This document shows, piece by piece, positions 1 to 64,000 of a stretch of DNA of 64,000 nt (the first letter of the stretch is position 1; every line of letters starts with the position of its first letter). The position numbers were made by a program, and so were the translations under genes. The stretch spans positions 6,466-70,465 of the forward strand of contig JALDXQ010000003.1 in assembly GCA_032156805.1 (NCBI GenBank), read 5' to 3'. Source of the stretch: Acidobacteriota bacterium (GTDB taxonomy: Bacteria; Acidobacteriota; Vicinamibacteria; Vicinamibacterales; UBA2999). A model generated the notes under the pieces. It was given only the letters and a program-made list of their open reading frames with translations. It was not told the DNA's origin and ran no database searches.

Positions 1-79
1 AAAGGGCGACGCCCAGCGCGAGGCAAGTCAGGGCAGTGGCGCTCGCTGGTTCACGCATGGTCTGACGGCCCCTTCCTTG

Positions 80-1279
80 TCACTGCGTCCCTGTTGGCGG
101 AGCCCCTCGACGGTTGCTCGGGGCGCCCTGAGCCCGGTCGAAGGGTGCGATTCCGAGAATCTTCGCCGGGTTGATCTTGAATAGCAAATCGAGCTCGCGC
201 TCGGTGAATCCGTTCGCGCGCAGCGCTTTTGCCGCGTTGGCCAGCGCGTCGGGCTGCCAGTTCGAGTTGAGCTGGCCCGTATCGCTCGACACGAACGCGT
301 GCTCGACGCCGGCGGCGCGGATGCCCTCGACGTACCGCTTCACGACCTCGGGCCGCGCGTTGGGGTTGCCGAACCCCGACGTGAACTCCGCATAGATCTC
401 GGGGCCGAGTGCAACCGTCTCTTTGATCTCCTCCGCTGTCATGTCCACGATGTCGAGCAGCGGGTGCGTGATGATGATGTGCTTCACCCCCACGCGCACC
501 GCTTCCTTGACGATCAGCTGCACCTCCGGCGGCGAGTTGTGTCCGGTCGCGAGGATGAGATCGCCGTTGCTGTCGCGCGTCTTGGCCTTGGCGATCACCG
601 CGAGGGCCTCTTTCACTTCCGGCAGCAGCTCGCCACCGTCGGGGCACGGCTTCGGATAGTTGATCCAGAAGGGGAGGCCTTTGCACTGCGCCACTGCCAC
701 GTACGCCGGCGGCCGGCGCGCCAGCCTGTGGATGCTGTTCTCCGAGTCCCAGCTCGGCATCCAAACGATGCGGCCCCATCCGCCTTTGATCTCGGCCATG
801 TGCGTGATCGCCCAGGGATTGACCTTCGTGCCGGTCGTCAGGTTGGAGCCCATGCCGCCGAAGATCTCCATGTCGGGATGGAGCTTGCGCATGTAGTAGG
901 CCAGCCCCGCGGTCTGATCGAGGTGGCCCTTGATGATGAACCCGCGCATGCCGGACGCTTTCGCTCGCGTGTAGAGATCCAGCGCGTCGATCGATCGCGC
1001 AGCCTGCCCGTAACTCGGCCCGAAGCTGTCGGGATCCTGGTGCGCGTGCATGTCGATCGCGCCCTTCAGCGCTGGATCGTTCGGCGCGGGATCGCTCAAC
1101 GAGTAGTTCGCACGTCCGCGTCCCGCCGGACCGCCCCCCTGCCCGCGATTGCCCTCGCCCGGCTCGCCGCGCTGCTCGGCCGCGCTGTTCTGACCCGTAC
1201 CGAGCGCCAGAGCCAGGCCGACGACGCATGCGCACACGGTCAGATGTCGTATGGAGCCGATTGATATCCGTGTCTTCAT
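80..1279 (-). CDS. Exported amidohydrolase-fold metalloprotein (DUF6282-like)
   Basis: Signal peptide; GAIDMHAHQDPD (HxH), LATGH, ITHP and SSDTGQ match TIM-barrel metallohydrolase ligand positions. Confidence 0.7.
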   Translation of the reverse strand: MKTRISIGSIRHLTVCACVVGLALALGTGQNSAAEQRGEPGEGNRGQGGGPAGRGRANYSLSDPAPNDPALKGAIDMHAHQDPDSFGPSYGQAARSIDALDLYTRAKASGMRGFIIKGHLDQTAGLAYYMRKLHPDMEIFGGMGSNLTTGTKVNPWAITHMAEIKGGWGRIVWMPSWDSENSIHRLARRPPAYVAVAQCKGLPFWINYPKPCPDGGELLPEVKEALAVIAKAKTRDSNGDLILATGHNSPPEVQLIVKEAVRVGVKHIIITHPLLDIVDMTAEEIKETVALGPEIYAEFTSGFGNPNARPEVVKRYVEGIRAAGVEHAFVSSDTGQLNSNWQPDALANAAKALRANGFTERELDLLFKINPAKILGIAPFDRAQGAPSNRRGAPPTGTQ

Positions 1280-1307
1280 CGTGGTTCCTCTCAGTGGAGC
1301 GACATTT

Positions 1308-1370
1308 CAACTCCCAACTCCCAAGGAACTGCGCATTGGGAGTTGGAGGTTGGAAGTTGGGCGTTGACGG
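1308..1370. repeat. Intergenic CTCCCAA/TTGGGAG heptamer hairpin repeat
   Basis: CAACTCCCAACTCCCAA...TTGGGAGTTGGAGGTTGGAAGTTGGGCGTTGAC; related sequences at 7611-7626 and 53478-53517. Confidence 0.7.
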
Positions 1371-1381
1371 CTTTGGTTCTA

Positions 1382-4300
1382 TCAGAAGTCCACTTGCGCA
1401 CTGAACTTCACCAGCCGCCCGTCGAGCACTTGCGTCGGCTGTCCCCATCGCGCGTTGTACGTGCCGAACAATGTGACCGGCGTATTGCTGTTGAAGAAAT
1501 TGTAAGCATCGACATTGAGCTGGAGCCGTGTCCCTCCCATCTGGAAGATCTTGGTGCCGCGCAGGTCGAACTGATTGATGCGCGGGCCGAAGGTCGAGAG
1601 CGGCGGGACGAGCGGAATGACGACCGACGTCACTCCTCCCGAGAGTGGCCGTCCCAGCGACGGCTGGATCTCGGCGAGCGTATAGGTGCGGTTGGCGCTG
1701 TAGTTCGCGCCCGGGTTGCTCTGGAAAACAGCGGCCACCTGGAGGCCGTACGGGAGCGTGTACGAGCCATTGAGCTTCACCCGGTTCTGATACGGCACGT
1801 TCACCTTGCAGTTGAACAGTTGCTGCGGTGAATCGATCACGTAGCAGGTGTCGGTCCCCGCCGAGGCGTTGCCGCCCGCCGCGGTACCGAGTTGCACGGC
1901 GTTGCCGATGTTCCAGCCGCCGCCGAGCGTGGCTCTGCCGAGCAGGCGAACCTGGAAATTGAGGTCCACGCCGTTGTAGATCTCCTCCTGCTTCCCGTAC
2001 GCGTCGTTGCGCGTAATCATGTTGTCCACCTGGCCGAACGCATTGGGGTTGATGTCGTAGAGCCCGCACAGTTGTTGCCCGCTCGTTTGCAGGCGGTCGT
2101 CCGCCGGTACCGTCACACAGTAGGGGCTGTAGTCGGCCGGCGTGACCCGCAGATTGTCCGTCACTTGGAAGTTGCCGTACCAGGTTCGGAAATAGCCCGC
2201 GTTCACCACCACGTTCGGGATCACCTCGCGATCGATGTTGATCGACGTCTGCCAGTTGTAGGTGCGCTTGCCCCAGCCCGTGATCCAGCCAGGATCAGGC
2301 GAATTCACCGGCACGTAGGTACCGAAATTGGGGTTGGCCATGGCGCCGCACTCGCCGTTGGCCGTTGTCGCGACGAGGTCGCAGTCGGGCAGGAAGTTAC
2401 CGCGGCGCGGATCGCCCACCGGGAACGTCGTGTCGTTCCACGAGCGCGTCGTGCTGTTCACTGCTCCGGCGGCCTGATCGAAGAGTTGCGCCAGACCGGT
2501 CGTGTTCGACTGCACGTAGCGGTTGATGCCGAACTTGATCGCCGTCTTCCCGCTGCCAGTTGGATCCCACACGACTGCGAATCGCGGATTGAGGTCTTTC
2601 CAGTTGGGCACGTCCGTGCGCGCGGGATAGCTGCGCGCCGGCACCAGCATGCCGGCCGGGACCTCGGTGGCTTTCACCGACTCGCGAAGCCAGTCGAACC
2701 GCAGTCCCGCGCTGAACGTGAAACGATCGATGCGCCATTGGTCCTGCACGTAGAGACCGAGATCGGGATTGAGCTGGTCGATGGTGTAGATGGGCGACGC
2801 GAACTGCGTGAGCGAACGCGGTGAGCCGTTGAAGAAGCTGTACGACACCGGCAGCCCGTTCACCTGCGTGGGTCCGCGCGTCGTGTACGAGCGATGGCCC
2901 CCGCCCAGGCCGTACATCCAGAAGACGCCCGTCTTCACGGTGTGCTGTCCCTTGATGATCGACACGTTGAAGCGCCCGTTCGACTGGTGCGACAGGCTCA
3001 TGTTCCGGTTGCCGACGCCGTTGTAGGTGAACCCGAGGCCGGTGTCGTTGATCGACACGTTGTCCTGGATCCCTCCGCCGCAGCCTTCGTAATCCGACAG
3101 GAACAGATCCTCACCGAAACCGCCGAAGTTGAATTTGCTCACCGTGACGCCGGCGTCGAACAGGAGCGCGTTCGAGTGCGGCCGGCTCCACGATCCCTGG
3201 AGCACCTCGTGGCGCTGGCAATAGCCCGGGTTGCCCTCGTTCTTGATGGTGCCGGTCTCGAGCTGCCCGGTCAGCTGGTCCTGGAAATTCCGTTGCTTGT
3301 CCCACGAGAAGGAGAGCTTGTCCTTCGAGCTTGCCTGGTAGGTGAGTCGGGCGCCGATGCCCTTGTTCGACTCCTCGGGCTCGATCGGGCTGGTGCTGTC
3401 CGGCGTGTAGAGGAAGTCGCTCACGTTCGTGTCCGCAAACAGGTTGGCGACGCCGGTCGTCGTCCCCCATCGGCGCGCCGAGGCAAAGAACCAGAGGCGA
3501 TCGGCCAGCACGGGGCCCCCGAACGCGACGTTGAAGTCGTAGACCTTCTGGACGCTGTTGACCGACGTCAACCCCTGCGCGATGAGGTCGTCATCGAGGT
3601 TGTTGCTCTGAAGGGCATCGCCCGTGCCGGCGACGAAGAACGATCCCGTGAAGCGGTTGCCTCCGTCCCTGGGAATGCTGTTCACCTGCGCGCCGCCGAG
3701 CGAATACACGGCCGAGCCCATCGTCCCGAGATCGACAACGACCTCCTGCACGGCGAGCGGATTCACGTAGTAGCCGCGCCCCGTGCCTTCGAGGGTGCCG
3801 ATGCCTGGCGTCAACGCGTTGTAGCGCATCCCGTCCTGCAGCAGGCGCGAGTCGAACGTCTTGCCGCCGTGCACGGTGATGCGGACGGAACGCTCACCCT
3901 TGCTGCCGCCCACGTCCTGCGCATTGGGCGGCTCGACGACCGCGGGAATCAGCGCCGCTATGCCCAGCACGCTCTTGGCGGTGGGCACAGTGTCGAGCAC
4001 ATCTTTCGTGACCGTGCGCTGCTGGGTCGCGCTCTGCACGTCCACCAGTGGCGTGGCACCTGACACGGTGATCGTCTCCTCGAGTTGGCTGAGCGTGAGC
4101 TCCGCGTCCACCTGTGCGGTGAAGTTGGTGCGCAGCTCGAGGCCCTCGCGCTTCAGCGTCGAGAAGCCGGTGAGTGAAAACGTGACGGTGTATGTGCCAG
4201 GCCTCAGCTCGGGCAACCGATACTGGCCGCCATCGTCGGTGATGGTTGATCGAACTTTTTCGATGAGAGCCGGGCTGGCGGCCTCGATGGTCACGCCGGG

Positions 4301-4435
4301 AAGCACGGCGCCCGATGCGTCACGAACGACGCCGGAGATAGTGGCCGTACTGGCGCCTTGCGCCAGCGCCGACGCGGGGATCAGGCTCAGAACGACGACC
4401 AGGCATGCGCGACGACCGAAAGGTGCCAACAGCAC
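1382..4435 (-). CDS. TonB-dependent receptor with N-terminal carboxypeptidase-regulatory-like domain
   Basis: ISGVVRDASGAVLPGVTIEAASPAL N-domain, GLYVQDQW, C-terminal VDF; GTG start at 4435 after AAGGAGG. Confidence 0.9.
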   Translation of the reverse strand: MLLAPFGRRACLVVVLSLIPASALAQGASTATISGVVRDASGAVLPGVTIEAASPALIEKVRSTITDDGGQYRLPELRPGTYTVTFSLTGFSTLKREGLELRTNFTAQVDAELTLSQLEETITVSGATPLVDVQSATQQRTVTKDVLDTVPTAKSVLGIAALIPAVVEPPNAQDVGGSKGERSVRITVHGGKTFDSRLLQDGMRYNALTPGIGTLEGTGRGYYVNPLAVQEVVVDLGTMGSAVYSLGGAQVNSIPRDGGNRFTGSFFVAGTGDALQSNNLDDDLIAQGLTSVNSVQKVYDFNVAFGGPVLADRLWFFASARRWGTTTGVANLFADTNVSDFLYTPDSTSPIEPEESNKGIGARLTYQASSKDKLSFSWDKQRNFQDQLTGQLETGTIKNEGNPGYCQRHEVLQGSWSRPHSNALLFDAGVTVSKFNFGGFGEDLFLSDYEGCGGGIQDNVSINDTGLGFTYNGVGNRNMSLSHQSNGRFNVSIIKGQHTVKTGVFWMYGLGGGHRSYTTRGPTQVNGLPVSYSFFNGSPRSLTQFASPIYTIDQLNPDLGLYVQDQWRIDRFTFSAGLRFDWLRESVKATEVPAGMLVPARSYPARTDVPNWKDLNPRFAVVWDPTGSGKTAIKFGINRYVQSNTTGLAQLFDQAAGAVNSTTRSWNDTTFPVGDPRRGNFLPDCDLVATTANGECGAMANPNFGTYVPVNSPDPGWITGWGKRTYNWQTSINIDREVIPNVVVNAGYFRTWYGNFQVTDNLRVTPADYSPYCVTVPADDRLQTSGQQLCGLYDINPNAFGQVDNMITRNDAYGKQEEIYNGVDLNFQVRLLGRATLGGGWNIGNAVQLGTAAGGNASAGTDTCYVIDSPQQLFNCKVNVPYQNRVKLNGSYTLPYGLQVAAVFQSNPGANYSANRTYTLAEIQPSLGRPLSGGVTSVVIPLVPPLSTFGPRINQFDLRGTKIFQMGGTRLQLNVDAYNFFNSNTPVTLFGTYNARWGQPTQVLDGRLVKFSAQVDF

Positions 4436-4518
4436 TGCTCCCTCCTTGTGTGATGCGCAACGACAAGCGGCGAAGGAGGCGCGCGGCGGGGGACAGCCCC
4501 ACAACACGAGCCGCGCGG

Positions 4519-4586
4519 ATTATGAGAAGCGCGCGGGCGGTGACTCAATGCAGGAATTGTCATCAATTGTCATCCTTCGGATGACA
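4519..4586 (-). promoter_or_regulatory. Putative promoter (CATAAT -10) with OmpR/PhoB-like direct-repeat box
   Basis: ATTATG at 4519-4524; TTGTCATCAATTGTCA at 4557-4572, identical to 8701-8716; extra inverted half-site forms TGTCATCC-TTC-GGATGACA. Confidence 0.7.
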
Positions 4587-4688
4587 CGTCACGCGAGTTG
4601 GAGTGTGGCGAAGGTGGACGCGCGACACACACAAATCCCGACACGCCTGGAAGCGCGCGATCGATCGCGAGGTCCAACGGGCTGCCGT

Positions 4689-5255
4689 CTACTTCTTCAA
4701 CAACGGGTGCACGTACCCTGCGGGCAGCACGTGATCTGGATCCGGCCGCACCGAGACGTACTCGACGTGATCGTCGACGTCGGTGAAGCCGTGATAGACG
4801 CCAGGCGGGATGATGACGATGTCACCGGGGCCGACCTTTCGCGTTTGCGCCGCCTGCCGGAACGTGCCCTGGTTGCTGGGGCCAACCGCGATCTTCACGA
4901 TCTCGCCGTCCGCGGGAAGCGGTTTCGCGCCGTCCACGGCCCCGCCCGTCAGCAGCGTCCCCGATCCCGAGATGACGTAATAAACCTCGGTCACGTGTTC
5001 GTGGTTGATCGCGCTCACTGGAGCGCCAGGCTTCGTCCTGCCGCGGCGCAGCACACCGACGCTGACGTTGTACTTGCCCATGTCCACGACTTTCATCTGC
5101 CGATCCCCGCCACCGGTCGGCGCCGTGATGACGGTTTGCACGTCGGCGGCGGTGATGTCGGTCGCCAGTGTTGGTGGTTGTCCGCCCTGAGTGAGCGTGC
5201 CGGCCTGCGACAGCATGACGAGGACGAAGACGATGGCAAGCGCAATGCGATTCAT
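4689..5255 (-). CDS. Exported cupin-domain protein
   Basis: Signal peptide MNRIALAIVFVL; cupin motifs NHEHVTEVYYVISGSG and GDIVIIPPGVYHGF. Confidence 0.85.
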   Translation of the reverse strand: MNRIALAIVFVLVMLSQAGTLTQGGQPPTLATDITAADVQTVITAPTGGGDRQMKVVDMGKYNVSVGVLRRGRTKPGAPVSAINHEHVTEVYYVISGSGTLLTGGAVDGAKPLPADGEIVKIAVGPSNQGTFRQAAQTRKVGPGDIVIIPPGVYHGFTDVDDHVEYVSVRPDPDHVLPAGYVHPLLKK

Positions 5256-5269
5256 GAAGGAACCTCCCA

Positions 5270-7597
5270 TTACTTCTTCACCCATTTCTGCAGGCACCCG
5301 CCTGATGGACTGGCGTCGCATCCTCCCGTGAGTCCCGCGAAGACGTTGCCCTCGTTGTCGGCGCCCATGCCCTCGGGCCGGGTGCCCTGGACGTAGTAGC
5401 GGAGCGATCCGTCCTTCGCGCTGCCGATCCTGATGCCGTTGCCCCACCCGGGATTACGCACCACGCTCCCGCCACCCTCGGGCGCCTGCGGCGGACCGCC
5501 GATGAACTGGCTCGATTCGGAGTCGGCCACGATGATCGTGTCGTCTTTGAGGATCGCGATGCCGCTCGGCCGGCCGAAGTGGCGCCATTCGTCGACGAAC
5601 TGCATGTCGCGATCGAAGACCTGCACGCGGTTGTTCGAGCGGTCCGCGACGAACAGCCGTCCCTGCGAGTCGAACGCGAGCGCGTGAGGCCCCATGAACT
5701 CGCCCGGTGCCGTTCCCATCCTGCCGTACTGCGCGACGAAGGTTCCGTCGGTCTTGAGCCGCACCAGCCGATCGCCATCCTGCTGGGCGTCGGTCGGCCG
5801 CGGCCAGTGCCCGTCGGCGACGATGATGTCGCCGTTTGGTGCGATCGCGCACGCGGTTGGCCCGATGAACGTGTCGGTGCCGGCCCGCGAAACGCCGGCC
5901 TTACCGAGCGACAGCAGCACTTTCCCGTCGGGACTGAACTTGAACAACTGGAAGCCACGCCCCTTGGTTGCGGGGTTGTCCGCGAACGGGCCGCTGTCGC
6001 CGGCCCAGAAGTTCCCGTCGCGGTCCTGACAGAATCCGTGCGCCTGCACGAACATGCCGTTGCCGAACCGGCGATCGACTGCACCCGACGCGTCGATGTG
6101 CAGAATCGGCGGTTCCGATCGATGGTGCAGCCACGTGCCGCCCTTGCCGTCAGGGATGATGCCGATGGCGGCGCCCGGCTTGATGTCGCCGAGTCGCGGC
6201 CAATTCGGGGTCACTTGGTACGGGCTCGCCATCGTGCTCGTCCAGGGCGGATAGCCGCCGCGTGCCTGGCCGGGCGGTGGAAACCCGCGCGGACCGCTGC
6301 TCTGGGGTGACGCAGCAGCGGGCGCCGGCGCGGCCTGCCCTGATGCGGTCGGCGTCGCGGCGAGTTGCGCAGGCGTCAATGCGTTTGGCGGGAGCGTGCT
6401 CGAGAGTCCTTTGAACATGAATCGCTGCGCGCGCGCCCCCGGCGCGACCTCACCGGTGTAGAGGTTGCCCCTGGAATCGATCGCGAGGTGATGCAAGCCC
6501 TGAAAGTCTCCCGGCTTTTCGCTCCGTTGCCCGAACTGATAGAGAAGTTGAAGGCTTCTGCGATCGAGCACCGCAATGTGCGAGTTGCCGTAGTCGGCGA
6601 CATAGAGAAAGTCCTGCTGCGCGTCGGGGGAGAACGCCAGCCCCGCTGCCGACTGCGGAGACGGCCCGGATCGATTGATGAACGTTTGCGTGACGAACTT
6701 TCCGTCCGGCGTGAAGACCTGCACACGGCGGTTCGGACGGTCGGCCACGTAGACGAGTCCGTCGTTGGAGACCTTCACGGCGTGCACGGGCCCGCCGAAC
6801 TGCTGCGAGCCGGTGCCTTCGGTATCGAGAGCCGGAGTCGCGCCACGGCCGCCGCCCGCATTCGCGCCGCCGCGAGCGCCTCCTGTTCCTCCTCCACGTG
6901 GCGCGGCCGGCACGTCGATCGGCACATTGCCGAATGCGCCCCACTGCCGTTTGAATGCTCCGGTGTCGGCGTCGAAGACGATGACGCGACGGTTGCCATA
7001 GCCGTCGGCGACAAACGCCTCGTTTGTCTTGGGCCACACGAAGACGTCAGCCGACTGGTGGACGGTCTTCGTATCAGCGTTGCCCGTGCTCTTGCTCCTG
7101 CCGCCGATCTGCAGCACGAACTTTCCCTTGTTGTCGAATTTGAGGAGCATGTCGTCGTCGAGATTCCGAAGCGACGGTGCGATCGGTGCGCTGCCGCCGA
7201 TCCATACGTTGTCCTTGTAATCGACCGCGATGCCGTGTTCGCTGTCCGGCCAGTCGTAGCCCGAACCGGGGCCGCCCCACGCGTTGACGAATTTCCCCGA
7301 TGCATCGAACTCCAGCACCGGTGGCGCCGCATGGCTGCGGCGATCCTCAGGAATCGTGTTCGGGCGGTGCAGCATCCAGACGTGATCGCGCCGATCCACA
7401 GCTACCGACGCGACGTGTCCCACGACCCAGTTGGTCGGCAGCTTCGGCCATGCCGGGTCGACTTCGAAGACGGGGACCTGTCTCGCACCCGAAGACGATT
7501 GCGCGTGCGCGCCAGAGTTCGAGAGCGTTACCACTGCCGCCATCAGCACGAGACCGACAACGACGACGCTGAAATTCCGCCAGGTTGATCTATGCAT
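5270..7597 (-). CDS. Exported protein with two tandem NHL-repeat beta-propellers (PAL-like)
   Basis: Signal peptide; repeated NHL motifs (FVADGYGNRRVIVFD, YVADRPNRRVQVF, FVADRSNNRVQVFD); two domains starting FEVDPAWPKLP and YQVTPNWPRLG, joined by an Ala/Pro linker. Confidence 0.85.
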   Translation of the reverse strand: MHRSTWRNFSVVVVGLVLMAAVVTLSNSGAHAQSSSGARQVPVFEVDPAWPKLPTNWVVGHVASVAVDRRDHVWMLHRPNTIPEDRRSHAAPPVLEFDASGKFVNAWGGPGSGYDWPDSEHGIAVDYKDNVWIGGSAPIAPSLRNLDDDMLLKFDNKGKFVLQIGGRSKSTGNADTKTVHQSADVFVWPKTNEAFVADGYGNRRVIVFDADTGAFKRQWGAFGNVPIDVPAAPRGGGTGGARGGANAGGGRGATPALDTEGTGSQQFGGPVHAVKVSNDGLVYVADRPNRRVQVFTPDGKFVTQTFINRSGPSPQSAAGLAFSPDAQQDFLYVADYGNSHIAVLDRRSLQLLYQFGQRSEKPGDFQGLHHLAIDSRGNLYTGEVAPGARAQRFMFKGLSSTLPPNALTPAQLAATPTASGQAAPAPAAASPQSSGPRGFPPPGQARGGYPPWTSTMASPYQVTPNWPRLGDIKPGAAIGIIPDGKGGTWLHHRSEPPILHIDASGAVDRRFGNGMFVQAHGFCQDRDGNFWAGDSGPFADNPATKGRGFQLFKFSPDGKVLLSLGKAGVSRAGTDTFIGPTACAIAPNGDIIVADGHWPRPTDAQQDGDRLVRLKTDGTFVAQYGRMGTAPGEFMGPHALAFDSQGRLFVADRSNNRVQVFDRDMQFVDEWRHFGRPSGIAILKDDTIIVADSESSQFIGGPPQAPEGGGSVVRNPGWGNGIRIGSAKDGSLRYYVQGTRPEGMGADNEGNVFAGLTGGCDASPSGGCLQKWVKK

Positions 7598-7627
7598 TGG
7601 ACTCGCCTCAGTCAACGCCCAACTCCG

Positions 7628-8641
7628 CTATGGAACGGCGCGAGCCGTTCCATAGTTGTCGTCCCAGCGGATGTTCAGCCAGAAGATGTCAGGCGACACC
7701 TGGCTGAAGCCGTGGTAGAAGTTCGACGGGTGGAAGAACACGTCGCCCGGTTTGGTCACCACTGACACGCCCGTATTGGGTACGCGTTCGCCGTCCTTGA
7801 CCTGATACCCCGTGTTCACAGTGGCGCCGCCGGCCAGCACGTACCACGTGTCGATCGTCTGCTCGTGCGACTCCACCGACGGCGTGCCGTTCCATCGCAG
7901 GTTCACGTTGTAGCGCCCACCCTCGATCAGCCGTGTATTACCGGACTTCTTCAGGCGCATGCCTGCCATGATCTGCTCGAGCTGCTGCTTCGAGAAGAAC
8001 AGCTCGCCGCTGCCGCCGTAGCTGTAGGGCAGTGCCTGCTGGCTGCCTGGCGGCAGTGAGGGACCGCGTCCGCGGCCGCCACCCGCGCGGCCGAGGAGGC
8101 CATTCAATGTGCCAGCCCCCATCGGAGAATCGGGCGGCCAGTCCGTGTCCCACCGCACGTTCAGCCACGTGATGTTCTTGTCGACACCGCTCACGCCGTG
8201 CGGCAGTCCTGAGGGGATGTAGACGATGTCGCCCGTCTTGATCTGGCGGCTCTGACCGCCATTGATCTTGCCCTTCTCGAGCACGCCTCCGGTGGTCAGC
8301 GTGCCGCCGCCCTCGAGCACGACCCAGAGGTCCGCAGTGATCGGGTGGACCAGCCCTGTCTCGGCGGCAGTGATGCGGCGGATGTTCACGTTGTACTTGC
8401 CGCCTTCAATCATGCGAAGCGTCTGGAGCTTCTTCGCATCCATGTCCTTCAGGTGCTGCGCCAGCTGTTCTCTGGGAATGGCGATCGAGTGGTCCCTGGG
8501 CGCCTGCTGCAGGATGACCGTTCGCCCCTCGCCGCCTCGTCCGCGGCCCGCTCCGTCGGCCGGCGCCTGTGCGCCGCCCTGTGCGAGCCCGATGGACCCG
8601 CAGGCCACGATGAGTGCCGCCCGGATCGCCGTGTTCCGCAT
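7628..8641 (-). CDS. Exported bicupin protein
   Basis: AAGGAG RBS before MRNTAIR; two internal repeats (RMIEGGKYNVNIR / RLIEGGRYNVNLR), each with cupin His motifs (GLPHG, NFYHG). Confidence 0.8.
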   Translation of the reverse strand: MRNTAIRAALIVACGSIGLAQGGAQAPADGAGRGRGGEGRTVILQQAPRDHSIAIPREQLAQHLKDMDAKKLQTLRMIEGGKYNVNIRRITAAETGLVHPITADLWVVLEGGGTLTTGGVLEKGKINGGQSRQIKTGDIVYIPSGLPHGVSGVDKNITWLNVRWDTDWPPDSPMGAGTLNGLLGRAGGGRGRGPSLPPGSQQALPYSYGGSGELFFSKQQLEQIMAGMRLKKSGNTRLIEGGRYNVNLRWNGTPSVESHEQTIDTWYVLAGGATVNTGYQVKDGERVPNTGVSVVTKPGDVFFHPSNFYHGFSQVSPDIFWLNIRWDDNYGTARAVP

Positions 8642-8663
8642 GACTGCTCCTTTACCGCCGCGC

Positions 8664-8717
8664 ATTATGAGCGGCGGCGCCCGGGCTGCAGCCGTGGCAT
8701 TTGTCATCAATTGTCAC
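8664..8717 (-). promoter_or_regulatory. Putative promoter (CATAAT -10) with second copy of the direct-repeat box
   Basis: ATTATG at 8664-8669; TTGTCATCAATTGTCA at 8701-8716. Confidence 0.7.
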
Positions 8718-8788
8718 TGAGGGAGGGAGACGCATCCGAACAGTTGGCGTTCCCGTATAATCCCGGTTCGTTCGCGGGGAGAGGGCCT

Positions 8789-9862
8789 GTGACCACGACG
8801 TCATCCCGTTTTCGATCCGGTCGTCGTGCGAGCGCAGCGTCTGGCAAACCGGCTGGACGCCGGTTCACGATCGCTGGCAAACCGGCTGGGCGCCGGTTCA
8901 CGATCGCTGGCAAACCAGCTGGGCCCTGGTTTGCTGTAGCGACGTTGCTGGTTTCGCTGTGCACGGCCTGCTCGTCGGGGGCAGCGGCTCCGCAGCCACA
9001 ACAGCTCAGGCTGTGGTCCGGCATCGCGCCGCGGTTCACCAACGATTTGATCCAGCGCTTCAACAGCGCGCTTCCCCAGACCTACATCAGCCTGCAGCCA
9101 ACCTCGGGCGGCGTCGTCGCCGTGTCAGCGGTGGACGGCGGGGAAGGGCAGTTGGGGCTCGCCCAGGCCGATGTCGTGTACCTCGCCTACCGGCGCGGCA
9201 TCGAGCGCAACCAGTATCCGCACAAGAACCTTCGCGCGATCGCGGTCCTGTGGGTGAACACTTTTCACGTGCTGGTCAGGCGTGACAGCTCCTTCATGTC
9301 GATCGAGGATCTGAAGGGCCAACGCGTCGGCATCATCCCGCCGGGGACGTCGGGCGAGTTCTCGACGCGGATCGTGCTGAGCGCCCACGGTCTCAGCTAC
9401 GCGGACATGCAGCCGATCTTCGAGCCCACCGACAGCCTCGTGCCGAAGCTCGCGTCGGGCCAGATCGACGCGGTGTTCAGCGCGAACCCGCTCATGCTGA
9501 CCGCCACCCGTACGCTCAGCCAGAGCGTCCCGCTCCGCCTGTTGCCAATCGGCCGCACCGTGACCAACCGGCTGCGCGGCAGCTATCCGTTCCTCAGGCC
9601 AGTGACGGTTGCCGCCAACCAACTCACGGGTCAGAGTCGGCCGATTGAGACGCTCGGCGCGGAGTGGCTGCTCGTCTGTCGCAGCGATCTGTCCGAGGAT
9701 CTCGTCTATCAGTTGACGCGAGCGTTCTTCGATCAGCTGCCTGCGCTGGCGCGCGATCACGGTGAAGCCGCGCTCATCGATCCCGATCAGGCACCTGCGG
9801 CTCCGATCCCCCTGCATGCCGGCGCGGCCCGCTATTATCGCGAGCGCGAGATCCTGCGATGA
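8789..9862 (+). CDS. TAXI-family TRAP-type solute-binding lipoprotein
   Basis: Lipobox-like SLCTAC; PTSGG, QLGLAQAD, DLKGQRVG..GTSG and PIPLHAGAARYYRE are typical of TAXI; TATAAT at 8756-8761 upstream; start uncertain. Confidence 0.85.
   Translation: MTTTSSRFRSGRRASAASGKPAGRRFTIAGKPAGRRFTIAGKPAGPWFAVATLLVSLCTACSSGAAAPQPQQLRLWSGIAPRFTNDLIQRFNSALPQTYISLQPTSGGVVAVSAVDGGEGQLGLAQADVVYLAYRRGIERNQYPHKNLRAIAVLWVNTFHVLVRRDSSFMSIEDLKGQRVGIIPPGTSGEFSTRIVLSAHGLSYADMQPIFEPTDSLVPKLASGQIDAVFSANPLMLTATRTLSQSVPLRLLPIGRTVTNRLRGSYPFLRPVTVAANQLTGQSRPIETLGAEWLLVCRSDLSEDLVYQLTRAFFDQLPALARDHGEAALIDPDQAPAAPIPLHAGAARYYREREILR
8841..8939 (+). repeat. 33-bp in-frame tandem repeat x3 (GKPAGRRFTIA)
   Basis: CTGGCAAACCGGCTGGRCGCCGGTTCACGATCG at 8841 and 8874; degenerate third copy at 8907. 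Confidence 0.9.
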
Positions 9863-11700
9863 TCGAGACAGGATCCGCTTCGGATCAGGCTGCGGCGGAC
9901 AAGCCGCAGGCCGTGGTTGGCGCCGAGCTGAACCAACCCAATGCTGGTGTGTTCGGGTGGCTTCACCGGCATGTGACGTTCGGCCGGCGGCGAGTTGCCG
10001 ATGGCGCCGTCCGTCTTCCAACCATCATGACGTTCGTTGTCGCAATGTTCGCAGCGACCGTCGCGCTGGTGTGGTTCGGGTACGTGGCCACTCGCGAGTG
10101 GCGGAGCGGTACGAATCTGCTCCTCGAACGGCGCGCCAACGAGGCACTGGCGCTCGTGCGCGCGGCGCTCAGTGCCGACATGAAGGGAGCCTGGATTACG
10201 ACTCTCGTCCCCTTCAACACCACGATGCTGGACGAGGATCCGCCGTACAACATGTTTCAGGTCTCTGCGCGCAGCTTTGCGCGGTTCCCTTATCCTGAGT
10301 CGTTCGTGCTGTGGAAAAACACCAGCCCTCGGCAAGGCTTCGGCGAGGCCGAAGGCAATACCTACGTGTTCAATCGCGCCGATCGCCCACCGCCGTGGGA
10401 CACGCGGCCGTCGTCGGACGATCCTTTCCCGGTCGTGCTGGTGCGCGACCCGCCCGTGCTGGCTGGGCTCGTCGCGGATATCCGAAAGCATGCGACGGCG
10501 GCGTCGCCGTTCATCATGCTGGAGCGACCAATCGAGGGGACGCCCTACCAGATCGTCGCGCACGCGATCTTTGCGTCAGGTCCGTCTCACACACTCCTGG
10601 GATTCATGGCCTTCACGGTCAACGAGCGGTGGCTGCACACGCAGTATTTCGATCCCCTGGTCGAACAGGTCGAGAAGATCGGTGGAGGACAGGGCCTCTC
10701 GATTACGGTGTCCGACGATGAGGGCCAGGTGGTGACGAAGACCGCGCCGGTGGAGCCTCACGACGGCGACCTGCACACGCGATTCCCACTCCTGTTCATC
10801 GATCCGGCGCTCGTCAAGTCGATCCCGGCGCGACCGGCACGCGTCCGCGAGTGGACGGTGCACGTACGGTCGCTGCCGGATCAGACGCTCGTTGCGACGC
10901 TCCAGGGCGCACGGCGGATGTTCATCCTGATTTCGATTGCGGCGGGCGCGAGTCTGCTGGCACTCGTCCTGACGGTTCGCGCCGACCGGGCGAGCGCGGC
11001 GCTGGCGTCGATGAAATCCGATTTCGTCGCCGCCGTGACGCACGAGCTGAAGACGCCGGTGGCGTCCATCCGGCTCGTGGGCGACACCCTTGCCAACGGC
11101 CGTTACACCTCGCCCACGACCGTGCGGGAATACGCTGGTCTGTTGTCGGTGGAAGCGTCCCGTCTCGGTGCTTCGATCGATAACCTCCTCACCTACGCGC
11201 GCTACAACAGCTCCGATGCGGCGGCGGCGACCGAACTCGCCGACGTCGAGCCGGCCGATCTGGTCGAGGACGCGCTGCAGGGCGTTCGGCCGGTGCTGGC
11301 CAACCTGGAGTTCGATCTGGTCGTTGATGTGCCGGCCGATCTCCCGCAGATCTGTGTCGATCGGCCAGCGATGATTCAGGCGCTCGACAACATCGTGGAC
11401 AACGCGATCAAGTACTCGACGACGGCCAAGCACCTGGCCATAAGAGGCAGCGCCACCGGCAAGAGCGTCACGCTGACCGTCCAGGATCGCGGGACCGGCA
11501 TTGCCCGCAAGGACCTGTCGCGTGTCTTCGAACGCTTCTATCGGGGCGGCAACGTCACCGTCAGCGGCAGCGGCCTCGGGTTGCCGATCGCGAAACGCAT
11601 CGTCGAGAGCCATGGAGGGAAGATCGCCGTGCGCAGCGCCGTCGGATCGGGAACCGAAGTCGATGTGACGCTGCCGATCGGCCGGGGTCGAAGCGCGTGA
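9859..11700 (+). CDS. Membrane sensor histidine kinase
   Basis: Two TM segments around a periplasmic domain; H-box HELKTP, N-box NIVDNAIKYS, DRGTGI, GSGLGL; ATGA overlap with the TAXI stop. Confidence 0.95.
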   Translation: MIETGSASDQAAADKPQAVVGAELNQPNAGVFGWLHRHVTFGRRRVADGAVRLPTIMTFVVAMFAATVALVWFGYVATREWRSGTNLLLERRANEALALVRAALSADMKGAWITTLVPFNTTMLDEDPPYNMFQVSARSFARFPYPESFVLWKNTSPRQGFGEAEGNTYVFNRADRPPPWDTRPSSDDPFPVVLVRDPPVLAGLVADIRKHATAASPFIMLERPIEGTPYQIVAHAIFASGPSHTLLGFMAFTVNERWLHTQYFDPLVEQVEKIGGGQGLSITVSDDEGQVVTKTAPVEPHDGDLHTRFPLLFIDPALVKSIPARPARVREWTVHVRSLPDQTLVATLQGARRMFILISIAAGASLLALVLTVRADRASAALASMKSDFVAAVTHELKTPVASIRLVGDTLANGRYTSPTTVREYAGLLSVEASRLGASIDNLLTYARYNSSDAAAATELADVEPADLVEDALQGVRPVLANLEFDLVVDVPADLPQICVDRPAMIQALDNIVDNAIKYSTTAKHLAIRGSATGKSVTLTVQDRGTGIARKDLSRVFERFYRGGNVTVSGSGLGLPIAKRIVESHGGKIAVRSAVGSGTEVDVTLPIGRGRSA

Positions 11701-11713
11701 GCGTGAACGAAGT

Positions 11714-12400
11714 ATGCACATGGCCAAGCGCGTCCTGATCATCGAAGACGACAAGGCAATTGCCCGACTGCTTCGCGACAACCTGGAGTACGAGGGGTTC
11801 GTTGTCGAAACGTGCGACAACGGTCACGACGCGCTCCCGTCGGTCAAGCGGTTCACGCCGGACTTGCTGCTCCTCGACCTGATGCTCCCGCACGGCGCCG
11901 ACGGTTTCGACATCTGCCGGGCGCTGCACGAGAGCCCGACTCGCGTCCCGGTGATCATCCTGTCGGCCCGCGGGCAGAAAGAGGATCGCATCAAGGGACT
12001 GACGCTCGGCGCCGACGACTACGTGACGAAGCCTTTCGCCCTCGACGAATTGCTGGCGCGCGTGCACGCCGTCCTGCGCCGGACCAAGCCTCCCATCGAA
12101 CAGCTGCAGCTTGGCAACACAGTCATCGACTTTCGACGGTTGCGGGCCTACTGCGGCACGAGGCGGGTGGAACTGACCGATCGGGAGTTCGAGATCCTCC
12201 ACTGCCTCGCGGAACGGGCCGGACACGTGGTGACGCGGGACGAGTTGTTGCACCTGGTCTGGGGCTATTCGGATGCGCCGCTCACACGTACCGTGGACAA
12301 TTTCATCTTTCGGCTTCGCCACAAGCTGGAGCCTGATCCTCGCCATCCCACCTACATCCGCAAGGCGTACGGCGATGGCTACCGGCTGATCATCGAATAG
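11714..12400 (+). CDS. OmpR/PhoB-family response regulator
   Basis: IIEDD, LLLLDLMLP, GADDYVTKPF, winged helix RTVDNFIFRLRHKLE. Confidence 0.95.
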   Translation: MHMAKRVLIIEDDKAIARLLRDNLEYEGFVVETCDNGHDALPSVKRFTPDLLLLDLMLPHGADGFDICRALHESPTRVPVIILSARGQKEDRIKGLTLGADDYVTKPFALDELLARVHAVLRRTKPPIEQLQLGNTVIDFRRLRAYCGTRRVELTDREFEILHCLAERAGHVVTRDELLHLVWGYSDAPLTRTVDNFIFRLRHKLEPDPRHPTYIRKAYGDGYRLIIE

Positions 12401-12522
12401 TCCCGTCAGCACCGCCAGCCAGGTTGCGGTGCGACATCTGAAGATGCCGCCGACGTGGTGAGCGTCTTTGCAGTTGTCTTCCGGGTCGTCGGGCGATAAC
12501 CTCAACCCGCAGAAGAGGTCAT

Positions 12523-13368
12523 ATGTCCAGCCGGATGTTCGCCGTTGCGATTGTGTGCGCCGCAGTCGTTTCGTTGGACGCCCAGTGGCTCAACTATCCC
12601 GCGGCGGGCATTCCGAGGACCAAGGACGGGAAGCCCGATCTTTCTGCGCGTACTCCACGCACGGCCGACGGCAAGCCCGATCTGTCAGGGGTGTGGACAA
12701 CCGATCCCACGCCGGTCGCTGAGATGGAGCGTCTCTTTCCAGACCTCGGCGCGTTCGCGGTCCCAGGCGATGATCCCAGGTTTTTCCCCAAGTTCTTCAT
12801 CAACGTGTTTGCGGATGTGAGGCGCGAAGACGTGCCGATCAAACCCGCAGCGCTGCAGTTGCTGATGGAGCGCGGGAAGAATTTCGGCAAGGACAATCCA
12901 ACGTCCCACTGTCTGCCGGCAAGCGTTCCGATGGGCGACTTGCTACCGATCCCGCGACGGTTCATTCAAGTACGCGGCTTGCTGGTCGTCCTGTATGAAG
13001 GGTACAACCCTCAACGTCTGATCTACATGGATGGACGAAAGCATCCCGTCGACCCGCAGCCGTCGTGGATGGGCTACTCAGTCGGCAGGTGGGAGGGAGA
13101 CACGCTCGTGATCGACACGCGCGGTTTCAACGATCGCGCCTGGCTCGATGCCTTCGGGCATCCAAGGACCGAGGCCATGCACATCGTCGAACGTTGGCGA
13201 CGACGTGACTTTGGGCACATCGACGTCGAGACCAGGTTCGACGATCCGGGCGCCTACACCAAGCCGTTTTCGATTCGCTACACCCAGACGCTGACGCCCG
13301 ATACTGATGTGATCGAGGGCGTCTGTGCTGAGAACGAGAAAGATCGGATCCATCTGGACGCCAAGTAG
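12523..13368 (+). CDS. Exported protein of the 'GKPDLSGxW' family
   Basis: Signal peptide; PRTADGKPDLSGVW, HCLP, GRWEGDTLVIDT, EGVCAENE; paralogues at 34671, 35651 and 49609. Confidence 0.8.
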   Translation: MSSRMFAVAIVCAAVVSLDAQWLNYPAAGIPRTKDGKPDLSARTPRTADGKPDLSGVWTTDPTPVAEMERLFPDLGAFAVPGDDPRFFPKFFINVFADVRREDVPIKPAALQLLMERGKNFGKDNPTSHCLPASVPMGDLLPIPRRFIQVRGLLVVLYEGYNPQRLIYMDGRKHPVDPQPSWMGYSVGRWEGDTLVIDTRGFNDRAWLDAFGHPRTEAMHIVERWRRRDFGHIDVETRFDDPGAYTKPFSIRYTQTLTPDTDVIEGVCAENEKDRIHLDAK

Positions 13369-13420
13369 GCCTGCTCGTGCGGGGGCAGTCGGAATTGCGC
13401 GACCTGGCGAACAACTGCGT

Positions 13421-13879
13421 TCACGACAAGGTCCGGAAGATCAGCCACGCGCCGCCGATAGCGATCGCATCTTCGATGACGGCGGCAGGCGGATCCTTCT
13501 TGAACATTGCGGCCAGGCGCAGGCGGAAGGCGTGTCCGCCGAGGGTGCCGATCACGGCGCCCGCGATGCCGGCGAGGAGCCCGCCGAGCATCGCGCCGTG
13601 AGGCGACCCGATTGCGGCACCGCAGATCGCGCCGCTCAGTAGTCGCGCGCCGAATTGCATCGGCACAGTACGACTGGGCGTCGACGGCAGTTGATCGCCG
13701 ACGAACTCACCGAGGGCGAGGAGCGTGAAGATCCAGGGTGTCCACGCGTAGCCGAAAAAGGCGAGCCAGCTGCCTTCCAATGCGAGCCGCCCCGACCACG
13801 CCGCCCAGCTGATTGCCGTTGGCGCGGTAAAGGTACGGAGACCCGCGACGATGCCGATCAAGAGTGCGAGGCCATACAC
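13421..13879 (-). CDS. DUF4126-like membrane protein
   Basis: Hydrophobic; GIVAGLRTFTAP, LALGEFVGDQLPSTPSR and AAVIEDAIA motifs. Confidence 0.75.
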   Translation of the reverse strand: MYGLALLIGIVAGLRTFTAPTAISWAAWSGRLALEGSWLAFFGYAWTPWIFTLLALGEFVGDQLPSTPSRTVPMQFGARLLSGAICGAAIGSPHGAMLGGLLAGIAGAVIGTLGGHAFRLRLAAMFKKDPPAAVIEDAIAIGGAWLIFRTLS

Positions 13880-13920
13880 GTGAAAAGGATACCTCTGCAG
13901 GCTTCGATCTGACGCGTCGT

Positions 13921-13949
13921 TTGACAAGCCGCGGCACCAACAGTAGCGT
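13921..13949 (+). promoter_or_regulatory. Sigma70-type promoter
   Basis: TTGACA-17 bp-TAGCGT, 18 bp upstream of the ATG at 13968. Confidence 0.6.
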
Positions 13950-13967
13950 TGCGCCGGCGGGGGATTC

Positions 13968-15497
13968 ATGAAAACTCTGATTGCGTTCGCATGCGTCCTT
14001 GGGTTCGGCACCGTCGTGAATGCCCAGGGCACCTCCCTTGGAGCCGCCGAGTGCGAGCAGCTGACCGCCTCGCTCGGCGCACACGACGTCAAGGTCACCG
14101 CGGCCTCGGCCATCGCGGCGGGTCACTTCAACCCTCCACCCACTGGCGGCTCGAGTGCGGCGCCAGCGCCGCTGAAGGACCTGCCGGCCTTCTGCCGCGT
14201 GCAACTGACGCTGACGCCGTCCGCCGACTCGGACATCCGATCCGAGATCTGGCTGCCGATGACGAACTGGAACGGGAAGTTTCAGCAGGTCGGCAATGGC
14301 GGGTGGGGTGGGTCGATTCAATACGCCGCGCTCGCAACCGCGCTCCGCCGGGGGTACGCGACTGCATCCACCGACACCGGCCACGTTGGCGACACGGCGC
14401 GATTCGCGCTGGGTCATCCAGAGAAGCTGATTGATTTCGGTTACCGCGCGGTGCACGAGACGGCCGTACGAAGCAAGGCGGCCATCACCGCCGCCTACGG
14501 CGCCGGCCCGCGCTTCTCCTATTTCAACGGGTGTTCCGGAGGCGGCCGCCAGGGGTTCATGGAGGCGCAGCGTTATCCGGACGACTTCGACGCGATCATC
14601 GCCGGCGCGCCCGGCTACAACCGCACTGACCAGAGCTTTCAGCTCGTGCTCGCCTCGCAGGCGACACATCGCGACGAGGCCAGCTTCATTCCGGCGTCCA
14701 AGCTGCCCGCACTCCACAAGGCTGCACTCAATGCCTGCGACGCCAGAGACGGTGCGGCAGACGGCCTTATCAGCGATCCGATGACCTGCCGAATCGATCC
14801 CAGTGTGCTCGCGTGCAAGGATGCAGACGGCGCCGAGTGCCTGACTCCCGCGCAGATCGAGTCGGCCAAGCGGATCTATGCGCCGGTGATCGATCCGCGC
14901 ACGGGCCGTGAGGTCTTTCCTGGTGTCGAAGCCGGCAGTGAGCCGCGCTGGACGGTGAACGCCGGCGGCCCGAGGCCGCTCGGCATGTCCGAGGAGCTGT
15001 TCAAATACGTAGTCTTCAAGGATCCCGAGTGGGATTTCCGCACGCTCGACGTGGCGAAGCATCTCGACATGGCACGCGCGGCCGATGGCGGCACGATCAG
15101 CGCGACCTCGCCGAACATCAAACCGTTCATCGATCGCGGCGGGAAGCTGATCATCTACCACGGCTGGGGCGACACGAACGTCCCGCCCCGGTCGTCGGTC
15201 AACTACTACGACAAGCTGGTGGAGGCGCTTGGCGCGAACCAGGTCGCGAGCTCGATGCGCCTCTATCTCGTGCCCGGCATGGGGCATTGCGGGGGCGGCG
15301 AGGGGCCGAACGTGTTCGATATGGTCACCGTCGCCGAAGAGTGGCGCGAACAAGGGAAGGCGCCGGCGGATGTGATCGCGTCACAGGTCGTCGACGGGAA
15401 CGTCGTCCGCACGCGTCCGCTGTGCCAGTACCCGCTCGTCTCGCGTTACAAGGGGTCAGGGAGCCTCGATCAGGCCGCCAGCTTCGAGTGCCGTTGA
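13968..15497 (+). CDS. Tannase/feruloyl esterase family alpha/beta hydrolase
   Basis: Signal peptide; GCSGGGRQG nucleophile motif, HGWGD, PGMGHC, RTRPLCQYP. Confidence 0.92.
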   Translation: MKTLIAFACVLGFGTVVNAQGTSLGAAECEQLTASLGAHDVKVTAASAIAAGHFNPPPTGGSSAAPAPLKDLPAFCRVQLTLTPSADSDIRSEIWLPMTNWNGKFQQVGNGGWGGSIQYAALATALRRGYATASTDTGHVGDTARFALGHPEKLIDFGYRAVHETAVRSKAAITAAYGAGPRFSYFNGCSGGGRQGFMEAQRYPDDFDAIIAGAPGYNRTDQSFQLVLASQATHRDEASFIPASKLPALHKAALNACDARDGAADGLISDPMTCRIDPSVLACKDADGAECLTPAQIESAKRIYAPVIDPRTGREVFPGVEAGSEPRWTVNAGGPRPLGMSEELFKYVVFKDPEWDFRTLDVAKHLDMARAADGGTISATSPNIKPFIDRGGKLIIYHGWGDTNVPPRSSVNYYDKLVEALGANQVASSMRLYLVPGMGHCGGGEGPNVFDMVTVAEEWREQGKAPADVIASQVVDGNVVRTRPLCQYPLVSRYKGSGSLDQAASFECR

Positions 15498-15535
15498 GCG
15501 TGCGATCTTCTTCACTCCATAGAGTGAGAATTTCG

Positions 15536-16324
15536 TCATTCAGGTGGTGTGAGTCCGGCCTTCAGGATCGTCGAAATCGCGTCGGGCGACGCGAGAAAGC
15601 GAAGCAACGCGCGGGCTGCCTCAGGCTGCCGGGCCGCACTGGTGATCGCTCCTGCGAACGAAAACCCCGGCTGGAGTTCGGCGGGGATCGCGCCGACGAA
15701 GGTGACACCGGGCACGTGTATGAGCTCGCTCACCTGCTGAAAGCCGATCTCGACCTCTCCACGTGCGACAACCGCGGCTACTGGCTCGCCTGACGGCGGT
15801 CCACGTACCTTCCGACTCTTGCGGGCCACCTGGTCCGCGATACCGAGTTGGGCGAACAGCGTGCTGGATAGATACGTGCCGCTGCCGCTATCCGAGTAGC
15901 CGATGGACTTCGCGGCAAGCAGCGTGTTCTTGAACGCCTCGACGCTGCCGATGTTTGGTGTCGGGGTGCCGGCCCGCACCACCATGCCGATCCGCGAACG
16001 CGCGAGGTCGACCTTGCTGCTGGCGATGACCACTCCCCGTTGCGCGAGCTCGTCAGCGGCTCCTCCGTCCAGGATCACGACGTCCGCGGTTTCGCCTCGG
16101 GCGAGGCGCGTGGGAATCGCTTCTGGAGAATCGCCCATCGACGGACCGCGTGTCGTGATCAGGCGGTGGCCAGTGGCGCGTTCGAATGCCGGGCCGAGCT
16201 CGGCATAGACGGAATAGAAGCCTGCCGAGATCATCACTCGGAGGTCCTCGGCAGCCGCCGATCCCGGGAGCAACAGGGCGAACAGGCCAAGCGTGGCCGA
16301 GCGAGCGAGCGACGATGCTTTCAT
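15536..16324 (-). CDS. ModA-like substrate-binding-fold protein, aconitate-isomerase-like
   Basis: Signal peptide; GPSMGDSPEAIPTRLARGETADVV, YSDSGSG, GFQQVSEL; no ABC permease or ATPase adjacent. Confidence 0.75.
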   Translation of the reverse strand: MKASSLARSATLGLFALLLPGSAAAEDLRVMISAGFYSVYAELGPAFERATGHRLITTRGPSMGDSPEAIPTRLARGETADVVILDGGAADELAQRGVVIASSKVDLARSRIGMVVRAGTPTPNIGSVEAFKNTLLAAKSIGYSDSGSGTYLSSTLFAQLGIADQVARKSRKVRGPPSGEPVAAVVARGEVEIGFQQVSELIHVPGVTFVGAIPAELQPGFSFAGAITSAARQPEAARALLRFLASPDAISTILKAGLTPPE

Positions 16325-16406
16325 GAGGCGTCCGCGTCGGGATGTTCGGACATTGGAGCTCAGTGTGTCAACGATCGGTTGTGAGTCGCTCGGTTGTGAG
16401 CTCCTT

Positions 16407-17246
16407 TCAGCGTCGCCGGTAGGTCCGGCCATCTCTGTGCAGCGCCACAATCCGGCCCTGTTCGATCATCAGCACGAGCGCGTCGGTCCCGTCGTGGAAC
16501 GAGAGGTGCACCTCGTCGCCGACGACTTCGTACGAACCCCACTCCTCGCTGGCGCCTCCTCCAAGCACTGTACCCCTGCCGCCGGCGATCATGGTCTTCT
16601 TCACGTCGTTGCCAGACGCGAATTCGAAGACCGTGGTGAAGGAACCTCCCGGACGGCTGTCGGAGGCGAGAAACTCCGCGCCCTCGAGCGCACGCTCGAT
16701 CGCCGGATCGCGCTGCGGCGGGCGAGGCTGGACCGAGTGAAGGATGCGCTTCACGCCGGGAAGGAACCGGGCTTCCTGGCCCGCGACGATGACCGAGAGG
16801 ACGGCGAGGTAGTAGCCGTCCTGGGCCACGCCGCCAACCCAGACCTGCACGTTGCGACCGCCGGCTCGTCCTCTCCATTGCTTCACGAGCCCGGACAGAT
16901 GCGCCAGATCGACCGGCAGCGGCGGCGCGCCGTCGTCGACGACCTCGATGCCTTGTGACTGCAGGTCGCGCAGCAGCGCCGGCTGGATGTCTCGAAATGT
17001 TTCGGTGAGGCTGGCTGCAGTTCGAGCCGGGTCCAGCTCTCCCAGGTTGACGACGACGAGCGCATCGAGCGTGTCGGTTGAGGTGAGCCCGGGGTTGATC
17101 ACCAGGCCGCTTTCGCTCTGGCTCGCGACCGACCAGCCTGCCGGCATCTCGATCGAGAACCACCCTCGAGGATGCAGGAAGGTCGTGACTGCACCACGAT
17201 GCATGCCCTCGAGCGGCGCGGGCGGCGATTGAGGCGAGTGAGCCAT
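16407..17246 (-). CDS. Hypothetical protein
   Basis: Long ORF with coding-like composition downstream of the ECF/cupin pair; no motif recognised; start uncertain. Confidence 0.6.
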   Translation of the reverse strand: MAHSPQSPPAPLEGMHRGAVTTFLHPRGWFSIEMPAGWSVASQSESGLVINPGLTSTDTLDALVVVNLGELDPARTAASLTETFRDIQPALLRDLQSQGIEVVDDGAPPLPVDLAHLSGLVKQWRGRAGGRNVQVWVGGVAQDGYYLAVLSVIVAGQEARFLPGVKRILHSVQPRPPQRDPAIERALEGAEFLASDSRPGGSFTTVFEFASGNDVKKTMIAGGRGTVLGGGASEEWGSYEVVGDEVHLSFHDGTDALVLMIEQGRIVALHRDGRTYRRR

Positions 17247-17339
17247 GGGAACCTCGACGGCGATATCGTAGAGGATAGCAATCATAGCGATCTGTCCAGG
17301 CCGCTGTTGAATGTTCGGTGGTTCTGCGAGGCGGACTGC

Positions 17340-17888
17340 TTACTCGAGGACGTCGCTTGCAGCGGTCACAAGCAGCACCTCCACGCCTTCGTCGGTCCAC
17401 AGCTCCGCATGATCGCTCTCGCCGTCGGCGTGGTGGAAATCGCCCGCTCGCAGTACCTGGCCTTCGACGATCAGCGAGCCGCTGATCACGTAGCACTCCT
17501 CTGATCCGGAGTGACGATGGGCTGGATACCGGGCGCCGGGCTCGCCCTTGAGCAACATCGTCACCCGATCCCGCGCCCGGTCGATCGCGAGGATCTTCAT
17601 CCGCACGCCCGGTATCGGCGTCTCGATCCATGCCCCGTCGGCCGCGGTGATCGTGTGGTTGGACGGCTCGGCAATCCTGCTGAGCAGAACGTCGCGAACA
17701 CCGGCTGATGGCGTTTCGCCGATTGCGCTCGACGCGATCTCCACGCTGGCGTTGTACAGGTCAGCCACCTCCGCGCGCACATCGGGTGGGAGGGCGGCCA
17801 GGCGGGCCTCGAGTTCGCGACGCTCGTCCGGGTCGAGTGCGCCAATGGCGTCGGCGAGGGCTAGAGCCTCGATGTCATCCGGGATCAT
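17340..17888 (-). CDS. Anti-sigma factor with ChrR-like cupin domain
   Basis: N-terminal ALDPDERRELEARL anti-sigma-like helix; cupin YPAHRHSGSEECYVISG...GDFHHA..ESDH; ATGA overlap with the sigma stop. Confidence 0.85.
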   Translation of the reverse strand: MIPDDIEALALADAIGALDPDERRELEARLAALPPDVRAEVADLYNASVEIASSAIGETPSAGVRDVLLSRIAEPSNHTITAADGAWIETPIPGVRMKILAIDRARDRVTMLLKGEPGARYPAHRHSGSEECYVISGSLIVEGQVLRAGDFHHADGESDHAELWTDEGVEVLLVTAASDVLE

Positions 17889-18463
17889 ACGGCGTGCTCC
17901 ATCTGTTGGCGCATGGCGATCATCCCCGCACGGATGCGCGTCTTCACCGTACCCAGTGGCAGTCCGAAGCGCTGCGCGAGTTCGCTGTGTGTATAGCCTT
18001 CGAAAAAGGCCGCTTCGATCAGCTGCCGCTGTTCCTCCGGAAGGCCGCCCAGGGCATCGGTCAGCGTCCGGTGCTTCTCCGCCTCCAATACAGCTGCCTC
18101 TGCGGTCTGGATGTCGGTGGAGGGCACTGCGGTCTCGACGGCGCCCCAGTTGATCGCGGCTGTGTCCACGCGGGCGCGGACCCGCCGGGCTCGCAGGCGA
18201 TCGATCGCGCAGTTGCGCGCCACACGCACGAGCCACGACAGTGGTCCGCCGAGCCGCGCGTCGTACTTCGCGGCCCGGCCCCACACTCGGACGAACGCCT
18301 CTTGCAGGATGTCCTCTGCCTCACCACGATCGCGGACGATGCGCAGGATAAGGCCAAAGAGCAGTCGGCTGTGGCGATCGTACAACTCCGCCACCGCGGC
18401 GGAATCGTGCGCGGCGATGCGGTGCAGAAGGCTGACGTCAGTGGGATCGCTGGTGTGCATCAC
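17885..18463 (-). CDS. ECF RNA polymerase sigma factor
   Basis: Region 2 AEDILQEAFVRVW and WLVRVARNCAIDRLR; region 4 HSELAQRFGLPLGTVKTRIR. Confidence 0.95.
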   Translation of the reverse strand: MMHTSDPTDVSLLHRIAAHDSAAVAELYDRHSRLLFGLILRIVRDRGEAEDILQEAFVRVWGRAAKYDARLGGPLSWLVRVARNCAIDRLRARRVRARVDTAAINWGAVETAVPSTDIQTAEAAVLEAEKHRTLTDALGGLPEEQRQLIEAAFFEGYTHSELAQRFGLPLGTVKTRIRAGMIAMRQQMEHAV

Positions 18464-18493
18464 AAGAGGGCCGCAACACGTGTTTCAGCACGG

Positions 18494-18583
18494 TCACCTG
18501 CGTGGCAGCTTCCGATCGAGGAAGTCGGGCATCAGCGTGGCGATCTCGTCGCCTATCACCAGGTAAAGAGTTCTGAGCGGCAT
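18494..18583 (-). pseudogene. 29-codon ORF, possible remnant of a deleted gene
   Basis: GGGAG RBS before ATG; MPLRTLYLVIGDEIATLMPDFLDRKLPRR; the tail resembles the last helix of alpha/beta hydrolases. Confidence 0.3.
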
Positions 18584-18851
18584 AGGTCTCCCGTGGCCAG
18601 GGTTGAAACCAGCCTGGTCATGTAACCGCCGCCCGAACCGGCGGCCGGCGCACTGGCGACTGATGGTATGACTCGTCGATCGCAAAAAAAATTCCACCAA
18701 CGCATGAGGTAAGCGCGACAACAGCTTGCTGCCTGGGCTTCACACCACCTGTCTCGAGGAAGCACGTGCGGAGCCGAATCCAAGACGGACTGGGCGACGT
18801 AGTTGAGGATTACGGACGGTCGAGCCGTCCCGCGCATTTTCAGGATGGCGA

Positions 18852-20603
18852 ATGGATTCGAATCTGTTCAAGACCAAGTCGATCGAACAGCTCGTCAGCG
18901 ACGTCGAGCACGGGGACCGCGCGCTCCGGCGTAGTCTGTCCGCGTGGGACCTGACACTGCTCGGCATCGGAGGGATCATCGGCACGGGAATCTTCGTGCT
19001 CACCGGCACCGCCGCCGCCAACCAGGCAGGCCCGGCGATCACGATGTCATACCTGGCGGCGGGTCTGGCGTGCGCGTTTGCCGCCCTCTGCTACGCCGAA
19101 TTCGCCTCGATGATCCCGATCGCGGGCAGCGCCTACACCTACGCGTACGCGACGCTCGGCGAGCTGGTCGCGTGGATGATCGGCTGGGACTTGATCCTCG
19201 AATACGCCGTGGGAGCGATGACAGTGGCGATCGGCTGGAGCGGCTACATGCAGCAGCTGCTGTCAGGCGTCGGCATCACGCTGCCAACGGCGCTGTCGGC
19301 GGCGCCGCCGGTCGGCGTGATCAATATCCTGGCGGTGCTCATCGTGCTCGTGATCATGGTGCTGCTGGTGATCGGCATTCGCGAATCGGCGCGCGCCAAC
19401 GCCGTGATGGTCGCGATCAAGCTCGCCGCCGTGCTGTTCTTCCTTGCCGCCGGCGCCACCTACGTCAAGCCGGAGAACTGGTCGCCGTTCGCGCCCTTCG
19501 GATGGTCCGGCATCATGGCGGCTGCCGCGGTGGTGTTCTTCGCCTACATCGGCTTCGATGCCGTGTCGACCACCGCGGAAGAGGCGCGGAACCCGAAGCG
19601 GGATCTTCCGATTGGCATCATCGCCTCACTGGTGGTGTGCACGGCGCTGTACCTGGCCGTGGCCGCCGTCCTGTCAGGCATCATCCCGGTCATCCAGTAC
19701 CGCTCGGCCGCAGACGCGCTTCCCGGCGCGGCGATGGTGGCACCGGAGGAATCGGTGCGGTTCCTCAACGCCCCGGTCGCCTACGCGCTGGCCGTGATCG
19801 GGCAGGACTGGGCGTCGTACCTCGTGTCGGCTGGCGCGGTCGCCGGCATCACGTCGGTGCTGCTGGTGATGCTCATGAGCCAGCCGCGCATCTTCTTTGC
19901 GATGAGCCGAGACGGCCTGCTGCCGACCGCCGTCAGCAAGGTGCATCGGCGGTTCGGCACGCCGTACATCACCACGATCATCACCTGCGTGACGGTCGCC
20001 CTCGTCGCCGGCGTGACGCAGATTCAGGTCGTCGGAGAAATGACCAGCATCGGGACGCTGTTCGCCTTCGTCGTCGTGTGCGCGGCCGTGCTCATGCTGC
20101 GCATCAAACGCCCTGACACACATCGGCCGTTCCGCGTACCGGGCGGCCCGATCCTCCCGATTCTGGGGATCGTGTCGTGCGCGTATCTGATGCTCAGCCT
20201 GCCGGTCATCACGTGGGTCCGCTTCCTGGTCTGGCTGAACATCGGGTTCGTGATCTACTGGTTCTATGGACGCACACACAGCCCGTTTGCGAGCGCCGAG
20301 GAGGCCAGGCGCCGCACACCGCTGCAGGCGGTCGCCAACTTCGTGCTGGTGTTCGGCGCGCTCGGCCTGTTCAACGGCGCCTGCATGTTCCTGCTGGGCC
20401 TGCTCACTGAGCTGGGCGTCACTACCGAGACGACGGCGAGATGGGCCGAGCTCGACGCGCTGACCACACGCATTCTCGGCATTGGCGTCACGGCGGGAAC
20501 TGCCGACACGTTCGGGCTGGGGGTCCTCGGCGTCGGCGTTGCGATTGTCGTCGTGGGTTGGGTGCTGGCAAAGGTATCAGGGGAGATGAGCCCCGAGCGA
20601 TGA
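18852..20603 (+). CDS. APC-family amino acid permease (cationic amino acid transporter-like)
   Basis: GIGGIIGTGIF, YAEFASMIPIAGSAY, FFAYIGFD, PRIFFAMSRDGLLP; extra C-terminal TM helices. Confidence 0.93.
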   Translation: MDSNLFKTKSIEQLVSDVEHGDRALRRSLSAWDLTLLGIGGIIGTGIFVLTGTAAANQAGPAITMSYLAAGLACAFAALCYAEFASMIPIAGSAYTYAYATLGELVAWMIGWDLILEYAVGAMTVAIGWSGYMQQLLSGVGITLPTALSAAPPVGVINILAVLIVLVIMVLLVIGIRESARANAVMVAIKLAAVLFFLAAGATYVKPENWSPFAPFGWSGIMAAAAVVFFAYIGFDAVSTTAEEARNPKRDLPIGIIASLVVCTALYLAVAAVLSGIIPVIQYRSAADALPGAAMVAPEESVRFLNAPVAYALAVIGQDWASYLVSAGAVAGITSVLLVMLMSQPRIFFAMSRDGLLPTAVSKVHRRFGTPYITTIITCVTVALVAGVTQIQVVGEMTSIGTLFAFVVVCAAVLMLRIKRPDTHRPFRVPGGPILPILGIVSCAYLMLSLPVITWVRFLVWLNIGFVIYWFYGRTHSPFASAEEARRRTPLQAVANFVLVFGALGLFNGACMFLLGLLTELGVTTETTARWAELDALTTRILGIGVTAGTADTFGLGVLGVGVAIVVVGWVLAKVSGEMSPER

Positions 20604-20682
20604 CACTCGGATCGCCTTCTTGCTACGCTACCTTTGGATGAATGCTCATTGGCAGACTCGAGGTGGACAACGTCGAAAGCGA

Positions 20683-23592
20683 ATGCCGTTCCTGGTGGCC
20701 GCCGTTGCCGTCTTCCTGGGTGCCGCGTCACCTGTCGTTGCTCAGACGCTCGATCGCGCCGAGATCGCCGGAACGATTCAGGACGAGACGGGGGCTGCGC
20801 TTGGCGGGGTCGCCGTGACGCTGCGCGAGACGAGGACCGGCTTCGAACGTCTCGTGGTGACCCGCGACGACGGCCGTTATTCGGCGCCGCTGCTGCCACT
20901 CGGCGTGTACGTCGTGCAGACGGAGCGTCCTGGCTTTTCAGCAGCTACGAGCGCCCCCGTGACGTTGAGCGTTGGGCAAGCGCTCATCGTGAACATCGTC
21001 ATGAAGATCGCTGGTGTGACGGAGACCGTGTCGATATCGGCCTCCGGCGATGCCGCACCGACGCTCGGCCTGGCGATCGACGGAGAGGCACTCTCGAGTT
21101 TGCCCTTGAATGGGCGCGACTATCGCGACGTCGCCCTTCTGTCGCCCACTGCGCGGTCCATAACGGGAACGCGCGGGACGTTCCGGGTGGCCGGTCAACC
21201 GGGTGACTACCTGGCGTTGAACGTGGACGGCGCCGATTTCACGAACAATTTCTTCGGCGAGTTCTTTGGGTCGCTCGAACGTCAGAACTTCACCATCCCG
21301 CTCGAAGGCGTCCAGGAGTTCGAGGTCACGGCCGGTGGCATGGGTGTTCAGTCCGGCCGGTCCAACGGCGGTCTCGTCAACGTGGTGACGAAATCCGGAG
21401 GCAACCAGCGACAGGGTTCGCTCTCGTATTCCTTGCGGCATCACGCGCTGACGGCGGACGACGCCTTCGGCAACCCGCCCGTAGGTCTGGTTCGGCACCT
21501 CGTGGGCGGGAGCGCCGGCGGGCCGCTCGTTGCAGATCGGACGTTCTACTTCGTCGCGGCAGACGTCCAGCGTCAGACCACGCCGATTACGGTGAAGTTC
21601 GCCAGACCCGTCACGGGAGTTCCCGTTCCCGAGTTCGGTATTGCAGACCTCGGCGCACTCGAAGGCCAATACCCGCGGCACGAGAACGTCACCGCCGTCC
21701 TCGCGAAGATCGACCACGCGATCACGAGCAACCAGCGTCTCAGCATCCGGGGGAACTTCTCGCGCAGTTACGGCGACAACATCGCCGGCGGAGGCGCGCT
21801 TCTGAGCCAGGCGCCCTCGAACCTCGAGACGTTCCGCAACCAGGGAATCTCGATCGTGACGAGCCTGAGCAGCGCGGTCGGTACGAACCTGCTCCTGGAA
21901 ACCAAAGTTCAAACCTCGCGCGAGACGCGCCCGCGTGATCCACAGTCCGATATTCCACAGGTGCAGATTTCCGACACGGGTACGTTCGGCAGTGCCCTGT
22001 TTCTGCCAGGCACGCAGGACATGTACCGCTATCAGGTGTCGGAGAGTGCGGTGTACGTGCGTGGGGACCACGATGTCAGGTTCGGCCTGGACTACAACGC
22101 GTTCAACATGCGCAACAATGCCTTCGCCCTGGGGCTGAACGGCAGCTATGTGTTCCCGACTGTCGAGTCGTTCATCGCGCGTCGTCCGCTGCTCTACGCG
22201 CAGAACTTCGGTCTCAACGGTTACACCGCGAAAGAGGCAGCGCTTCTGAAAAGCTTCTGGCAGCACGAAGGTGCCGCGTACGTTCAAGGTCGAATCAAAC
22301 CGACGTCACGCCTCACGATTGGCCTGGGCCTTCGCTACGACATGCAGATCAATCCCCAGCCGCAGTCGGGCATTGCTGGTGTGCAGGTGCCGGTGGGCGA
22401 GCCCGTGATCGATCGAAACCAGATCCAGCTCACCTACGCGCCGGTTCCCCAGGGCATTCCTGACGACCGCAACAACTGGGGACCGCGAACCGAAGTGGCG
22501 TACGAGTTTCGCGACGGACTGACGCTCGTGAAAGGCTCGGCCGGGCTGTATTACGGGCGGACGCCGATGATCTACTTTCCGCTGCGAGGTGCTGGCGTTA
22601 CCAACACCACGCTCTTTGCTCTCGCATCGCGCGTCGGCGTCACCTTCCCCGAGGTCCTCCCGTCGGCGATCGCACCCGGCTCAGCCCTCGCCGCGCTCGT
22701 GGGGCCTCCCGCGATTTCGTATGTCGATCCCGAGTTCGAGAATCCGCGTGTGCTTCAGCTCACCGCATCTCTGACAAGACGCGTGGCCAGCATGTCGCTC
22801 GAGGCCGGCTATTTGCGTAGCGAGTCCAGGCACCTGCGCGTCGGCGGATTCCGCTCCACGTTGTGGGACCGCAACCTGGCGGTGCCCACGCGCTTCGATC
22901 AGTTCGGGCGTGGCCTCGACATCCTCGCGGCTGGACGTCCGGACCCGACCATCGCTCAGGCGAACGCGCTCGCGAGTTTCGGAAGGGGCCGCTATCAGGC
23001 GCTCACGGTCTCACTCAGCAAGCCCATGACAAACCGGTGGCAGTTCTACGGGAACTACACGCTCGCCAAGAGCATGGGCAACGGTTCGACCGAGCGCGAT
23101 ACGGAAGCACTGCTCGGACCTTCCGATCCCTTCAATCTCGACGCGGACTACGGCATCAACGAGCTGGACGAGCGGCACCAGATCAAGTCGTACCTCGTGC
23201 TCGCCTTGCCACGCGACATCACGCTGGCCGCGAGCTGGTCGGCGGGTTCAGGCCTGGCGTTTCCCGTGTACAGTTCCACCGATTCCAACGGCGACGGGGT
23301 CACCAACGACGGCCTGCATCCGGATAGGCCGGTCGCCGATGGACAGTTGCTGCCGCGGTTCCCGTATCATCAGCCAGCCTGGGTCACCTGGGACCTCCGT
23401 GCCGCGAAGGGAGTGAGGCTGTCAACGCGAACGCGCCTGCAGTTCATCCTCGATGTCTTCAATCTGCTGAACACCGACAACACGTACCCCGATCCGCGGA
23501 CTCAGGCGATCCTCGGCAGTCCGAACTTCCGCGTGCCCAATCGCACACTGGGTCCGCGCCTTGCGCAGCTCGGCATTCGACTCGATTTCTGA
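20683..23592 (+). CDS. TonB-dependent receptor (Oar-like), distinct from the four Cys-containing paralogues
   Basis: IAGTIQDETGAAL N-domain, LPLNGRDY, VQEFEV, NVVTKSGGN, C-terminal RLDF. Confidence 0.9.
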   Translation: MPFLVAAVAVFLGAASPVVAQTLDRAEIAGTIQDETGAALGGVAVTLRETRTGFERLVVTRDDGRYSAPLLPLGVYVVQTERPGFSAATSAPVTLSVGQALIVNIVMKIAGVTETVSISASGDAAPTLGLAIDGEALSSLPLNGRDYRDVALLSPTARSITGTRGTFRVAGQPGDYLALNVDGADFTNNFFGEFFGSLERQNFTIPLEGVQEFEVTAGGMGVQSGRSNGGLVNVVTKSGGNQRQGSLSYSLRHHALTADDAFGNPPVGLVRHLVGGSAGGPLVADRTFYFVAADVQRQTTPITVKFARPVTGVPVPEFGIADLGALEGQYPRHENVTAVLAKIDHAITSNQRLSIRGNFSRSYGDNIAGGGALLSQAPSNLETFRNQGISIVTSLSSAVGTNLLLETKVQTSRETRPRDPQSDIPQVQISDTGTFGSALFLPGTQDMYRYQVSESAVYVRGDHDVRFGLDYNAFNMRNNAFALGLNGSYVFPTVESFIARRPLLYAQNFGLNGYTAKEAALLKSFWQHEGAAYVQGRIKPTSRLTIGLGLRYDMQINPQPQSGIAGVQVPVGEPVIDRNQIQLTYAPVPQGIPDDRNNWGPRTEVAYEFRDGLTLVKGSAGLYYGRTPMIYFPLRGAGVTNTTLFALASRVGVTFPEVLPSAIAPGSALAALVGPPAISYVDPEFENPRVLQLTASLTRRVASMSLEAGYLRSESRHLRVGGFRSTLWDRNLAVPTRFDQFGRGLDILAAGRPDPTIAQANALASFGRGRYQALTVSLSKPMTNRWQFYGNYTLAKSMGNGSTERDTEALLGPSDPFNLDADYGINELDERHQIKSYLVLALPRDITLAASWSAGSGLAFPVYSSTDSNGDGVTNDGLHPDRPVADGQLLPRFPYHQPAWVTWDLRAAKGVRLSTRTRLQFILDVFNLLNTDNTYPDPRTQAILGSPNFRVPNRTLGPRLAQLGIRLDF

Positions 23593-23678
23593 CGGGCACC
23601 TGCCGTCCGAGACTTTACTTCGATGGGGATGCGGACTACGCTGCGAGAAATTCTGCGTGCTCAGGAGACCCAACACTT

Positions 23679-24194
23679 ATGAGCGGACCACATACCCCTT
23701 CGCCTGCGATTCGGCGTCGCCGGTTCATCATGATGACTGCAGTCGCTGCCCTTATTGCTATACCTGCTGTCGGTACTTCTTATTGGGCGCTCGCGTGCCC
23801 CTGCGATCGAATGCCCGGGCTCTACTTGCGCGGCGTTGAGGCCAGTGAACCCGTCACCGACTGGTCCTTTGCCAACAAGATCCCACTGTGCCAGGTTCAA
23901 GTGGACGCGGGGCTCCTGACACACGCCCTCAATCTCAATTGCATGGCGACCAGCGCCGGAGAGCTGTATCTGAGTTGTGCAGACTGCGCCGACAAGCGCT
24001 GGTCGAACGCGGCGCTCGAGAACAACGAGGCACGACTCCGACTCGATGACACTGTGTATCCAGTGACGCTGACGCGCGTGCAGGATCCGGCAGAACTCGA
24101 CCGGGCCTGGAACGCACGAGCCGCGAAGACCGGAATCGGAAACGACGCCTCCCGTCCGGACAGTTGGTGGTCGTTCCGAGTCGTCTCCCGCTAA
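23679..24194 (+). CDS. Membrane-anchored Cys-rich hypothetical protein (paralogue of 26723-27271)
   Basis: N-terminal TM; CPCDRMPG, DWSF, LCQVQ, NLNC, LSCADC. Confidence 0.75.
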   Translation: MSGPHTPSPAIRRRRFIMMTAVAALIAIPAVGTSYWALACPCDRMPGLYLRGVEASEPVTDWSFANKIPLCQVQVDAGLLTHALNLNCMATSAGELYLSCADCADKRWSNAALENNEARLRLDDTVYPVTLTRVQDPAELDRAWNARAAKTGIGNDASRPDSWWSFRVVSR

Positions 24195-24210
24195 CGCAGT
24201 TGGCATTCGA

Positions 24211-24237
24211 GTCCTTGGTGCGCAACGCACCAGGGAC
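24211..24237. terminator. Hairpin between convergent genes
   Basis: GTCCTTGGTGCG-CAA-CGCACCAGGGAC. Confidence 0.6.
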
Positions 24238-24262
24238 TAACGGACCGAGGACGGCACGATCG

Positions 24263-24808
24263 CTATGAGCTCTGGCTTCGTGACCTGAACGGCGTAGTCG
24301 CGCGATCGATCATCGACGCGACGGTCGACGCCACCAGCAGGTACGCGAGCACTCCGGCCACGAGCCGCAGGAACGACGCGAAGCCCGCGGGAACGGGAAG
24401 TCTCGCGGCGGCGATGAGCACAATGGGCACGAAATAGAGAATGCCGTTCCAGCGGCCGAGAAAGCTGGCACGCAGCTGCCGTTGGCGCTGCCACACGTAG
24501 GAATCGACGACGTACTGTCCAAAGGCGATCGGGATCACGGCCGGCAGGATCGCTGTAACGTCTCCGGCGATCGCGGCGCCCGTCAACCCGCCGGTGACGA
24601 AGAGGCAGTCGGTGCTGTGGTCGAACAATTGACCCTTCGCCGAGGCGGTTCCGGTTCGCCGCGCGATCGGACCATCAAGGAAGTCGGTTGCGATTGCTAC
24701 GCAGAGCACGAGCACTACGACACCTGGTGCCAGCAGGTCGGGACGAGCCAGGGCGGCGGCCATTGGCAGCACCAGCGCCAGCCGGACGGCCGTGAGCACG
24801 TTGGCCAT
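24263..24808 (-). CDS. CDP-alcohol phosphatidyltransferase family protein
   Basis: Signature DFLDGPIARRTGTASAKGQLFDHSTD. Confidence 0.9.
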   Translation of the reverse strand: MANVLTAVRLALVLPMAAALARPDLLAPGVVVLVLCVAIATDFLDGPIARRTGTASAKGQLFDHSTDCLFVTGGLTGAAIAGDVTAILPAVIPIAFGQYVVDSYVWQRQRQLRASFLGRWNGILYFVPIVLIAAARLPVPAGFASFLRLVAGVLAYLLVASTVASMIDRATTPFRSRSQSS

Positions 24809-25770
24809 TACTGATCGAACAACTCACGTTGGGCCCGGCGCAGGAAGACGACGCCAATCAGCGCATTGAACAGGATGAAGAAGTTGTGCTGCACGAAACC
24901 GAAGGCGGCCATCTGCCCCTCGTTCCGCGGAAACAGCACGACCCAGAGCGCAATGGCGGCTGCGCGCATCGGCGTAGGTACTGTCGCAGCGAAAAAAATG
25001 ATCGGCAGATAGCCCATCAGCGGCAGTAGAGAAGCCTCGACCCCGAACAGATTCAGCGCGATGGTATACACGAGCACTGCCGCCAGCAGGGCGGGCGAGC
25101 GCAGCAGGAAGAACAGCGCGTAGTGCTTGAGCCTGGCCATCTTGAACGCGTGGAAAATCTTCTTGTCGCGAAGCTGGTTGCCGGGAAGGATCGTCCCGCG
25201 AAAATACAGGACCCACAGGGTAAACACCACCGCGGCGCCAAGAGTGATGAAAGGCATGAGACCGAACACCGGGGGCAGCGAGCTCCGGCTGACGATGAAT
25301 CCCACGGATGCCCACACCAGCAGATAGAAGATCTCGCAGAACATGATGAACAGCATCACGGACCCGACTTCCCACCCAGGCACGTTGTCCCGCCGATTGA
25401 GGTACAGGGCCATCGCCCCCTTGCCGACTTGTTCGCTGAAGAGCGAGATGATGTACGCGCTGGCGCGAATCGGCAGGATGTCCTGGTACCGGATCGGCTT
25501 GACAAACCAACTGAGCGCTCTGGTGATGACGAGCGTGTCGATCGTGAAATAGAAACACGAGTACACGACCATCAGGAGCAGCCAGGGGAGCCATCGAACG
25601 TTGGCAAACACCTGTGTCATGTAGGCGACGAGCGTGAGTCCCTCCCGCGCCGCCGCGCCGTTCAGGCGGTAATACAGAAACGTGAAGCACGCGACCGTGA
25701 TCGCGAGAAAGACCAGTCGGCCCAGCATCTTCGAGGTGCGGTTCGGCGTCGGCGCGTCGGGTTCGGTCAC
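24808..25770 (-). CDS. Lysylphosphatidylglycerol-synthase TM / UPF0104 flippase-like membrane protein
   Basis: About eight TM helices; QVGKGAMALYL and PIIFFAATVP in positions typical of the family; overlaps both neighbours. Confidence 0.6.
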   Translation of the reverse strand: MTEPDAPTPNRTSKMLGRLVFLAITVACFTFLYYRLNGAAAREGLTLVAYMTQVFANVRWLPWLLLMVVYSCFYFTIDTLVITRALSWFVKPIRYQDILPIRASAYIISLFSEQVGKGAMALYLNRRDNVPGWEVGSVMLFIMFCEIFYLLVWASVGFIVSRSSLPPVFGLMPFITLGAAVVFTLWVLYFRGTILPGNQLRDKKIFHAFKMARLKHYALFFLLRSPALLAAVLVYTIALNLFGVEASLLPLMGYLPIIFFAATVPTPMRAAAIALWVVLFPRNEGQMAAFGFVQHNFFILFNALIGVVFLRRAQRELFDQ

Positions 25771-26675
25771 GTGTGGGCCACCTTGGTCTCTGAGGGCAGG
25801 AGCTTCTCGATCGTCGTCGACAGCGGCGTGAGGGTCACGCCGAGCGCGACATCCGCATTCTCGTGGACGACTTCATTCGACGTGATGACGTCGATCACAG
25901 TGGGTGTCATGCCACCCTGACGAGTCCATCCGGCGACCGCAGCTCCCAGTTTGGCCAGCCATACCGGCATGGAGCGGATCGACACCTCGTGGCCCATCAG
26001 CACCGCGGCCCTGGCAATCACATCGCGATAGGCCGTGGGTTCTGGTCCGACTAGCTCGTAAACCGCCACGCCCGCGTCCGAGCTCTCACAGCAGCGGAGG
26101 ATGGCCCGGCTCAGGTCGTCCACATCGAGGGGGCGGATTGAATGACGGCCACCGCCAAGCAGGGTGATTTTCTGCTTCGACGCTGCGTCGACCACCGCGC
26201 GCGCCCCCGCCATGCCGGGGCCCAACAGGATCGGTGTACGGATGATCGCGGCCGAGACGCCCGATTCAGCGACGATGCGCTCCGCGCGCCCTTTGGAGCT
26301 CAAGTATCGATTAGTCGATGCCGGGTCCGCGCCAAGAACGCTGACCAGCACGACGCGAGAGACGCCAGCCTTCCTGCAGGCGTCGACGACGGCCTGCGTG
26401 GCGACGACGTTGGCCGTGTGGTAGGTGGATGATGGGCTCTCGAACAGAATACCCGCGAGGTGTACGACACAACGAATATCTGTGAGCGCGGATGCCAGTC
26501 CCTCACCATCGTCGTAGTCGATGGCGCTGGCTGAGATCCGGGGGGACGCGGGCAGGGCGGCCGCGGCCCGCAACGATCGAACGCAAGCGACAGCCTGGAT
26601 GTCGGCGCACGAGGCCAGGTGGCGCAACAGGATCTTGCCGACACCGCTGTTGGCGCCAGTGATCGCAATCTTCAC
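25767..26675 (-). CDS. Atypical SDR / NAD-dependent epimerase-like oxidoreductase
   Basis: ITGANSGVG Rossmann motif, VVHLAG, YLSSK; GTG start near 26675. Confidence 0.85.
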   Translation of the reverse strand: MKIAITGANSGVGKILLRHLASCADIQAVACVRSLRAAAALPASPRISASAIDYDDGEGLASALTDIRCVVHLAGILFESPSSTYHTANVVATQAVVDACRKAGVSRVVLVSVLGADPASTNRYLSSKGRAERIVAESGVSAAIIRTPILLGPGMAGARAVVDAASKQKITLLGGGRHSIRPLDVDDLSRAILRCCESSDAGVAVYELVGPEPTAYRDVIARAAVLMGHEVSIRSMPVWLAKLGAAVAGWTRQGGMTPTVIDVITSNEVVHENADVALGVTLTPLSTTIEKLLPSETKVAHT

Positions 26676-26722
26676 GTGGCTCCCGATTCCGTTCTCCGTG
26701 ATGGCGTTCGAGGCGATGAGCG

Positions 26723-27271
26723 TCAGCCGACGGCCGAGCGCAGCTGAAAGCTCCACCAATCCTCAGGCCGTTTCGCGTCGGGAGCGGGAGTGGGATTGTA
26801 GGTTTCTTCGCCGTGCACCTGCAGCTTCTTCACCCTGGCGGCCCAGGCCCGATCCAGAACAGCAGCGTCCTGCACCCTGTTCAGGACCACCGGGTATACA
26901 CGGTCGTTGAGGCGCAAGCGCCCTGGCTCCTCCGGTCCCACGTGGCTCGACCAGTACTTTGACGGACACGCAGAACAACTGAGGAAGAGCTCTCCTTCGG
27001 GTGTCGCCATGCAGTTGAGATTGATGGCGTGGGGGATGAAGCCGGCATGGATCTGAATCTGGCAGAGCGGGACGTCGTTGACGAAACTCCAGTCCGTCAC
27101 GGGCTCTTCCTGGACGTCACCCAGCAGCACGAACCCCGGCATTCGATTGCAGGGGCAGGTGGTGGTCCAGACTGCGATGCCTCCTGCCGTCACGATGAGG
27201 AATGCGGTAACCGCGAGAAAAATGACCCTGGTAGGAATGGTTCTTCGAGTGGCTACCCGTTTCTCGGTCAT
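26723..27271 (-). CDS. Membrane-anchored Cys-rich hypothetical protein (paralogue of 23679-24194)
   Basis: CPCNRMPG, DWSF, LCQIQ, NLNC, LSCSAC, WWSF. Confidence 0.75.
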   Translation of the reverse strand: MTEKRVATRRTIPTRVIFLAVTAFLIVTAGGIAVWTTTCPCNRMPGFVLLGDVQEEPVTDWSFVNDVPLCQIQIHAGFIPHAINLNCMATPEGELFLSCSACPSKYWSSHVGPEEPGRLRLNDRVYPVVLNRVQDAAVLDRAWAARVKKLQVHGEETYNPTPAPDAKRPEDWWSFQLRSAVG

Positions 27272-27460
27272 TGATTGAACTCCACTTGGGCTTTGTGAAG
27301 CGCCCTCGATGGCCCGAGTATCTTACGCCAGGCGAACGAGGGTCGACACGCTGCTCATGGACCCCATACCATCGTGCAGTAGACCCCACTCGCCGCTTCC
27401 GGTGTAATCGACTCTTGCCGTCCTCGACATCGTCAGCGGCAGGTGGGGGAGAGAGGACTT

Positions 27461-27997
27461 ATGACAACGAGCAAACTTGAACGTGCCGTGCTTGCCGGCG
27501 GTTGCTTCTGGGGCATGCAGGACCTGATCCGCAAGCTGCCCGGCGTCGTCAACACACGCGTCGGCTACACGGGTGGCGATGTGCGAAACGCGACCTATCG
27601 CAACCATGGATCTCACGCCGAGGCCATCGAGATCGAGTTCGACCCGGCACGTATCGGCTATCGCGACCTCCTGGAGTTCTTCTTTCAGATTCACGATCCA
27701 ACCACGTTGGATCGCCAGGGCAACGATCGCGGAACCTCCTATCGCTCGGAGATCTTCTACGTCTCCGACGCGCAGCGTGACGAGGCCATCCGGACAATCG
27801 ACGATGTCAACGCCTCCGGCCTGTGGCCAGGCCGCGTTGTGACGAAGGTTTCGCCTGCCGGCGACTTCTGGGAAGCGGAGCCTGAGCACCAGGACTATCT
27901 CGAGCGCTACCCGCACGGCTACACCTGCCACTTCCCGCGGCCTGGCTGGAAACTGCCTCGACGCACAGGGGTGACCACCGGTGCTGCCACAACGTGA
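27461..27997 (+). CDS. msrA: Peptide-methionine (S)-S-oxide reductase
   Basis: GGCFWG active site, [16 protein letters not shown]. Confidence 0.97.
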
Positions 27998-28163
27998 TCT
28001 CGGCAGGGCAGACTGAGGGCAGTTCGTAACCTCGGGATGTGGCGAGGCAAGAACATTCACAAGGGAGCCTCGTCTGCAGATTCGAGGACACGACATGCCA
28101 TCGTGCGCAGCGATGTTGCCTTTGCACGGTGACTCGGGTCGCCTCGGAGTGTAACGTGGCTTC

Positions 28164-28853
28164 ATGCGCATACAGGTCGAGCGTTTCGGTCGACGTTTCT
28201 CTGGAGGAACGATTGCCTGTCTGACGATGGTGGCGATCCTGACTGCCGCCGCGCCAGCCTCCGCGCAGTATGTCGAGATCCAGTCGTTCGAGGTGACGCC
28301 GTTCATCGGGGCGCGGCTGGGAGGAACGTTCGACATTCAACCGGACGCGTCTGCGCAGATCGAAGCCACGTTGAAGGATTCGGCCAGTTACGGGTTTTCC
28401 GCCGGCGTTCGTTTTGACGATCTGTCCCTGATCGAGTTCCGCTGGACGCGGTCGACGTCGGCGTTGCGGTTCGGTGCTCCGTTCGCAGTGCTCGGGCCGT
28501 CCGTCGGAGACGTCACGCTGGATCAGTTCCACGCGGACTTCACCCGGGAGTTCGACATTACCAGCGTGAAAGGACTCCGATCTTTTCTGACCGGCAGCCT
28601 CGGCGTCACGCACCTTGGCGCGGCGGAGGACGCGTTCGCCCGTTTCTCGTTCGGCCTCGGTGCCGGCCTCAAACAGTTTCTCGGTTCCAGGCTCGCCATT
28701 CGTGCTGAAGCGCACTGGCTGCCGATCCTTGTCGAACCGTCAGTCGACGGGTTCGCGTGCGGCACGATTCAGTTCGGCGGCTGTCTCGTGGTCCTCAATG
28801 GTGAACTCGTGCAACAGTTCCAACTAAGCATCGGGCCAGTCGTGCGGTTCTGA
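28164..28853 (+). CDS. Outer-membrane beta-barrel protein
   Basis: Signal peptide ASA-Q, FEVTPFIG, alternating beta strands, C-terminal F. Confidence 0.75.
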   Translation: MRIQVERFGRRFSGGTIACLTMVAILTAAAPASAQYVEIQSFEVTPFIGARLGGTFDIQPDASAQIEATLKDSASYGFSAGVRFDDLSLIEFRWTRSTSALRFGAPFAVLGPSVGDVTLDQFHADFTREFDITSVKGLRSFLTGSLGVTHLGAAEDAFARFSFGLGAGLKQFLGSRLAIRAEAHWLPILVEPSVDGFACGTIQFGGCLVVLNGELVQQFQLSIGPVVRF

Positions 28854-28888
28854 GCGCCTCCACCTCGATCGCACGCGTCGAGACTGCC

Positions 28889-28917
28889 TTGACACTCTCA
28901 GTCGAAAGGTCCATAGT
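28889..28917 (+). promoter_or_regulatory. Sigma70-type promoter
   Basis: TTGACA-17 bp-CATAGT upstream of the receptor gene at 28984. Confidence 0.6.
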
Positions 28918-28983
28918 CCGGCGCATTCCTGCGTTCGAAGAGGGGTCCCATTCGTAACCAGATGGTTGTGGAGGTTCTCACTC

Positions 28984-31900
28984 ATGAGTCAGACGCTGAC
29001 CCGATTGTTGGTGTTGATGGCTGTCGTCCTCGCGGTGCCCGGTGTGGCGACCGCGCAAAGCCTCGCTGGATCTGTGCGAGATACATCAGGTGCCGTGCTC
29101 CCGGGCGTCACGATTGAAGCGTCGAGCCCGGCGCTGATCACAAAGGTGCGCACCGGCGTCACCGACGAAACCGGTCAGTACCGCATCCCGGATCTGCCAC
29201 CCGGCACTTACAAGATCACCTTCACGCTGCCCGGCTTCGCCACTGTTGTGCGTGAAGGCGTCGAGCTGTCGGGTGGCGGCGTCATGACGATCGGCGCGGA
29301 GATGCGAGTGGGGAGCCTCGAGGAGTCGATCACCGTTACCGGCGAGTCACCTGTGGTCGACGTCCAGACCGCGCGCCAGCAGCTGACCATTGACGGAGAC
29401 ATCGTGCGCGCGCTGCCGGCGTCGCGAAGCTACGGCAACTACATTGCCGCGATTCCAGCGATTCAGGCCACGGGCTTCGGGAGCGGCGCGTCCACGATCA
29501 ACAACTTCTTCTCAGCACGCGGCGGGAGAAGTACCGAAGGCCTCATTCAGCTGGATGGGATGAACGTGGGTGCGCCCGGCAACGGTGGCGGCGTGTCCGG
29601 GTACTTGTACGACATGTCGAACTCCTCGGAAGTGCAGGTTGCCATTTCGGGCGGCCTCGGCGAGGCCGATCGCGGCGGACCAGCCTTCAATATCATCCCG
29701 AAGACTGGTGGCAACACGTTCAGCGGGACGGGCTTTACCAGCTATGCCGGCGAATGGGGACAGTCGAGCAACATCGACGACCACTTGCGATCGCTCGGAT
29801 TCGGCGAGCAACCGGCGCTCATCAAGAGCTACGACGCCAACATGGCCGTGGGCGGCCCGATTCTGCGCGACCGCGTGTGGTTCTACGGCAACACTCGCGC
29901 GATCGGCACGTACCAGGAGTCGCAGAACATCTACGTCAACGCGAATGCGGGAGACCCGAACGCTTGGTCGTGGGTGAAAGCCGATAGCCCGAGCGTACGC
30001 GTCGCCACCTCCAAGACGCTGAACGCCGTGCGCCTGACTTACCAGGCCACTCAGAGAAACAGGTTCGGGTTCTACATCGACTACACGAAGAACTGCAGCG
30101 CAGGCGCGTACAAGGAGGGTGGAGATCAGTGCCGGGCTCCCGGTGACGGCTGGATCGCGACCGGCCCCGGCGTGACTCCCGGCACGGCAACCGTCTCTCC
30201 CGAGTCAGGAAGCATCTGGGACGCGCCCGCGAAGATCATGCAGGCGTCGTGGACATCGCCGTTCTCGAATCAAATCCTCATCGAGACCGGCTATTCGGCG
30301 TTCTATACCGACAACGGCGATCCTCGCCCCTACGGCGTGCTGACGGACTTCATTCCGGTGACGGAGCAGTCCACCAACGCCGGCGTGCCCTTCGCGAATT
30401 TCATCTATCGCGGCTTCAATCCGGCGCCGTCGAGCAACCAGAAGCACGCCACGTGGAAGGCTGCGATGTCGTACATCACGGGCACCCACAACATGAAGTG
30501 GGGCTACCAGGCCGGATACATGAACAACGAGAACACGACCTACGTGGGCCGGCAGATCAGCTACAGGTTCAACAACGGCGTGCCGAATCAGATGTCGCAG
30601 CGGGTCGGGCAGAACCAGACCAGCAATAGCCTTCTCTACAACGGCTTCTACATCCAGGATCAGTGGACGCGTGGGAAGCTGACTCTCCAGGGGGCGTTGC
30701 GGTATGAGAGCGCGTCCAGCTGGGCGCCGGAGGGAGAGAACGGCATCGTCGCCGAGAACGAGTTCGGTGGCCCGGTCCTGCTTCCACGCACCGAGGGCGT
30801 GCAGGGTTACCACGACATCTCACCCCGGCTCGGCGCGGCCTACGACGTGTTTGGCAATGGGAAGACGGCGTTCAAGTTCAATGTCGGGCAATACCTCCAG
30901 GGCGCGTACACCGGCGACGCCTACACCATCAGCAACCCGGGGCAGACGCTCGTGACGTCGATCAATCGCTCATGGTCCGATCCAAACGGGAATCGGATCG
31001 CTGACTGTAACTTCATGAATCCAGCGGCGAACGGCGAGTGCGGTGCATGGTCGAGCAACAACTGGGGCTCCTTCAACCAGACGACGACCGTGAATCCCGA
31101 TGTTCTTACGGGTTGGGGCACGCGCAATCGCGATTGGCAGTACGGCGTCAGCGTGCAGCAGGAGATCGCGCCGCAGATGGCGCTGGAGGTCAGCTACAAC
31201 CGGCGGGTGTGGAGCAATTTCTTCGTCACCCACAATCGCGCCCTCACGGCGGCGGATTACGACGAGGTCACACTGACCGCACCGTTGAATCCGGCCTTGC
31301 CCAACGGCGGCGGCTATCCGGTCACATTCCTCACTCGCAACACGCGAAGCGCCCTGGGCGCGACCGACTCGTATTACACGAGCACCGACGACTATGGCGA
31401 CGAAACGCACTACTGGCACGGCTTCGATGTGTCGTTCAACGCGCGGATGCGGAATGGCCTGAATCTGCAGGGCGGTACCAGCACGGGCCGTGGCGTGAAC
31501 GACACGTGCGACTCATATACGGGACGGTTCGGGCGATCCATGTCTCCCACGCTCGGCACGGCCGCGGTGCCGATCATCGAGCAGGGCATTGTCGACGGTC
31601 AGAGCGCCTGCAACGCCACCGAGCCCTGGCTGACCAGCGTGCGCGGGCTCGCCTCCTACACGGTGCCTAAAGTCGACGTCATGGTCAGTGGCATCTTCCG
31701 CTCACAAGCCAATGCGCAGCCCGGCAACATGAACGTGGGCACCAACGGCGCATCCCGGACCGCGACCTATCGCATGACGGCCGCGCAGTTTCTGGCCGCG
31801 ACGGGGCGACCGCTGGCTCCCGGGTTGGCGACGCAGGACGTGAACCTCCTGCTGCCGGGCCAGGTGTACGGCGACCGTATCAACGTCGTGGACATGCGCT

Positions 31901-32091
31901 TCGCGAAGGTCCTCCGGTTCGGTAGGACGAGAACCAACATCGGCATGGATCTGTACAACCTGTTCAACGCCAACACGCCGACCATGTACGAGACGGTCTA
32001 CGATCCGGCAACCAACGGCGCGCGATGGATGCAGCCCACGGCCGTACTGCTGCCGCGGTTCATGCGGTTCAACGTGCAGTTCGACTTCTGA
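28984..32091 (+). CDS. TonB-dependent receptor, Cys-containing family
   Basis: LAGSVRDTSGAVLPGVTIEASSPAL, YIQDQW, C-terminal FDF. Confidence 0.9.
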   Translation: MSQTLTRLLVLMAVVLAVPGVATAQSLAGSVRDTSGAVLPGVTIEASSPALITKVRTGVTDETGQYRIPDLPPGTYKITFTLPGFATVVREGVELSGGGVMTIGAEMRVGSLEESITVTGESPVVDVQTARQQLTIDGDIVRALPASRSYGNYIAAIPAIQATGFGSGASTINNFFSARGGRSTEGLIQLDGMNVGAPGNGGGVSGYLYDMSNSSEVQVAISGGLGEADRGGPAFNIIPKTGGNTFSGTGFTSYAGEWGQSSNIDDHLRSLGFGEQPALIKSYDANMAVGGPILRDRVWFYGNTRAIGTYQESQNIYVNANAGDPNAWSWVKADSPSVRVATSKTLNAVRLTYQATQRNRFGFYIDYTKNCSAGAYKEGGDQCRAPGDGWIATGPGVTPGTATVSPESGSIWDAPAKIMQASWTSPFSNQILIETGYSAFYTDNGDPRPYGVLTDFIPVTEQSTNAGVPFANFIYRGFNPAPSSNQKHATWKAAMSYITGTHNMKWGYQAGYMNNENTTYVGRQISYRFNNGVPNQMSQRVGQNQTSNSLLYNGFYIQDQWTRGKLTLQGALRYESASSWAPEGENGIVAENEFGGPVLLPRTEGVQGYHDISPRLGAAYDVFGNGKTAFKFNVGQYLQGAYTGDAYTISNPGQTLVTSINRSWSDPNGNRIADCNFMNPAANGECGAWSSNNWGSFNQTTTVNPDVLTGWGTRNRDWQYGVSVQQEIAPQMALEVSYNRRVWSNFFVTHNRALTAADYDEVTLTAPLNPALPNGGGYPVTFLTRNTRSALGATDSYYTSTDDYGDETHYWHGFDVSFNARMRNGLNLQGGTSTGRGVNDTCDSYTGRFGRSMSPTLGTAAVPIIEQGIVDGQSACNATEPWLTSVRGLASYTVPKVDVMVSGIFRSQANAQPGNMNVGTNGASRTATYRMTAAQFLAATGRPLAPGLATQDVNLLLPGQVYGDRINVVDMRFAKVLRFGRTRTNIGMDLYNLFNANTPTMYETVYDPATNGARWMQPTAVLLPRFMRFNVQFDF

Positions 32092-32111
32092 CGTCGGGTG
32101 TCCATATTGCA

Positions 32112-33290
32112 TTGAGCCGCTCCTTCTTCACGCACCTCGAGTGCTCGCGTCCTTGTGGTGCTCCGACCCTGAACGCGCGCGAGCGTCATCACCTGTGCAG
32201 GTGTGGCGCTCCGCTGCTTGCTCGCTACGATCTCGCTGCAGCACGTGCCTGGTCGCGTGAGACTCTGCGGGATCGCGAGCCGAACATGTGGCGATACCGC
32301 GAACTGATGCCGGTCTTCGACGACGAAGTCCCGGTGACGCTCGGGGAAGGTCTGACACCACTCCTGCATGCGACGAGGCTCGGCGCCAGGCTGGGGCTGG
32401 AGTGGCTCTTTGTCAAAGACGAGTCGCTCAATCCGACGAACTCGTTCAAGGCGCGCGGTCAATCGGCGGCGATCACGCGAGCACGCGCCCTCGGCGTCAC
32501 GACGGTGTCCGTCCCATCTGCTGGTAACGCGGGCAACGCCATGGCCGCGTATGCGGCGCGGGCCGGGCTGGCCGCGAAGGTCTTCCTCCCACGCGACGTG
32601 AAGACGCCGTTCGTACGCGAATGTGTGCTTTACGGCGCGGATGTGACACTTGTCGACGGCTTCATTACCGACGCCGCGCGGGCGGCGTCCGAGGCTGGTG
32701 CCTCGCTCGGCTGGTACGACGTCTCCACGCTCAAGGAGCCCTACCGCATCGAGGGCAAGAAGACGATGGCCTACGAGCTGGCCGAGCAGATGGAATGGGA
32801 ATGGCCCGACTGGATTATCTATCCCACCGGCGGAGGCACCGGGATGGTCGGCATGTGGAAGGCGTTCGAAGAGGTCGAACGTCTCGGCTGGGTGGCGTCA
32901 GGGCGGCGGCCGCGAATGGTGTCGGTACAGGCGCAGGGATGCGCGCCGATCGTGCGCGCGTTCGAGAGCGGCACCGAGTCGGCGGCGCCCTGGGAGAATC
33001 CGGCGACGGTGGCTGATGGCCTGCGGGTTCCGCGCGCGATCGGTGACTTCCTGATCTTGCGGGCCGTGCGAGAGAGTGGTGGAACCGCGATCGCGGTCCC
33101 CGACGCGGCCATGATCGATGGCATGCTCGAGCTCGGAAGCACTGAAGGGATCAGCGCTGCGCCCGAGGGCGGCGCCGCGCTCGCGGCGATTCGAAAGCTG
33201 GTGTCCGACGGAATGATACGGTCGCGCGACCGCGTTGTGCTTTTCAACACGGGCGGTGCCCTCAAGTATCTCGATGCGCTACCGTCGTGA
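32112..33290 (+). CDS. thrC: Threonine synthase (PLP-dependent)
   Basis: N-terminal Cys ribbon, MWRYRE, LGEG.TP, NPTNSFKARG (PLP lysine), SAGNAG, PTGGGTG; start approximate. Confidence 0.85.
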   Translation: MSRSFFTHLECSRPCGAPTLNARERHHLCRCGAPLLARYDLAAARAWSRETLRDREPNMWRYRELMPVFDDEVPVTLGEGLTPLLHATRLGARLGLEWLFVKDESLNPTNSFKARGQSAAITRARALGVTTVSVPSAGNAGNAMAAYAARAGLAAKVFLPRDVKTPFVRECVLYGADVTLVDGFITDAARAASEAGASLGWYDVSTLKEPYRIEGKKTMAYELAEQMEWEWPDWIIYPTGGGTGMVGMWKAFEEVERLGWVASGRRPRMVSVQAQGCAPIVRAFESGTESAAPWENPATVADGLRVPRAIGDFLILRAVRESGGTAIAVPDAAMIDGMLELGSTEGISAAPEGGAALAAIRKLVSDGMIRSRDRVVLFNTGGALKYLDALPS

Positions 33291-34605
33291 CCGTGGGCCT
33301 GTGCCTACCGGCTGCAGCCCTCAGCACGACGCCCGCGGCGACGACGCCGAACATGATCCCAAGCTGATTCGAGCTTCGCGTGGCCAGCAGCCACACCGAG
33401 AACGCGGTGCCGGCGATGGCGAAGATCGTTCCTGCGCGCAGCCGAAACCCCGGCGACGGTCCGTGCGTTCTCCTCAACCTCACCAGCGCGGAGCAGGTGA
33501 CGGCGAAGACCACGAGGCGTGCGATCGCCGCGAACGTCGCAGCCTGTGCGAACGAGCTGTAGAGCGCCATGACCAGCGCGAGCACGGCGTTCACGACGAT
33601 CGCGACGTACGGCGTGCGAAAACGCGGATGAACTCGGGCCACGACGGCCGGCAGCTCTCGATGCGTCGCCATCGAGTAGAGCACCCGGGGCATCATCAGC
33701 GTGAAGCCGGTCAGCCACCCGTAAACGGATAGCACGACCGCGACACTCCCGAGCGTCGCTCCGCTCGCGCCCATGACCGCGCCCAGCGCCGACGCCACTG
33801 GCGTCGTTGTCCGTCCGGCATCGGGCAGCACGCCAACGATGACCAGCTGCAGCAGGCAGTAGATCAGCGTCACGATCGCTCCGGCCGTGATCAGCGCCGA
33901 GCCCGTGTCTTCTCGCGGACGGCGCGTCTCGCTGGCGGCGACAATCATCGACTCGAACCCGCCGTATGCGAACACCATCAACAACACCGCCTCACCCCAG
34001 TCAGGACCTGCGACGACCTGCGCTGTGAGGACGTCGCTGCGGATCTGCGGCAAGCCCAGCACAATCAACACGAGAAGCGGTAACACCTTCGCAACGGTGA
34101 ACGCATTCACCGTCCATGTCGCCTGGCGGACCCCCGTGATGTTGATCGCCGTGGCAATCGCAATCGCACCGGTCATGGTGATCGCGCGCCCGGTCGGTGT
34201 TGCGACGGCTGGTGCGAGGAGCCCCACGTAGACGACGAGAATGTTCAGCGCGGCCGCACAACCCAGGAGACGTGAGATGAGCAGCAGCCAGCCGACCTGG
34301 AATCCCACGACCGGACCGAATGCCTCGCGCGCGTAAAGGTAGGGGCCGCCGGCTTGATCGAAGCGGGTGCTGACCTCTGCGAAACACAGCAGGACGACGA
34401 AGACGCAGGCTCCGGCGATGAGCACGACGACAGGACTCCAGGCCCCAGTGAGCGCCGCGACCGCCGAGGGCAGGCCGAAGACGCCGCTGCCGATGACGCC
34501 GTTGACAATGGCCGCGGTCAGGCTGAAGCGCCCGATCGCGCGAATCAGCGGCGGCTGGGGGAGCCGGTCAGGTTTCGTCGAGCCCGTGGGCGGCGATGTC
34601 ATCAT
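33262..34605 (-). CDS. APC-family amino acid permease
   Basis: NGVIGSGVFGLP, GGPYLY, FAYGGFE, HPRFRTP. Confidence 0.92.
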   Translation of the reverse strand: MMTSPPTGSTKPDRLPQPPLIRAIGRFSLTAAIVNGVIGSGVFGLPSAVAALTGAWSPVVVLIAGACVFVVLLCFAEVSTRFDQAGGPYLYAREAFGPVVGFQVGWLLLISRLLGCAAALNILVVYVGLLAPAVATPTGRAITMTGAIAIATAINITGVRQATWTVNAFTVAKVLPLLVLIVLGLPQIRSDVLTAQVVAGPDWGEAVLLMVFAYGGFESMIVAASETRRPREDTGSALITAGAIVTLIYCLLQLVIVGVLPDAGRTTTPVASALGAVMGASGATLGSVAVVLSVYGWLTGFTLMMPRVLYSMATHRELPAVVARVHPRFRTPYVAIVVNAVLALVMALYSSFAQAATFAAIARLVVFAVTCSALVRLRRTHGPSPGFRLRAGTIFAIAGTAFSVWLLATRSSNQLGIMFGVVAAGVVLRAAAGRHRPTVTTVAHRDT

Positions 34606-34670
34606 GGCCACGTCAATTTCTCTTGACCGTGTCACGGTTTCTGACTACTAGAGTGTGCGTGATCGTTCGC

Positions 34671-35627
34671 ATGTGGAGACCATTTCTCGTGGGCGTCGCG
34701 CTGCTGGCAGCGGTGGTCGCCGCCTCATGCCGAGGCAGTCAGTCGCCTGCACCGCAAGAGCGCGGCACGCGTTCCTCCGCTGATATTCTGCTCGGGCGGC
34801 CGTACATCGGACCAACGGAAGGGACGCCACGCGGCGCCAACGGGAAACCGCTTCTCACCGGCTACTGGAAGTTGCTCCACGAGGACGGAAAGCCCGATGG
34901 CAATCTCGGCAAGGACAGGCCAGACTTCGCGCTGCCTTACACGGCGAAAGGCAAGGAGGTGCTGGCGCTCAATTATCGGACCGTGGATCCGGAAGCGCGC
35001 TGCATCATCACGGGTATCCCCCGTCTGTTGACGAGTGTCCTGCCGTTCGAGATCCTTCACACGCCGGAGCGGCTCGGGACGTTCCACGCACTGAGCTGGC
35101 ATCGTTGGGTGTGGCTGGACGAGCGAGCCCGCGATCCTGAGCAGGATCCCCGATACCTTGGCAACGCGATCGGCCGATGGGATGGCGATACGCTGGTGAT
35201 CGAGTCGTCCGGCTTCCAGGACAGTGCAGCAGGCGACGTCTGGCTGGACGACAACGCCAATCCGATCAGCGCAGGAGCAACCGTCGTCGAGCGGTGGACG
35301 AGGCCGGATTTTCACCACCTGAATCTGGAGCTGACGTACACCGACACGGCGTATTACACCGAGCCGATCGTCTATCGGCGGAGTTTCATCCACGGTGAAC
35401 CTGGCGAGGGACTGACCGAGTTCTCCTGCGAATGGAACACCCCATGGGTCGTGACTCATCTCGAACCGGGACCTGGCCGAATTGGTCCCAACGGCAATCG
35501 CGGCTTCGGTCCGGACAACCAGATCGTGCCCGACCTTCCGTTCGGATCGGTTGACGATTCGCGTGGGACCGGATACTGGCTGTATCGGAAGAACAAGCCG
35601 AAGCCGTCTGATTTACCCGGACAGTAA
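34671..35627 (+). CDS. Exported 'GKPDLSGxW' family lipoprotein
   Basis: Lipobox-like AASC; GKPLLTGYW, DPEARC, GRWDGDTLVI, EFSCE. Confidence 0.8.
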   Translation: MWRPFLVGVALLAAVVAASCRGSQSPAPQERGTRSSADILLGRPYIGPTEGTPRGANGKPLLTGYWKLLHEDGKPDGNLGKDRPDFALPYTAKGKEVLALNYRTVDPEARCIITGIPRLLTSVLPFEILHTPERLGTFHALSWHRWVWLDERARDPEQDPRYLGNAIGRWDGDTLVIESSGFQDSAAGDVWLDDNANPISAGATVVERWTRPDFHHLNLELTYTDTAYYTEPIVYRRSFIHGEPGEGLTEFSCEWNTPWVVTHLEPGPGRIGPNGNRGFGPDNQIVPDLPFGSVDDSRGTGYWLYRKNKPKPSDLPGQ

Positions 35628-35650
35628 ACGAAGATCAAAGGGGCGAGGGC

Positions 35651-36550
35651 ATGTTGACGCGCACTGCTTCCGGATTCGCGATCATCGTCGTCATCTTCGT
35701 GTTGTCCATCGGCGGTGCGCCTGCACAAGTGCCGCCTGCGCCGGCTCCGTCGCAGACTCCGTCGGAGCTCACGGCCAACGATCTTCGCGGCCGTCAGTAC
35801 ACAGCGCCGCGCGGGCTCGACGGAAAGCCGGATCTGACCGGCTACTGGCGCCCGTTGCGCGAAGCCGGCAAGCCCACTGGCAACCTGGGCAAGGACGAGC
35901 CCAATTTCATCCTGCCACTCAGCGCTCTCGGGCGGCGTGCGCAGTTGTACAGCCAGAACCACACCGTCGACCCGGAGGCCGTGTGCATCCTCGGCGGGAT
36001 CCCACGTCACAACGGCAGCGGCCTTCCATTCGAGATCCTGCACACGCCGAAGCGGCTTGCGACGATCTACTTCTACAATACGCACCGCTGGGTCTCGATC
36101 GACGAGGATCTACGTCACCCGGAGAACCCCGAGCCTCGCTACTTCGGCCATGCCATCGCGCACTGGGATGACGACACGCTCGTGATTGAGACGGCAGGGT
36201 TGCGGGACAGCGCCAGGGACAAGATCTGGCTCGATGAAAACGGCAACCCCACCAGCGACCAGGCGCGTGTCACGGAGCGCTGGTCGCGTCCGGACTTCCA
36301 TCATCTCAACTTGCAGATGACGGTCTCCGACTCGAAGTACTACACGCGCCCATTCACCTTTGCGCGAACGTGGGTGCACGGTGATCCCGGTCAAGGGCTG
36401 ACCGAGTACGCCTGCAACGAGAACAACATCGACGCCGCGCACATCGGCCCCGGCGCCGGGGCCATTGGACCAGACGGCAACCGCGGGTACGGCTACCAGG
36501 ATCTGGAACTACCCAAGGATCCGCCCGGGCCCGAGCGCTACGGATTGTGA
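35651..36550 (+). CDS. Exported 'GKPDLSGxW' family protein, tandem paralogue
   Basis: GKPDLTGYW, DPEAVC, HWDDDTLVI, EYACNEN. Confidence 0.8.
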   Translation: MLTRTASGFAIIVVIFVLSIGGAPAQVPPAPAPSQTPSELTANDLRGRQYTAPRGLDGKPDLTGYWRPLREAGKPTGNLGKDEPNFILPLSALGRRAQLYSQNHTVDPEAVCILGGIPRHNGSGLPFEILHTPKRLATIYFYNTHRWVSIDEDLRHPENPEPRYFGHAIAHWDDDTLVIETAGLRDSARDKIWLDENGNPTSDQARVTERWSRPDFHHLNLQMTVSDSKYYTRPFTFARTWVHGDPGQGLTEYACNENNIDAAHIGPGAGAIGPDGNRGYGYQDLELPKDPPGPERYGL

Positions 36551-36568
36551 GAGAAAGAGACGATCGTC

Positions 36569-37006
36569 ATGAAGACTGGATTGATGTTCACATGGCTGTT
36601 GACCGCAATCACCGCAGCCGCGGGCTCGTCGAGCGTCTTCGCTCATCATTCTTTTGCTGCGATGTACGACGCGAACAAGCCGATTCGCCTGGTCGGAAAG
36701 CTCACGAAGATCGAATGGACCAATCCGCACAGCTTCTTCTACATCGACGTGACCGATTCCAAGGGACGCGTCAACAGTTGGACCATTGAAGGAGCTGGTC
36801 CAGGGGCGTTGTCCAGGCGGGGATTCAACCGGGGCGACATCGACCTGGGCGACACGCTCATCGTCCAGGGATATCTTGCGAAGAGCGGCGCACGGATCGT
36901 GGACGGGCGATTGGTGACGCTGCCTGATGGCCGCATCATCAACGGCGGGACCGCCGGCGACGGCGGACCTGGAAGCACGCCGCCGGCCGGCCGCGGATCC
37001 AATTAG
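36569..37006 (+). CDS. DUF6152 family exported protein
   Basis: Signal peptide followed by AHHSFAAMYD and EWTNPH. Confidence 0.85.
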   Translation: MKTGLMFTWLLTAITAAAGSSSVFAHHSFAAMYDANKPIRLVGKLTKIEWTNPHSFFYIDVTDSKGRVNSWTIEGAGPGALSRRGFNRGDIDLGDTLIVQGYLAKSGARIVDGRLVTLPDGRIINGGTAGDGGPGSTPPAGRGSN

Positions 37007-37025
37007 GCGACGTCACGCCGGCGGC

Positions 37026-37060
37026 CGCAGGCGGCGTTGCTCATCGCATCGCCGCCTGCG
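37026..37060. terminator. Hairpin between convergent genes
   Basis: CGCAGGCGGCG...CGCCGCCTGCG, 11-bp stem. Confidence 0.55.
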
Positions 37061-37069
37061 TCATTCGCG

Positions 37070-38098
37070 TCAGCGCCACCCAAGCTCCGGCGCAACGAAT
37101 TTGAGAATGCTGTTGATGGCGTGAGCGTTGTAGTCCACGCCCAACTGGTTCGGGACCGTCAGGAGCAGGGTGTCGGCGGCCGCGATTGCTTCGTCGGCGG
37201 CCAGCTGTTTCACCAGCACCTCGGGTTCAGCGGCGTACGAGCGGCCGAAGATGGCGCGGGTGTTGGCGTCGATGTAACCGATCTGGTCCTGGCTCCGGGC
37301 ATCCCCTCCGAAGTAGGCGCGGTCGAGATCATTGACGAGCGCGAAGATGCTGCGGCTGACGGACACGCGTGGCTCACGCTGATGGCCGGCCTCCTTCCAT
37401 GCCTCGCGATAGGCTTCGATCTGCGTGCGTTGCTGAACGTGCAGCGGCTCCCCGGTCTCGTCGTCCTTGAGTGTCGAGCTCTGGAGGTGCATTCCCAGTT
37501 TCGCGGCCCACTTGGACGTGGCGTTCGAGCTGGAACCCCACCAGATCCGGTCGCGCAGCCCTTCCGAGTGCGGCTCGAGGCGCAGCAGCCCTGGCGGATT
37601 GGGGAACATCGGCCGCGGGTTGGGCTTGGCAAACCCGTGACCCTTGAGCACCTCGAGGAAAACCTCAGAGCGTTGGCGCGCCATGTCCTGGTCGGTCTCG
37701 CCCTCAGAGGGCGCGTAGCCGAAATAGCGCCAGCCGTCGATCACTTGCTCGGGCGATCCTCGACTGATGCCCAGCTGGAGGCGGCCGCCCGCGATGATGT
37801 CTGCGGCTCCCGCGTCCTCGACCATGTAGAGCGGGTTCTCGTAGCGCATGTCGATGACCGCCGTGCCGATCTCGATCTTGCTGGTGCGCGCGCCGACTGC
37901 TGCGAGGAGCGGGAAGGGCGAGCCGAGCTGGCGAGCGAAGTGATGCACGCGGAAGTAAGCGCCGTCGGCGCCCAACTCCTCAGCGGCTACGGCCAGCTCG
38001 ATCGATTGGAGCAACGCATCTGCAGCGGTGCGCACCTGCGAGTGGGGCGACGGCGTCCAATGCCCGAACGATAGGAACCCAATTTTCTTCACCTGCAC
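37070..38098 (-). CDS. LLM-class (luciferase-like) flavin-dependent oxidoreductase
   Basis: KKIGFLSFGHW, FRVHHFARQ, IGTAVIDMRYENP, GRLQLGISRG. Confidence 0.92.
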   Translation of the reverse strand: MQVKKIGFLSFGHWTPSPHSQVRTAADALLQSIELAVAAEELGADGAYFRVHHFARQLGSPFPLLAAVGARTSKIEIGTAVIDMRYENPLYMVEDAGAADIIAGGRLQLGISRGSPEQVIDGWRYFGYAPSEGETDQDMARQRSEVFLEVLKGHGFAKPNPRPMFPNPPGLLRLEPHSEGLRDRIWWGSSSNATSKWAAKLGMHLQSSTLKDDETGEPLHVQQRTQIEAYREAWKEAGHQREPRVSVSRSIFALVNDLDRAYFGGDARSQDQIGYIDANTRAIFGRSYAAEPEVLVKQLAADEAIAAADTLLLTVPNQLGVDYNAHAINSILKFVAPELGWR

Positions 38099-38270
38099 AT
38101 CCTCTCTCTCGGTTCGATCACAGCAGACACGACGGTTTCAGGTCGCGAGCCGCTTCCTGGGCGCCCGCGCGCCGGAGGCGCGAAGGCGCGACATGTTTTA
38201 GACATGTAGAATAGCGCGCTGAATTCGACGCCACCTCGGGAACTCCACTCCCCGGCGACTCGGAGACCAT

Positions 38271-39926
38271 GTGAAAACATCCGCCATTCACCCGATCATC
38301 TACGTACGCGGCTACGCGATGACCCAGACCGAGATCGAGGACGCGGTCGCGGACCCGTATATGGGGTTCAACGTCGGATCCTGCAAGGTCAGACAGATCT
38401 GGGATGGGTCGGTGAAGAAGTACTTCTTCGAGTCGCCGCTCGTTCGACTCCTCAAGCAGTTCGACTACGACGATGTCTTCGAGGAGGGGCAGGATCGGGT
38501 TTCGGAGTTGACCGCACCGAGCACGGTGGACGGGACGGTGCGGCCAGTATCGTATCGCAGCATCGTGATCTACCGGTACTACGAGCCGTCGTCGGTTGAT
38601 CTCGGCGCGACGGCTCGTCCCGACATGGCCCGATTCGCGAGAGGGCTCGGCGAGCTGATCCTCAAGCTTCGCGACCGCGTGTACCCGCAGGGCAAGGACA
38701 CGGTCATCTCACAACAAGAGCGCGACGCAGGAAAGCAGTCGTATGACAAGTTCCGCGTCTACCTGGTTGCGCACTCGATGGGCGGGCTGGTCTGTCGCGC
38801 GTTCCTGCAGAATCCCGCGTTTGGCTCCCCGGACGCGCGAGCCCTCGTGGACAAGCTGTTCACGTATGCGACCCCGCACAACGGAATCGACGTTGGCATC
38901 TTCGGCAACATCCCGGCATGGCTGTCTCTCTACGGCATCAATACCTTCAACCGGGGCGAGATTGCCCAGCTCCTGGCCCTGTCCGATGACGTGCTGGATG
39001 GTGACAACGTCGACATCGTGACCAACTTCGACGCCGATCGCGTGTTCAACCTCGTGGGTACCAATCCAGTCGATTACAAGGTCGCGGCCGGACTATCGAG
39101 CGCCGCGGCAGGAGATGCCAGCGACGGGTTGGTGCGAATCAAGAACTCGACGACCCGCGGCCGCTCGCCGGACGGATTCGTCTACTCGCCGCAGGCGTTT
39201 GTCCATCGCAGTCACTCGGGCTTCTTCGGGATCGTGAACAGCGAGGAGGGATACCAGAACCTGGTCCGATTCCTGTATGGCGACGTTCGTGCGGACGGCA
39301 CGCTCGAGATCGACGAGCTGACGCTTCCGCCGGCGGTGCAGCAGAAGTACGACGAAGGACGCGACATCAAGGCTTCGTACCTGTTCGAGGTGTCGGTAAG
39401 CGTTCGCGGGAAGACCTGGCAGCTGCACCGCCGCACGGCCAACGAGAACAGCGCGATCTTCAGGCGTTTCGACGAGCTGTTTTCGAAGAAGCCAAAGGCA
39501 GGGGATGATGAGGCCGTCACGAAGTCATGGAAGCCGAACAAACCTGCGAGTCCCATTCTCTTCAACATCTTCCTTGATATGGGACAGAGTCAGACCGGCA
39601 GCACAGTCTCGTTCGCACTCGACCTGTGTGTCCGCGTCCCGGAGTACGAGGTCGACGGGATCCTGTTTCTCAAGGACCACTACGAAGGCGGATACCTGTA
39701 CCGCGACGTCATCATTCTCGAGGCGCGCCCGCCGCGCGCGCCCGATGAACGATGGCTCTTCGAGTACACGTTTGCCAGCAAGCGGGGAAGCCGGCCTTCA
39801 GTGGCGAAGATTGTCCGCGAGGATGACGCGGAGCTGACGTTCGAGATTCCGATCAGGCAGCCGACGCCGCCGGGTATTCGTGCACGGCTGCGGGTGAAGA
39901 CCAGTTACTGGAACGCGTGGCAGTAG
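38271..39926 (+). CDS. Cytoplasmic alpha/beta hydrolase (PGAP1-like lipase/esterase) with C-terminal extension
   Basis: PIIYVRG, LVAHSMGGL, TYATPHNG, SDGLV, HRSHSG. Confidence 0.8.
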   Translation: MKTSAIHPIIYVRGYAMTQTEIEDAVADPYMGFNVGSCKVRQIWDGSVKKYFFESPLVRLLKQFDYDDVFEEGQDRVSELTAPSTVDGTVRPVSYRSIVIYRYYEPSSVDLGATARPDMARFARGLGELILKLRDRVYPQGKDTVISQQERDAGKQSYDKFRVYLVAHSMGGLVCRAFLQNPAFGSPDARALVDKLFTYATPHNGIDVGIFGNIPAWLSLYGINTFNRGEIAQLLALSDDVLDGDNVDIVTNFDADRVFNLVGTNPVDYKVAAGLSSAAAGDASDGLVRIKNSTTRGRSPDGFVYSPQAFVHRSHSGFFGIVNSEEGYQNLVRFLYGDVRADGTLEIDELTLPPAVQQKYDEGRDIKASYLFEVSVSVRGKTWQLHRRTANENSAIFRRFDELFSKKPKAGDDEAVTKSWKPNKPASPILFNIFLDMGQSQTGSTVSFALDLCVRVPEYEVDGILFLKDHYEGGYLYRDVIILEARPPRAPDERWLFEYTFASKRGSRPSVAKIVREDDAELTFEIPIRQPTPPGIRARLRVKTSYWNAWQ

Positions 39927-39968
39927 CCGCGCGTCAATGGCGCCGGGCCGCGCATCGCGACCGAGGCG

Positions 39969-40676
39969 ATGCGTGAAGCGGTATTCTTGCGTGTGGCATT
40001 CGCACCCGGATCGCGCAACCGGCTCACGGAGCACGACCTTGACCGGTTTCCCGGCGACACCTTGTTCGATCGCGTGGGCCGGACCCTCTGTCAGGCCGGC
40101 TGCCTGCCGCGCAAGGAGCTGTACGAGGCGTGGGAAGTCGCACGGCGAGTCCGGCGGCTGCGCCGTGGCGGGCGAGTCATTGACGCTGCCGGCGGAGCCG
40201 GTCTGCTCGCGCACCTGATGATCCTGCTCGACGACACGTCTCCTGAAGCGATCGTGGTTGACCCTGTGCTGTCACCGTCGAGCGCCACCCTGCATGCGGC
40301 GCTGACGCGTTCCTGGGCGCGCCTGGAGCGGCGCGTATCGCTTGTCGCTCGCGACGTCTCGCTATTCGAGCTCACGCCTGACGATGTCGTCGTGTCGAGT
40401 CACGCCTGTGGCGCCTTGAGCGATCAGATCCTGGATCGTGCGATTGCGGCGCGTGCAGTGGTCGCGGTGCTGCCCTGCTGTCACGACCTGGCGACATGCA
40501 AGACGGGACCGCTCGCGGGTTGGGTGGATCGACCGCTTGCGATCGACGTGATGCGCGCCGTGCGCCTGGAGCAGAGCGGGTACCGCGTGTGGACACAAAC
40601 GATACCATCCGACATCACGCCGAAGAATCGGTTGTTGATCGGCGCACCCGCTAGTGCGGCTTTTGATTGCGTGTAG
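39969..40676 (+). CDS. SAM-dependent methyltransferase
   Basis: VIDAAGGAGLL motif I, SHACGALSD, PCCH. Confidence 0.8.
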   Translation: MREAVFLRVAFAPGSRNRLTEHDLDRFPGDTLFDRVGRTLCQAGCLPRKELYEAWEVARRVRRLRRGGRVIDAAGGAGLLAHLMILLDDTSPEAIVVDPVLSPSSATLHAALTRSWARLERRVSLVARDVSLFELTPDDVVVSSHACGALSDQILDRAIAARAVVAVLPCCHDLATCKTGPLAGWVDRPLAIDVMRAVRLEQSGYRVWTQTIPSDITPKNRLLIGAPASAAFDCV

Positions 40677-40764
40677 CCGCGTCCCATGGACGCAGGAGCA
40701 GGGACGGACCAGGACCCAGGCACGGAAGCCAGGGACTGACTGCTGCGCCGAAGTGCAAACTGTG

Positions 40765-41916
40765 CTAGTTATCGGCCAACGCGAGGATCGCGAACGCCGT
40801 TGCCGTATCGGACATGAACAACCGCCGCCACGGCTCGCCCTTCTCACCGCCATGCTCGCGATCGTAGTTGAGCGAGTGCGTGTGCCACGCGCGGCCGGGA
40901 ACGTCAGGCACGGGGATCGCGCGCTGGTTCGTCTCCAGCCATTGAATGCCTTTGCGGATCGCGGCGTGACCGGGGTCCACACCCGCTTGCTTCAACGTGT
41001 AGACGACGAGACCGGTTGCGTAACCGTCTGACTGCGTCAGCAGCGACCCGTCGAGATCGCCGGGCGACTTCACCGGCGGTGCGGTTTTGCTCCACTTCCA
41101 CGGGCCCATCGCCTCGAGCGACCATCCACCGTCGTCTCGCTGCGCCCGCACGAGATCGTCGACGAGCGCGTCGCGTTGTGCGTCGGTGACCACACCCTTC
41201 AGGCGTGTGGAGGCGAGCAGCGCCCAGGTGCGGTTATAGAGATGCTGCGCCTGATAGTTGGTGGAGAGATACGCCCGAAGACGTTCAATGCCGGCGGTTG
41301 CGACTTGATCCTGCTGGCCCTGAGCCGTGCCCGCAGCGAATGCCGCAAACGTGGCCCCATGGTAGACAGCCTCAGTGGTTTCCCACGGCTCGAGCCCGAA
41401 CTCGAGCCAGTCCCAGCGACCATCGGCCCGCTGCGTTTCCCACATTCGAGCAAGGGCCTTCTTCGTGGGTGCGCTCGGCTCGCCTAGATTCTTCGCGGCG
41501 TCGGCGCTCGTGAGAATCACCGCATTCAGTACGGCCTCGGTTCCGCGCGACTCGATCTGCCGGCGCTCGTTGAAGTCATACAGCACCTGGTGCGTGCTGT
41601 AGGTCTCGACGCGGCGCGTCGTGTCCTCGATCAGCTTCGCCTCTTGTGTGGCCGGGGTGTCGACATGCATGACGCGTCGCAGCACCGGGCGCGAGAGTGC
41701 GTACGCCAGCCCCGCGTGGCAGGAGACACACGCCGTCTGCGAGTCTCCAGTTCTGAGCTTGGTGCCGTTGGCGAACCACAAGTCCATCCGGGCATCCAGA
41801 TAGGCTGCCGCGGCGGCCGCATCCCAGCTACGGGGGCTGTCACCCGAGGGACGTGCCTGCTGCGCCGTAACTGTTCCCACGAGCACCGTGAACACCAATG
41901 CCATCGCAAGTCTCAT
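40765..41916 (-). CDS. Exported prenyltransferase/squalene-cyclase-repeat protein
   Basis: QW-type repeats QRADGRW and QRDDGGW; DGYATG; signal peptide; CVSCH. Confidence 0.7.
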   Translation of the reverse strand: MRLAMALVFTVLVGTVTAQQARPSGDSPRSWDAAAAAAYLDARMDLWFANGTKLRTGDSQTACVSCHAGLAYALSRPVLRRVMHVDTPATQEAKLIEDTTRRVETYSTHQVLYDFNERRQIESRGTEAVLNAVILTSADAAKNLGEPSAPTKKALARMWETQRADGRWDWLEFGLEPWETTEAVYHGATFAAFAAGTAQGQQDQVATAGIERLRAYLSTNYQAQHLYNRTWALLASTRLKGVVTDAQRDALVDDLVRAQRDDGGWSLEAMGPWKWSKTAPPVKSPGDLDGSLLTQSDGYATGLVVYTLKQAGVDPGHAAIRKGIQWLETNQRAIPVPDVPGRAWHTHSLNYDREHGGEKGEPWRRLFMSDTATAFAILALADN

Positions 41917-42075
41917 GAGGCGAGGATATCCCCGACACGTGTTCCGCGCGAGCACATTCGATGGACTCTCCGCGTGTGGTCTGGCAAGGGCAACGCCGTG
42001 CCGAGGGTTGCGTTACCATGAGCCTTCCGGATTTTCAACACAGTGGATCAATCGACGCGCGGGACCGCCACTGAG

Positions 42076-44829
42076 ATGGCGGACGTCGGGGTACTGTTCG
42101 TCCACGGCATCGGCGAACAACAGCGCGCGGACACGCTCGTCCAGCTGGGTGAATGCCTCAGAAGCTGGTTCAAGCGCTGGTTGACCTTTGACAGTCCGCA
42201 GCCGACGATTAGCGTCGGCGTCAGCGACGCCGACCTGACGCAGAGCGCGACGGGAGCGATTCCTGCGCACGCCAAGCTGCGCATCACGGCGGACGGTGTG
42301 AACACGACCTGGTTGCTCGCCGAGTCGTGGTGGGCGGCGAGCTTCGCGGCACCGCGCTACCGTGACCTGTGGCGATGGTCGCTCGAGATCGTGCCGCTGG
42401 CCGTGGCCGACCACTTCGTTCGCCGGTTCCGGCTGGCCAAGCCGTGGTACCGAAAGCTGCCCGAGATCGCACTGCTCACCATCGCCATCGCACTATTGCC
42501 GCTGCTCACGCTTACGATGATTACGTCGCTCGTCGTGGGCATCCTCCCGATTCCAGCGCTGCGGTCGGCGATCCTCGGAGCGCAGCGGATCCTGGTCGGG
42601 ACCGTAGGCGACAGCTACACGCTGCTCGAGAGCTCAATCCGCGGTGCGGCGATGGTCTCGCGTGTGCAACACGATCTCCGCTGGCTGCAGACGATGGCGC
42701 GCAGGACGATCATCGTGGCGCACTCACAGGGCGCCGCCGTGGCTCATGCCGCGCTGCAGCCGCCCGACGCTCCGAGGCCCGAGGTGTTCTTCACCTTTGG
42801 AGCCGGCGTGCGGAAGCTGCTCATGCTCGATGAGATCCGCGGCGTCGCCCGCTTCAGGCTCTGGCTTCTGTCGGGCGGCCTGCTCCTCGTGTCGTGTGGG
42901 GTGTGGGCGATGTACCGCGTGCTTGTCGATCCTACGGTGCGCGTCAACATGTTCACCGCGCAGGGGCTCGATCCCACCAGGATGCTCGTAGCCTTTGAAT
43001 TCACGCTCGACCTGACGAACATCTTCGGCATCAGCCTCCTGGATTGGCGGCACGTGACCAGTGTGTCGGCGCTGGCCGGCGCCGCGGTGGGCCTGCTCGC
43101 GTTTGGGGAAACGTGGCGTGATCGGTTGTTGGGCAGCACCCTCATGGGTGTCTTCCTCGCTGCTATGGGGCTGCTCTTCGCCTTTTTCATGAACGTCGGG
43201 CCTTGGTCATTGATGGGATTGCTTTCACTGGTGTTCGGCGCTGTGACGTTCTCATCTGCTTTTTCGTCTTTGAAGATCCACGAGACCGACGCTGCGATCG
43301 ACAAGCGACTCAACATCGAGCCGCCGCTGCGATGGCTCGATCGCTACACCAAGGCTGATCCGGTCTCCAATGGGCCGCTCGGGAGTACACAGGTCCCGTT
43401 CGTAGACAGCCAAGAGGTGTTCAACTTCGGATCCCCGCTGCTGGATCATTCTGGATATTGGCGCAACCAGGACCAGTTCCTGCCGATGATCGCGCAGGAA
43501 CTGGCCGATCTGGCCGGCGTTCAACTGCGAAGAGGAGAGTGGGACAGCGAGCGCCTGAAATGGGCGCAGGCGCGCCGGAGCTGGCGAGTGAGGTGGCTAC
43601 AGCTCTCCCGCGTTCTGGCTGCGGTGGTTGCGGTCTCGGTGCTCGTGCGATTCCGGCAGACGCTGTGGCGGGAAGCGTCCGATGCTCCCGAGTTCGTGGC
43701 GACCCTCTTCAACGAGCTCGTCGATTTCGCCCAGCGCGTACCGTTCCTGCGCCTGATCATGGGCGATCTCGCGAAATCGCTGCTGCTTCAGGCATTGTGG
43801 ATTGGCGCCGTGCTGTCCTGTGTCTGGGTGACGTACAAGCTGTTCGAGGCTGTGTGGTTGTGGTGGGATCGCGTCGAAACGAGCGCGTTGTTTGCGAGGG
43901 CGGATTACGAGCGCCCGTCGGTCCCGTTCGCGACTCTGGCTGCGGTGCTCGCAAGCGCCGCTGCGTTGGCGCTACTGCTCACGGCGTCCCTGGATCGCCA
44001 GGCGTACGAGCTCTGGACGCAAGACCCGAGCCTTCTTGCCCTCCGCAACAGCGGGTGGAGCGGCGTGCGCGAGGCGTCGGTGCAGCCCGGTGTCTTCACA
44101 ACGGTCGGTGTAGCCTGCGGCGCAAGCTACCTCCTTGGTTTCGTGGCGAGCGAGCTTAGCGACTGGTGGATGTGGGGACGAACGTCGACGGCAGGGCCGC
44201 GATACATCTGGCGGTGGATCGGCTACAGTCTGCTGGGATTCATATTCGCGCTGCCTGCCGCCGCGGTGATGGTGGGTGAGGCGGCGCGCACGTCGCAATG
44301 GGTGAATATTGCGACGATTCTAGGGGTCGGGACGTTCGCGCTCGCGCTGATCGCGGTCCTGTGGGCGATGGCCACTACGCGCCTCGGCCGAACGCTGCGG
44401 CAATACCTCCGCGACCGCAGCGCGTCACCACCATTCGGCCGCTGGCTCGCTCGCGGCGAACGGGGCAGGCCGGCTGTGAGCCGTGAGCGTCTGTCAGCGC
44501 GTGCGATGAAATTGCCGGTGGAGTGGGACGAGCCAAGACCCAGGCCGCTGCGCCTCGAGAGCCTCCTCAGCGAGGAGGCGGCGGCCATTGCCGGCGCCCT
44601 GGTGCCGCCGACGACTCCTGACGAGGAACGCGCAATCTTTCGACTGACCAATGCATTCCCGTATGCAGCGCTGACCGCCGCGGAGCGCGTCCTGGGGAGT
44701 GATCGCTCGCTCGCGCGACGGCTTATCGCACCACACGCTGAGGCGCGGGCGCGCGCGATCCGGCGTCGGATTCGTCATCTCGAGCGCCTGATCGGTCCTT
44801 CGGAAGTCGAGACGGTTGCGGCCAACTAG
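42076..44829 (+). CDS. Polytopic membrane protein with alpha/beta hydrolase motifs
   Basis: VLFVHGIGEQ, VAHSQG, DPVS and HSGYW interleaved with many TM helices. Confidence 0.7.
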   Translation: MADVGVLFVHGIGEQQRADTLVQLGECLRSWFKRWLTFDSPQPTISVGVSDADLTQSATGAIPAHAKLRITADGVNTTWLLAESWWAASFAAPRYRDLWRWSLEIVPLAVADHFVRRFRLAKPWYRKLPEIALLTIAIALLPLLTLTMITSLVVGILPIPALRSAILGAQRILVGTVGDSYTLLESSIRGAAMVSRVQHDLRWLQTMARRTIIVAHSQGAAVAHAALQPPDAPRPEVFFTFGAGVRKLLMLDEIRGVARFRLWLLSGGLLLVSCGVWAMYRVLVDPTVRVNMFTAQGLDPTRMLVAFEFTLDLTNIFGISLLDWRHVTSVSALAGAAVGLLAFGETWRDRLLGSTLMGVFLAAMGLLFAFFMNVGPWSLMGLLSLVFGAVTFSSAFSSLKIHETDAAIDKRLNIEPPLRWLDRYTKADPVSNGPLGSTQVPFVDSQEVFNFGSPLLDHSGYWRNQDQFLPMIAQELADLAGVQLRRGEWDSERLKWAQARRSWRVRWLQLSRVLAAVVAVSVLVRFRQTLWREASDAPEFVATLFNELVDFAQRVPFLRLIMGDLAKSLLLQALWIGAVLSCVWVTYKLFEAVWLWWDRVETSALFARADYERPSVPFATLAAVLASAAALALLLTASLDRQAYELWTQDPSLLALRNSGWSGVREASVQPGVFTTVGVACGASYLLGFVASELSDWWMWGRTSTAGPRYIWRWIGYSLLGFIFALPAAAVMVGEAARTSQWVNIATILGVGTFALALIAVLWAMATTRLGRTLRQYLRDRSASPPFGRWLARGERGRPAVSRERLSARAMKLPVEWDEPRPRPLRLESLLSEEAAAIAGALVPPTTPDEERAIFRLTNAFPYAALTAAERVLGSDRSLARRLIAPHAEARARAIRRRIRHLERLIGPSEVETVAAN

Positions 44830-45028
44830 CACCCGCGCAGTTGGAAGAAGCACCGGTTTCCGGCTCATTCCCGTGGACGGCGCATCCGCAACAGCCCTTC
44901 TCACCCAGATCTCACACGATGCTCACGGTTCGGTGAAGACTCGAGCCGCCTCAAAAGACGATCCTGCGGGGGCAACGCCAACACGACCGGGGCGAAGAGC
45001 TGACGCGCTACGCGGACATCGAGAAAAC

Positions 45029-46249
45029 ATGTCGAAGAGTCGAACGGAGATCTGGCTGTCGGTGGGCGTCCTGGGCATCGGGCTGATACCCGTGGCGCTT
45101 GCGGGGCTTTGGGGCTACATGAGCACCACTGCGACGCCCCTGCATCCGAACCCGAAAGACTCGCCCTCCGTCACGCATTCGGCCCCGTTGCCACAGTGGG
45201 CTGACGCGGTGGAGCAGGGGCGGCAGATCGTCCGCCAGGGCCTTACCGAGCAGAACCTGCCGGGACTGTCGGTTGCAGTCGGTACCAGTGGCGACATCGT
45301 GTGGGCCGAAGGCTTTGGCTGGGCGGATCTCGAAAAGCAAGTGCCTGTCGCGCCCGAGACGACGTTCAGGATCGGCACCGCGTCCACGGTGCTCACGTCA
45401 GCCGCCGTCGGCCTGCTGCTGGAAGACGGCGGTTTGAAGCTCGACGACATGATCCGGACGTACGTGCCCGAGATCCCCGACCGGCAGTGGCCTGTGACTC
45501 TCCGTCAGTTGATGGGGCATGTGGCGGGCGTTGCGAATGACGGCGGGGACGAGGGACCGTTGTTCAGCCAGTACTGCGAGCGGCCGATCGACGCGCTGCA
45601 GTTCCTCAGTGGCTACGAGGTCGAGCTGCTGTTTGAGCCGGGGACTCAGTATCACTATTCGAGCTACGGCTGGATCCTGGTGAGTGCGGCCGTCGAAGCC
45701 GCCGCTGACGAGCCGTTCCTCACGTTCATGCAGAAGCAGGTCTTCGACCCTCTGGGCATGCACGACACGAAGGCCGACTCCGCGAGGGCTCCCAATCGGG
45801 CAACGTCTTACTTCCCGAGGTTCGCCGCGGATCCCGGCTACGGCCTCCACCTGATGCGGCCGATCAACTATTCCTGCTACGCGGGATCCAGTGTGTTCCT
45901 GTCCACCCCATCAGACCTGGTGCGTTTCGGGATGGCGATCAACAGCGGCCAACTCCTGCGACCCGCCTCCGTCCAATTACTCCAGACGTCAGAGCGGCTG
46001 ACCTCAGGGCAGGAAACGGGCTACGGCCTCGGTTGGGACATCGAGAGCGTTACGTTGGCGGGTAACCCAACACGCTGGGTTGGCCACGATGGGACGTCGC
46101 TGGGCGGGATGGTTGCGTCTCTCATGACGTTCCCCGAGCGCGAACTCGTGGTGTCCGTGACGTCGAACATCTCCTACGCTGACACGTCGGCGATTGCGCT
46201 GAAAGTCGCGCAGGCCTTCGCTGAACAAAGGAATCCGGTACGGAAGTGA
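45029..46249 (+). CDS. Beta-lactamase-family serine-hydrolase-fold protein with degenerate active site
   Basis: PGLSVAV, TLRQLMGH, FEPG..YHYS, YGLGW, GHDG; FRIGTAST where SxxK is expected. Confidence 0.85.
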   Translation: MSKSRTEIWLSVGVLGIGLIPVALAGLWGYMSTTATPLHPNPKDSPSVTHSAPLPQWADAVEQGRQIVRQGLTEQNLPGLSVAVGTSGDIVWAEGFGWADLEKQVPVAPETTFRIGTASTVLTSAAVGLLLEDGGLKLDDMIRTYVPEIPDRQWPVTLRQLMGHVAGVANDGGDEGPLFSQYCERPIDALQFLSGYEVELLFEPGTQYHYSSYGWILVSAAVEAAADEPFLTFMQKQVFDPLGMHDTKADSARAPNRATSYFPRFAADPGYGLHLMRPINYSCYAGSSVFLSTPSDLVRFGMAINSGQLLRPASVQLLQTSERLTSGQETGYGLGWDIESVTLAGNPTRWVGHDGTSLGGMVASLMTFPERELVVSVTSNISYADTSAIALKVAQAFAEQRNPVRK

Positions 46250-46365
46250 AGCGCCAATAGAGCTAACACTCGAGCTCGTCCCGCCTGAGAAGCCCGTCTT
46301 GATTGCCTCGTCTGCATGCCGTAGGCTACCCGCGCCCAGGGGATGTCACAAATCGGAGGCTGTCG

Positions 46366-49300
46366 ATGCGAGCACTGGCAATCGGATCGTTTGTCGTTGC
46401 GGTACTGCTTCTCCTTTCCACGCCGGCCTTTTCCCAAGGCGTTGCCGGCATTGTCAGAGACTCGTCTGGCGCCATCCTGCCAGGCGTGACCGTTGAAGCG
46501 GCGAGCCCGGCGCTCATCGAGAAGTCACGCACGGTCGTGACGGATGGGACCGGCCAATACCGGATCGTCGACCTGGAACCCGGCACCTACATTGTGACGT
46601 TCACGCTGCCCGGGTTCACCACGGTCAGGCGCGAGGACATCCAGCTATCCGGCGCTGGGGTGACGACGGTCAATGCCGACATGCGAGTCGGAGCGGTCGA
46701 GGAGACGATCACCGTCTCCGGAGCGACACCAATCATCGACACGCAGACGAGCACCAAACGCGAGGTCGTGCTGGCCGACGAGGTGCTCGCCGCGGTTCCA
46801 GTCACGCGGACCTATGGGAGCGTGCTGGCGATGGTGCCCGGGGTTCAGTCGCTGACCCTCGACGTGAACTCCACGCAGTCTGTTGGCGGAACCGCCACGA
46901 ACTTCTTCTTCACGTCGCGGGGCGGGCGTGGCAACGAAGGCACAGTGCAGGTGGACGGCATGAACGTCGGGTCAGCGTTCGGCGGCGGCGGCGTTTCGAG
47001 CTTTGCGTACGACTTCGTGAATGCGCAGGAGGTCCAGGTCACCGTTGCAGGCGGTATGGGTGAGGTGGATCGTGGTGGGCCGGCGTTCAACATCATCCCC
47101 AAGAGCGGCGGCAACAACTTCAACGGGACCGCGTTCTTGAGCACCGCCGGCGAGTGGTCGCAGGGCAGTAATCTCGATGACGATCTGCGCCGCGTTGGCA
47201 TCACGGAGCCACCGGGGCTCATCAAGAACTACGACACGAACCTCGCCATCGGCGGTCCGATCAAGCGCGATCGGTTGTGGTTCTTCAACAACCTGCGTAC
47301 CTACGGGACGCACCAGGACGTGCCGGGTATCTACGCGAATGCGAACGCCCTCGATCCGACGAAGTGGAGCTATGTGAGGGATCTGGACGTTCCATCGAGA
47401 TCGGCGGGGTCCAAGAAGATCGAAGCGATCCGCCTGACCGGTCAGCTCACCCAGAAGAACAAGCTCGGGTTCTACTACGACTACCAGGCGAACTGCGCCG
47501 GGTCGGCGCTCGTCAACACGGGCGATGGCTGTCGTGAGCGCGGCGACGACTGGATCGCTCTCGGCAGTACGACGATATCGCCGGAGTCCGGCAACATGTG
47601 GCCGGAGCGAGAGAAGATCACGCAGGCGACGTGGACGTCGCCGGCGACGAACCGCATCCTGATGGAGGCCGGCTTCTCGCAATTCAGCAGCAAGTGGGGT
47701 GGATACGTTCCGCCCGGGTCGCAGACGCATCTGGCCGCTGTCACCGAACAGAGCACCGCGGCTGGCGTTCCGACGCCCAACTTCGTGTATCGGGGCTGGA
47801 ATTCGGCCGCCTCCAACAATCAGCAGCACTACATCTGGCGGGGGTCGCTCGCCTACGTGACGGGCGCGCACAGCTTCAAGGTCGGATACCAGGCGGCGCA
47901 CGAGGTGTACCGGCAGATCCAGAACGTCGACAATCAACTGAGCTACACGTTCAACAACGGCGTGCCGACGCAGTTCACGATGCGCATCGGGCCGCACATC
48001 CAGAGCAACCGCACACGCTACGACGGCTTCTACGTGCAGGATCAGTGGACGCACAAGCGGCTCACCGTGCAGGGTGCGTTGCGCTACGAGCACGCCTGGA
48101 GCTGGTTCCCCGAGGGTGAGAACGGCATCACCGCCGATAACCAGTTCGGCAGCCGCTTCATCTTCCCGCGCCAGGATGGGGTGACTGGGTTCCACGACAT
48201 CACGCCGCGCATGGGTGCGGCCTACGATCTGTTCGGGAACGGCAAGACGTCGTTGAAGGTGAACTTCAGCAAGTACCTGGAGACCGCGCAGAACGGAGGT
48301 CTCTACACCATCAACAATCCGGCGGTGACGTTCCAACAGACCACGAACCGGAGCTGGACCGACGGCAACCGCAATTTCAATCCCGACTGCGATCTGATGA
48401 ATCCGGCCGCGCAGAACAACCTGGCGTCGGGCGGCGACAACTGCGGTGCCTGGAGCAACTCCAACTTCGGCAACCCCTTCGTGACCACGCAGGTCAACCC
48501 CGACGTGCAGAACGGATGGGGCGTACGGCAATACGACTGGCAGTTCGGCGTCGCCGTGCAGCACGAGATCATCCCGCGGGTTGCGATCGACGTCAGCTAC
48601 AACCGCCGCTGGTGGGGGAACCACTTCTTCACGGACAACCGCGCGCTGGGGCCGCTGGACTTCGATCAGGTGACGATCACGGCGCCGCAGAATCCGAATC
48701 TGCCGGACGGCGGCGGCGATCCGGTGACGTTCCTCACGCGCAACACGCGATCGCCGCTCGGCGCGACCGACAACTACTTCACGTCCGCGAGCGACTACGG
48801 CGATGTAACGACCTACTGGCACGGCGTTGACGCGCAGGTGAGCGCGCGGCTGCCGAATCAGCTGTTCCTGCAGCTCGGCATGAGCGGCGGCAAGGGCGTG
48901 CGCGACTATTGCGCTGTTGCGGACCAGCTCCCGGAGCTGTACGTGACGACCGGGTCGCTCCTCGTCAATCAGCAGGTGGCCTCGTGCGCGATCGATGAGG
49001 ACTGGCTGACGAGCATCCGTGGCCTGGCCTCGTATACCCTGCCCAGGATTGATGTCCTGGTGAGCGGCACGTTCCGCTCGACACCTGGCGTCGCGCCCGC
49101 CGGAAACGCGGTTGCCAGCAACGGCAATTCGTTGTCGGCAAACTACAACGTCACGAGTGCGATCCTGTTGCCGCAGACAGGGCGCCCGCTGGTGCCGGGC
49201 CTGCCGTTCCAGACCGTCAACCTCCTGCTGCAGGGGCATACCTTCCCCGATCAGCTCAATTCACTCGACTTGCGCGTCGGCAAGAACCTGAGATTCGGCC

Positions 49301-49467
49301 GGACGCGAACCAACGTGGCGATCGACATCTACAACCTGTTCAACAGCAATACGGGAACGGTCTACAACCAGACGTACGATCCCGTTACCAACGGTGCGAC
49401 GTGGCTCGCGCCGACTCAAGTGTTGAATGCGCGCTTTGCGCGTTTCAATGTGACCTTCGACTTCTAG
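46366..49467 (+). CDS. TonB-dependent receptor, Cys-containing family
   Basis: VAGIVRDSSGAILPGVTVEAASPAL, YVQDQW, C-terminal FDF; close paralogue of 28984. Confidence 0.9.
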   Translation: MRALAIGSFVVAVLLLLSTPAFSQGVAGIVRDSSGAILPGVTVEAASPALIEKSRTVVTDGTGQYRIVDLEPGTYIVTFTLPGFTTVRREDIQLSGAGVTTVNADMRVGAVEETITVSGATPIIDTQTSTKREVVLADEVLAAVPVTRTYGSVLAMVPGVQSLTLDVNSTQSVGGTATNFFFTSRGGRGNEGTVQVDGMNVGSAFGGGGVSSFAYDFVNAQEVQVTVAGGMGEVDRGGPAFNIIPKSGGNNFNGTAFLSTAGEWSQGSNLDDDLRRVGITEPPGLIKNYDTNLAIGGPIKRDRLWFFNNLRTYGTHQDVPGIYANANALDPTKWSYVRDLDVPSRSAGSKKIEAIRLTGQLTQKNKLGFYYDYQANCAGSALVNTGDGCRERGDDWIALGSTTISPESGNMWPEREKITQATWTSPATNRILMEAGFSQFSSKWGGYVPPGSQTHLAAVTEQSTAAGVPTPNFVYRGWNSAASNNQQHYIWRGSLAYVTGAHSFKVGYQAAHEVYRQIQNVDNQLSYTFNNGVPTQFTMRIGPHIQSNRTRYDGFYVQDQWTHKRLTVQGALRYEHAWSWFPEGENGITADNQFGSRFIFPRQDGVTGFHDITPRMGAAYDLFGNGKTSLKVNFSKYLETAQNGGLYTINNPAVTFQQTTNRSWTDGNRNFNPDCDLMNPAAQNNLASGGDNCGAWSNSNFGNPFVTTQVNPDVQNGWGVRQYDWQFGVAVQHEIIPRVAIDVSYNRRWWGNHFFTDNRALGPLDFDQVTITAPQNPNLPDGGGDPVTFLTRNTRSPLGATDNYFTSASDYGDVTTYWHGVDAQVSARLPNQLFLQLGMSGGKGVRDYCAVADQLPELYVTTGSLLVNQQVASCAIDEDWLTSIRGLASYTLPRIDVLVSGTFRSTPGVAPAGNAVASNGNSLSANYNVTSAILLPQTGRPLVPGLPFQTVNLLLQGHTFPDQLNSLDLRVGKNLRFGRTRTNVAIDIYNLFNSNTGTVYNQTYDPVTNGATWLAPTQVLNARFARFNVTFDF

Positions 49468-49484
49468 TCATCGATTGCGAGGGA

Positions 49485-49509
49485 AGGGGACGCTCACCAA
49501 GCGTCCCCT
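49485..49509 (+). terminator. Perfect 10-bp hairpin after the receptor gene (no U-tract)
   Basis: AGGGGACGCT-CACCA-AGCGTCCCCT. Confidence 0.5.
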
Positions 49510-49608
49510 GACCGTACCTCGACGGAGCCTCCAGACGAGACCAAACGCGTACTGGCTTCTCGTCGTATAGTGCAGTCGAATCGTATTCGACTGATTTCCG
49601 GGGGCTTC

Positions 49609-50526
49609 ATGACTTCGTACCTGCGAATGACGGCCGCAGTGGCCGTGGCGCTCGCCTTCTCTGTATCCGCCGCGGCCCAGTGGCCGTCTCATCCGACTCC
49701 AGGCGTGCCGCGTCAGGACGGCAAGCCGATCCTCGATGGACCGCCGCCGCGGACGGCAGAGGGCAAGGTGGATTTCTCCGGTATCTGGCAGCTCGTCTTC
49801 GGCGGTGGCCGGGGCCGTGGCGCGGGACCAGCGCAGCCGACGCCCCCGCCTGACCCGAATGCGATCCCGAACTCGACGTTTGGCGAAGTGGCTGGTCGCG
49901 GCTATCCGCTGCCAATGCAGCCATGGGCCGAGGCGCTCAAAAAGGAGCGGATGGCCGACAACATGAAAGACAACCCGGACGTGTGGTGCCTGCCGATCGG
50001 CATCATGCAGTACCACAACCATCCGCAGCCACGTCAGATCGTGCAGACGAAGAACCTGACGCTCATCACCTACGAGTCGAACTACGGACTGCGCTACATC
50101 TACACGGACGGTCGTCCGGCGCCGAACAATGACCCGACCCCGTGGTGGTTCGGCTACTCTCGCGGCTGGTGGGAGGGCGACGACACGTTCGTAGTCGAGA
50201 CGACGAACTTCCTGGGTGATGAGCGTGCCGGCTGGCTCGACGTCAACGGCAGCCCCTACACCGACGCCCTGAAGCTGACCGAGCGCTACCGTCGTCCGAC
50301 GTTCGGGACTCTGCAGATCGACGTGACGATCGACGATCCGAAGGCGTATACGCGGCCGTTCACCGTGCGTGTGAACCATCGGCTGCTGGTCGATCAGGAG
50401 ATGATCGAGTTCGTCTGCAACGAGAACGAGCGCTCGACGAACCACATCGACCCTCCGGCGTGGATGAAGGGCGCGCCGCCGAGGCAGCTCGGACCGGATA
50501 TGCCATTGAGGACGCCCGCGAAGTAG
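49609..50526 (+). CDS. Exported 'GKPDLSGxW' family protein
   Basis: Signal peptide, QWP, GKVDFSGIW, WCLPIG, EFVCNENE. Confidence 0.8.
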   Translation: MTSYLRMTAAVAVALAFSVSAAAQWPSHPTPGVPRQDGKPILDGPPPRTAEGKVDFSGIWQLVFGGGRGRGAGPAQPTPPPDPNAIPNSTFGEVAGRGYPLPMQPWAEALKKERMADNMKDNPDVWCLPIGIMQYHNHPQPRQIVQTKNLTLITYESNYGLRYIYTDGRPAPNNDPTPWWFGYSRGWWEGDDTFVVETTNFLGDERAGWLDVNGSPYTDALKLTERYRRPTFGTLQIDVTIDDPKAYTRPFTVRVNHRLLVDQEMIEFVCNENERSTNHIDPPAWMKGAPPRQLGPDMPLRTPAK

Positions 50527-50562
50527 CACTGATACCCAGCCCTGAGGACGAGGAGAACACAC

Positions 50563-51132
50563 GTGGAACGCGACGACTTCAACAATGCGGCAAGGACGCT
50601 CGAAGATGCCTTTTTTGCCAAGGAGAATGCCCGGCTTCTGCAACAGATGCGTGACCGTGCCACGCAGCAGGAGCGGCGGGCGGCCATGCGCGAGGTGGTG
50701 CGCGTCAATGACGACGCGTTCATCGACCACTTGATCGAGCTCGGGCTCGGGCCGGAGACAGTACTGGCGCTGCAACTCGTGCCTCTGGCGGCCATCGCGT
50801 GGGCCGACGGGCAGATCGAACCGCGCGAGCGCGACGCGGTGCTGAAGGCTGCGGCGGCTCAGGGCGTGCCGCCGGACAGCGTCGCCGGGCGGATGCTCGA
50901 CAGCTGGCTGATGCAGCAGCCTGGTCCGGAGCTCGTGGACGCGTGGAAGCAGCAGATGCGGGCGCTCTGGCCGTCGCTCTCGCAGAAGGAACGTGACGAG
51001 ATCCGCAGGTCGGCACTCGAGCGCGCACGCAGCGTCGCGGAGGCGGCCGGTGGCTTCCTTGGTCTGACCTCGCGAATCTCACCGCAGGAGAAGGCCGTGA
51101 TGGACGAACTGGCCCACGCGCTCGCGGACTGA
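50563..51132 (+). CDS. TerB-like domain protein with N-terminal coiled helix
   Basis: AIAWADGQIEPRER is TerB-like; GAGGAG RBS before the GTG start. Confidence 0.65.
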   Translation: MERDDFNNAARTLEDAFFAKENARLLQQMRDRATQQERRAAMREVVRVNDDAFIDHLIELGLGPETVLALQLVPLAAIAWADGQIEPRERDAVLKAAAAQGVPPDSVAGRMLDSWLMQQPGPELVDAWKQQMRALWPSLSQKERDEIRRSALERARSVAEAAGGFLGLTSRISPQEKAVMDELAHALAD

Positions 51133-51150
51133 GATCTCTCGGAGCGTCAC

Positions 51151-51555
51151 ATGGCCCATGCCGCCAAACACCCGTACGTCGACTGGCTGGAGCGATATCG
51201 TCGGGCGTGGATTGAACGAGACGCCGACGCCGCCAGCCGGTTGTTCACGCAGGACGCGACGTATCGCGAACAACCGTTTCAGGCGCCGTTCGTCGGTCGT
51301 GCCGCGATTCGGGAGTACTGGAGCAAGGTCACCGCGTCGCAGGCCAGCGTCGAACTTCGTTACGGCAAGGCGATTGTCGACGGCTCCCGGCTGGCCGTGG
51401 AATGGTGGGCGAACCTGCAGGCCGACGGCGCTCCGCTCACGTTGGCGGGTGAGTTCCTGCTGCTGTTCGCCGAGACGGGGGAGTGTCGTGAACTGCGCGA
51501 GTATTGGGTACTCTCGCAGGGACGCGTTGAGCCACCGCTCGGGTGGGGCGAGTGA
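51151..51555 (+). CDS. NTF2-like / SnoaL-like protein
   Basis: LFTQDATY, GRAAIREYW, ELREYW. Confidence 0.85.
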   Translation: MAHAAKHPYVDWLERYRRAWIERDADAASRLFTQDATYREQPFQAPFVGRAAIREYWSKVTASQASVELRYGKAIVDGSRLAVEWWANLQADGAPLTLAGEFLLLFAETGECRELREYWVLSQGRVEPPLGWGE

Positions 51556-51559
51556 CCGT

Positions 51560-52030
51560 TCACGCGTACAGGTACGAACGCTTGTGGTGGTAGACCACCG
51601 CCGTCACGAGCCTTCCGCAACTGATACATGAGGCGTCTCGGCCCGCGTCGGACATCTCGAAAATGTTCTGCGGGCCCAGCAGGGTATCTCTCACCAACGC
51701 CTTCTCGTGAATGCGCTGCTTCAGTGCGGTGACGACGACATCCAGAGCACTCGGGGTCCGTCCGCACGAGCACACCTCAGACCCTGCCGCCGGTATCATG
51801 CCGAATTCCTTCATGTGGCCCATCGGCAGATCGAGCAGCCCTTCGAGATATCGAAGCTCATCCGGTGGCGTGAGTCGGTATCTCTTATCACTCGTGACGA
51901 GCGCACTGGCTTTCTCCATCGTCTTGTCATCCAGTATGACCTTCGTCGCGTACCCCTTCGATTTCAGATGGCGCTTGAGCGTGTCGATGTCTTTCATGGT
52001 GCCTGATTGCGGGTCGATGCTCAGTGACAT
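51560..52030 (-). CDS. Hypothetical protein with split Cys motif (putative Zn-binding)
   Basis: GAGGAG RBS; CSCGR...CISCGR. Confidence 0.65.
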   Translation of the reverse strand: MSLSIDPQSGTMKDIDTLKRHLKSKGYATKVILDDKTMEKASALVTSDKRYRLTPPDELRYLEGLLDLPMGHMKEFGMIPAAGSEVCSCGRTPSALDVVVTALKQRIHEKALVRDTLLGPQNIFEMSDAGRDASCISCGRLVTAVVYHHKRSYLYA

Positions 52031-52088
52031 GAGGCTCCTCCTCGCAGGCAGATAGCACGCTGAAGGCGCGCTTTGCGCGGTTCGTTGT

Positions 52089-53018
<930 letters not shown>

Positions 53019-53477
53019 GTGATCCCCCGCGGAGCAAGGACCGGACCCATAGTCAGAGGCGCCGGTCGCGGGTGTGCGTCCATGATAGAACGTCACCCGA
53101 CCGGCGCGCTGCCTGGGCTGCTTGACTCTGTTGCGGCGGATTGTAGGATCCCGCAGCACCTCGTCCGCACGCGGGTCGAGGATGCGGTTCGGTACATCGG
53201 AATCGGCAGTTGTCTGAATGATCTCGTTGGATGCCTCACTTCTAATTGGTCCTCGGCCTGGCGATGGTCATGCCCACCGTGAACGTACTCCCTGGAAGGA
53301 ACTCTTTCCGGCGGATTCCCAGAGATAACGCACGTTTACCAGCCCGATCAACCGCCCGCCTCACGACATTTCGTGAGCGTATCCCGTCGCTTGTGAGTGC
53401 GCGCACGTGGGCCCTGCTACTTCCTGGCAAGCTAGACCGAGATCAACACCGCCTCGGTCCACGTCATCTCCAGACTC

Positions 53478-53517
53478 CCCACTCCCAAACTTCTTGGGAG
53501 TGGGTTGGCAGTTGGAA
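53478..53517. repeat. CTCCCAA-family hairpin
   Basis: CCCACTCCCAA-ACTTC-TTGGGAGTGGG perfect 11-bp stem followed by TTGGCAGTTGGAA. Confidence 0.7.
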
Positions 53518-53532
53518 ATCGACAGGGACGCG

Positions 53533-53712
53533 CTACACGCCCAGAGGCGTCAGGTTATAGACGCGAGCCAGATCGTTGACGGCCGATCGCAGCACGCGGA
53601 TGTTCTTGGCGTTGGCCTCGAGCGTCGTTTGCGCGGTGTAGCTGGTGACATCGGCCAGCGTGGCGAACTTGACGTTGCCGACTTCCTTTGACGGTCTAGG
53701 GAACTGTGGCAA
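53533..53712 (-). pseudogene. Short ORF / probable 3' gene remnant, absent from the ORF track
   Basis: 59-codon frame ending KEVGNVKFATLADVTSYTAQTTLEANAKNIRVLRSAVNDLARVYNLTPLGV*; third positions strongly G/C; only a weak TTG start. Confidence 0.5.
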
Positions 53713-53741
53713 CCTTTGGCTTCCTGAGATCGTCTAGGGTA
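53683..53741. promoter_or_regulatory. Two imperfect 21-bp palindromes, putative PadR operators
   Basis: TTCCTTTGAC-G-GTCTAGGGAA (53683-53703) and TTCCTGAGAT-C-GTCTAGGGTA (53721-53741), just upstream of the PadR gene. Confidence 0.65.
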
Positions 53742-53763
53742 GACAAGGGGTAAGGGGTGACCG

Positions 53764-54108
53764 GTGGCCGTCAGACGTTTCGACTTGATCCAGGGAACGC
53801 TCGACCTGCTGGTGCTCAAAAGCCTCGGCACCGGGCCCAACCATGGCTACGGCATCGCGATGCGCATCCATCAGCTCTCCGACGATGTGCTGCGGATCGA
53901 GGAAGGCTCGCTGTATCCGGCGCTGTATCGGATGGAGGAGCAGGGGCTCATCGAGTCCGAATGGCGTGTCACCGACAACAACCGGAAGGCCAAGTTCTAC
54001 CGGCTGACGCGCAAGGGCCGGGCAGCGGCGGACGCCGAGCTCGATAGCTGGCTGCGACTGTCCAAGGCCGTTACACGCGTACTGCGCGGGCTGGAACAGG
54101 GGGCGTGA
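53764..54108 (+). CDS. PadR-family transcriptional regulator (acidobacterial type)
   Basis: QGTLDLLVLK, HGYGI, EEGSLYPALYR, NNRKAKFY. Confidence 0.95.
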   Translation: MAVRRFDLIQGTLDLLVLKSLGTGPNHGYGIAMRIHQLSDDVLRIEEGSLYPALYRMEEQGLIESEWRVTDNNRKAKFYRLTRKGRAAADAELDSWLRLSKAVTRVLRGLEQGA

Positions 54109-54109
54109 G

Positions 54110-56791
54110 ATGCAGCTTCGTCCACCGAGAGTTGTCCGCCGGCTGCTGTCGGTCCTGAACTGGCGGGCGCAAGACGACGACATGAACCAGGAGATGGCGT
54201 TCCATCTCGACGCGATCACCAGAGAGTACGTTCGTAACGGAATGAGCGAAGCCGACGCAGCGATTGCGGCCCGCAAGCAGTTTGGCAGCATCGTGCGTCA
54301 CAAGGAAGCCGGCCACGATGCGCGCACCGGGCATCTCGATCAGTTCGCCGCCGACGTGCGCTCCGGATTTCGCCAGCTCGTAAACGCCCGCGGATTTGCT
54401 TTCGTCGCGATCGTCACGCTGGCGCTTGGCATTGGCGTCAACACCGCCGTGTTCACCGTCGTCAAATCGGTGCTGCTCGATGCGCTGCCGTACACCGACG
54501 CTGACCAGCTCGTGCGCATTCATGGCGGCGCTGCCGCCTCCATCCAGGGGCGCGGGCCGCTGAGCGCGGGCTCGGTCGAGGAGATCGCCGCGCGGCAGCA
54601 GTCGTTCACGGCGCTGGCCGCGTTCGTCGATGTCGCGATCGATGCGGTCTATGGCCGCGAGGATGGCCCGCAGATCACCACCGTTGCGTGGGTTGAACCT
54701 CGATTCTTCGACACACTTGGTGTGTCACCGCTGCTCGGGCGGCCGTTTCGCAGCGACGATGCGGTCGATGGAATGGTGGCGCTCAGTGGCGGTGCGGTCG
54801 GGACGGATACGGGTGCGCCTGTGATGCTGTCGCACGCCGCGTGGGTGCGTCTTTTCGGAAGCGACGCGGCTGTCATCGGGCGCGAGGTGCGCATCAACGG
54901 CCTCGCGCGGACGGTGACTGGTGTCCTCCCGTCAGCGTTCATCGCCCCGATGGGCAACGTCGATTTCTACATCGCCTTCGATCGAGCGCCGGTTGTGGCC
55001 AACCCGATCGCCGTGCGTCGAGCCCAGTGGCTGGGTCTGGTAGGCCGACTCGCGCCCGGCGCGACACAGGACTCGGCCACGCGAGACGTCGAACGGATCT
55101 GGGCCGATCTGGCGCGCGAGTATCCTGCAGACAACGGGACGCTGCGCGCGAGCGCCATACCGCTGCGTGACGCGATGGTCGGGGACACACGTCCTCGTCT
55201 TCTCGTCCTGATGGCCGGCGCCGCGCTGGTGCTCGTGATCACCTGTGCGAACCTGGCCGCCACGCTGCTCGCGCGAGCACTGTCTCGGCGGAGGGAGTTT
55301 GCCCTCCGCGCCGCGCTCGGCGCGGGGCGCGCGCGCGTCGTGCGTCAGCTGTTGACCGAAAGCGTCGTGCTCGCGTTCGCCGGAGGTACCGCAGGCGTGC
55401 TGACTGCTGTCGTCGTGCTCGAGGTGCTCAGGGATCTGGCTGCACGGGCACTGCCGGTCCACGCCGACCTGTCGCTCGACTCGGGAGCGCTGCTGGCAAG
55501 CGCCGCCATCGCGCTGAGCACAGGGCTGCTGTTCGGCATCGCGCCGGCCGCCGTCGTTCGTGGCGACGCCCAGCGTACGTTGCGCGCCGACTCACGCGGG
55601 TCCACCGAGGGCCTGCAGTCGCGACGCGCACGCGGAATGCTCGTGGCCGGGCAGATGGCGCTGTGCGTCAGCCTGCTCGTTGGTGCGGGGCTGCTGACGC
55701 GAAGCCTGTGGGCGATGGCGGACGCATCGCTTGGGTTCGTTCCGGATTCCGTGCTGACTGGCGCGATTCAACTGCCGGTGCGCGACTACGGTGACCCGGG
55801 ATCACGGTTCCAGTTTCGCGAGCTGTTCGAGCATCGGCTTCGCGCACTTCCGGGCGTGCAATCGGTGGCAACGGCCACGTCGGTGCCGACACGGGTTCGG
55901 CAGCGCATGGGGGTCACGATCGAGGGGAGTCCGGCGAGCGAGGCGCAGCCGTTCGTGCTCGCGACTGTCGTGTCGGACGACTACTTCCGGACGCTGCAGA
56001 TTCTGCTTCGTCAGGGGCGGACCTTCGATGCGCGCGATCGCGTGGATGCGCCGCCAACAGTAGTCGTCAGCGAGACGATGGCAAAACGCTTCTGGCCAAC
56101 GGGGAACGCCGTGGGCTCGCGCCTGCGCCTCGGCCCCGACCCGCAGTCGCCACTGATGGAAGTGATTGGCGTGGTCAGCGATGTCCGCAACGATCGCGCG
56201 AGACGCGATGCCGAGCCGATGGCGTATCGATCGTCGAGGCAGATCCCCGCACCCTTCTTGAGCGTCCTGCTACGCACCGAGAACGATCCGCTGGCGCTGA
56301 CGAGATCCGTCGAGCGGGAGTTGGCGGCGCTCGATCGCAGCCTGCCGCTGCAGCAGGTGGCGTCGCTCCAGGCCGTGCTCGACGATGGGCTTGCTGACCG
56401 GCGGCTGCCGGTCGTGCTGATGACGGCGTTCGGAGCATTGGCGCTGCTGCTGTCGTCCATGGGCGTTTACTCGCTCTTCGCGAGCATGACTGCCGCGCGC
56501 GAGCGCGAATTTGGTGTGCGTCTTGCGCTCGGATCGCGGCCGCGCGCCATCGCGGCGCTGGTGTTGCGACAGGGCGCTGGATGGATGGCGGCAGGCCTGG
56601 TCCTCGGCGCTGTTGGCATTGTCCTCGTCGTTCGTCTCGTGCGTGAGCTGCTCTACGGCGTGCCGCCGTTCGACCCGTTGACGATCGGTGCGTCGGTGGC
56701 GGTGCTCATCATGTGTGCAAGCGTTGCCTTGTTCGGCCCGTTGTATCGCGCGGCGCGAGTCGACGCCGTGGTGGCGCTGCGGTCCGAGTAG
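54110..56791 (+). CDS. ADOP-type duplicated ABC permease (MacB/FtsX domains)
   Basis: TLALGIGVNTAVF, CANLA, RRREFALRAALGA, REFGVRLALG. Confidence 0.93.
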   Translation: MQLRPPRVVRRLLSVLNWRAQDDDMNQEMAFHLDAITREYVRNGMSEADAAIAARKQFGSIVRHKEAGHDARTGHLDQFAADVRSGFRQLVNARGFAFVAIVTLALGIGVNTAVFTVVKSVLLDALPYTDADQLVRIHGGAAASIQGRGPLSAGSVEEIAARQQSFTALAAFVDVAIDAVYGREDGPQITTVAWVEPRFFDTLGVSPLLGRPFRSDDAVDGMVALSGGAVGTDTGAPVMLSHAAWVRLFGSDAAVIGREVRINGLARTVTGVLPSAFIAPMGNVDFYIAFDRAPVVANPIAVRRAQWLGLVGRLAPGATQDSATRDVERIWADLAREYPADNGTLRASAIPLRDAMVGDTRPRLLVLMAGAALVLVITCANLAATLLARALSRRREFALRAALGAGRARVVRQLLTESVVLAFAGGTAGVLTAVVVLEVLRDLAARALPVHADLSLDSGALLASAAIALSTGLLFGIAPAAVVRGDAQRTLRADSRGSTEGLQSRRARGMLVAGQMALCVSLLVGAGLLTRSLWAMADASLGFVPDSVLTGAIQLPVRDYGDPGSRFQFRELFEHRLRALPGVQSVATATSVPTRVRQRMGVTIEGSPASEAQPFVLATVVSDDYFRTLQILLRQGRTFDARDRVDAPPTVVVSETMAKRFWPTGNAVGSRLRLGPDPQSPLMEVIGVVSDVRNDRARRDAEPMAYRSSRQIPAPFLSVLLRTENDPLALTRSVERELAALDRSLPLQQVASLQAVLDDGLADRRLPVVLMTAFGALALLLSSMGVYSLFASMTAAREREFGVRLALGSRPRAIAALVLRQGAGWMAAGLVLGAVGIVLVVRLVRELLYGVPPFDPLTIGASVAVLIMCASVALFGPLYRAARVDAVVALRSE

Positions 56792-56867
56792 TCGGTGTGA
56801 GGTCCCCGGCGTGGAGGCGGTGCCGCGGGAGACTGACACGCGGCCGGGCGCTGTTGCGGCGCGACGA

Positions 56868-57212
56868 TCAGCGGCCCGACCGCCGGCGTCGTCTCGGTGC
56901 GGGACGCCGCTTCGCTGTGCGGGCAGTCGGACCGTAGACCAGATAACCGCGGTCGCGCAGCTCGTCGGCCAGAGCCGGTTCGGTCAGCGCGGCTTCCTCG
57001 TACGGCATCGGTGGGATACCGTCGTACCACTCAGGTGCGAGCTCGACGCCATACTTCGTGACCACACTCGCCGACTTGTATCCGCGCTTGTGGTTCGCAA
57101 AGCGCTCCTCGATCGGCAAGCCCGTCATGCCGACATAGAACGCCGCACGATGGTCGCCCCGTCGCGGATTTCGAAGACGGATCACATAGACGCGATGGTG
57201 TGCCGTCTTCAT
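56868..57212 (-). CDS. Small GIY-YIG-like nuclease-fold protein
   Basis: VYVIRL...FYVGMTG...ERFANH; E..LA..LR. Confidence 0.65.
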   Translation of the reverse strand: MKTAHHRVYVIRLRNPRRGDHRAAFYVGMTGLPIEERFANHKRGYKSASVVTKYGVELAPEWYDGIPPMPYEEAALTEPALADELRDRGYLVYGPTARTAKRRPAPRRRRRSGR

Positions 57213-57219
57213 GAGCTCG

Positions 57220-57678
57220 TCAGGAGAGATAGTCCTGTGCCGACACGACCAGCAGGACCTGGCAGCCTTCGTCGGTCCACATCTCGGTGTGCTCGGTATG
57301 CGGATCGGCGTGAACGAAGTCGCCGGCGGTCAAACGCCGGCCCCATGTGACGAGGCTGCCGGAGATCACGTAGCACTCTTCCGCGCCCTTGTGGTGATGG
57401 GCCGGGAAGCGGGTGCCGGGAGCGACATCGAAAAACAGCGTCGCGTATCCGTTGTCGCGATTCATCGACAAGACCCGCACGCGAATGCCGGGGATCGGGT
57501 GCTGGATCCACTTGTCGAACTCGGCCGCCATGTTGAATGTGAAGCCCACGGGCGCGGTCGTCGCCTCGGAGTGGATCGCGGCCATCAGCCGTGTCTTGAC
57601 CTCGGGACGCGGTGCGTCCGTGCCATCGGCGGCCAACTCAGCGAGCGCGAGTTCCAGATCCCCGAAGTCGATGGTCAT
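57220..57678 (-). CDS. ChrR-like cupin anti-sigma factor with short N-terminus
   Basis: FPAHHHKGAEECYVISG, GDFVHA..TEH; ATGA overlap with the sigma stop. Confidence 0.8.
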   Translation of the reverse strand: MTIDFGDLELALAELAADGTDAPRPEVKTRLMAAIHSEATTAPVGFTFNMAAEFDKWIQHPIPGIRVRVLSMNRDNGYATLFFDVAPGTRFPAHHHKGAEECYVISGSLVTWGRRLTAGDFVHADPHTEHTEMWTDEGCQVLLVVSAQDYLS

Positions 57679-58280
57679 ACCTGGTAGCATCCGTGCGTGC
57701 CAGCCATCGTCGGCTGGAGCTCACGCCTGAGGGTCGTCAGGGCCGATCGGATCCTGGTCTTCACCGTCCCGAGTGGAAGATTGAACCGTTCCGCCAGTTC
57801 CGAGTGGGTGAGTCCCAGGAAGTACGCGTGCTCGAGCAGTTGACGATCTTCAACGCGCAGCCCGCCGAGTGCCCGCGCCAGGACGATCTGCTGCTCCGAC
57901 TGTGCGGCATACGCTTCGGGACCTCGAACCGGTGCAGGCGGCAGCGTTGCCTCCAGATGGCGCGCACGAATCCCATTCGCGCGCAGGCGATCGATGGCTT
58001 GATTCCGCGCGATGCGCACCAACCACTGGATGGGCGCACCGAGCTCCGGCTTGTAGGTGTCCGCGCGTCTCCAGACCTGCAGGAACACGTCCTGGAGTAC
58101 TTCTTCGGCTTCGTGCGTGTTGCCGAGTACGCGGAGGATCAACCCGAACAGCAGACGGCTGTGGCGATCGTAAAGTTCGCCCACTGCGTCGGGTTCGCGC
58201 GCAACGATGCGCGCGAGCAAGCTGACGTCGTGCTGAGTGTCGGTCATCAAGGTGTCAGGCAGTGAATCGTGAACGGTCAC
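57675..58280 (-). CDS. ECF RNA polymerase sigma factor
   Basis: ELYDRHSRLLFGLILR, AEEVLQDVF, HSELAERFNLPLGTVKTRIR; start may be 58247. Confidence 0.95.
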   Translation of the reverse strand: MTVHDSLPDTLMTDTQHDVSLLARIVAREPDAVGELYDRHSRLLFGLILRVLGNTHEAEEVLQDVFLQVWRRADTYKPELGAPIQWLVRIARNQAIDRLRANGIRARHLEATLPPAPVRGPEAYAAQSEQQIVLARALGGLRVEDRQLLEHAYFLGLTHSELAERFNLPLGTVKTRIRSALTTLRRELQPTMAGTHGCYQV

Positions 58281-58330
58281 CCTGAAGCTCAGCGCTAGTG
58301 CGCCGCTGCATCGTCCACCTTTATTACCTT

Positions 58331-58359
58331 AATACGTGTATGCCCGCCGAGTGGATTGC
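58331..58359 (-). promoter_or_regulatory. Putative ECF autoregulatory promoter
   Basis: Minus strand GCAATCC-16 bp-CGTATT upstream of the sigma gene. Confidence 0.5.
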
Positions 58360-58382
58360 CCCAGCCGATCCAGGAGTTCTGC

Positions 58383-60860
58383 TCAGTTTCGGAGCGCCTC
58401 AGCAGGACGGGTTCGAGCGGCCCCTTGTGCCGCGAGGAGGCAACCGATTGCGCCACCAGAGAGCGTAATGGCTGCCGCGACGATTAGCGAAAGCGGATCG
58501 TGCGCTGAGGTGCCCACAAGGAATCCCGCCAGCAGGCGACCGACGGCCAGCGCTCCAAGAATGCCAATGAACGTCGCCGCCGCCGTCGTCCACAGCACGT
58601 CGCTGAGTACGTGTTCCCGTAACTGATTCGGCGTCGCGCCGAGAGCCGCGCGGACACCGAGCTCACGCCGCCGCATTGCACCGACCAGCCAGACGATGCC
58701 AATGAGCCCGACGACGGCCAGCACTGCGGCCAGTCCACCGAAGAAGGTGAGCACGCGCATCGCGAATCGCCACGGCGCGCTTTCGCGAGCCAGGGCGTCG
58801 CTCATGAGCACCACCTCGCCAAGGTGCACGCCAGGATCGAGTTCGCGCGCGATCGCACGAACTCTGGCAATGACCGGGTCGGCAGGCGCCGTGGTTCGCA
58901 CGATCAGGTGCTTCACGCGCATCGTCGACTGCGCAGCAGGCAGGTAAATATCGAGACGCGGATCCAGCAGCCCGCGGTATCGCACGTCACCGACCACGCC
59001 GACGACTGTCTGCCAGCGAAGCTCCCGGGGACCTGGTGGGGATCGCTGCGCGGCGAGGACGAGACGCTGACCGATTGGATCCCGATCCGGCCAGTACCTC
59101 GCGGCTGCTGATGCGCTGACGATCACCACCTCCGGGGCGGTGGCGACATCGGTCGGCGTGAAGTCGCGACCTTGCAGCAGCGGCGTTCCAATGGTCCGAA
59201 AGTAGTCCGGTGTGATCGCCTCGAGATTTGCACGCGGGTTACGTCGCCATGGAGCGTTCTCGCTCAACCCCTCCTGACCGGCAAGAACGGGAATCGAGTC
59301 GTTTCCGATTGGCCCGCTGAGCGGCCGCAGGTATACGGCGCCCGCGTTCGCGACACCGGACAACTCGCGCGTGCGCGACAGGAGTGCTTCGTAGAACGTG
59401 TCCGTGCGTTCGAGTTCCTTCCACGAAGGCTCTATCTCGATTGACAGCAGATGTTCGGCACGAAATCCAACATCGGTGCGATCGAGAGCCTGCACGCTAC
59501 GCACGAAAAGCAAGGCACCCGCCAGCAGAACGACCGCCACCGCGACCTGCCAGCCGACGACGATGCGTTGAAGGCGTCGCTCGCGAGGATGCATCACGGT
59601 GCGCGCGCCTGCGGTCAACGTTCGGCCGGCATCGATACGGCCGACGAAGAGCGCTGGCCACAGACTGGTCAGCACTCCGACCATCGCGGTGAGACCGACC
59701 ATGAACAGCAAGACCGAGTTGCTGGTCAGACGCGTCGTGTCGAGGCGAGGAACGTCCAGGGGAGCAGTCGATACCAGCCAGTGCGTCGTCAGCCACGCGA
59801 CCACGATTGCCCCGGCGAGACCGGCGAGCGCCAGGAGCACTCCTTCGAGTACGGCACGGACGACGAGACTCCGCCGCGATGCTCCCAGTGCGAGTCGTAC
59901 TGCGAGCGCATGATCTCCGACGGCCGCTCGGAAAACCTGCAGACCTGCGATGCTGCTACAGGCCAGGAGCACCATGAGCAGCGCTCCACCGATCATCGTC
60001 CACAGCACTGGTCGCGCCGGGCCTTGCAGATATTCGTTGACCGGGGTCACCACGACGCGGGAAACATTGCCCGACGAAACCTGTTGCGCTGATTGCCTGG
60101 CGATGGAGCTCAGTTCTTCCGCTGCCTGGGTGACGCTCGCATCCTGGCGCAGCCGGCCGACGGCGTAGAACACTCGGAGGTCGTTCAGGAACTCCTCAGC
60201 GTCCTGGCCGGCTCGCTGCGCGAGTGCGCGCATGGTTGGCGCGGCGGGAATCCAGATCTGCGCTGCACGAGGGAAGTCGAAGGCTGGCGGCATCACGCCG
60301 ACGATCTCAATCGAGCGAACGGGAGACTCGACATCTGCCTGCACACGAAGAATGGTCCCGATGATTTGCCGGTTCGCGCCGAAACGTTGTCTCCACAACT
60401 GGTCGCTGATGACGGCGACGCGTGGTTCGTTGCCGGCCTGGTCGCGATTGTCGAGGGAACGACCCAGTGCGGGCGCGACCCCGACGACGTCGAAGAAGGT
60501 CGCGGACACCGCCACGTACGCCAGCCGGGAGCGGGAATCGCCATCAAGCAGCGTGAGGGGCCAGTTCACGGAACTAAAGGCACTGATTTCATCGAACGCT
60601 TTTGTATTGCGGCGCCACGTCTCAACCTCCCCGTGCGCCGCTTCGACCACAGGAGTGCCACGGGCGTCGTCGCGCTGCCAAATCACCACCGTGCGGTCCG
60701 CTGCCGGTATGGCGGTCGGGCGCAATATGACCGCGTCGACGACGGCATAAATCGCCGTCGTGGCGCCGATGGTGACCGCGAACAATGCAATGGCCAGCAG
60801 TGAAATGCGCGGGCTGCGCACCAGCGATCGAAACCCGTGTTGAAGCTCGTGCGCCGTCAT
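58383..60860 (-). CDS. ADOP-type duplicated ABC permease
   Basis: IGATTAIYAVVDAVILRP, AVRLALGA, RRELGVRAALGA, PAEALR. Confidence 0.9.
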   Translation of the reverse strand: MTAHELQHGFRSLVRSPRISLLAIALFAVTIGATTAIYAVVDAVILRPTAIPAADRTVVIWQRDDARGTPVVEAAHGEVETWRRNTKAFDEISAFSSVNWPLTLLDGDSRSRLAYVAVSATFFDVVGVAPALGRSLDNRDQAGNEPRVAVISDQLWRQRFGANRQIIGTILRVQADVESPVRSIEIVGVMPPAFDFPRAAQIWIPAAPTMRALAQRAGQDAEEFLNDLRVFYAVGRLRQDASVTQAAEELSSIARQSAQQVSSGNVSRVVVTPVNEYLQGPARPVLWTMIGGALLMVLLACSSIAGLQVFRAAVGDHALAVRLALGASRRSLVVRAVLEGVLLALAGLAGAIVVAWLTTHWLVSTAPLDVPRLDTTRLTSNSVLLFMVGLTAMVGVLTSLWPALFVGRIDAGRTLTAGARTVMHPRERRLQRIVVGWQVAVAVVLLAGALLFVRSVQALDRTDVGFRAEHLLSIEIEPSWKELERTDTFYEALLSRTRELSGVANAGAVYLRPLSGPIGNDSIPVLAGQEGLSENAPWRRNPRANLEAITPDYFRTIGTPLLQGRDFTPTDVATAPEVVIVSASAAARYWPDRDPIGQRLVLAAQRSPPGPRELRWQTVVGVVGDVRYRGLLDPRLDIYLPAAQSTMRVKHLIVRTTAPADPVIARVRAIARELDPGVHLGEVVLMSDALARESAPWRFAMRVLTFFGGLAAVLAVVGLIGIVWLVGAMRRRELGVRAALGATPNQLREHVLSDVLWTTAAATFIGILGALAVGRLLAGFLVGTSAHDPLSLIVAAAITLSGGAIGCLLAAQGAARTRPAEALRN

Positions 60861-61064
60861 CTCGTGATTCCCGAACGCCGACAATCATAATCGGGGGTTC
60901 TCTGCTGTCTGGCGCCCTTGTGCCGTTCACGATTCACTGCCTGACACCCTCCTTTCTCCCGTCGCCACAGCTGACCTTGACGGTTTTTTGAGCATTTCCG
61001 CGAGCTATTTCCTGCGACAATCGCGCTGCCTCGAAACTCGTCACCACTCATCGGAGGAAGCGTC

Positions 61065-64000
61065 ATGCGCACACCGGGCATCCCCTGGGTCGTCCTTGCG
61101 TTATTCCTGGTGACCCCCAACGTTGTGTTCGCTCAAGCGTCTATCACTGGAACGGTTCGCGATACGTCTGGCGCCGTGCTGCCTGGCGTCACAGTGGAGG
61201 CGTCAAGTCCCGCGCTGATCGAAAAGACCAGAACGGCTACCACCGACGGCAGCGGCCAATACCGCATCGTCGATTTGCGGGCCGGCGACTACGTGGTGAC
61301 GTTTACGTTACCGGGATTCAGCACCGTCAAGCGCGAGGGTGTCGCTCTCGAAGGCACGTTCACCGCGACCATCAATGTCGACATGCGTCTCGGCGAGCTC
61401 ACCGAAACCATCACCGTGACCGGGGAGTCGCCGATCGTCGATGTGCAGAACGTGCGGCGGCAGATGGTGCTGGATAACGACATCATCAGCGCGATACCTT
61501 CGTCGCGGTCGTATAACAACCTGATTCAGCTGATTCCGAACAGCGTCAACCAGGGTGGCGCCCCGACGGACGTTCAGGTGGTGCCGGGCATGGTGGTGTT
61601 TGGCGGATTCGGCGGGCGTTCCAACGAGGGTCGGGTCAATGTCGACGGCCTCAGCGTTGGCTCGGCATTCAACGGCGCGGGCGTGTCGTCGTATATCGCC
61701 GACGTTGCCAACGCGCGCGAGATCGCGATGACCACCACCGGCGGTCTCGGCGACACCGAAGGCGGCGGCCCGGCGCTGAACGTGCTGCCGAAAGAAGGCG
61801 GCAACAGAGTGTCAGGCACGTTTTTCGCCGCCGGGACCACGAGCGGCATGGTCGGCAGCAACTACACGCAGGAGTTGCGCGACCGCGGCCTGACGACGCC
61901 TGGTGAGACCAGGCAGGTGTGGGACTTCAACCTCGGCATCGGCGGGCCTATCGCGAGGGACCGCTTGTGGTACTACTTCAACCTTCGCGAAGAAGGCAGC
62001 GAGCGAACCGTGCCGGGCATGTTCGCGAACGTGAACGCCGGTGACCCCACGAAGTGGACGTATGTCGCCGACACGAACCGTCCCGCCGTGCTTGCTGCCT
62101 CCTATCGCATTACCGCGCTCCGGCTCACCGCGCAGGCCACGCCGCGAAACAAGTTCACGGTGTTCTATGACCAGCAGCTCCCTTGCGAAGGCGGTGCCGC
62201 GGCTGGATTCTCAGGCGACGCCTGCCGTACGTCAGACAACGACGAGGTCTTCGCCGGATCGACAGCTGCCCCGACCCCGTCGGCGTCGGCGATCTCAGCA
62301 CCCGAGACGGCGGGGTACCGCGATTTCGGCAACCGCGTGTCGCAGGTGAAGTGGACGTCACCGGTGAACAATCGGTTGCTGCTGGAAGCGGGGACCGGTG
62401 TGTACCGCAGCCGTTACGGCGGCGGGCAGCTTCCCGGCCTCGAGACCGAGAACCTGATCCGCGTGGTGGAAGCGTGCGCCGGCGGTTGCGCGGGGAACGG
62501 CAATATTCCCGGGCTGACGTATCGATCGCTCAACTGGTTCTCGAACGTCAACTGGAACACGCAGTGGAACGCGGCCGCATCCCTCGTCACCGGCAGTCAT
62601 AGCATCAAGGTCGGCTACCAGGGCGCCCTGCTGATCGATCAGCGGAAGAACTTCGGGAACCTCGAGTACCTCCAGTACCGGGTCAACAATGCCATCCCCG
62701 ATCAGATGACGCTCAACATCAACCGTTTCGACATCCGTCAATCGGTTCGCAGTGATGCCTTCTACGTGCAGGAGCAGTGGACACATGGGCGGATGACGCT
62801 GCAGGGGGCCTTGCGATACGACCACGCCTGGAGCTACTTCCCCGAGCAGGAGGTGGGTCCCGTCCGCTTCTTCCCCAACGCGGTCACGTACCCGCGAACG
62901 ACGGGCGTGGAGGGATACCACGACTTCTGGCCGCGAGGCGGTGTTGCCTACGATGTGTTCGGCACCGGCAAGACGTCCGTCAAGGTGAACTTCGGGCGGT
63001 ACCTGGAGGCGGCGCAAAACGGTGGGCTGTTCATCGCGCTCAATCCGACCGCGCGGCTGTCGACGACCACGACGCGCGCGTGGACCGATGCGAACCGCAA
63101 CTACGTGGCCGATTGCGACCTGATGAACCCGGCTGCTCAGGACCGCCGCGCGAGCGGTGGAGATCTGTGCGGCGCGAACGCCAACGCCAATTTCGGAACG
63201 CAGGTGTTCGAATCGACATTGGATCCGGCACTCCTGTCGGGGTGGGGCGTGCGTGCGGGTGACTGGCAGTGGGGGGCATCGGTGCAGCAGGAAATACTAC
63301 CTCGTGTCGCCGTGGAAGTGGGCTACCAGCGTCGGTGGCTGGTCAACTCGATCACGACCGACAACCTCACGCGCGGACCCGGGGACCACACCGAGTTCGG
63401 TGTCAACGTTCCAGTCGACTCACGACTGCCTGATGGAGGCGGCGGGGTGCTTGGAGGGCTGTACAACGTGACGCCAGAAGCCGCGTTGCGGCTGAACGAC
63501 AATTACCAGACGCTGGCCACGAATTATGGCGACTGGGGGCAGGTCGCGAACTCGTTCAACCTGAACGTGACGGCGCGCATGAGAAACGGCCTGGTGTTGC
63601 AGGGTGGGTTCAACACGGGAGTATCGGGCAACGACTACTGCGACGTGAGACAGGCTATTCCGGAGTGGAACGTACTCCCGGTTCTCCCCCTGAATCAGTC
63701 CCCGACCAACCCGTGGTGCGACACGTCGACTGGATGGGTGACACGAATGACGGCGCTGGGCTCGTACACGATTCCGAAGATCGAGGTGCAGGTCTCCGGG
63801 ACGCTGCGCAGCGATCAGGGCGCGCCGCTGGCTGCGAACTGGACCGCGCCGAACTCCGCAACCGTCGGCCTCAACCGCCCGTTTGCCGGCGTCGGCGGCC
63901 AGACCGTCGTGGTGAACCTGATCGAGCCGGGGACGCTGTACGGCGATCGCGTCAACCAGATCGACATGCGATTCGCCAAGATCCTGAGGTTCGGCCGCTC
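61065..64000 (+). CDS. TonB-dependent receptor, Cys-containing family (runs off the window end; absent from the ORF track)
   Basis: GGAGG RBS; MRTPGIPWVVLALFLVTPNVVFAQASITGTVRDTSGAVLPGVTVEASSPALIEK...YVQEQW...DMRFAKILRFGR, co-linear with its paralogues. Confidence 0.9.
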   Translation, partial: MRTPGIPWVVLALFLVTPNVVFAQASITGTVRDTSGAVLPGVTVEASSPALIEKTRTATTDGSGQYRIVDLRAGDYVVTFTLPGFSTVKREGVALEGTFTATINVDMRLGELTETITVTGESPIVDVQNVRRQMVLDNDIISAIPSSRSYNNLIQLIPNSVNQGGAPTDVQVVPGMVVFGGFGGRSNEGRVNVDGLSVGSAFNGAGVSSYIADVANAREIAMTTTGGLGDTEGGGPALNVLPKEGGNRVSGTFFAAGTTSGMVGSNYTQELRDRGLTTPGETRQVWDFNLGIGGPIARDRLWYYFNLREEGSERTVPGMFANVNAGDPTKWTYVADTNRPAVLAASYRITALRLTAQATPRNKFTVFYDQQLPCEGGAAAGFSGDACRTSDNDEVFAGSTAAPTPSASAISAPETAGYRDFGNRVSQVKWTSPVNNRLLLEAGTGVYRSRYGGGQLPGLETENLIRVVEACAGGCAGNGNIPGLTYRSLNWFSNVNWNTQWNAAASLVTGSHSIKVGYQGALLIDQRKNFGNLEYLQYRVNNAIPDQMTLNINRFDIRQSVRSDAFYVQEQWTHGRMTLQGALRYDHAWSYFPEQEVGPVRFFPNAVTYPRTTGVEGYHDFWPRGGVAYDVFGTGKTSVKVNFGRYLEAAQNGGLFIALNPTARLSTTTTRAWTDANRNYVADCDLMNPAAQDRRASGGDLCGANANANFGTQVFESTLDPALLSGWGVRAGDWQWGASVQQEILPRVAVEVGYQRRWLVNSITTDNLTRGPGDHTEFGVNVPVDSRLPDGGGGVLGGLYNVTPEAALRLNDNYQTLATNYGDWGQVANSFNLNVTARMRNGLVLQGGFNTGVSGNDYCDVRQAIPEWNVLPVLPLNQSPTNPWCDTSTGWVTRMTALGSYTIPKIEVQVSGTLRSDQGAPLAANWTAPNSATVGLNRPFAGVGGQTVVVNLIEPGTLYGDRVNQIDMRFAKILRFGR

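What the first reader, a model, noticed from the sequence alone, without database searches (positions are those of the whole stretch)
80..12400. Candidate undescribed sensing-and-processing system: orphan TAXI lipoprotein + two-component pair controlling a TonB receptor and exported cupin/NHL/metallohydrolase enzymes
Seen: the TAXI gene overlaps the kinase start (ATGA) and is followed by an OmpR-type regulator; no TRAP/TAXI permease is in the window. Five divergent genes (bicupin, double NHL propeller, cupin, TonB receptor, DUF6282) all have signal peptides, and both of their promoters share one 16-bp box. Known: TAXI proteins normally feed a fused DctQM permease, while other binding proteins act as kinase co-receptors (LuxP-LuxQ, TorT-TorS, ChvE-VirA). 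Inference: this TAXI protein is the ligand receptor for the kinase, which switches on outer-membrane import and periplasmic breakdown of an unknown, possibly carboxylate or amide, substrate. It would be organised like a polysaccharide-utilisation locus but without glycoside hydrolases.
Basis: partly seen in the sequence, partly recalled or inferred. Interest (0 to 1): 0.85.

Follow-up and report, generated by a model that had tools for sequence, protein, structure and literature searches.

The report
TAXI binding protein as kinase co-sensor
A soil acidobacterium has taken a binding protein that normally feeds a nutrient transporter and paired it with a membrane sensor kinase, apparently to switch on an outer-membrane importer and several exported enzymes of unknown substrate.

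Summary
A TAXI-family binding protein (8789-9862) overlaps by ATGA a histidine kinase (9859-11700), followed by an OmpR-type regulator. No TAXI permease lies in the window. An exact 16-bp box, TTGTCATCAATTGTCA, occurs twice in the 7.9-Mb genome, upstream of the bicupin operon and of the TonB-receptor operon.

The triad is a conserved family. Of 80 public loci found with the kinase's periplasmic domain, 76 of 79 assessable have an adjacent TAXI gene and none has a DctQM permease. Distant kinase relatives (0 of 14) lack both TAXI and the predicted contact motifs.

The kinase sensor models as a dCache-like fold, like LuxQ. A complex model supports TAXI-sensor binding (score 0.76, best control 0.15).

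The box is kept in 9 of 9 orthologous loci. It travels with the receptor operon when that operon is relocated. Paralogous triads carry related 10-bp-period repeats that co-vary with the regulator's recognition helix.

Caveats: nothing is shown experimentally, and no ligand can be inferred, because the canonical TAXI ligand loop is missing. A sixth gene, of a hugely expanded unknown family, belongs to the locus but lies mostly outside the window.

Verdict: a new variant (TAXI family, transporter-free) of binding-protein-dependent two-component sensing.

The parts
1..58 (-). 5' end of 'hyp335', a secreted protein of an unannotated family. The full gene is G000:C3:5516-6523, mostly left of the window, about 20 nt after DUF6282.
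   Evidence: (no Pfam hit). In 4 loci where the receptor pair is relocated it follows the cupin directly. Its C-terminal barrel is FABP/calycin-like in an AF2 model.
80..1279 (-). DUF6282 protein, exported, with an amidohydrolase-like metal-ligand pattern.
   Evidence: PF19799 E 2.5e-42; invariant DxHxH, K.H, TGH, THP, SSD; partial hhalign match to Amidohydro_2.
1305..1355 (.). 20-nt inverted repeat between the receptor and DUF6282 genes.
   Evidence: I8, 85% complementary.
1382..4435 (-). TonB-dependent-receptor-like outer-membrane protein (CarboxypepD_reg + beta-barrel).
   Evidence: Plug is only E 1.2. The GTG start sits behind AAGGAGGG and is conserved in 6 loci.
4519..4548 (-). Receptor promoter: -35 TTGAGT, 18-nt spacer, -10 CATAAT.
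   Evidence: 1 found against 0.1 in shuffles; CATAAT is invariant in 6 loci.
4557..4572 (.). Box copy 1 (TTGTCA-N4-TTGTCA), 8 nt upstream of the -35 and 32 nt from the -10.
4689..5255 (-). Exported monocupin with HxH..E / H metal motifs.
   Evidence: Cupin_2 and Cupin_1; sequence.
5270..7597 (-). Exported protein with two NHL beta-propellers.
   Evidence: NHL E 8e-29. PDB relatives include the PAL propeller 3fvz, E 1e-19. ScyF-like, below cut-off.
7628..8641 (-). Exported bicupin, first gene of the bicupin-NHL-cupin operon.
   Evidence: Cupin_2; internal duplication; AAGGAG before the ATG.
8664..8669 (-). -10 (CATAAT) of the bicupin promoter, with no consensus -35.
   Evidence: Invariant ATAAT block in 9 loci; the scan finds no full sigma-70 match.
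8701..8716 (.). Box copy 2, 31 nt from the bicupin -10 and 39 nt from the TAXI -10.
8756..8761 (+). TATAAT, likely -10 of the TAXI-kinase-regulator operon.
   Evidence: Invariant block GGATTATA (opposite strand) in 9 loci.
8789..9862 (+). TAXI-family binding protein, probably lipid-anchored, proposed co-sensor.
   Evidence: The start codon varies GTG/ATG/TTG at the same place in orthologues.
8841..8939 (+). 33-bp x3 tandem repeat inside the n-region of the TAXI signal peptide.
   Evidence: Copy number differs between species.
9859..11700 (+). Sensor histidine kinase. The periplasmic dCache-like domain is about 10081-10908.
11714..12400 (+). OmpR/PhoB-type response regulator.

Best explanation
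The TAXI protein no longer serves a transporter. It is proposed to sit, probably lipid-anchored, on the outer face of the inner membrane and to dock onto the dCache-like periplasmic domain of the kinase made from the same mRNA. Its state (ligand-bound or not) would set kinase activity. The phosphorylated OmpR-type regulator would bind the direct repeat TGACAA-N4-TGACAA just upstream of the -35 region of two promoters. It would activate bicupin-NHL-cupin and receptor-DUF6282-hyp335, and probably its own divergent operon and a hyp335 paralogue elsewhere. Shown by sequence and comparison: the gene order, the overlap, the box, their conservation, and the absence of a permease. Supported by models only: the docking. 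Inferred: ligand dependence, activation rather than repression, and the substrate, which is unknown.
For: 1. Synteny. All 8 orthologous loci in other species of the genus keep TAXI-kinase-regulator with the divergent bicupin operon.
2. Survey. Among 80 public loci found with the kinase's sensor domain (31-88% identity), TAXI is directly upstream on the same strand in 72, divergent-adjacent in 4, absent in 3 and not assessable in 1. DctQM is found in 0 of 80 (L083 and L139 reclassified by eye).
3. Specificity. In a second sample, strong sensor matches have TAXI in 3 of 3 loci. Distant sensor relatives have it in 0 of 14, and they lack the FAR[FY]PYPE, DMxG and [FY]PV motifs.
4. No spare permease. 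G059 (98% complete) has two TAXI genes, both kinase-linked. Its only DctM belongs to a TAtT-DctP-DctQM locus.
5. Sensor fold. The AF2 model has pLDDT 92. Foldseek hits are dCache-type domains including LuxQ, solved with LuxP.
6. Complex model. Score 0.76 against a best control of 0.15. That mark was reached by 58 of 80 solved complexes and 2 of 110 mismatched pairs (counts hold only roughly, because my own alignments were used). The runs share at least 78% of contacts, and partner pLDDT is at least 87.
7. Interface conservation. Interface positions are enriched for conserved residues in TAXI (12 of 30 against 29 of 262) and in the sensor (11 of 30 against 33 of 246). They are also enriched for residues specific to kinase-linked TAXIs (5 of 30 against 7 of 262).
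8. Box. There are only 2 exact copies in the genome, at the same distance (31-32 nt) from a conserved CATAAT. The box is kept in 9 of 9 bicupin-side and 6 of 6 receptor-side promoters amid variable flanks, including 4 loci where the receptor operon moved behind the regulator.
9. Paralogues. TTGTC-N5-TTGTC lies upstream of TAXI in 22 of 73 loci, against 0.02 in shuffles. Three box variants go with three recognition-helix variants.
Against: No experiment and no expression data exist; no RNA run holds the stretch. The complex score is a model's confidence, and the alignments were paired by locus, which the calibration did not cover. The loci are related to each other, so the counts and Fisher tests overstate independence.

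The canonical ligand loop (GG-x-aromatic-aromatic) is present in 14 of 14 permease-linked TAXIs but only 21 of 70 kinase-linked ones, and not in this protein. Of the VcGluP contact residues only the Gln is kept, so ligand binding itself is unproven.

Two permease-linked TAXIs nest inside the kinase-linked group in a quick tree, so the two roles have interconverted and dual use is possible. Three loci of the kinase family have no TAXI nearby. About 50 of 73 TAXI upstream regions show no strict repeat. That the regulator binds the box is inferred from the known habit of OmpR/PhoB regulators (recalled), not tested.
Confidence: 0.6

Rival explanations
1. The TAXI protein is a ligand-independent accessory subunit of the kinase (a scaffold or modulator). 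The signal is read by the kinase's own dCache pockets or comes from elsewhere.
For: The canonical TAXI ligand loop is missing here and in 49 of 70 kinase-linked relatives by a strict motif. Most VcGluP contact residues are replaced. dCache domains commonly bind ligands themselves (Foldseek hits are ligand-bound chemoreceptor domains).
Against: The two-lobe TAXI fold and its hinge motifs are retained at full length. Many kinase-linked paralogues keep the loop (21 of 70). The pocket Gln is kept. Diversification of pocket residues among paralogous triads fits changing ligands as well as loss of binding.
Confidence: 0.2
2. The TAXI protein is still a transport binding protein that uses a permease encoded elsewhere (for example the DctQM on contig C23). 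It sits next to the two-component genes only because they regulate it.
For: The genome has one TAXI-type DctQM. Dual transport and signalling binding proteins exist (BctC, CBP; review table). Permease-linked TAXIs nest among kinase-linked ones.
Against: The C23 permease has its own adjacent TAXI. No permease was found in 0 of 80 loci. G059 has two kinase-linked TAXIs and no TAXI-type permease found. Translational coupling to the kinase, kinase-specific conserved surface residues, and the complex model all point to the kinase as partner.
Confidence: 0.1
3. The 16-bp box is the site of some other regulator, or a shared promoter element, and the adjacent two-component system controls different genes.
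For: No binding data exist. Only about a third of related loci show a strict repeat upstream of TAXI. A 14-of-16 match elsewhere in the genome is close to chance expectation on composition (own estimate about 0.5).
Against: The box stays linked to the triad in all orthologous loci and moves with the receptor operon. Its form, a direct repeat with a 10-bp period next to the -35, is that of OmpR/PhoB sites (recalled). Box variants track recognition-helix variants of the adjacent regulator in three groups.
Confidence: 0.1

Closest known systems
LuxP-LuxQ (Vibrio autoinducer-2 sensing)
   Same: A periplasmic binding protein docks on a tandem-PAS/dCache-like periplasmic domain of a membrane kinase. 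LuxQ and LuxP-LuxQ structures (3c30, 2hj9, 1zhh) are among the fold matches of this sensor. The binding protein has no transport role.
   Different: LuxP belongs to another binding-protein family. LuxQ is a hybrid kinase feeding a phosphorelay, not an OmpR-type regulator (recalled). There is no sequence relationship; TM-scores are only 0.31-0.39.
BctC-BctE/BctD (Bordetella citrate, TTT family)
   Same: A binding protein of a secondary (non-ABC) transporter family signals to a neighbouring two-component kinase (passages read in PMC5812351; table in PMC8050422).
   Different: BctC also feeds its BctBA permease and is of the TctC family. Here no permease is linked and the family is TAXI.
AioX-AioS-AioR (arsenite sensing) and CBP-ChiS (chitin sensing)
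   Same: A dedicated or dual binding protein is encoded beside a kinase whose sensor is Cache-like, and controls catabolic or uptake genes (table in PMC8050422).
   Different: The binding-protein families differ (Phosphonate-bd, SBP_bac_5), as do the regulator classes. None is TAXI/NMT1_3; that review's text has no TAXI entry.
TAXI-TRAP transporters (TtGluBP 1us4, VcGluP 8s4j with VcGluQM)
   Same: Same protein family (TIGR02122, PF16868) and homologous over the whole two-lobe fold.
   Different: [quoted passage not shown] The ligand loop and most contact residues are changed. A C-terminal extension and surface residues are specific to kinase-linked members.
Bacteroidota polysaccharide-utilisation loci (SusC/SusD with a sensor)
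   Same: A sensor-regulator next to an outer-membrane TonB-type importer and exported enzymes. A TonB-type receptor lies within 6 kb in 46 of 80 related loci.
   Different: No SusD, no glycoside hydrolase, and the SusC model match is far below cut-off (19.7 against 368 bits). The sensor type is different.

Membership tests
TAXI family of TRAP solute-binding proteins (TIGR02122 / PF16868) | Sequence match above the curated cut-offs | tested here: met
   TIGR02122 196.7 bits (cut-off 84.35); PF16868 171.6 bits (cut-off 27).
TAXI family of TRAP solute-binding proteins (TIGR02122 / PF16868) | Homology to solved TAXI binding proteins over both lobes | tested here: met
   1us4 E 1e-30 and 8s4j E 1e-25 over residues 36-291 of 292; the profile search gives E 4e-63.
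TAXI-TRAP transporter system | Binding-protein gene beside a fused DctQM permease | tested here: not met
   No PF06808 match on the window's contig; none in 80 related loci.
Glutamate-type TAXI binding site (VcGluP/TtGluBP) | Gly-rich loop with Tyr pair, and contact residues S75, Q93, E125, G156/D157, Y200/M201 | tested here: not met
   The loop is absent (SGIAPRFTND). Only Q93 is kept (Q61). The others are replaced by G, N, S/G and S/A.
Binding-protein-dependent two-component sensors (LuxPQ type) | Binding-protein gene in one operon with, or beside, the kinase, conserved across relatives | tested here: met
   ATGA overlap; 76 of 79 assessable loci.
Binding-protein-dependent two-component sensors (LuxPQ type) | Kinase with a periplasmic tandem-PAS/dCache-like domain | tested here: met
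   AF2 model pLDDT 92; Foldseek probability 1.0 to McpU, KinD, PctD and LuxQ domains, with TM 0.33-0.5. There is no Pfam match for the domain.
Binding-protein-dependent two-component sensors (LuxPQ type) | Physical binding of the binding protein to the sensor domain | tested here: inconclusive
   Only a model: score 0.76 against a best control of 0.15, with a conserved and group-specific interface.
Binding-protein-dependent two-component sensors (LuxPQ type) | Ligand-dependent change of kinase output | not testable with these tools
   Needs biochemistry or genetics.
OmpR/PhoB-type regulon | Receiver domain plus winged-helix Trans_reg_C domain | tested here: met
   PF00072 E 6e-31 and PF00486 E 3e-24.
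OmpR/PhoB-type regulon | Direct-repeat site with a period of about 10 bp next to the -35 of target promoters | tested here: met
   TTGTCA-N4-TTGTCA lies 8 nt from the -35. Binding itself was not tested.
TonB-dependent receptor | Plug domain inside a 22-strand barrel | tested here: inconclusive
   Barrel PF25183 101 bits. Plug only 10.2 bits, E 1.2, but at the expected place.
Polysaccharide-utilisation locus | SusC/SusD pair and glycoside hydrolases | tested here: not met
   TIGR04056 19.7 against 368 bits. No SusD or glycoside-hydrolase family among the 10 proteins scanned.
Amidohydrolase superfamily (for DUF6282) | HxH, Lys/His, His, His, Asp metal ligands on a TIM barrel | tested here: inconclusive
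   The motif pattern is invariant in 10 sequences. hhalign against an own-genome Amidohydro_2 profile gives 72.8% probability over the C-terminal 71 columns only. No fold model was made.

The most novel reading that the evidence does not exclude
Vicinamibacteria and some other Acidobacteriota have turned the TAXI binding protein into the receptor module of a large, diversifying family of transporter-free 'TAXI-dCache kinase-OmpR' switches. Each switch gates its own TonB-type importer and set of exported enzymes through a variant of one direct-repeat operator. This would be an acidobacterial counterpart of PUL sensors. In subgroups like this one the classical ligand loop has been replaced, so the TAXI pocket would recognise a new class of ligand, for example the periplasmic product of the exported cupin/NHL enzymes.
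Probability: 0.35. Interest if true: 0.78.

Novelty: new variant of a known kind. Interest (0 to 1): 0.62.

Why it matters
TAXI proteins are the least understood branch of TRAP transport, and a review treats them as always partnered with a DctQM permease (passage read). A conserved, transporter-free TAXI-kinase family would add TAXI/NMT1_3 to the binding-protein families used for signalling. It would also explain 'orphan' TAXI genes in Acidobacteriota.

The family offers a defined entry point into how abundant, mostly uncultured soil Acidobacteriota decide which TonB-dependent uptake systems and secreted enzymes to express. That entry point comprises one binding protein, one sensor domain with named contact motifs, one regulator and one operator.

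It also flags several unannotated families as co-regulated parts of one pathway whose substrate could be found from the TAXI ligand. These are the sensor domain, DUF6282, and the roughly 60-copy hyp335 family.

Tried and rejected
- Expression: no RNA holder was listed for window 4300-12400.
- hyp335 as a SusD-like partner of TonB receptors: rejected. Only 9 of 65 paralogues lie within 6 kb of a receptor match, against 15% of the genome.
- The ~620-aa DctM genes in relatives as orphan TAXI permeases: rejected. They belong to TAtT-DctP-DctQM loci.
- DUF6282: PDB sequence search found nothing useful, a permissive Pfam scan added nothing, and the Atlas gave only DUF6282 clusters, one of them with 11% Amidohydro_2.
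- Bicupin: PDB hits only at E above 0.1.
- Pfam gave no family for the sensor domain, hyp281 or hyp335.
- A first mapping of interface residues used a wrong offset. It was discarded and redone.
- One search failed because one reference contained stop codons; it was resent without that reference.
- Literature: six searches and passages of five papers gave no description of a TAXI-kinase signalling pair.
- Supplements were closed. Data S1 of PMC11574862 (a TAXI alignment) was not seen and might list such orphans. Mulligan et al. 2011, cited there for TAXI genomic context, was not read.

Full report
**What is there.** The window is G000:C3:6466-70465 of a 7.9-Mb, 404-contig, 96%-complete genome. 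Public relatives are titled Vicinamibacterales / Acidobacteriota.

- On the minus strand lie, in order of transcription: bicupin (7628-8641), a protein with two NHL propellers (5270-7597) and a cupin (4689-5255).
- After a 250-nt gap come a CarboxypepD_reg + beta-barrel receptor (1382-4435) and DUF6282 (80-1279).
- On the plus strand lie a TAXI protein (8789-9862), a HisKA/HATPase kinase (9859-11700) and an OmpR-type regulator (11714-12400).
- The TAXI stop and the kinase start overlap as ATGA.
- All five minus-strand proteins begin with a basic stretch and a hydrophobic segment. No signal-peptide predictor was available.
- The TAXI start at 8789 is supported by a start codon that varies GTG/ATG/TTG at the same position in nine species.
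- The receptor's Plug domain is only a sub-threshold match.

**The box.** TTGTCATCAATTGTCA is exact at 4557-4572 and 8701-8716. No other site in the window matches at up to three mismatches. These are the only exact copies in the genome, and the reversed-pattern control found none.

- It is a direct repeat, TTGTCA-N4-TTGTCA.
- Read in the direction of the target genes, both promoters have the form box, 31-32 nt, CATAAT. At the receptor promoter a TTGAGT -35 lies 8 nt from the box.
- The bicupin promoter has no consensus -35, as expected of an activator-dependent promoter (inference).
- The same box lies 39 nt upstream of a TATAAT for the TAXI operon, so autoregulation is possible.

**Conservation of the locus.** Eight of 35 other species of the genus carry an orthologous TAXI at 76-85% identity.

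- In all eight it is followed by the kinase and the regulator, and faces the bicupin operon.
- The receptor-DUF6282 pair follows the cupin in this genome and in G011. In G034, G026, G012 and G004 it lies behind the regulator on the other strand. In G016, G003 and G022 it was not seen in the stretch held.
- The box is present on the bicupin side in 9 of 9 loci: exact in 8, one change in G011.
- It is present about 120 nt upstream of the receptor start in 6 of 6 loci where that region could be read, including all four relocated ones (one change at the last base).
- In alignments the box and the -10 are the invariant blocks and the flanks vary. G011 carries the same C-to-T change in both of its boxes.

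**The triad is a family.** I aligned the roughly 270-residue periplasmic domain of the kinase, which has no Pfam match, from 13 loci. I used that alignment to scan one genome for each of 185,579 species.

- 135 stretches encoded relatives and the best 80 were returned. By title these are Acidobacteriota or unclassified uncultured MAGs, mostly Vicinamibacterales, with one Terriglobia, one Bryobacteraceae, and five records titled Bifidobacterium/Bifidobacteriaceae that look mislabelled.
- Fifteen are orthologues (66-88% sensor identity); the rest are 31-49% identical.
- TAXI lies directly upstream on the same strand in 72, divergent and adjacent in 4, is absent in 3 (L116, L125, L128), and could not be assessed in 1 (L097). 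The script gave 70/4/4/1/1; L083 (10-nt overlap) and L139 (kinase cut by the contig end) were reclassified from the table.
- An OmpR-type regulator lies directly downstream in 64 and elsewhere in the locus in 12.
- A TonB-type receptor lies within 6 kb in 46. A DctQM permease lies in none.
- In an even sample of 301 genomes of the phylum (at least 90% complete), 15 had a sensor match at E <= 1e-10, nine of them in the window's family. Only 8 candidates per genome were scored, so this may undercount.
- From that sample, the three strong matches have an adjacent TAXI. The 14 weak matches (46-83 bits) have none within about 3.5 kb.

**Is a permease waiting elsewhere?** The own genome has one canonical TAXI + DctQM pair, on C23. 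G059 (98% complete, 8 contigs) has two full TAXI genes, both kinase-linked. Its only DctM gene belongs to a TAtT-DctP-DctQM locus, as in G012.

I built a quick IQ-TREE of 71 TAXI domains. These came from 88 rows after removing rows more than 80% identical; rows with under 270 profile positions, and loci L041-L048 and L051-L057 (duplicates of later loci), had been left out beforehand.

- 53 of 55 kinase-linked proteins fall in one weakly supported group.
- That group also holds two permease-linked ones.
- The labels need 3 changes, against 14.6 when shuffled.

So the association is old and clustered, but the two roles have interconverted.

**Does TAXI touch the kinase?**

- The sensor domain models with pLDDT 92 as a long helix followed by two PAS-like modules.
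- Its Foldseek matches are dCache-type ligand-binding domains: McpU, KinD, PctD, and LuxQ including LuxP-LuxQ complexes. E-values go down to 4e-7 and TM-scores are 0.3-0.5.
- A complex prediction used 61-row alignments of each chain, taken from the same loci in the same order. It scored 0.76 (median of three runs) against a best control of 0.15.
- That mark was reached by 58 of 80 solved complexes and 2 of 110 mismatched pairs. The tool notes these counts hold only roughly with my own alignments. The runs agree in at least 78% of contacts, and partner pLDDT is at least 87.
- The model supports binding; it does not show it.
- The interface joins the sensor's FAR[FY]PYPE motif, part of helix 1 and the [FY]PV loop to TAXI's C-terminal A-P-x-P-I-P-L-H-x-G-A-x-R-Y-Y-R-E-x-x-x-R region and residues around Y66-R71 and R198-P206.
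- Conserved positions are enriched at the interface in both chains: TAXI 12 of 30 against 29 of 262, and sensor 11 of 30 against 33 of 246.
- Residues conserved in kinase-linked but not permease-linked TAXIs are also enriched: 5 of 30 against 7 of 262. Examples are R198, P271, A272, L277 and E289. These tests treat related sequences and neighbouring positions as independent, so they overstate.
- The TAXI-less distant kinases read GL-x-ESPF[IV] where the TAXI-linked ones read FAR[FY]PYPE. They also lack DMxG and [FY]PV.

**Does the regulator use the box?** This is inference. OmpR/PhoB regulators bind direct repeats with a period of about 10 bp near the -35 (recalled textbook knowledge).

- TTGTC-N5-TTGTC, in the same orientation, lies upstream of TAXI in 22 of 73 related loci (12 orthologous, 10 paralogous), against 0.02 in shuffles.
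- Three operator variants go with three recognition-helix variants of the adjacent regulator:
  - TTGTCA...TTGTCA with TRTVDNFI;
  - TTGTCGCAA...TTGTC with TRSVDHAI;
  - TTGTGACAAGTTGCGACA with TRSVDRAV.
  That is only three lineages.
- A 14-of-16 match to the box, at the junction of contigs C306 and C339, lies 30 nt from a TATGGT and just upstream of a 73%-identical paralogue of the locus's sixth gene. A site of that quality is near chance expectation genome-wide (my estimate about 0.5), so only its position makes it a candidate.

**What is sensed and processed?** Unknown.

- Of the VcGluP ligand contacts (section read in PMC11574862), only the key Gln is kept. I mapped them through the 8s4j alignment with an offset of 28, checked on S75, Q93, H123, E125 and G156/D157. 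The others are G, W, N, S, G, S and A.
- The N-terminal Gly-rich loop with the aromatic pair is present in 14 of 14 permease-linked TAXIs but in only 21 of 70 kinase-linked ones. Here it reads SGIAPRFTND.
- The pocket has therefore diverged. A carboxylate or amide ligand cannot be argued from sequence, and a ligand-free accessory role cannot be excluded.
- The monocupin has full metal motifs; the bicupin has partial ones.
- The second NHL propeller resembles the PAL lyase propeller (3fvz, E 1e-19).
- DUF6282 has an amidohydrolase-like ligand pattern.
- Tannase-family and hyp281/hyp335-family genes recur around these loci. A phenolic or ester substrate is a guess only.

**Beyond the coordinates given.**

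- About 20 nt after DUF6282 a sixth gene starts at window position 58 and runs left (G000:C3:5516-6523; 335 aa; no Pfam hit).
- In four loci where the receptor pair has moved, this gene follows the cupin directly, so it belongs to the unit.
- The family has 60-65 near-full-length paralogues in this one genome.
- An AF2 model (pLDDT 82) has a C-terminal barrel with weak but consistent FABP/calycin matches (E 4e-4, TM 0.47-0.51 on the target).

**Comparison with what is known, and novelty.** Binding-protein-dependent kinases are well known.

- LuxP-LuxQ structures appeared.
- AioX-AioS, BctC-BctE and CBP-ChiS are in the review table.
- TorT-TorS and ChvE-VirA are recalled.
- In the passages I read, that review lists no TAXI/NMT1_3 case.
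- Two recent TAXI papers mention orphans but no kinase.
- A TRAP/TTT review says TAXI proteins were always found with fused DctQM.
- Six full-text searches found no TAXI-kinase pair.
- Supplements were closed, and Mulligan et al. 2011 was not read.

I therefore file this as a new variant of a known kind: same logic as LuxPQ, with a new binding-protein family, a new unannotated sensor subfamily and a defined operator.

**Limits.** Locus L037 comes from G009, which is flagged unpublished. It was only one of four 'long-form TAXI' rows and no claim above rests on it.

Noticed in passing
window 1-58 (-), continuing to G000:C3:5516-6523 (L145:5516-6523:-): The sixth gene of the locus ('hyp335') is secreted and has no Pfam or NCBIfam family. 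It carries the motifs PRTPDGRPDLQGVW and C-HEGNY. There are 60-65 near-full-length paralogues in this genome alone. The AF2 model has a FABP/calycin-like C-terminal barrel. Paralogues are not enriched next to TonB receptors.
   Followed up: partly
G000:C306:6532-6547 = C339:18-33 (L009, L010): A 14-of-16 match to the box (TTGTCAGCAATTGTCT) lies 30 nt from a TATGGT and just upstream of a 73%-identical hyp335 paralogue. It is a possible third target of the regulator.
   Followed up: partly
window 8841-8939: A 33-bp x3 tandem repeat encodes GKPAGRRFTIA repeats in the n-region of the TAXI signal peptide. G011 has a 36-bp version with 3-4 copies; G016, G026 and G022 have none. Each unit also holds a 7-bp inverted repeat.
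   Followed up: partly
window 4435-4500 (-): In the receptor's 5' leader, a conserved CGCGCGCCTCCTT lies about 45 nt upstream of, and is complementary to, the AAGGAGGG ribosome-binding site in 6 species. It may be a hairpin that sequesters the ribosome-binding site.
   Followed up: no
window 1305-1355: A 20-nt inverted repeat (85% complementary) lies between the receptor and DUF6282 genes.
   Followed up: no
window 12523-13368 (+) and 13968-15497 (+): hyp281, a distant relative of hyp335 (26% identity over 100 aa), and a tannase/feruloyl-esterase family protein (E 7e-115) follow the regulator. Paralogues of both, and of DUF6282, cluster upstream of the relocated receptor operon in G012. The genome has about 18 tannase-like and about 110 TonB-receptor-like matches.
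   Followed up: partly
L029, L030, L035, L037 (relatives G013, G014, G008, G009): A TAXI domain sits at the C-terminus of proteins of 770 aa or more, whose N-terminal 480 aa have no Pfam match. They form a separate clade in the TAXI tree. L037 is from the unpublished genome G009.
   Followed up: partly
L129, L137: Two tandem TAXI genes lie upstream of one kinase of this family.
   Followed up: no
L095, L098, L100, L121, L130: Public MAG records titled 'uncultured Bifidobacterium/Bifidobacteriaceae' carry Acidobacteriota-type TAXI-kinase loci. These are probably taxonomic mislabels.
   Followed up: no
L044 (G003), L046 (G012), L048 (G004): The kinase, NHL or bicupin genes are split over frames in these assemblies. 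They could be frameshifts or assembly errors; this was not resolved.
   Followed up: no

Follow-up and report, generated by a model that had tools for sequence, protein, structure and literature searches.

A tandem-repeat box in two promoters beside a TAXI-linked two-component system of an Acidobacteriota bacterium, proposed as an OmpR-family operator

Related systems and the locus

At the ompF and ompC promoters of Escherichia coli, the OmpR sites F3 and C3 are 20-bp sites formed by two 10-bp tandem half-sites. The promoter-proximal site is found at about -40 to -60, activation takes place through the alpha subunit of the polymerase, and OmpR uses arrays of three or four sites with graded affinity. 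The Pho box, whose period is 11 bp (a 7-bp repeat plus a 4-bp spacer), replaces the -35 element. In general, the direct repeats to which OmpR-family regulators bind have half-sites starting about 10 bp apart, according to the available part of one paper (PMC9275681). The available text of another gives CTGTCAT as the most conserved Pho half-site of E. coli, with a tandem head-to-tail PhoB dimer on direct repeats (PMC4415409). The regulator RpaB is described, in the accessible sections of its source, as binding 8-nt direct repeats (G/T)TTACA(T/A)(T/A) which are 2 nt apart, and as activating from a site centred at about -51 (PMC6525291). As for binding proteins that stimulate kinases, the extracts available state that their genes are usually placed beside signalling genes (PMC8050422; PMC5812351; PMC12718363).

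We have analyzed a stretch of 64,000 nucleotides from an Acidobacteriota genome, which we call the window. It contains a two-component system, whose regulator belongs to the OmpR/PhoB family, and two copies of a short box, as shown in Table 1. Box 1 is the proposed operator of an operon coding for an outer-membrane barrel and a DUF6282 protein. Box 2 is the proposed operator of a cupin-NHL-cupin operon, and it is common to the divergent TAXI-kinase-regulator operon.

Table 1. Features of the locus (positions in the window)
Feature	Position	Strand	Basis or remarks
DUF6282 protein (target gene 2)	80..1279	-	Pfam PF19799; downstream of the barrel gene
Outer-membrane beta-barrel, 1017 aa, TonB-dependent-receptor-like (target gene 1)	1382..4435	-	Pfam PF25183, PF13620
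Conserved leader of the barrel mRNA	4436..4512	-	Alignment of 11 orthologs and RNAalifold consensus; about 75 nt here
Predicted -10 CATAAT, barrel promoter	4519..4524	-	32 bp downstream of box 1
-35-like hexamer TTGAGT	4543..4548	-	Promoter scan; 18 bp upstream of the -10
Box 1	4554..4573	-	Two tandem 10-bp units, ATGACAATTG + ATGACAATTC; 16-mer at 4557-4572
8-bp inverted repeat	4568..4586	.	TGTCATCC (4568-4575) + GGATGACA (4579-4586); overlaps the distal half-site of box 1
Small cupin (target gene 5)	4689..5447	-	Pfam Cupin_2; tblastn ranges
NHL-repeat beta-propeller protein (target gene 4)	5270..7615	-	Pfam NHL; synteny
Secreted cupin, 337 aa (target gene 3)	7628..8641	-	Pfam Cupin_2; first gene past box 2
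Predicted -10 CATAAT, cupin operon promoter	8664..8669	-	31 bp downstream of box 2
Box 2	8698..8717	-	Two tandem 10-bp units, GTGACAATTG + ATGACAAATG; 16-mer at 8701-8716
Predicted -10 TATAAT, TAXI-kinase-regulator operon	8756..8761	+	39 bp from box 2
TAXI-family solute-binding lipoprotein, proposed co-sensor	8789..9862	+	TIGR02122, Pfam NMT1_3
Sensor histidine kinase	9859..11700	+	HisKA + HATPase_c
OmpR/PhoB-family response regulator, proposed box-binding protein	11714..12400	+	Pfam Response_reg + Trans_reg_C

The boxes resemble F3 and C3 in being 20-bp sites of two 10-bp tandem half-sites, predicted to lie at about -40 to -60, but each promoter has a single site here. They are also similar to HLR1, the cyanobacterial RpaB site as described in the available sections of its source: An OmpR-family regulator, two direct repeats with a 10-bp period, half-sites of the shape T-T-x-x-C-A and a centre near -51, which is a predicted position here. 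Nevertheless, the half-site is TTGTCA, not TTTACA or GTTACA, and two or three local promoters stand here in place of a large photosynthesis regulon. The sensor is also different, a TAXI-linked periplasmic kinase, and the regulator is far below the RpaB cut-off. The likeness to PhoB and the Pho box consists of a tandem head-to-tail winged-helix dimer (proposed here) on direct repeats, and of the resemblance between CTGTCAT and TTGTCAT; on the other hand, the period is 10 bp here and the box is placed 31-32 bp upstream of the -10. Finally, a binding-protein gene beside a kinase gene recalls BctC with BctE/BctD in Bordetella, DctB with DctS in Bacillus subtilis, TorT-TorS and LuxP-LuxQ, as far as the available extracts describe them; a co-sensor role is proposed here. 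Unlike in those systems, the binding protein is one of the TAXI subfamily, and no Pfam family covers the periplasmic domain of the kinase (about 270 amino acids).

The box in the genome and in related species

The first-pass annotation had reported an identical 16-bp box at matched spacing in two promoters, and both statements are correct. The exact sequence TTGTCATCAATTGTCA is found on the plus strand at 4557-4572 and 8701-8716, 32 and 31 bp from a CATAAT of the minus strand (ATTATG on the plus strand, at 4519-4524 and 8664-8669). On the minus strand, the box consists of two tandem copies of the unit ATGACAAwTs, repeated directly with a 10-bp period (TGACAA-N4-TGACAA). The extended units are ATGACAATTG and ATGACAA(A/T)T(G/C); those of box 2 are identical at 9 of their 10 positions. 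The only inverted symmetry within the box is CAATTG, and 11 of its 16 bases are A or T, in a genome with 64% GC. No further phased units flanking the 20-bp site were seen by eye in the alignment of orthologous promoters, and no description of this box was found in the literature searched for the motif.

The whole genome (7,878,925 bases, 63.8% GC) contains only these two exact copies of TTGTCATCAATTGTCA. There are no sites with one mismatch and two sites with two mismatches, which are a single site split over two contig ends; the reversed 16-mer, used as a control, has no genome site with fewer than three mismatches. When up to three mismatches are allowed, the window presents just the two copies, against 0.20 expected in shuffled sequences, a comparison which understates the case because both copies are exact. 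A looser pattern, TTGTCA-N4-TTGTCA with two mismatches, occurs in the window no more often than expected (2 sites, expectation 2.03). Since the pair of hexamers is not enriched and the full box is unique to this locus, the signal is the complete element of 16-20 bp rather than the two hexamers by themselves.

We have derived a position weight matrix from 24 orthologous sites; it gives genome-wide scores of 42.0 bits for box 1 and 40.1 for box 2, followed by a third site with 26.0 bits; all others score 18.5 or less, and the reversed matrix has no genome match above 14 bits. In keeping with the idea that the box defines a regulon directly from the sequence, the predicted regulon comprises two operons and one weak candidate. 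The weak candidate (contig C306, positions 6532-6547) is found 30 bp from a TATGGT, ahead of a gene coding for a secreted protein of 330 amino acids. We estimate that chance alone would provide about 0.2 sites of 26 bits in this genome. Orthologs of this gene (84-86% identity) in genomes G110, G115, G118 and G129 have no box within 1.5 kb, and we have kept the site only as a candidate. In G118 and G129, paralogs of the same gene come after the gene for the small cupin and may thus be part of a box-controlled operon in these genomes.

The barrel protein has an N-terminal carboxypeptidase-regulatory-like domain, and its gene follows the box in 11 genomes. The DUF6282 gene is syntenic in eight of the nine fetched loci which hold the barrel gene; the ninth ends just past it. 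Orthologs of the secreted cupin follow the box in 12 genomes. The true start of the small cupin is probably near 5270, because its relatives align from about residue 55-63 onward. A search of solved structures with the 337-amino acid cupin and the DUF6282 protein gave no match at E values of 0.01 or less. Taken together, the target products look like an uptake and processing module.

In order to follow the box in related species, we have scanned 194 genomes of the same family and distinguished two contexts, the barrel promoter (class A) and the cupin promoter (class B). The box with at most one mismatch has 36 matches in these genomes, against one match for the control. All 17 exact copies, together with seven one-mismatch copies, are located in the two orthologous promoter classes of 13 genomes. 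A TAXI ortholog with at least 75% identity is present in the same 13 of the 194 genomes only, the next best match having 45% identity or less. With the exception of a look-alike promoter in G090, the box in class A or B context is confined to these 13 genomes. Conservation in orthologous promoters, named in the first-pass annotation as a way to check the proposal, is observed: The box is kept in 11 of 11 class A and 13 of 13 class B promoters. In class A the core is invariant, save for T/C at the first base and G/A in G110, and conservation begins exactly at the box. In class B the conserved islands are the box and two -10 blocks.

The position of the barrel/DUF6282 module is variable. It is found on the opposite side of the two-component system in G115, G118, G124 and G129, and on a separate contig in G109 and G121; the box is retained in every case. 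To judge from these alignments, the box and its spacing are under purifying selection, and the box is co-inherited with the two-component system. The 13 genomes are kin. Moreover, box 2 lies in the intergenic region beside the TAXI gene, so part of the co-occurrence is automatic, and independent weight for co-inheritance comes only from the class A box and the rearrangements. Cupin orthologs (85-86% identity) are also found in G091 and G076, where no TAXI ortholog was seen; even with 4 mismatches in 15 allowed, there is no box within 1.5 kb of them.

The exact 16-mer is also found in metagenomes, in at least 121 stretches. Among the matches listed, 11 of the 15 stretches with a GC content of at least 0.62 either show one of the two promoter contexts or have homologs of the locus genes next to them, and none of the 106 stretches with lower GC is in such a context or near such homologs. 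Outside the 13 genomes, one-mismatch sites occur in G006, G021, G025, G062, G065, G091, G131, G166 and G171, which have not been counted as members. Those of G025 and G166 look like coding sequence. The site of G062 is upstream of an NHL-like gene, that of G065 has a barrel-like match with 26% identity nearby, and that of G091 is about 850 bp from a homolog of the 281-amino acid gene; no other homolog of a locus gene is present at these sites. G090 has a class-A-like box and promoter ahead of an unrelated receiver gene, and therefore the box-promoter cassette can move.

Promoters around the boxes

The distance between the box and the predicted -10 is practically constant. In class A the spacer between NATAAT and the box is 32 bp in ten of 11 promoters and 30 bp in the other one; in class B the spacer from (C/G)ATAAT is 31 or 32 bp in all 13. 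All 24 promoters are thus within 30-32 bp, and the distance from the -10 to the start codon ranges from 8 to 75 nt. The -35 and -10 elements of the barrel promoter show 9 of 12 consensus matches in a promoter scan, and the TTG of the -35-like hexamer is invariant in 11 of 11 class A promoters. Both target promoters also have CTCATAAT in common, and the sequences between box and -10 are unrelated in the two classes. An alternative sigma factor might have used the proximal TGACAA as its -35, but we have rejected this reading: By eye, nothing similar to a -10 is conserved 16-18 bp downstream in either class.

In the barrel mRNA leader, the RNAalifold consensus contains a CCUCCU stretch able to pair with the AAGGAGG ribosome-binding site. 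This leader matches no Rfam family; the sole Rfam match in 4300-9100 is an archaeal sRNA at chance level (24.5 bits, against 71). A soil metatranscriptome (one run, contigs only) covers 5% of the sampled words, with near-identical pieces on 5075-5231 and 8141-8327; the remaining pieces stem from relatives, and the contigs carry no strand, start site or expression level.

The first-pass annotation had also suggested that the box at 8701 might serve for autoregulation. In its favor, the TATAAT of the TAXI promoter is kept in 13 of 13 sequences, as is the block GGATTATA(C/T)G(G/A)GA on the opposite strand. The alignment of orthologs shows no conserved -35 for this promoter. Against the suggestion, the distance from the box to this TATAAT is 28, 31, 38 or 39 bp, which does not correspond to one helical face and therefore weakens the case. 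To judge from these sequences, autoregulation of the TAXI-kinase-regulator operon through box 2 is only possible.

The additional inverted half-site noted at the first box is a similar case. The ATGACA is indeed present at 4581-4586, but it is one arm of a hairpin-like inverted repeat which is found in only four of the 11 class A promoters (G000, G110, G109 and G100), with inserts of different length. A terminator is not a sufficient explanation for this hairpin, since the fold of 4550-4700 on the minus strand is no stabler than shuffled sequences (z = 0.05). Nor is the inverted repeat simply the terminator of the upstream gene, which is divergent in G109 and G100.

The regulator and its alternatives

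The regulator has a PF00072 receiver (6e-31) and a PF00486 winged-helix Trans_reg_C domain (2.9e-24), and it is below every NCBIfam equivalog cut-off. It scores 191.6 bits with the PhoB model TIGR02154 (cut-off 296.2), 198.8 bits with the RpaB model, its second-best sub-threshold NCBIfam match (cut-off 330), and 168 bits with the OmpR model (cut-off 331); its best solved-structure match is RpaA. It is the best conserved protein of the locus, with 91-96% identity, against 73-90% for the others. The segment with LTRTVDNFIFRLRHKLE, which we take to be the recognition-helix stretch, is invariant in 8 of 8 regulator orthologs, and a few substitutions are found elsewhere in the C-terminal domain. 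In G110 both boxes present the same G-to-A change and this presumed recognition-helix stretch is unchanged, so covariation gives no support. The genome contains at least 12 OmpR-family regulators of similar score, which counts against singling out the local one. Among the matches listed in a contig search with the regulator, paralogs have 53% identity or less and none is an ortholog.

The box might be bound by one of these other regulators, either the genomic PhoB or another OmpR-family paralog, its position next to the local system being incidental. Of the 12 or more regulators just mentioned, seven score above the local one on the PhoB model, and the half-site TTGTCA resembles the CTGTCAT half-site reported for E. 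coli in the available text (PMC4415409). However, the box is present at this locus only, genome-wide; it accompanies the local system in all 13 genomes, and the cupin orthologs of the two genomes without the system both lack it. PhoB in particular fits poorly. Contig C17 carries the likely pst locus, with genes for a PBP_like_2 binding protein, a permease and a regulator of its own. This contig has no box and no matrix match above 14 bits; by eye, TAACA-type repeats with an 11-bp period are found upstream of the locus instead. The Pho-box likeness pointed out in the first-pass annotation is in fact superficial: The repeats have a 10-bp period, a spacer of 31-32 bp separates the box from the -10 and the -35 is not replaced, the regulator has 191.6 bits where 296.2 are required for PhoB, and pst has no box. 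We consider binding by a regulator encoded elsewhere unlikely.

Activation may also be questioned. The local regulator could be mainly a repressor, or have a dual role; for example, the box might chiefly autoregulate the TAXI operon, the minus-strand promoters being constitutive. Repressors usually act over core promoter elements, and a site centred near -51 overlaps none. A -35 and a -10 of fair quality are present in the class A promoter itself (9 of 12 matches), and box 2 is common to divergent promoters, where the TAXI TATAAT without a conserved -35 may need an activator. RpaB itself activates or represses depending on the position of its site, according to the accessible sections (PMC6525291). 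Nevertheless, the spacing is strict to the minus-strand -10s (30-32 bp in 24 of 24) and loose to the TAXI -10 (28-39 bp), and in arrangement I box 1 has no divergent partner gene. A role of this type seems improbable to us. Even less probable, to the point that we give it very little credit, is an intrinsic promoter element (an A+T-rich, UP-like contact for the alpha subunit of RNA polymerase) or a copied promoter cassette, in either case without a dedicated regulator. UP elements lie at about -41 to -60, where the A+T-rich box (11 of 16) would be placed; CTCATAAT is common to both promoters, and the G090 cassette is ahead of an unrelated gene. But a general polymerase element should recur at strong promoters, and the genome has no other copy. 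Across the 24 sites, the G/C positions are as invariant as the A/T positions. The two promoter classes are unrelated in sequence between box and -10 and therefore do not stem from recent copying of one cassette. Finally, the presence of the box goes with that of the regulator rather than with that of the cupin gene.

The reading that we prefer, and which we regard as likely, is that the box is an operator centred near -51, where a dimer of the local OmpR-family regulator would bind and activate both operons. The first-pass annotation had proposed the regulator at 11714 as the binding protein, a proposal supported by every computational test available; we infer both the binding and the activation, and the transcription start sites are likewise predicted.

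Sensing and the proposed circuit

The TAXI protein is well above the cut-off of its family (196.7 bits with TIGR02122, cut-off 84.35) and has a lipobox-like LVSLCTAC. The end of its gene overlaps the start of the kinase gene at 9859, and they form one operon. In the kinase, two membrane segments flank the periplasmic domain of about 270 amino acids, which matches no Pfam family, and HisKA and HATPase_c follow. No TRAP membrane domain is found among the 11 neighbouring ORFs scanned.

A model of the complex between TAXI residues 62-357 and kinase residues 78-350 has a score of 0.72, against 0.02 for the best of three controls. The mark used for this score is reached by 116 of 157 solved complexes and by 2 of 215 mismatched pairs, counts which hold only roughly because our own alignments were used. 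The runs have at least 72% of their contacts in common, with a partner pLDDT of 85 or more. The predicted interface comprises TAXI residues 333-357 and kinase residues 126-144 and 187-194. The model supports a contact between the TAXI protein and the periplasmic domain of the kinase. The less ordinary part of the locus is this protein, as the likely co-sensor of a kinase whose periplasmic domain is unclassified; no pair of a TAXI protein and a kinase was described in the literature searched.

The circuit that we propose would work as follows. The periplasmic TAXI lipoprotein would bind a solute and touch the periplasmic domain of the kinase, which would then phosphorylate the regulator. A head-to-tail dimer of the regulator would sit on the two tandem 10-bp units (ATGACAAwTs). 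If the CATAAT sequences are the -10 elements, an assignment on which the -51 centre rests, the units span about -41 to -60. From there the dimer would activate two promoters of the sigma-70 type, most likely through contact with RNA polymerase from an upstream (class I-like) position. The outputs would be the outer-membrane barrel and the DUF6282 protein, on one side, and the secreted cupin, the NHL propeller and the second cupin, on the other. The divergent TAXI-kinase-regulator promoter may receive feedback from the same site.

The mechanism, in which an OmpR-family regulator acts at a tandem-repeat operator, is textbook, and this would be an ordinary small sensing circuit with local wiring, in an uncultured bacterium of soil type. 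A bolder version, which we hold only tentatively and lean slightly against, is that the orphan TAXI lipoprotein, without a transporter partner, is an obligate ligand-binding co-sensor of the histidine kinase, whose periplasmic domain falls in no described family, and that the pair drives, through a single -51 tandem operator, a self-contained module for outer-membrane import and periplasmic cupin/NHL processing.

In summary, the sequence alone allows regulator, proposed operator and regulon to be assigned to one another at this locus. The two-component system concerned is uncharacterised, and its lineage is represented by assemblies only. The box is short, exact and almost unique genome-wide, and both target operons could act as read-outs for the ligand of the orphan TAXI protein. 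If the bolder version is true, this would be the first TAXI-dependent two-component system, and a simple rule (ATGACAAwTs twice, 31-32 bp from the -10) would allow its regulon to be read in uncultured soil bacteria.

Two exact copies of the box

The 16-mer TTGTCATCAATTGTCA, which reads TGACAATTGATGACAA on the minus strand, is found as exact copies in two promoters, each followed by a CATAAT. These are the only exact copies in the whole genome, an assembly of 404 contigs (7.88 Mb, 63.8% GC) which includes the window. There are no copies with one mismatch in these 7.88 Mb, and every match of a reversed control string has three mismatches or more. When both upstream regions are aligned, only the box, one or two flanking bases and the octamer CTCATAAT are common to them; between the box and the octamer the two promoters are unrelated in sequence. 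The first-pass annotation had described an identical 16-bp box at matched spacing, and this is correct: there are two exact copies, 32 and 31 bp from CATAAT. The paired box is real, chance is ruled out.

Box 2 is placed in a divergent region, with cupin genes on the minus side and genes for a TAXI-family solute-binding protein, a kinase and a response regulator on the plus side. Directly after the regulator gene comes a 281-aa protein without family, which has weak homologs close to two one-off box-like sites of other assemblies. A tannase/feruloyl-esterase gene is found 1.5 kb past the regulator gene.

Features around the two boxes (window positions, unless a contig is named)
Feature	Position	Strand	Remarks
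DUF6282 protein	80-1279	minus	behind box 1, with the barrel gene
Outer-membrane beta-barrel, 1017 aa, carboxypeptidase-regulatory-like N-terminus	1382-4435	minus	behind box 1
Barrel mRNA leader	4436-4512	minus	
CATAAT of box 1	4519-4524	minus	32 bp downstream of box
Box 1	4557-4572		
Inverted repeat	4568-4586		
Small cupin	4689-5447	minus	behind box 2; start probably near 5270
NHL-repeat propeller	5270-7615	minus	behind box 2
Secreted cupin, 337 aa	7628-8641	minus	behind box 2
CATAAT of box 2	8664-8669	minus	31 bp downstream of box
Box 2	8701-8716		
TAXI-family binding protein	8789-9862	plus	TIGR02122 196.7 bits, cut-off 84.35
33-bp tandem repeat	8841-8931		
Histidine kinase	9859-11700	plus	downstream of divergent region holding box 2
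OmpR/PhoB-family response regulator	11714-12400	plus	same divergent side as TAXI gene
281-aa protein without family	12523-13368		
Tannase/feruloyl-esterase	13968-15497		
330-aa secreted protein, no Pfam family	G000 C306:5484-6476 (L015:453-1445)	minus	third-site neighbour

Promoter classes in related genomes

We have scanned 194 genomes of the family (including G025 and G066, both marked unpublished, on which no particular claim depends) with the 16-mer, allowing up to one mismatch. The matches number 36, in 22 genomes; the control gave a single one. Judged by their context, 17 exact and seven one-mismatch matches correspond to two orthologous promoter classes, class A (barrel operon, box 1 type) and class B (cupin operon, box 2 type), in 13 related genomes, whose counts therefore do not represent independent trials: G000 (the present genome), G079, G089, G090, G100, G109, G110, G115, G118, G121, G124, G128 and G129. 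Eleven other one-mismatch matches are found in unrelated or coding contexts, three of them with a weak homolog of a locus gene nearby. The last one is a look-alike promoter in G090 (contig C74, L094:7867-7882), a near-copy of the class A cassette before an unrelated receiver-domain gene: a box with one mismatch, TTTGCTTC, and CTCATAAT at 32 bp. The class A cassette seems to have been captured here. In G128 there is a second copy of the locus (contig C34, L088:1-3000) with both boxes exact, in which the TAXI and kinase matches are broken by a stop codon or frame change; these duplicated sensor genes appear to be decaying.

The order DUF6282, barrel, box, small cupin, NHL, cupin, box, TAXI, kinase, regulator is found in G000, G079 and G110. 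The barrel/DUF6282 module is placed beyond the regulator gene in G115, G118, G124 and G129, and on a separate contig in G109 and G121; it keeps its own box in all these rearranged genomes.

The class A alignment (11 genomes) presents no conservation upstream of the box. Conservation starts at GACAATTGAT(G/A)ACAATT and runs on through a -35-like hexamer containing TTG, the CATAAT and the leader, about 70-85 nt long (75 nt in this genome). Class B (13 sequences, 12 genomes) is conserved in islands: the box, (C/G)ATAAT and, on the opposite strand, the TATAAT block belonging to the TAXI promoter together with the first TAXI codons. NATAAT lies 32 bp from the box in 10 of the 11 class A promoters (30 bp in the other one) and 31-32 bp in all 13 of class B, while in class B anything from 8 to 75 nt separates the -10 from the start codon; NATAAT thus keeps its place relative to the box, not relative to the coding sequence, which is what one expects of a promoter element. 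The TATAAT of the TAXI promoter is found 28, 31, 38 or 39 bp from the box. In G110, the same G-to-A change is present in both boxes. In a metagenome relative (L220), box 2 and CATAAT are separated by only about 20 bp, not by 31-32 bp, a difference near one helical turn.

Two other features are found around box 1. The barrel mRNA leader is conserved in 11 genomes (the window and 10 orthologous leaders) and matches no Rfam family. Its CCUCCU is able to base-pair with the AAGGAGG ribosome-binding site, enclosing a small variable hairpin; this suggests translational control. An inverted repeat, TGTCATCC ... GGATGACA, overlaps the distal half-site of box 1. It is present in four of the 11 class A promoters (this genome, G110, G109 and G100), with a GC-rich insert which differs in length between promoters, from 3 to about 25 nt. 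It is not explained as a terminator of the upstream gene, which is divergent in two of these four promoters.

Metagenome contigs contain the exact 16-mer in at least 121 stretches. Among the stretches listed, a class A/B signature or adjoining TAXI, kinase, cupin or barrel homologs are found in 11 of 15 with a GC content of 0.62 or more; no class A/B signature or adjoining locus homolog is found in any of the 106 with lower GC. Eight metagenome loci (L191, L210, L233, L258, L260, L279, L282 and L283), on contigs with 49-57% GC, have the 16-mer in another conserved context, TTTTGATGACAATTGATGACAA followed by a T-rich stretch containing TTCG. In these loci it is an unrelated recurrent element of other organisms.

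The regulator and its putative operator

The box had been proposed as the binding site of the local regulator, and comparative evidence argues for this reading; the box appears to go with the regulator, not with the target genes. TAXI orthologs with at least 75% identity are found in exactly the 13 box genomes (in G100, only as a 68-residue fragment at a contig end), and the next best match anywhere has at most 45%. Cupin orthologs 85-86% identical are present in G091 (96% complete) and G076 (63% complete) with a different gene upstream. We have found no TAXI ortholog in these two genomes and no box within 1.5 kb of their cupin genes, even at four mismatches in 15. Orthologs of the regulator are 91-96% identical, compared with 73-90% for the other locus proteins. 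The segment containing LTRTVDNFIFRLRHKLE, which we take to be the recognition-helix stretch, is invariant in all eight orthologs examined.

The regulator falls below every NCBIfam equivalog cut-off. Its best scores correspond to MtrA (201.7 bits, cut-off 300), RpaB (198.8, cut-off 330) and PhoB (191.6, cut-off 296.2), and its closest solved relatives are RpaA and MtrA. The box might be taken for a Pho box, a reading which we reject. On the PhoB model the regulator falls far short of the cut-off and is outscored by seven paralogs in the genome. The 10-bp period and the position 31-32 bp upstream of the -10 are unlike a Pho box. Contig C17 carries a probable pst locus, where a PBP_like_2 protein and a permease are encoded, with a regulator at a distance of 4.5 kb; this locus lacks the box, and TAACA-type repeats with an 11-bp period can be read by eye in its upstream region.

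OmpR-family regulators are described as head-to-tail dimers on direct repeats, with about 10 bp between half-site starts (PMC9275681, PMC4415409). If CATAAT is the -10, the 20-bp site would span about -41 to -60. The HLR1 element of RpaB has the same 8+2+8 layout; RpaB sites centred near -51 are associated with activation, and sites over the start with repression (PMC6525291). Because of this precedent and the position of the site, we propose that one regulator dimer would activate both minus-strand promoters. A single RNA run contributed short contigs only. Feedback on the TAXI promoter is possible, less well supported than this activation because the spacing between box and TATAAT is not kept.

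Scored with a position weight matrix built from the 24 class A and B sites, the two boxes reach 42.0 and 40.1 bits, one further site 26.0 bits and the rest of the genome at most 18.5 bits; the reversed matrix has no match above 14 bits. The third site, on contig ends C306 and C339, lies 30 bp from TATGGT, ahead of the 330-aa secreted protein. Paralogs of this protein come after the small cupin gene in G118 and G129, and the box is missing before its closest orthologs in four relatives. The third site is only a candidate member of the regulon. The family of this protein is greatly expanded, with 43 to 74 matches (E <=1e-20) in each of five related genomes.

The TAXI protein and the kinase

In the kinase, a periplasmic domain of about 270 residues without Pfam family is enclosed by two membrane segments, with HisKA directly after. 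The TAXI protein carries a lipobox-like signal sequence, and no transporter membrane gene is found among the 11 neighbouring ORFs scanned. Good alignment with proteins from relatives begins only at about residue 45-50, therefore the length of the TAXI N-terminal region varies between genomes. The 5' end of the TAXI frame contains a 33-bp tandem repeat (2.8 copies, 93% matches), which codes for GKPAGRRFTIA units in a positively charged region before the lipobox.

Modelling kinase residues 78-350 with TAXI residues 62-357 gives a complex score of 0.72; the best of three controls reaches 0.02. Of 157 solved complexes 116 reach the score mark, and of 215 mismatched pairs 2 do so, counts which are only rough, own alignments having been used. 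At least 72% of contacts agree between runs, with a partner pLDDT of 85 or more. The model supports binding of the TAXI protein to the periplasmic domain of the kinase. Binding proteins which stimulate kinases are usually encoded next to them (PMC8050422). Precedents are BctC with BctE and DctB with DctS (PMC5812351, PMC12718363); our literature search turned up no description of a TAXI protein paired with a kinase. In summary, the box would be a further example of a well-known kind of operator, and the pairing of a TAXI protein with a kinase is less ordinary.
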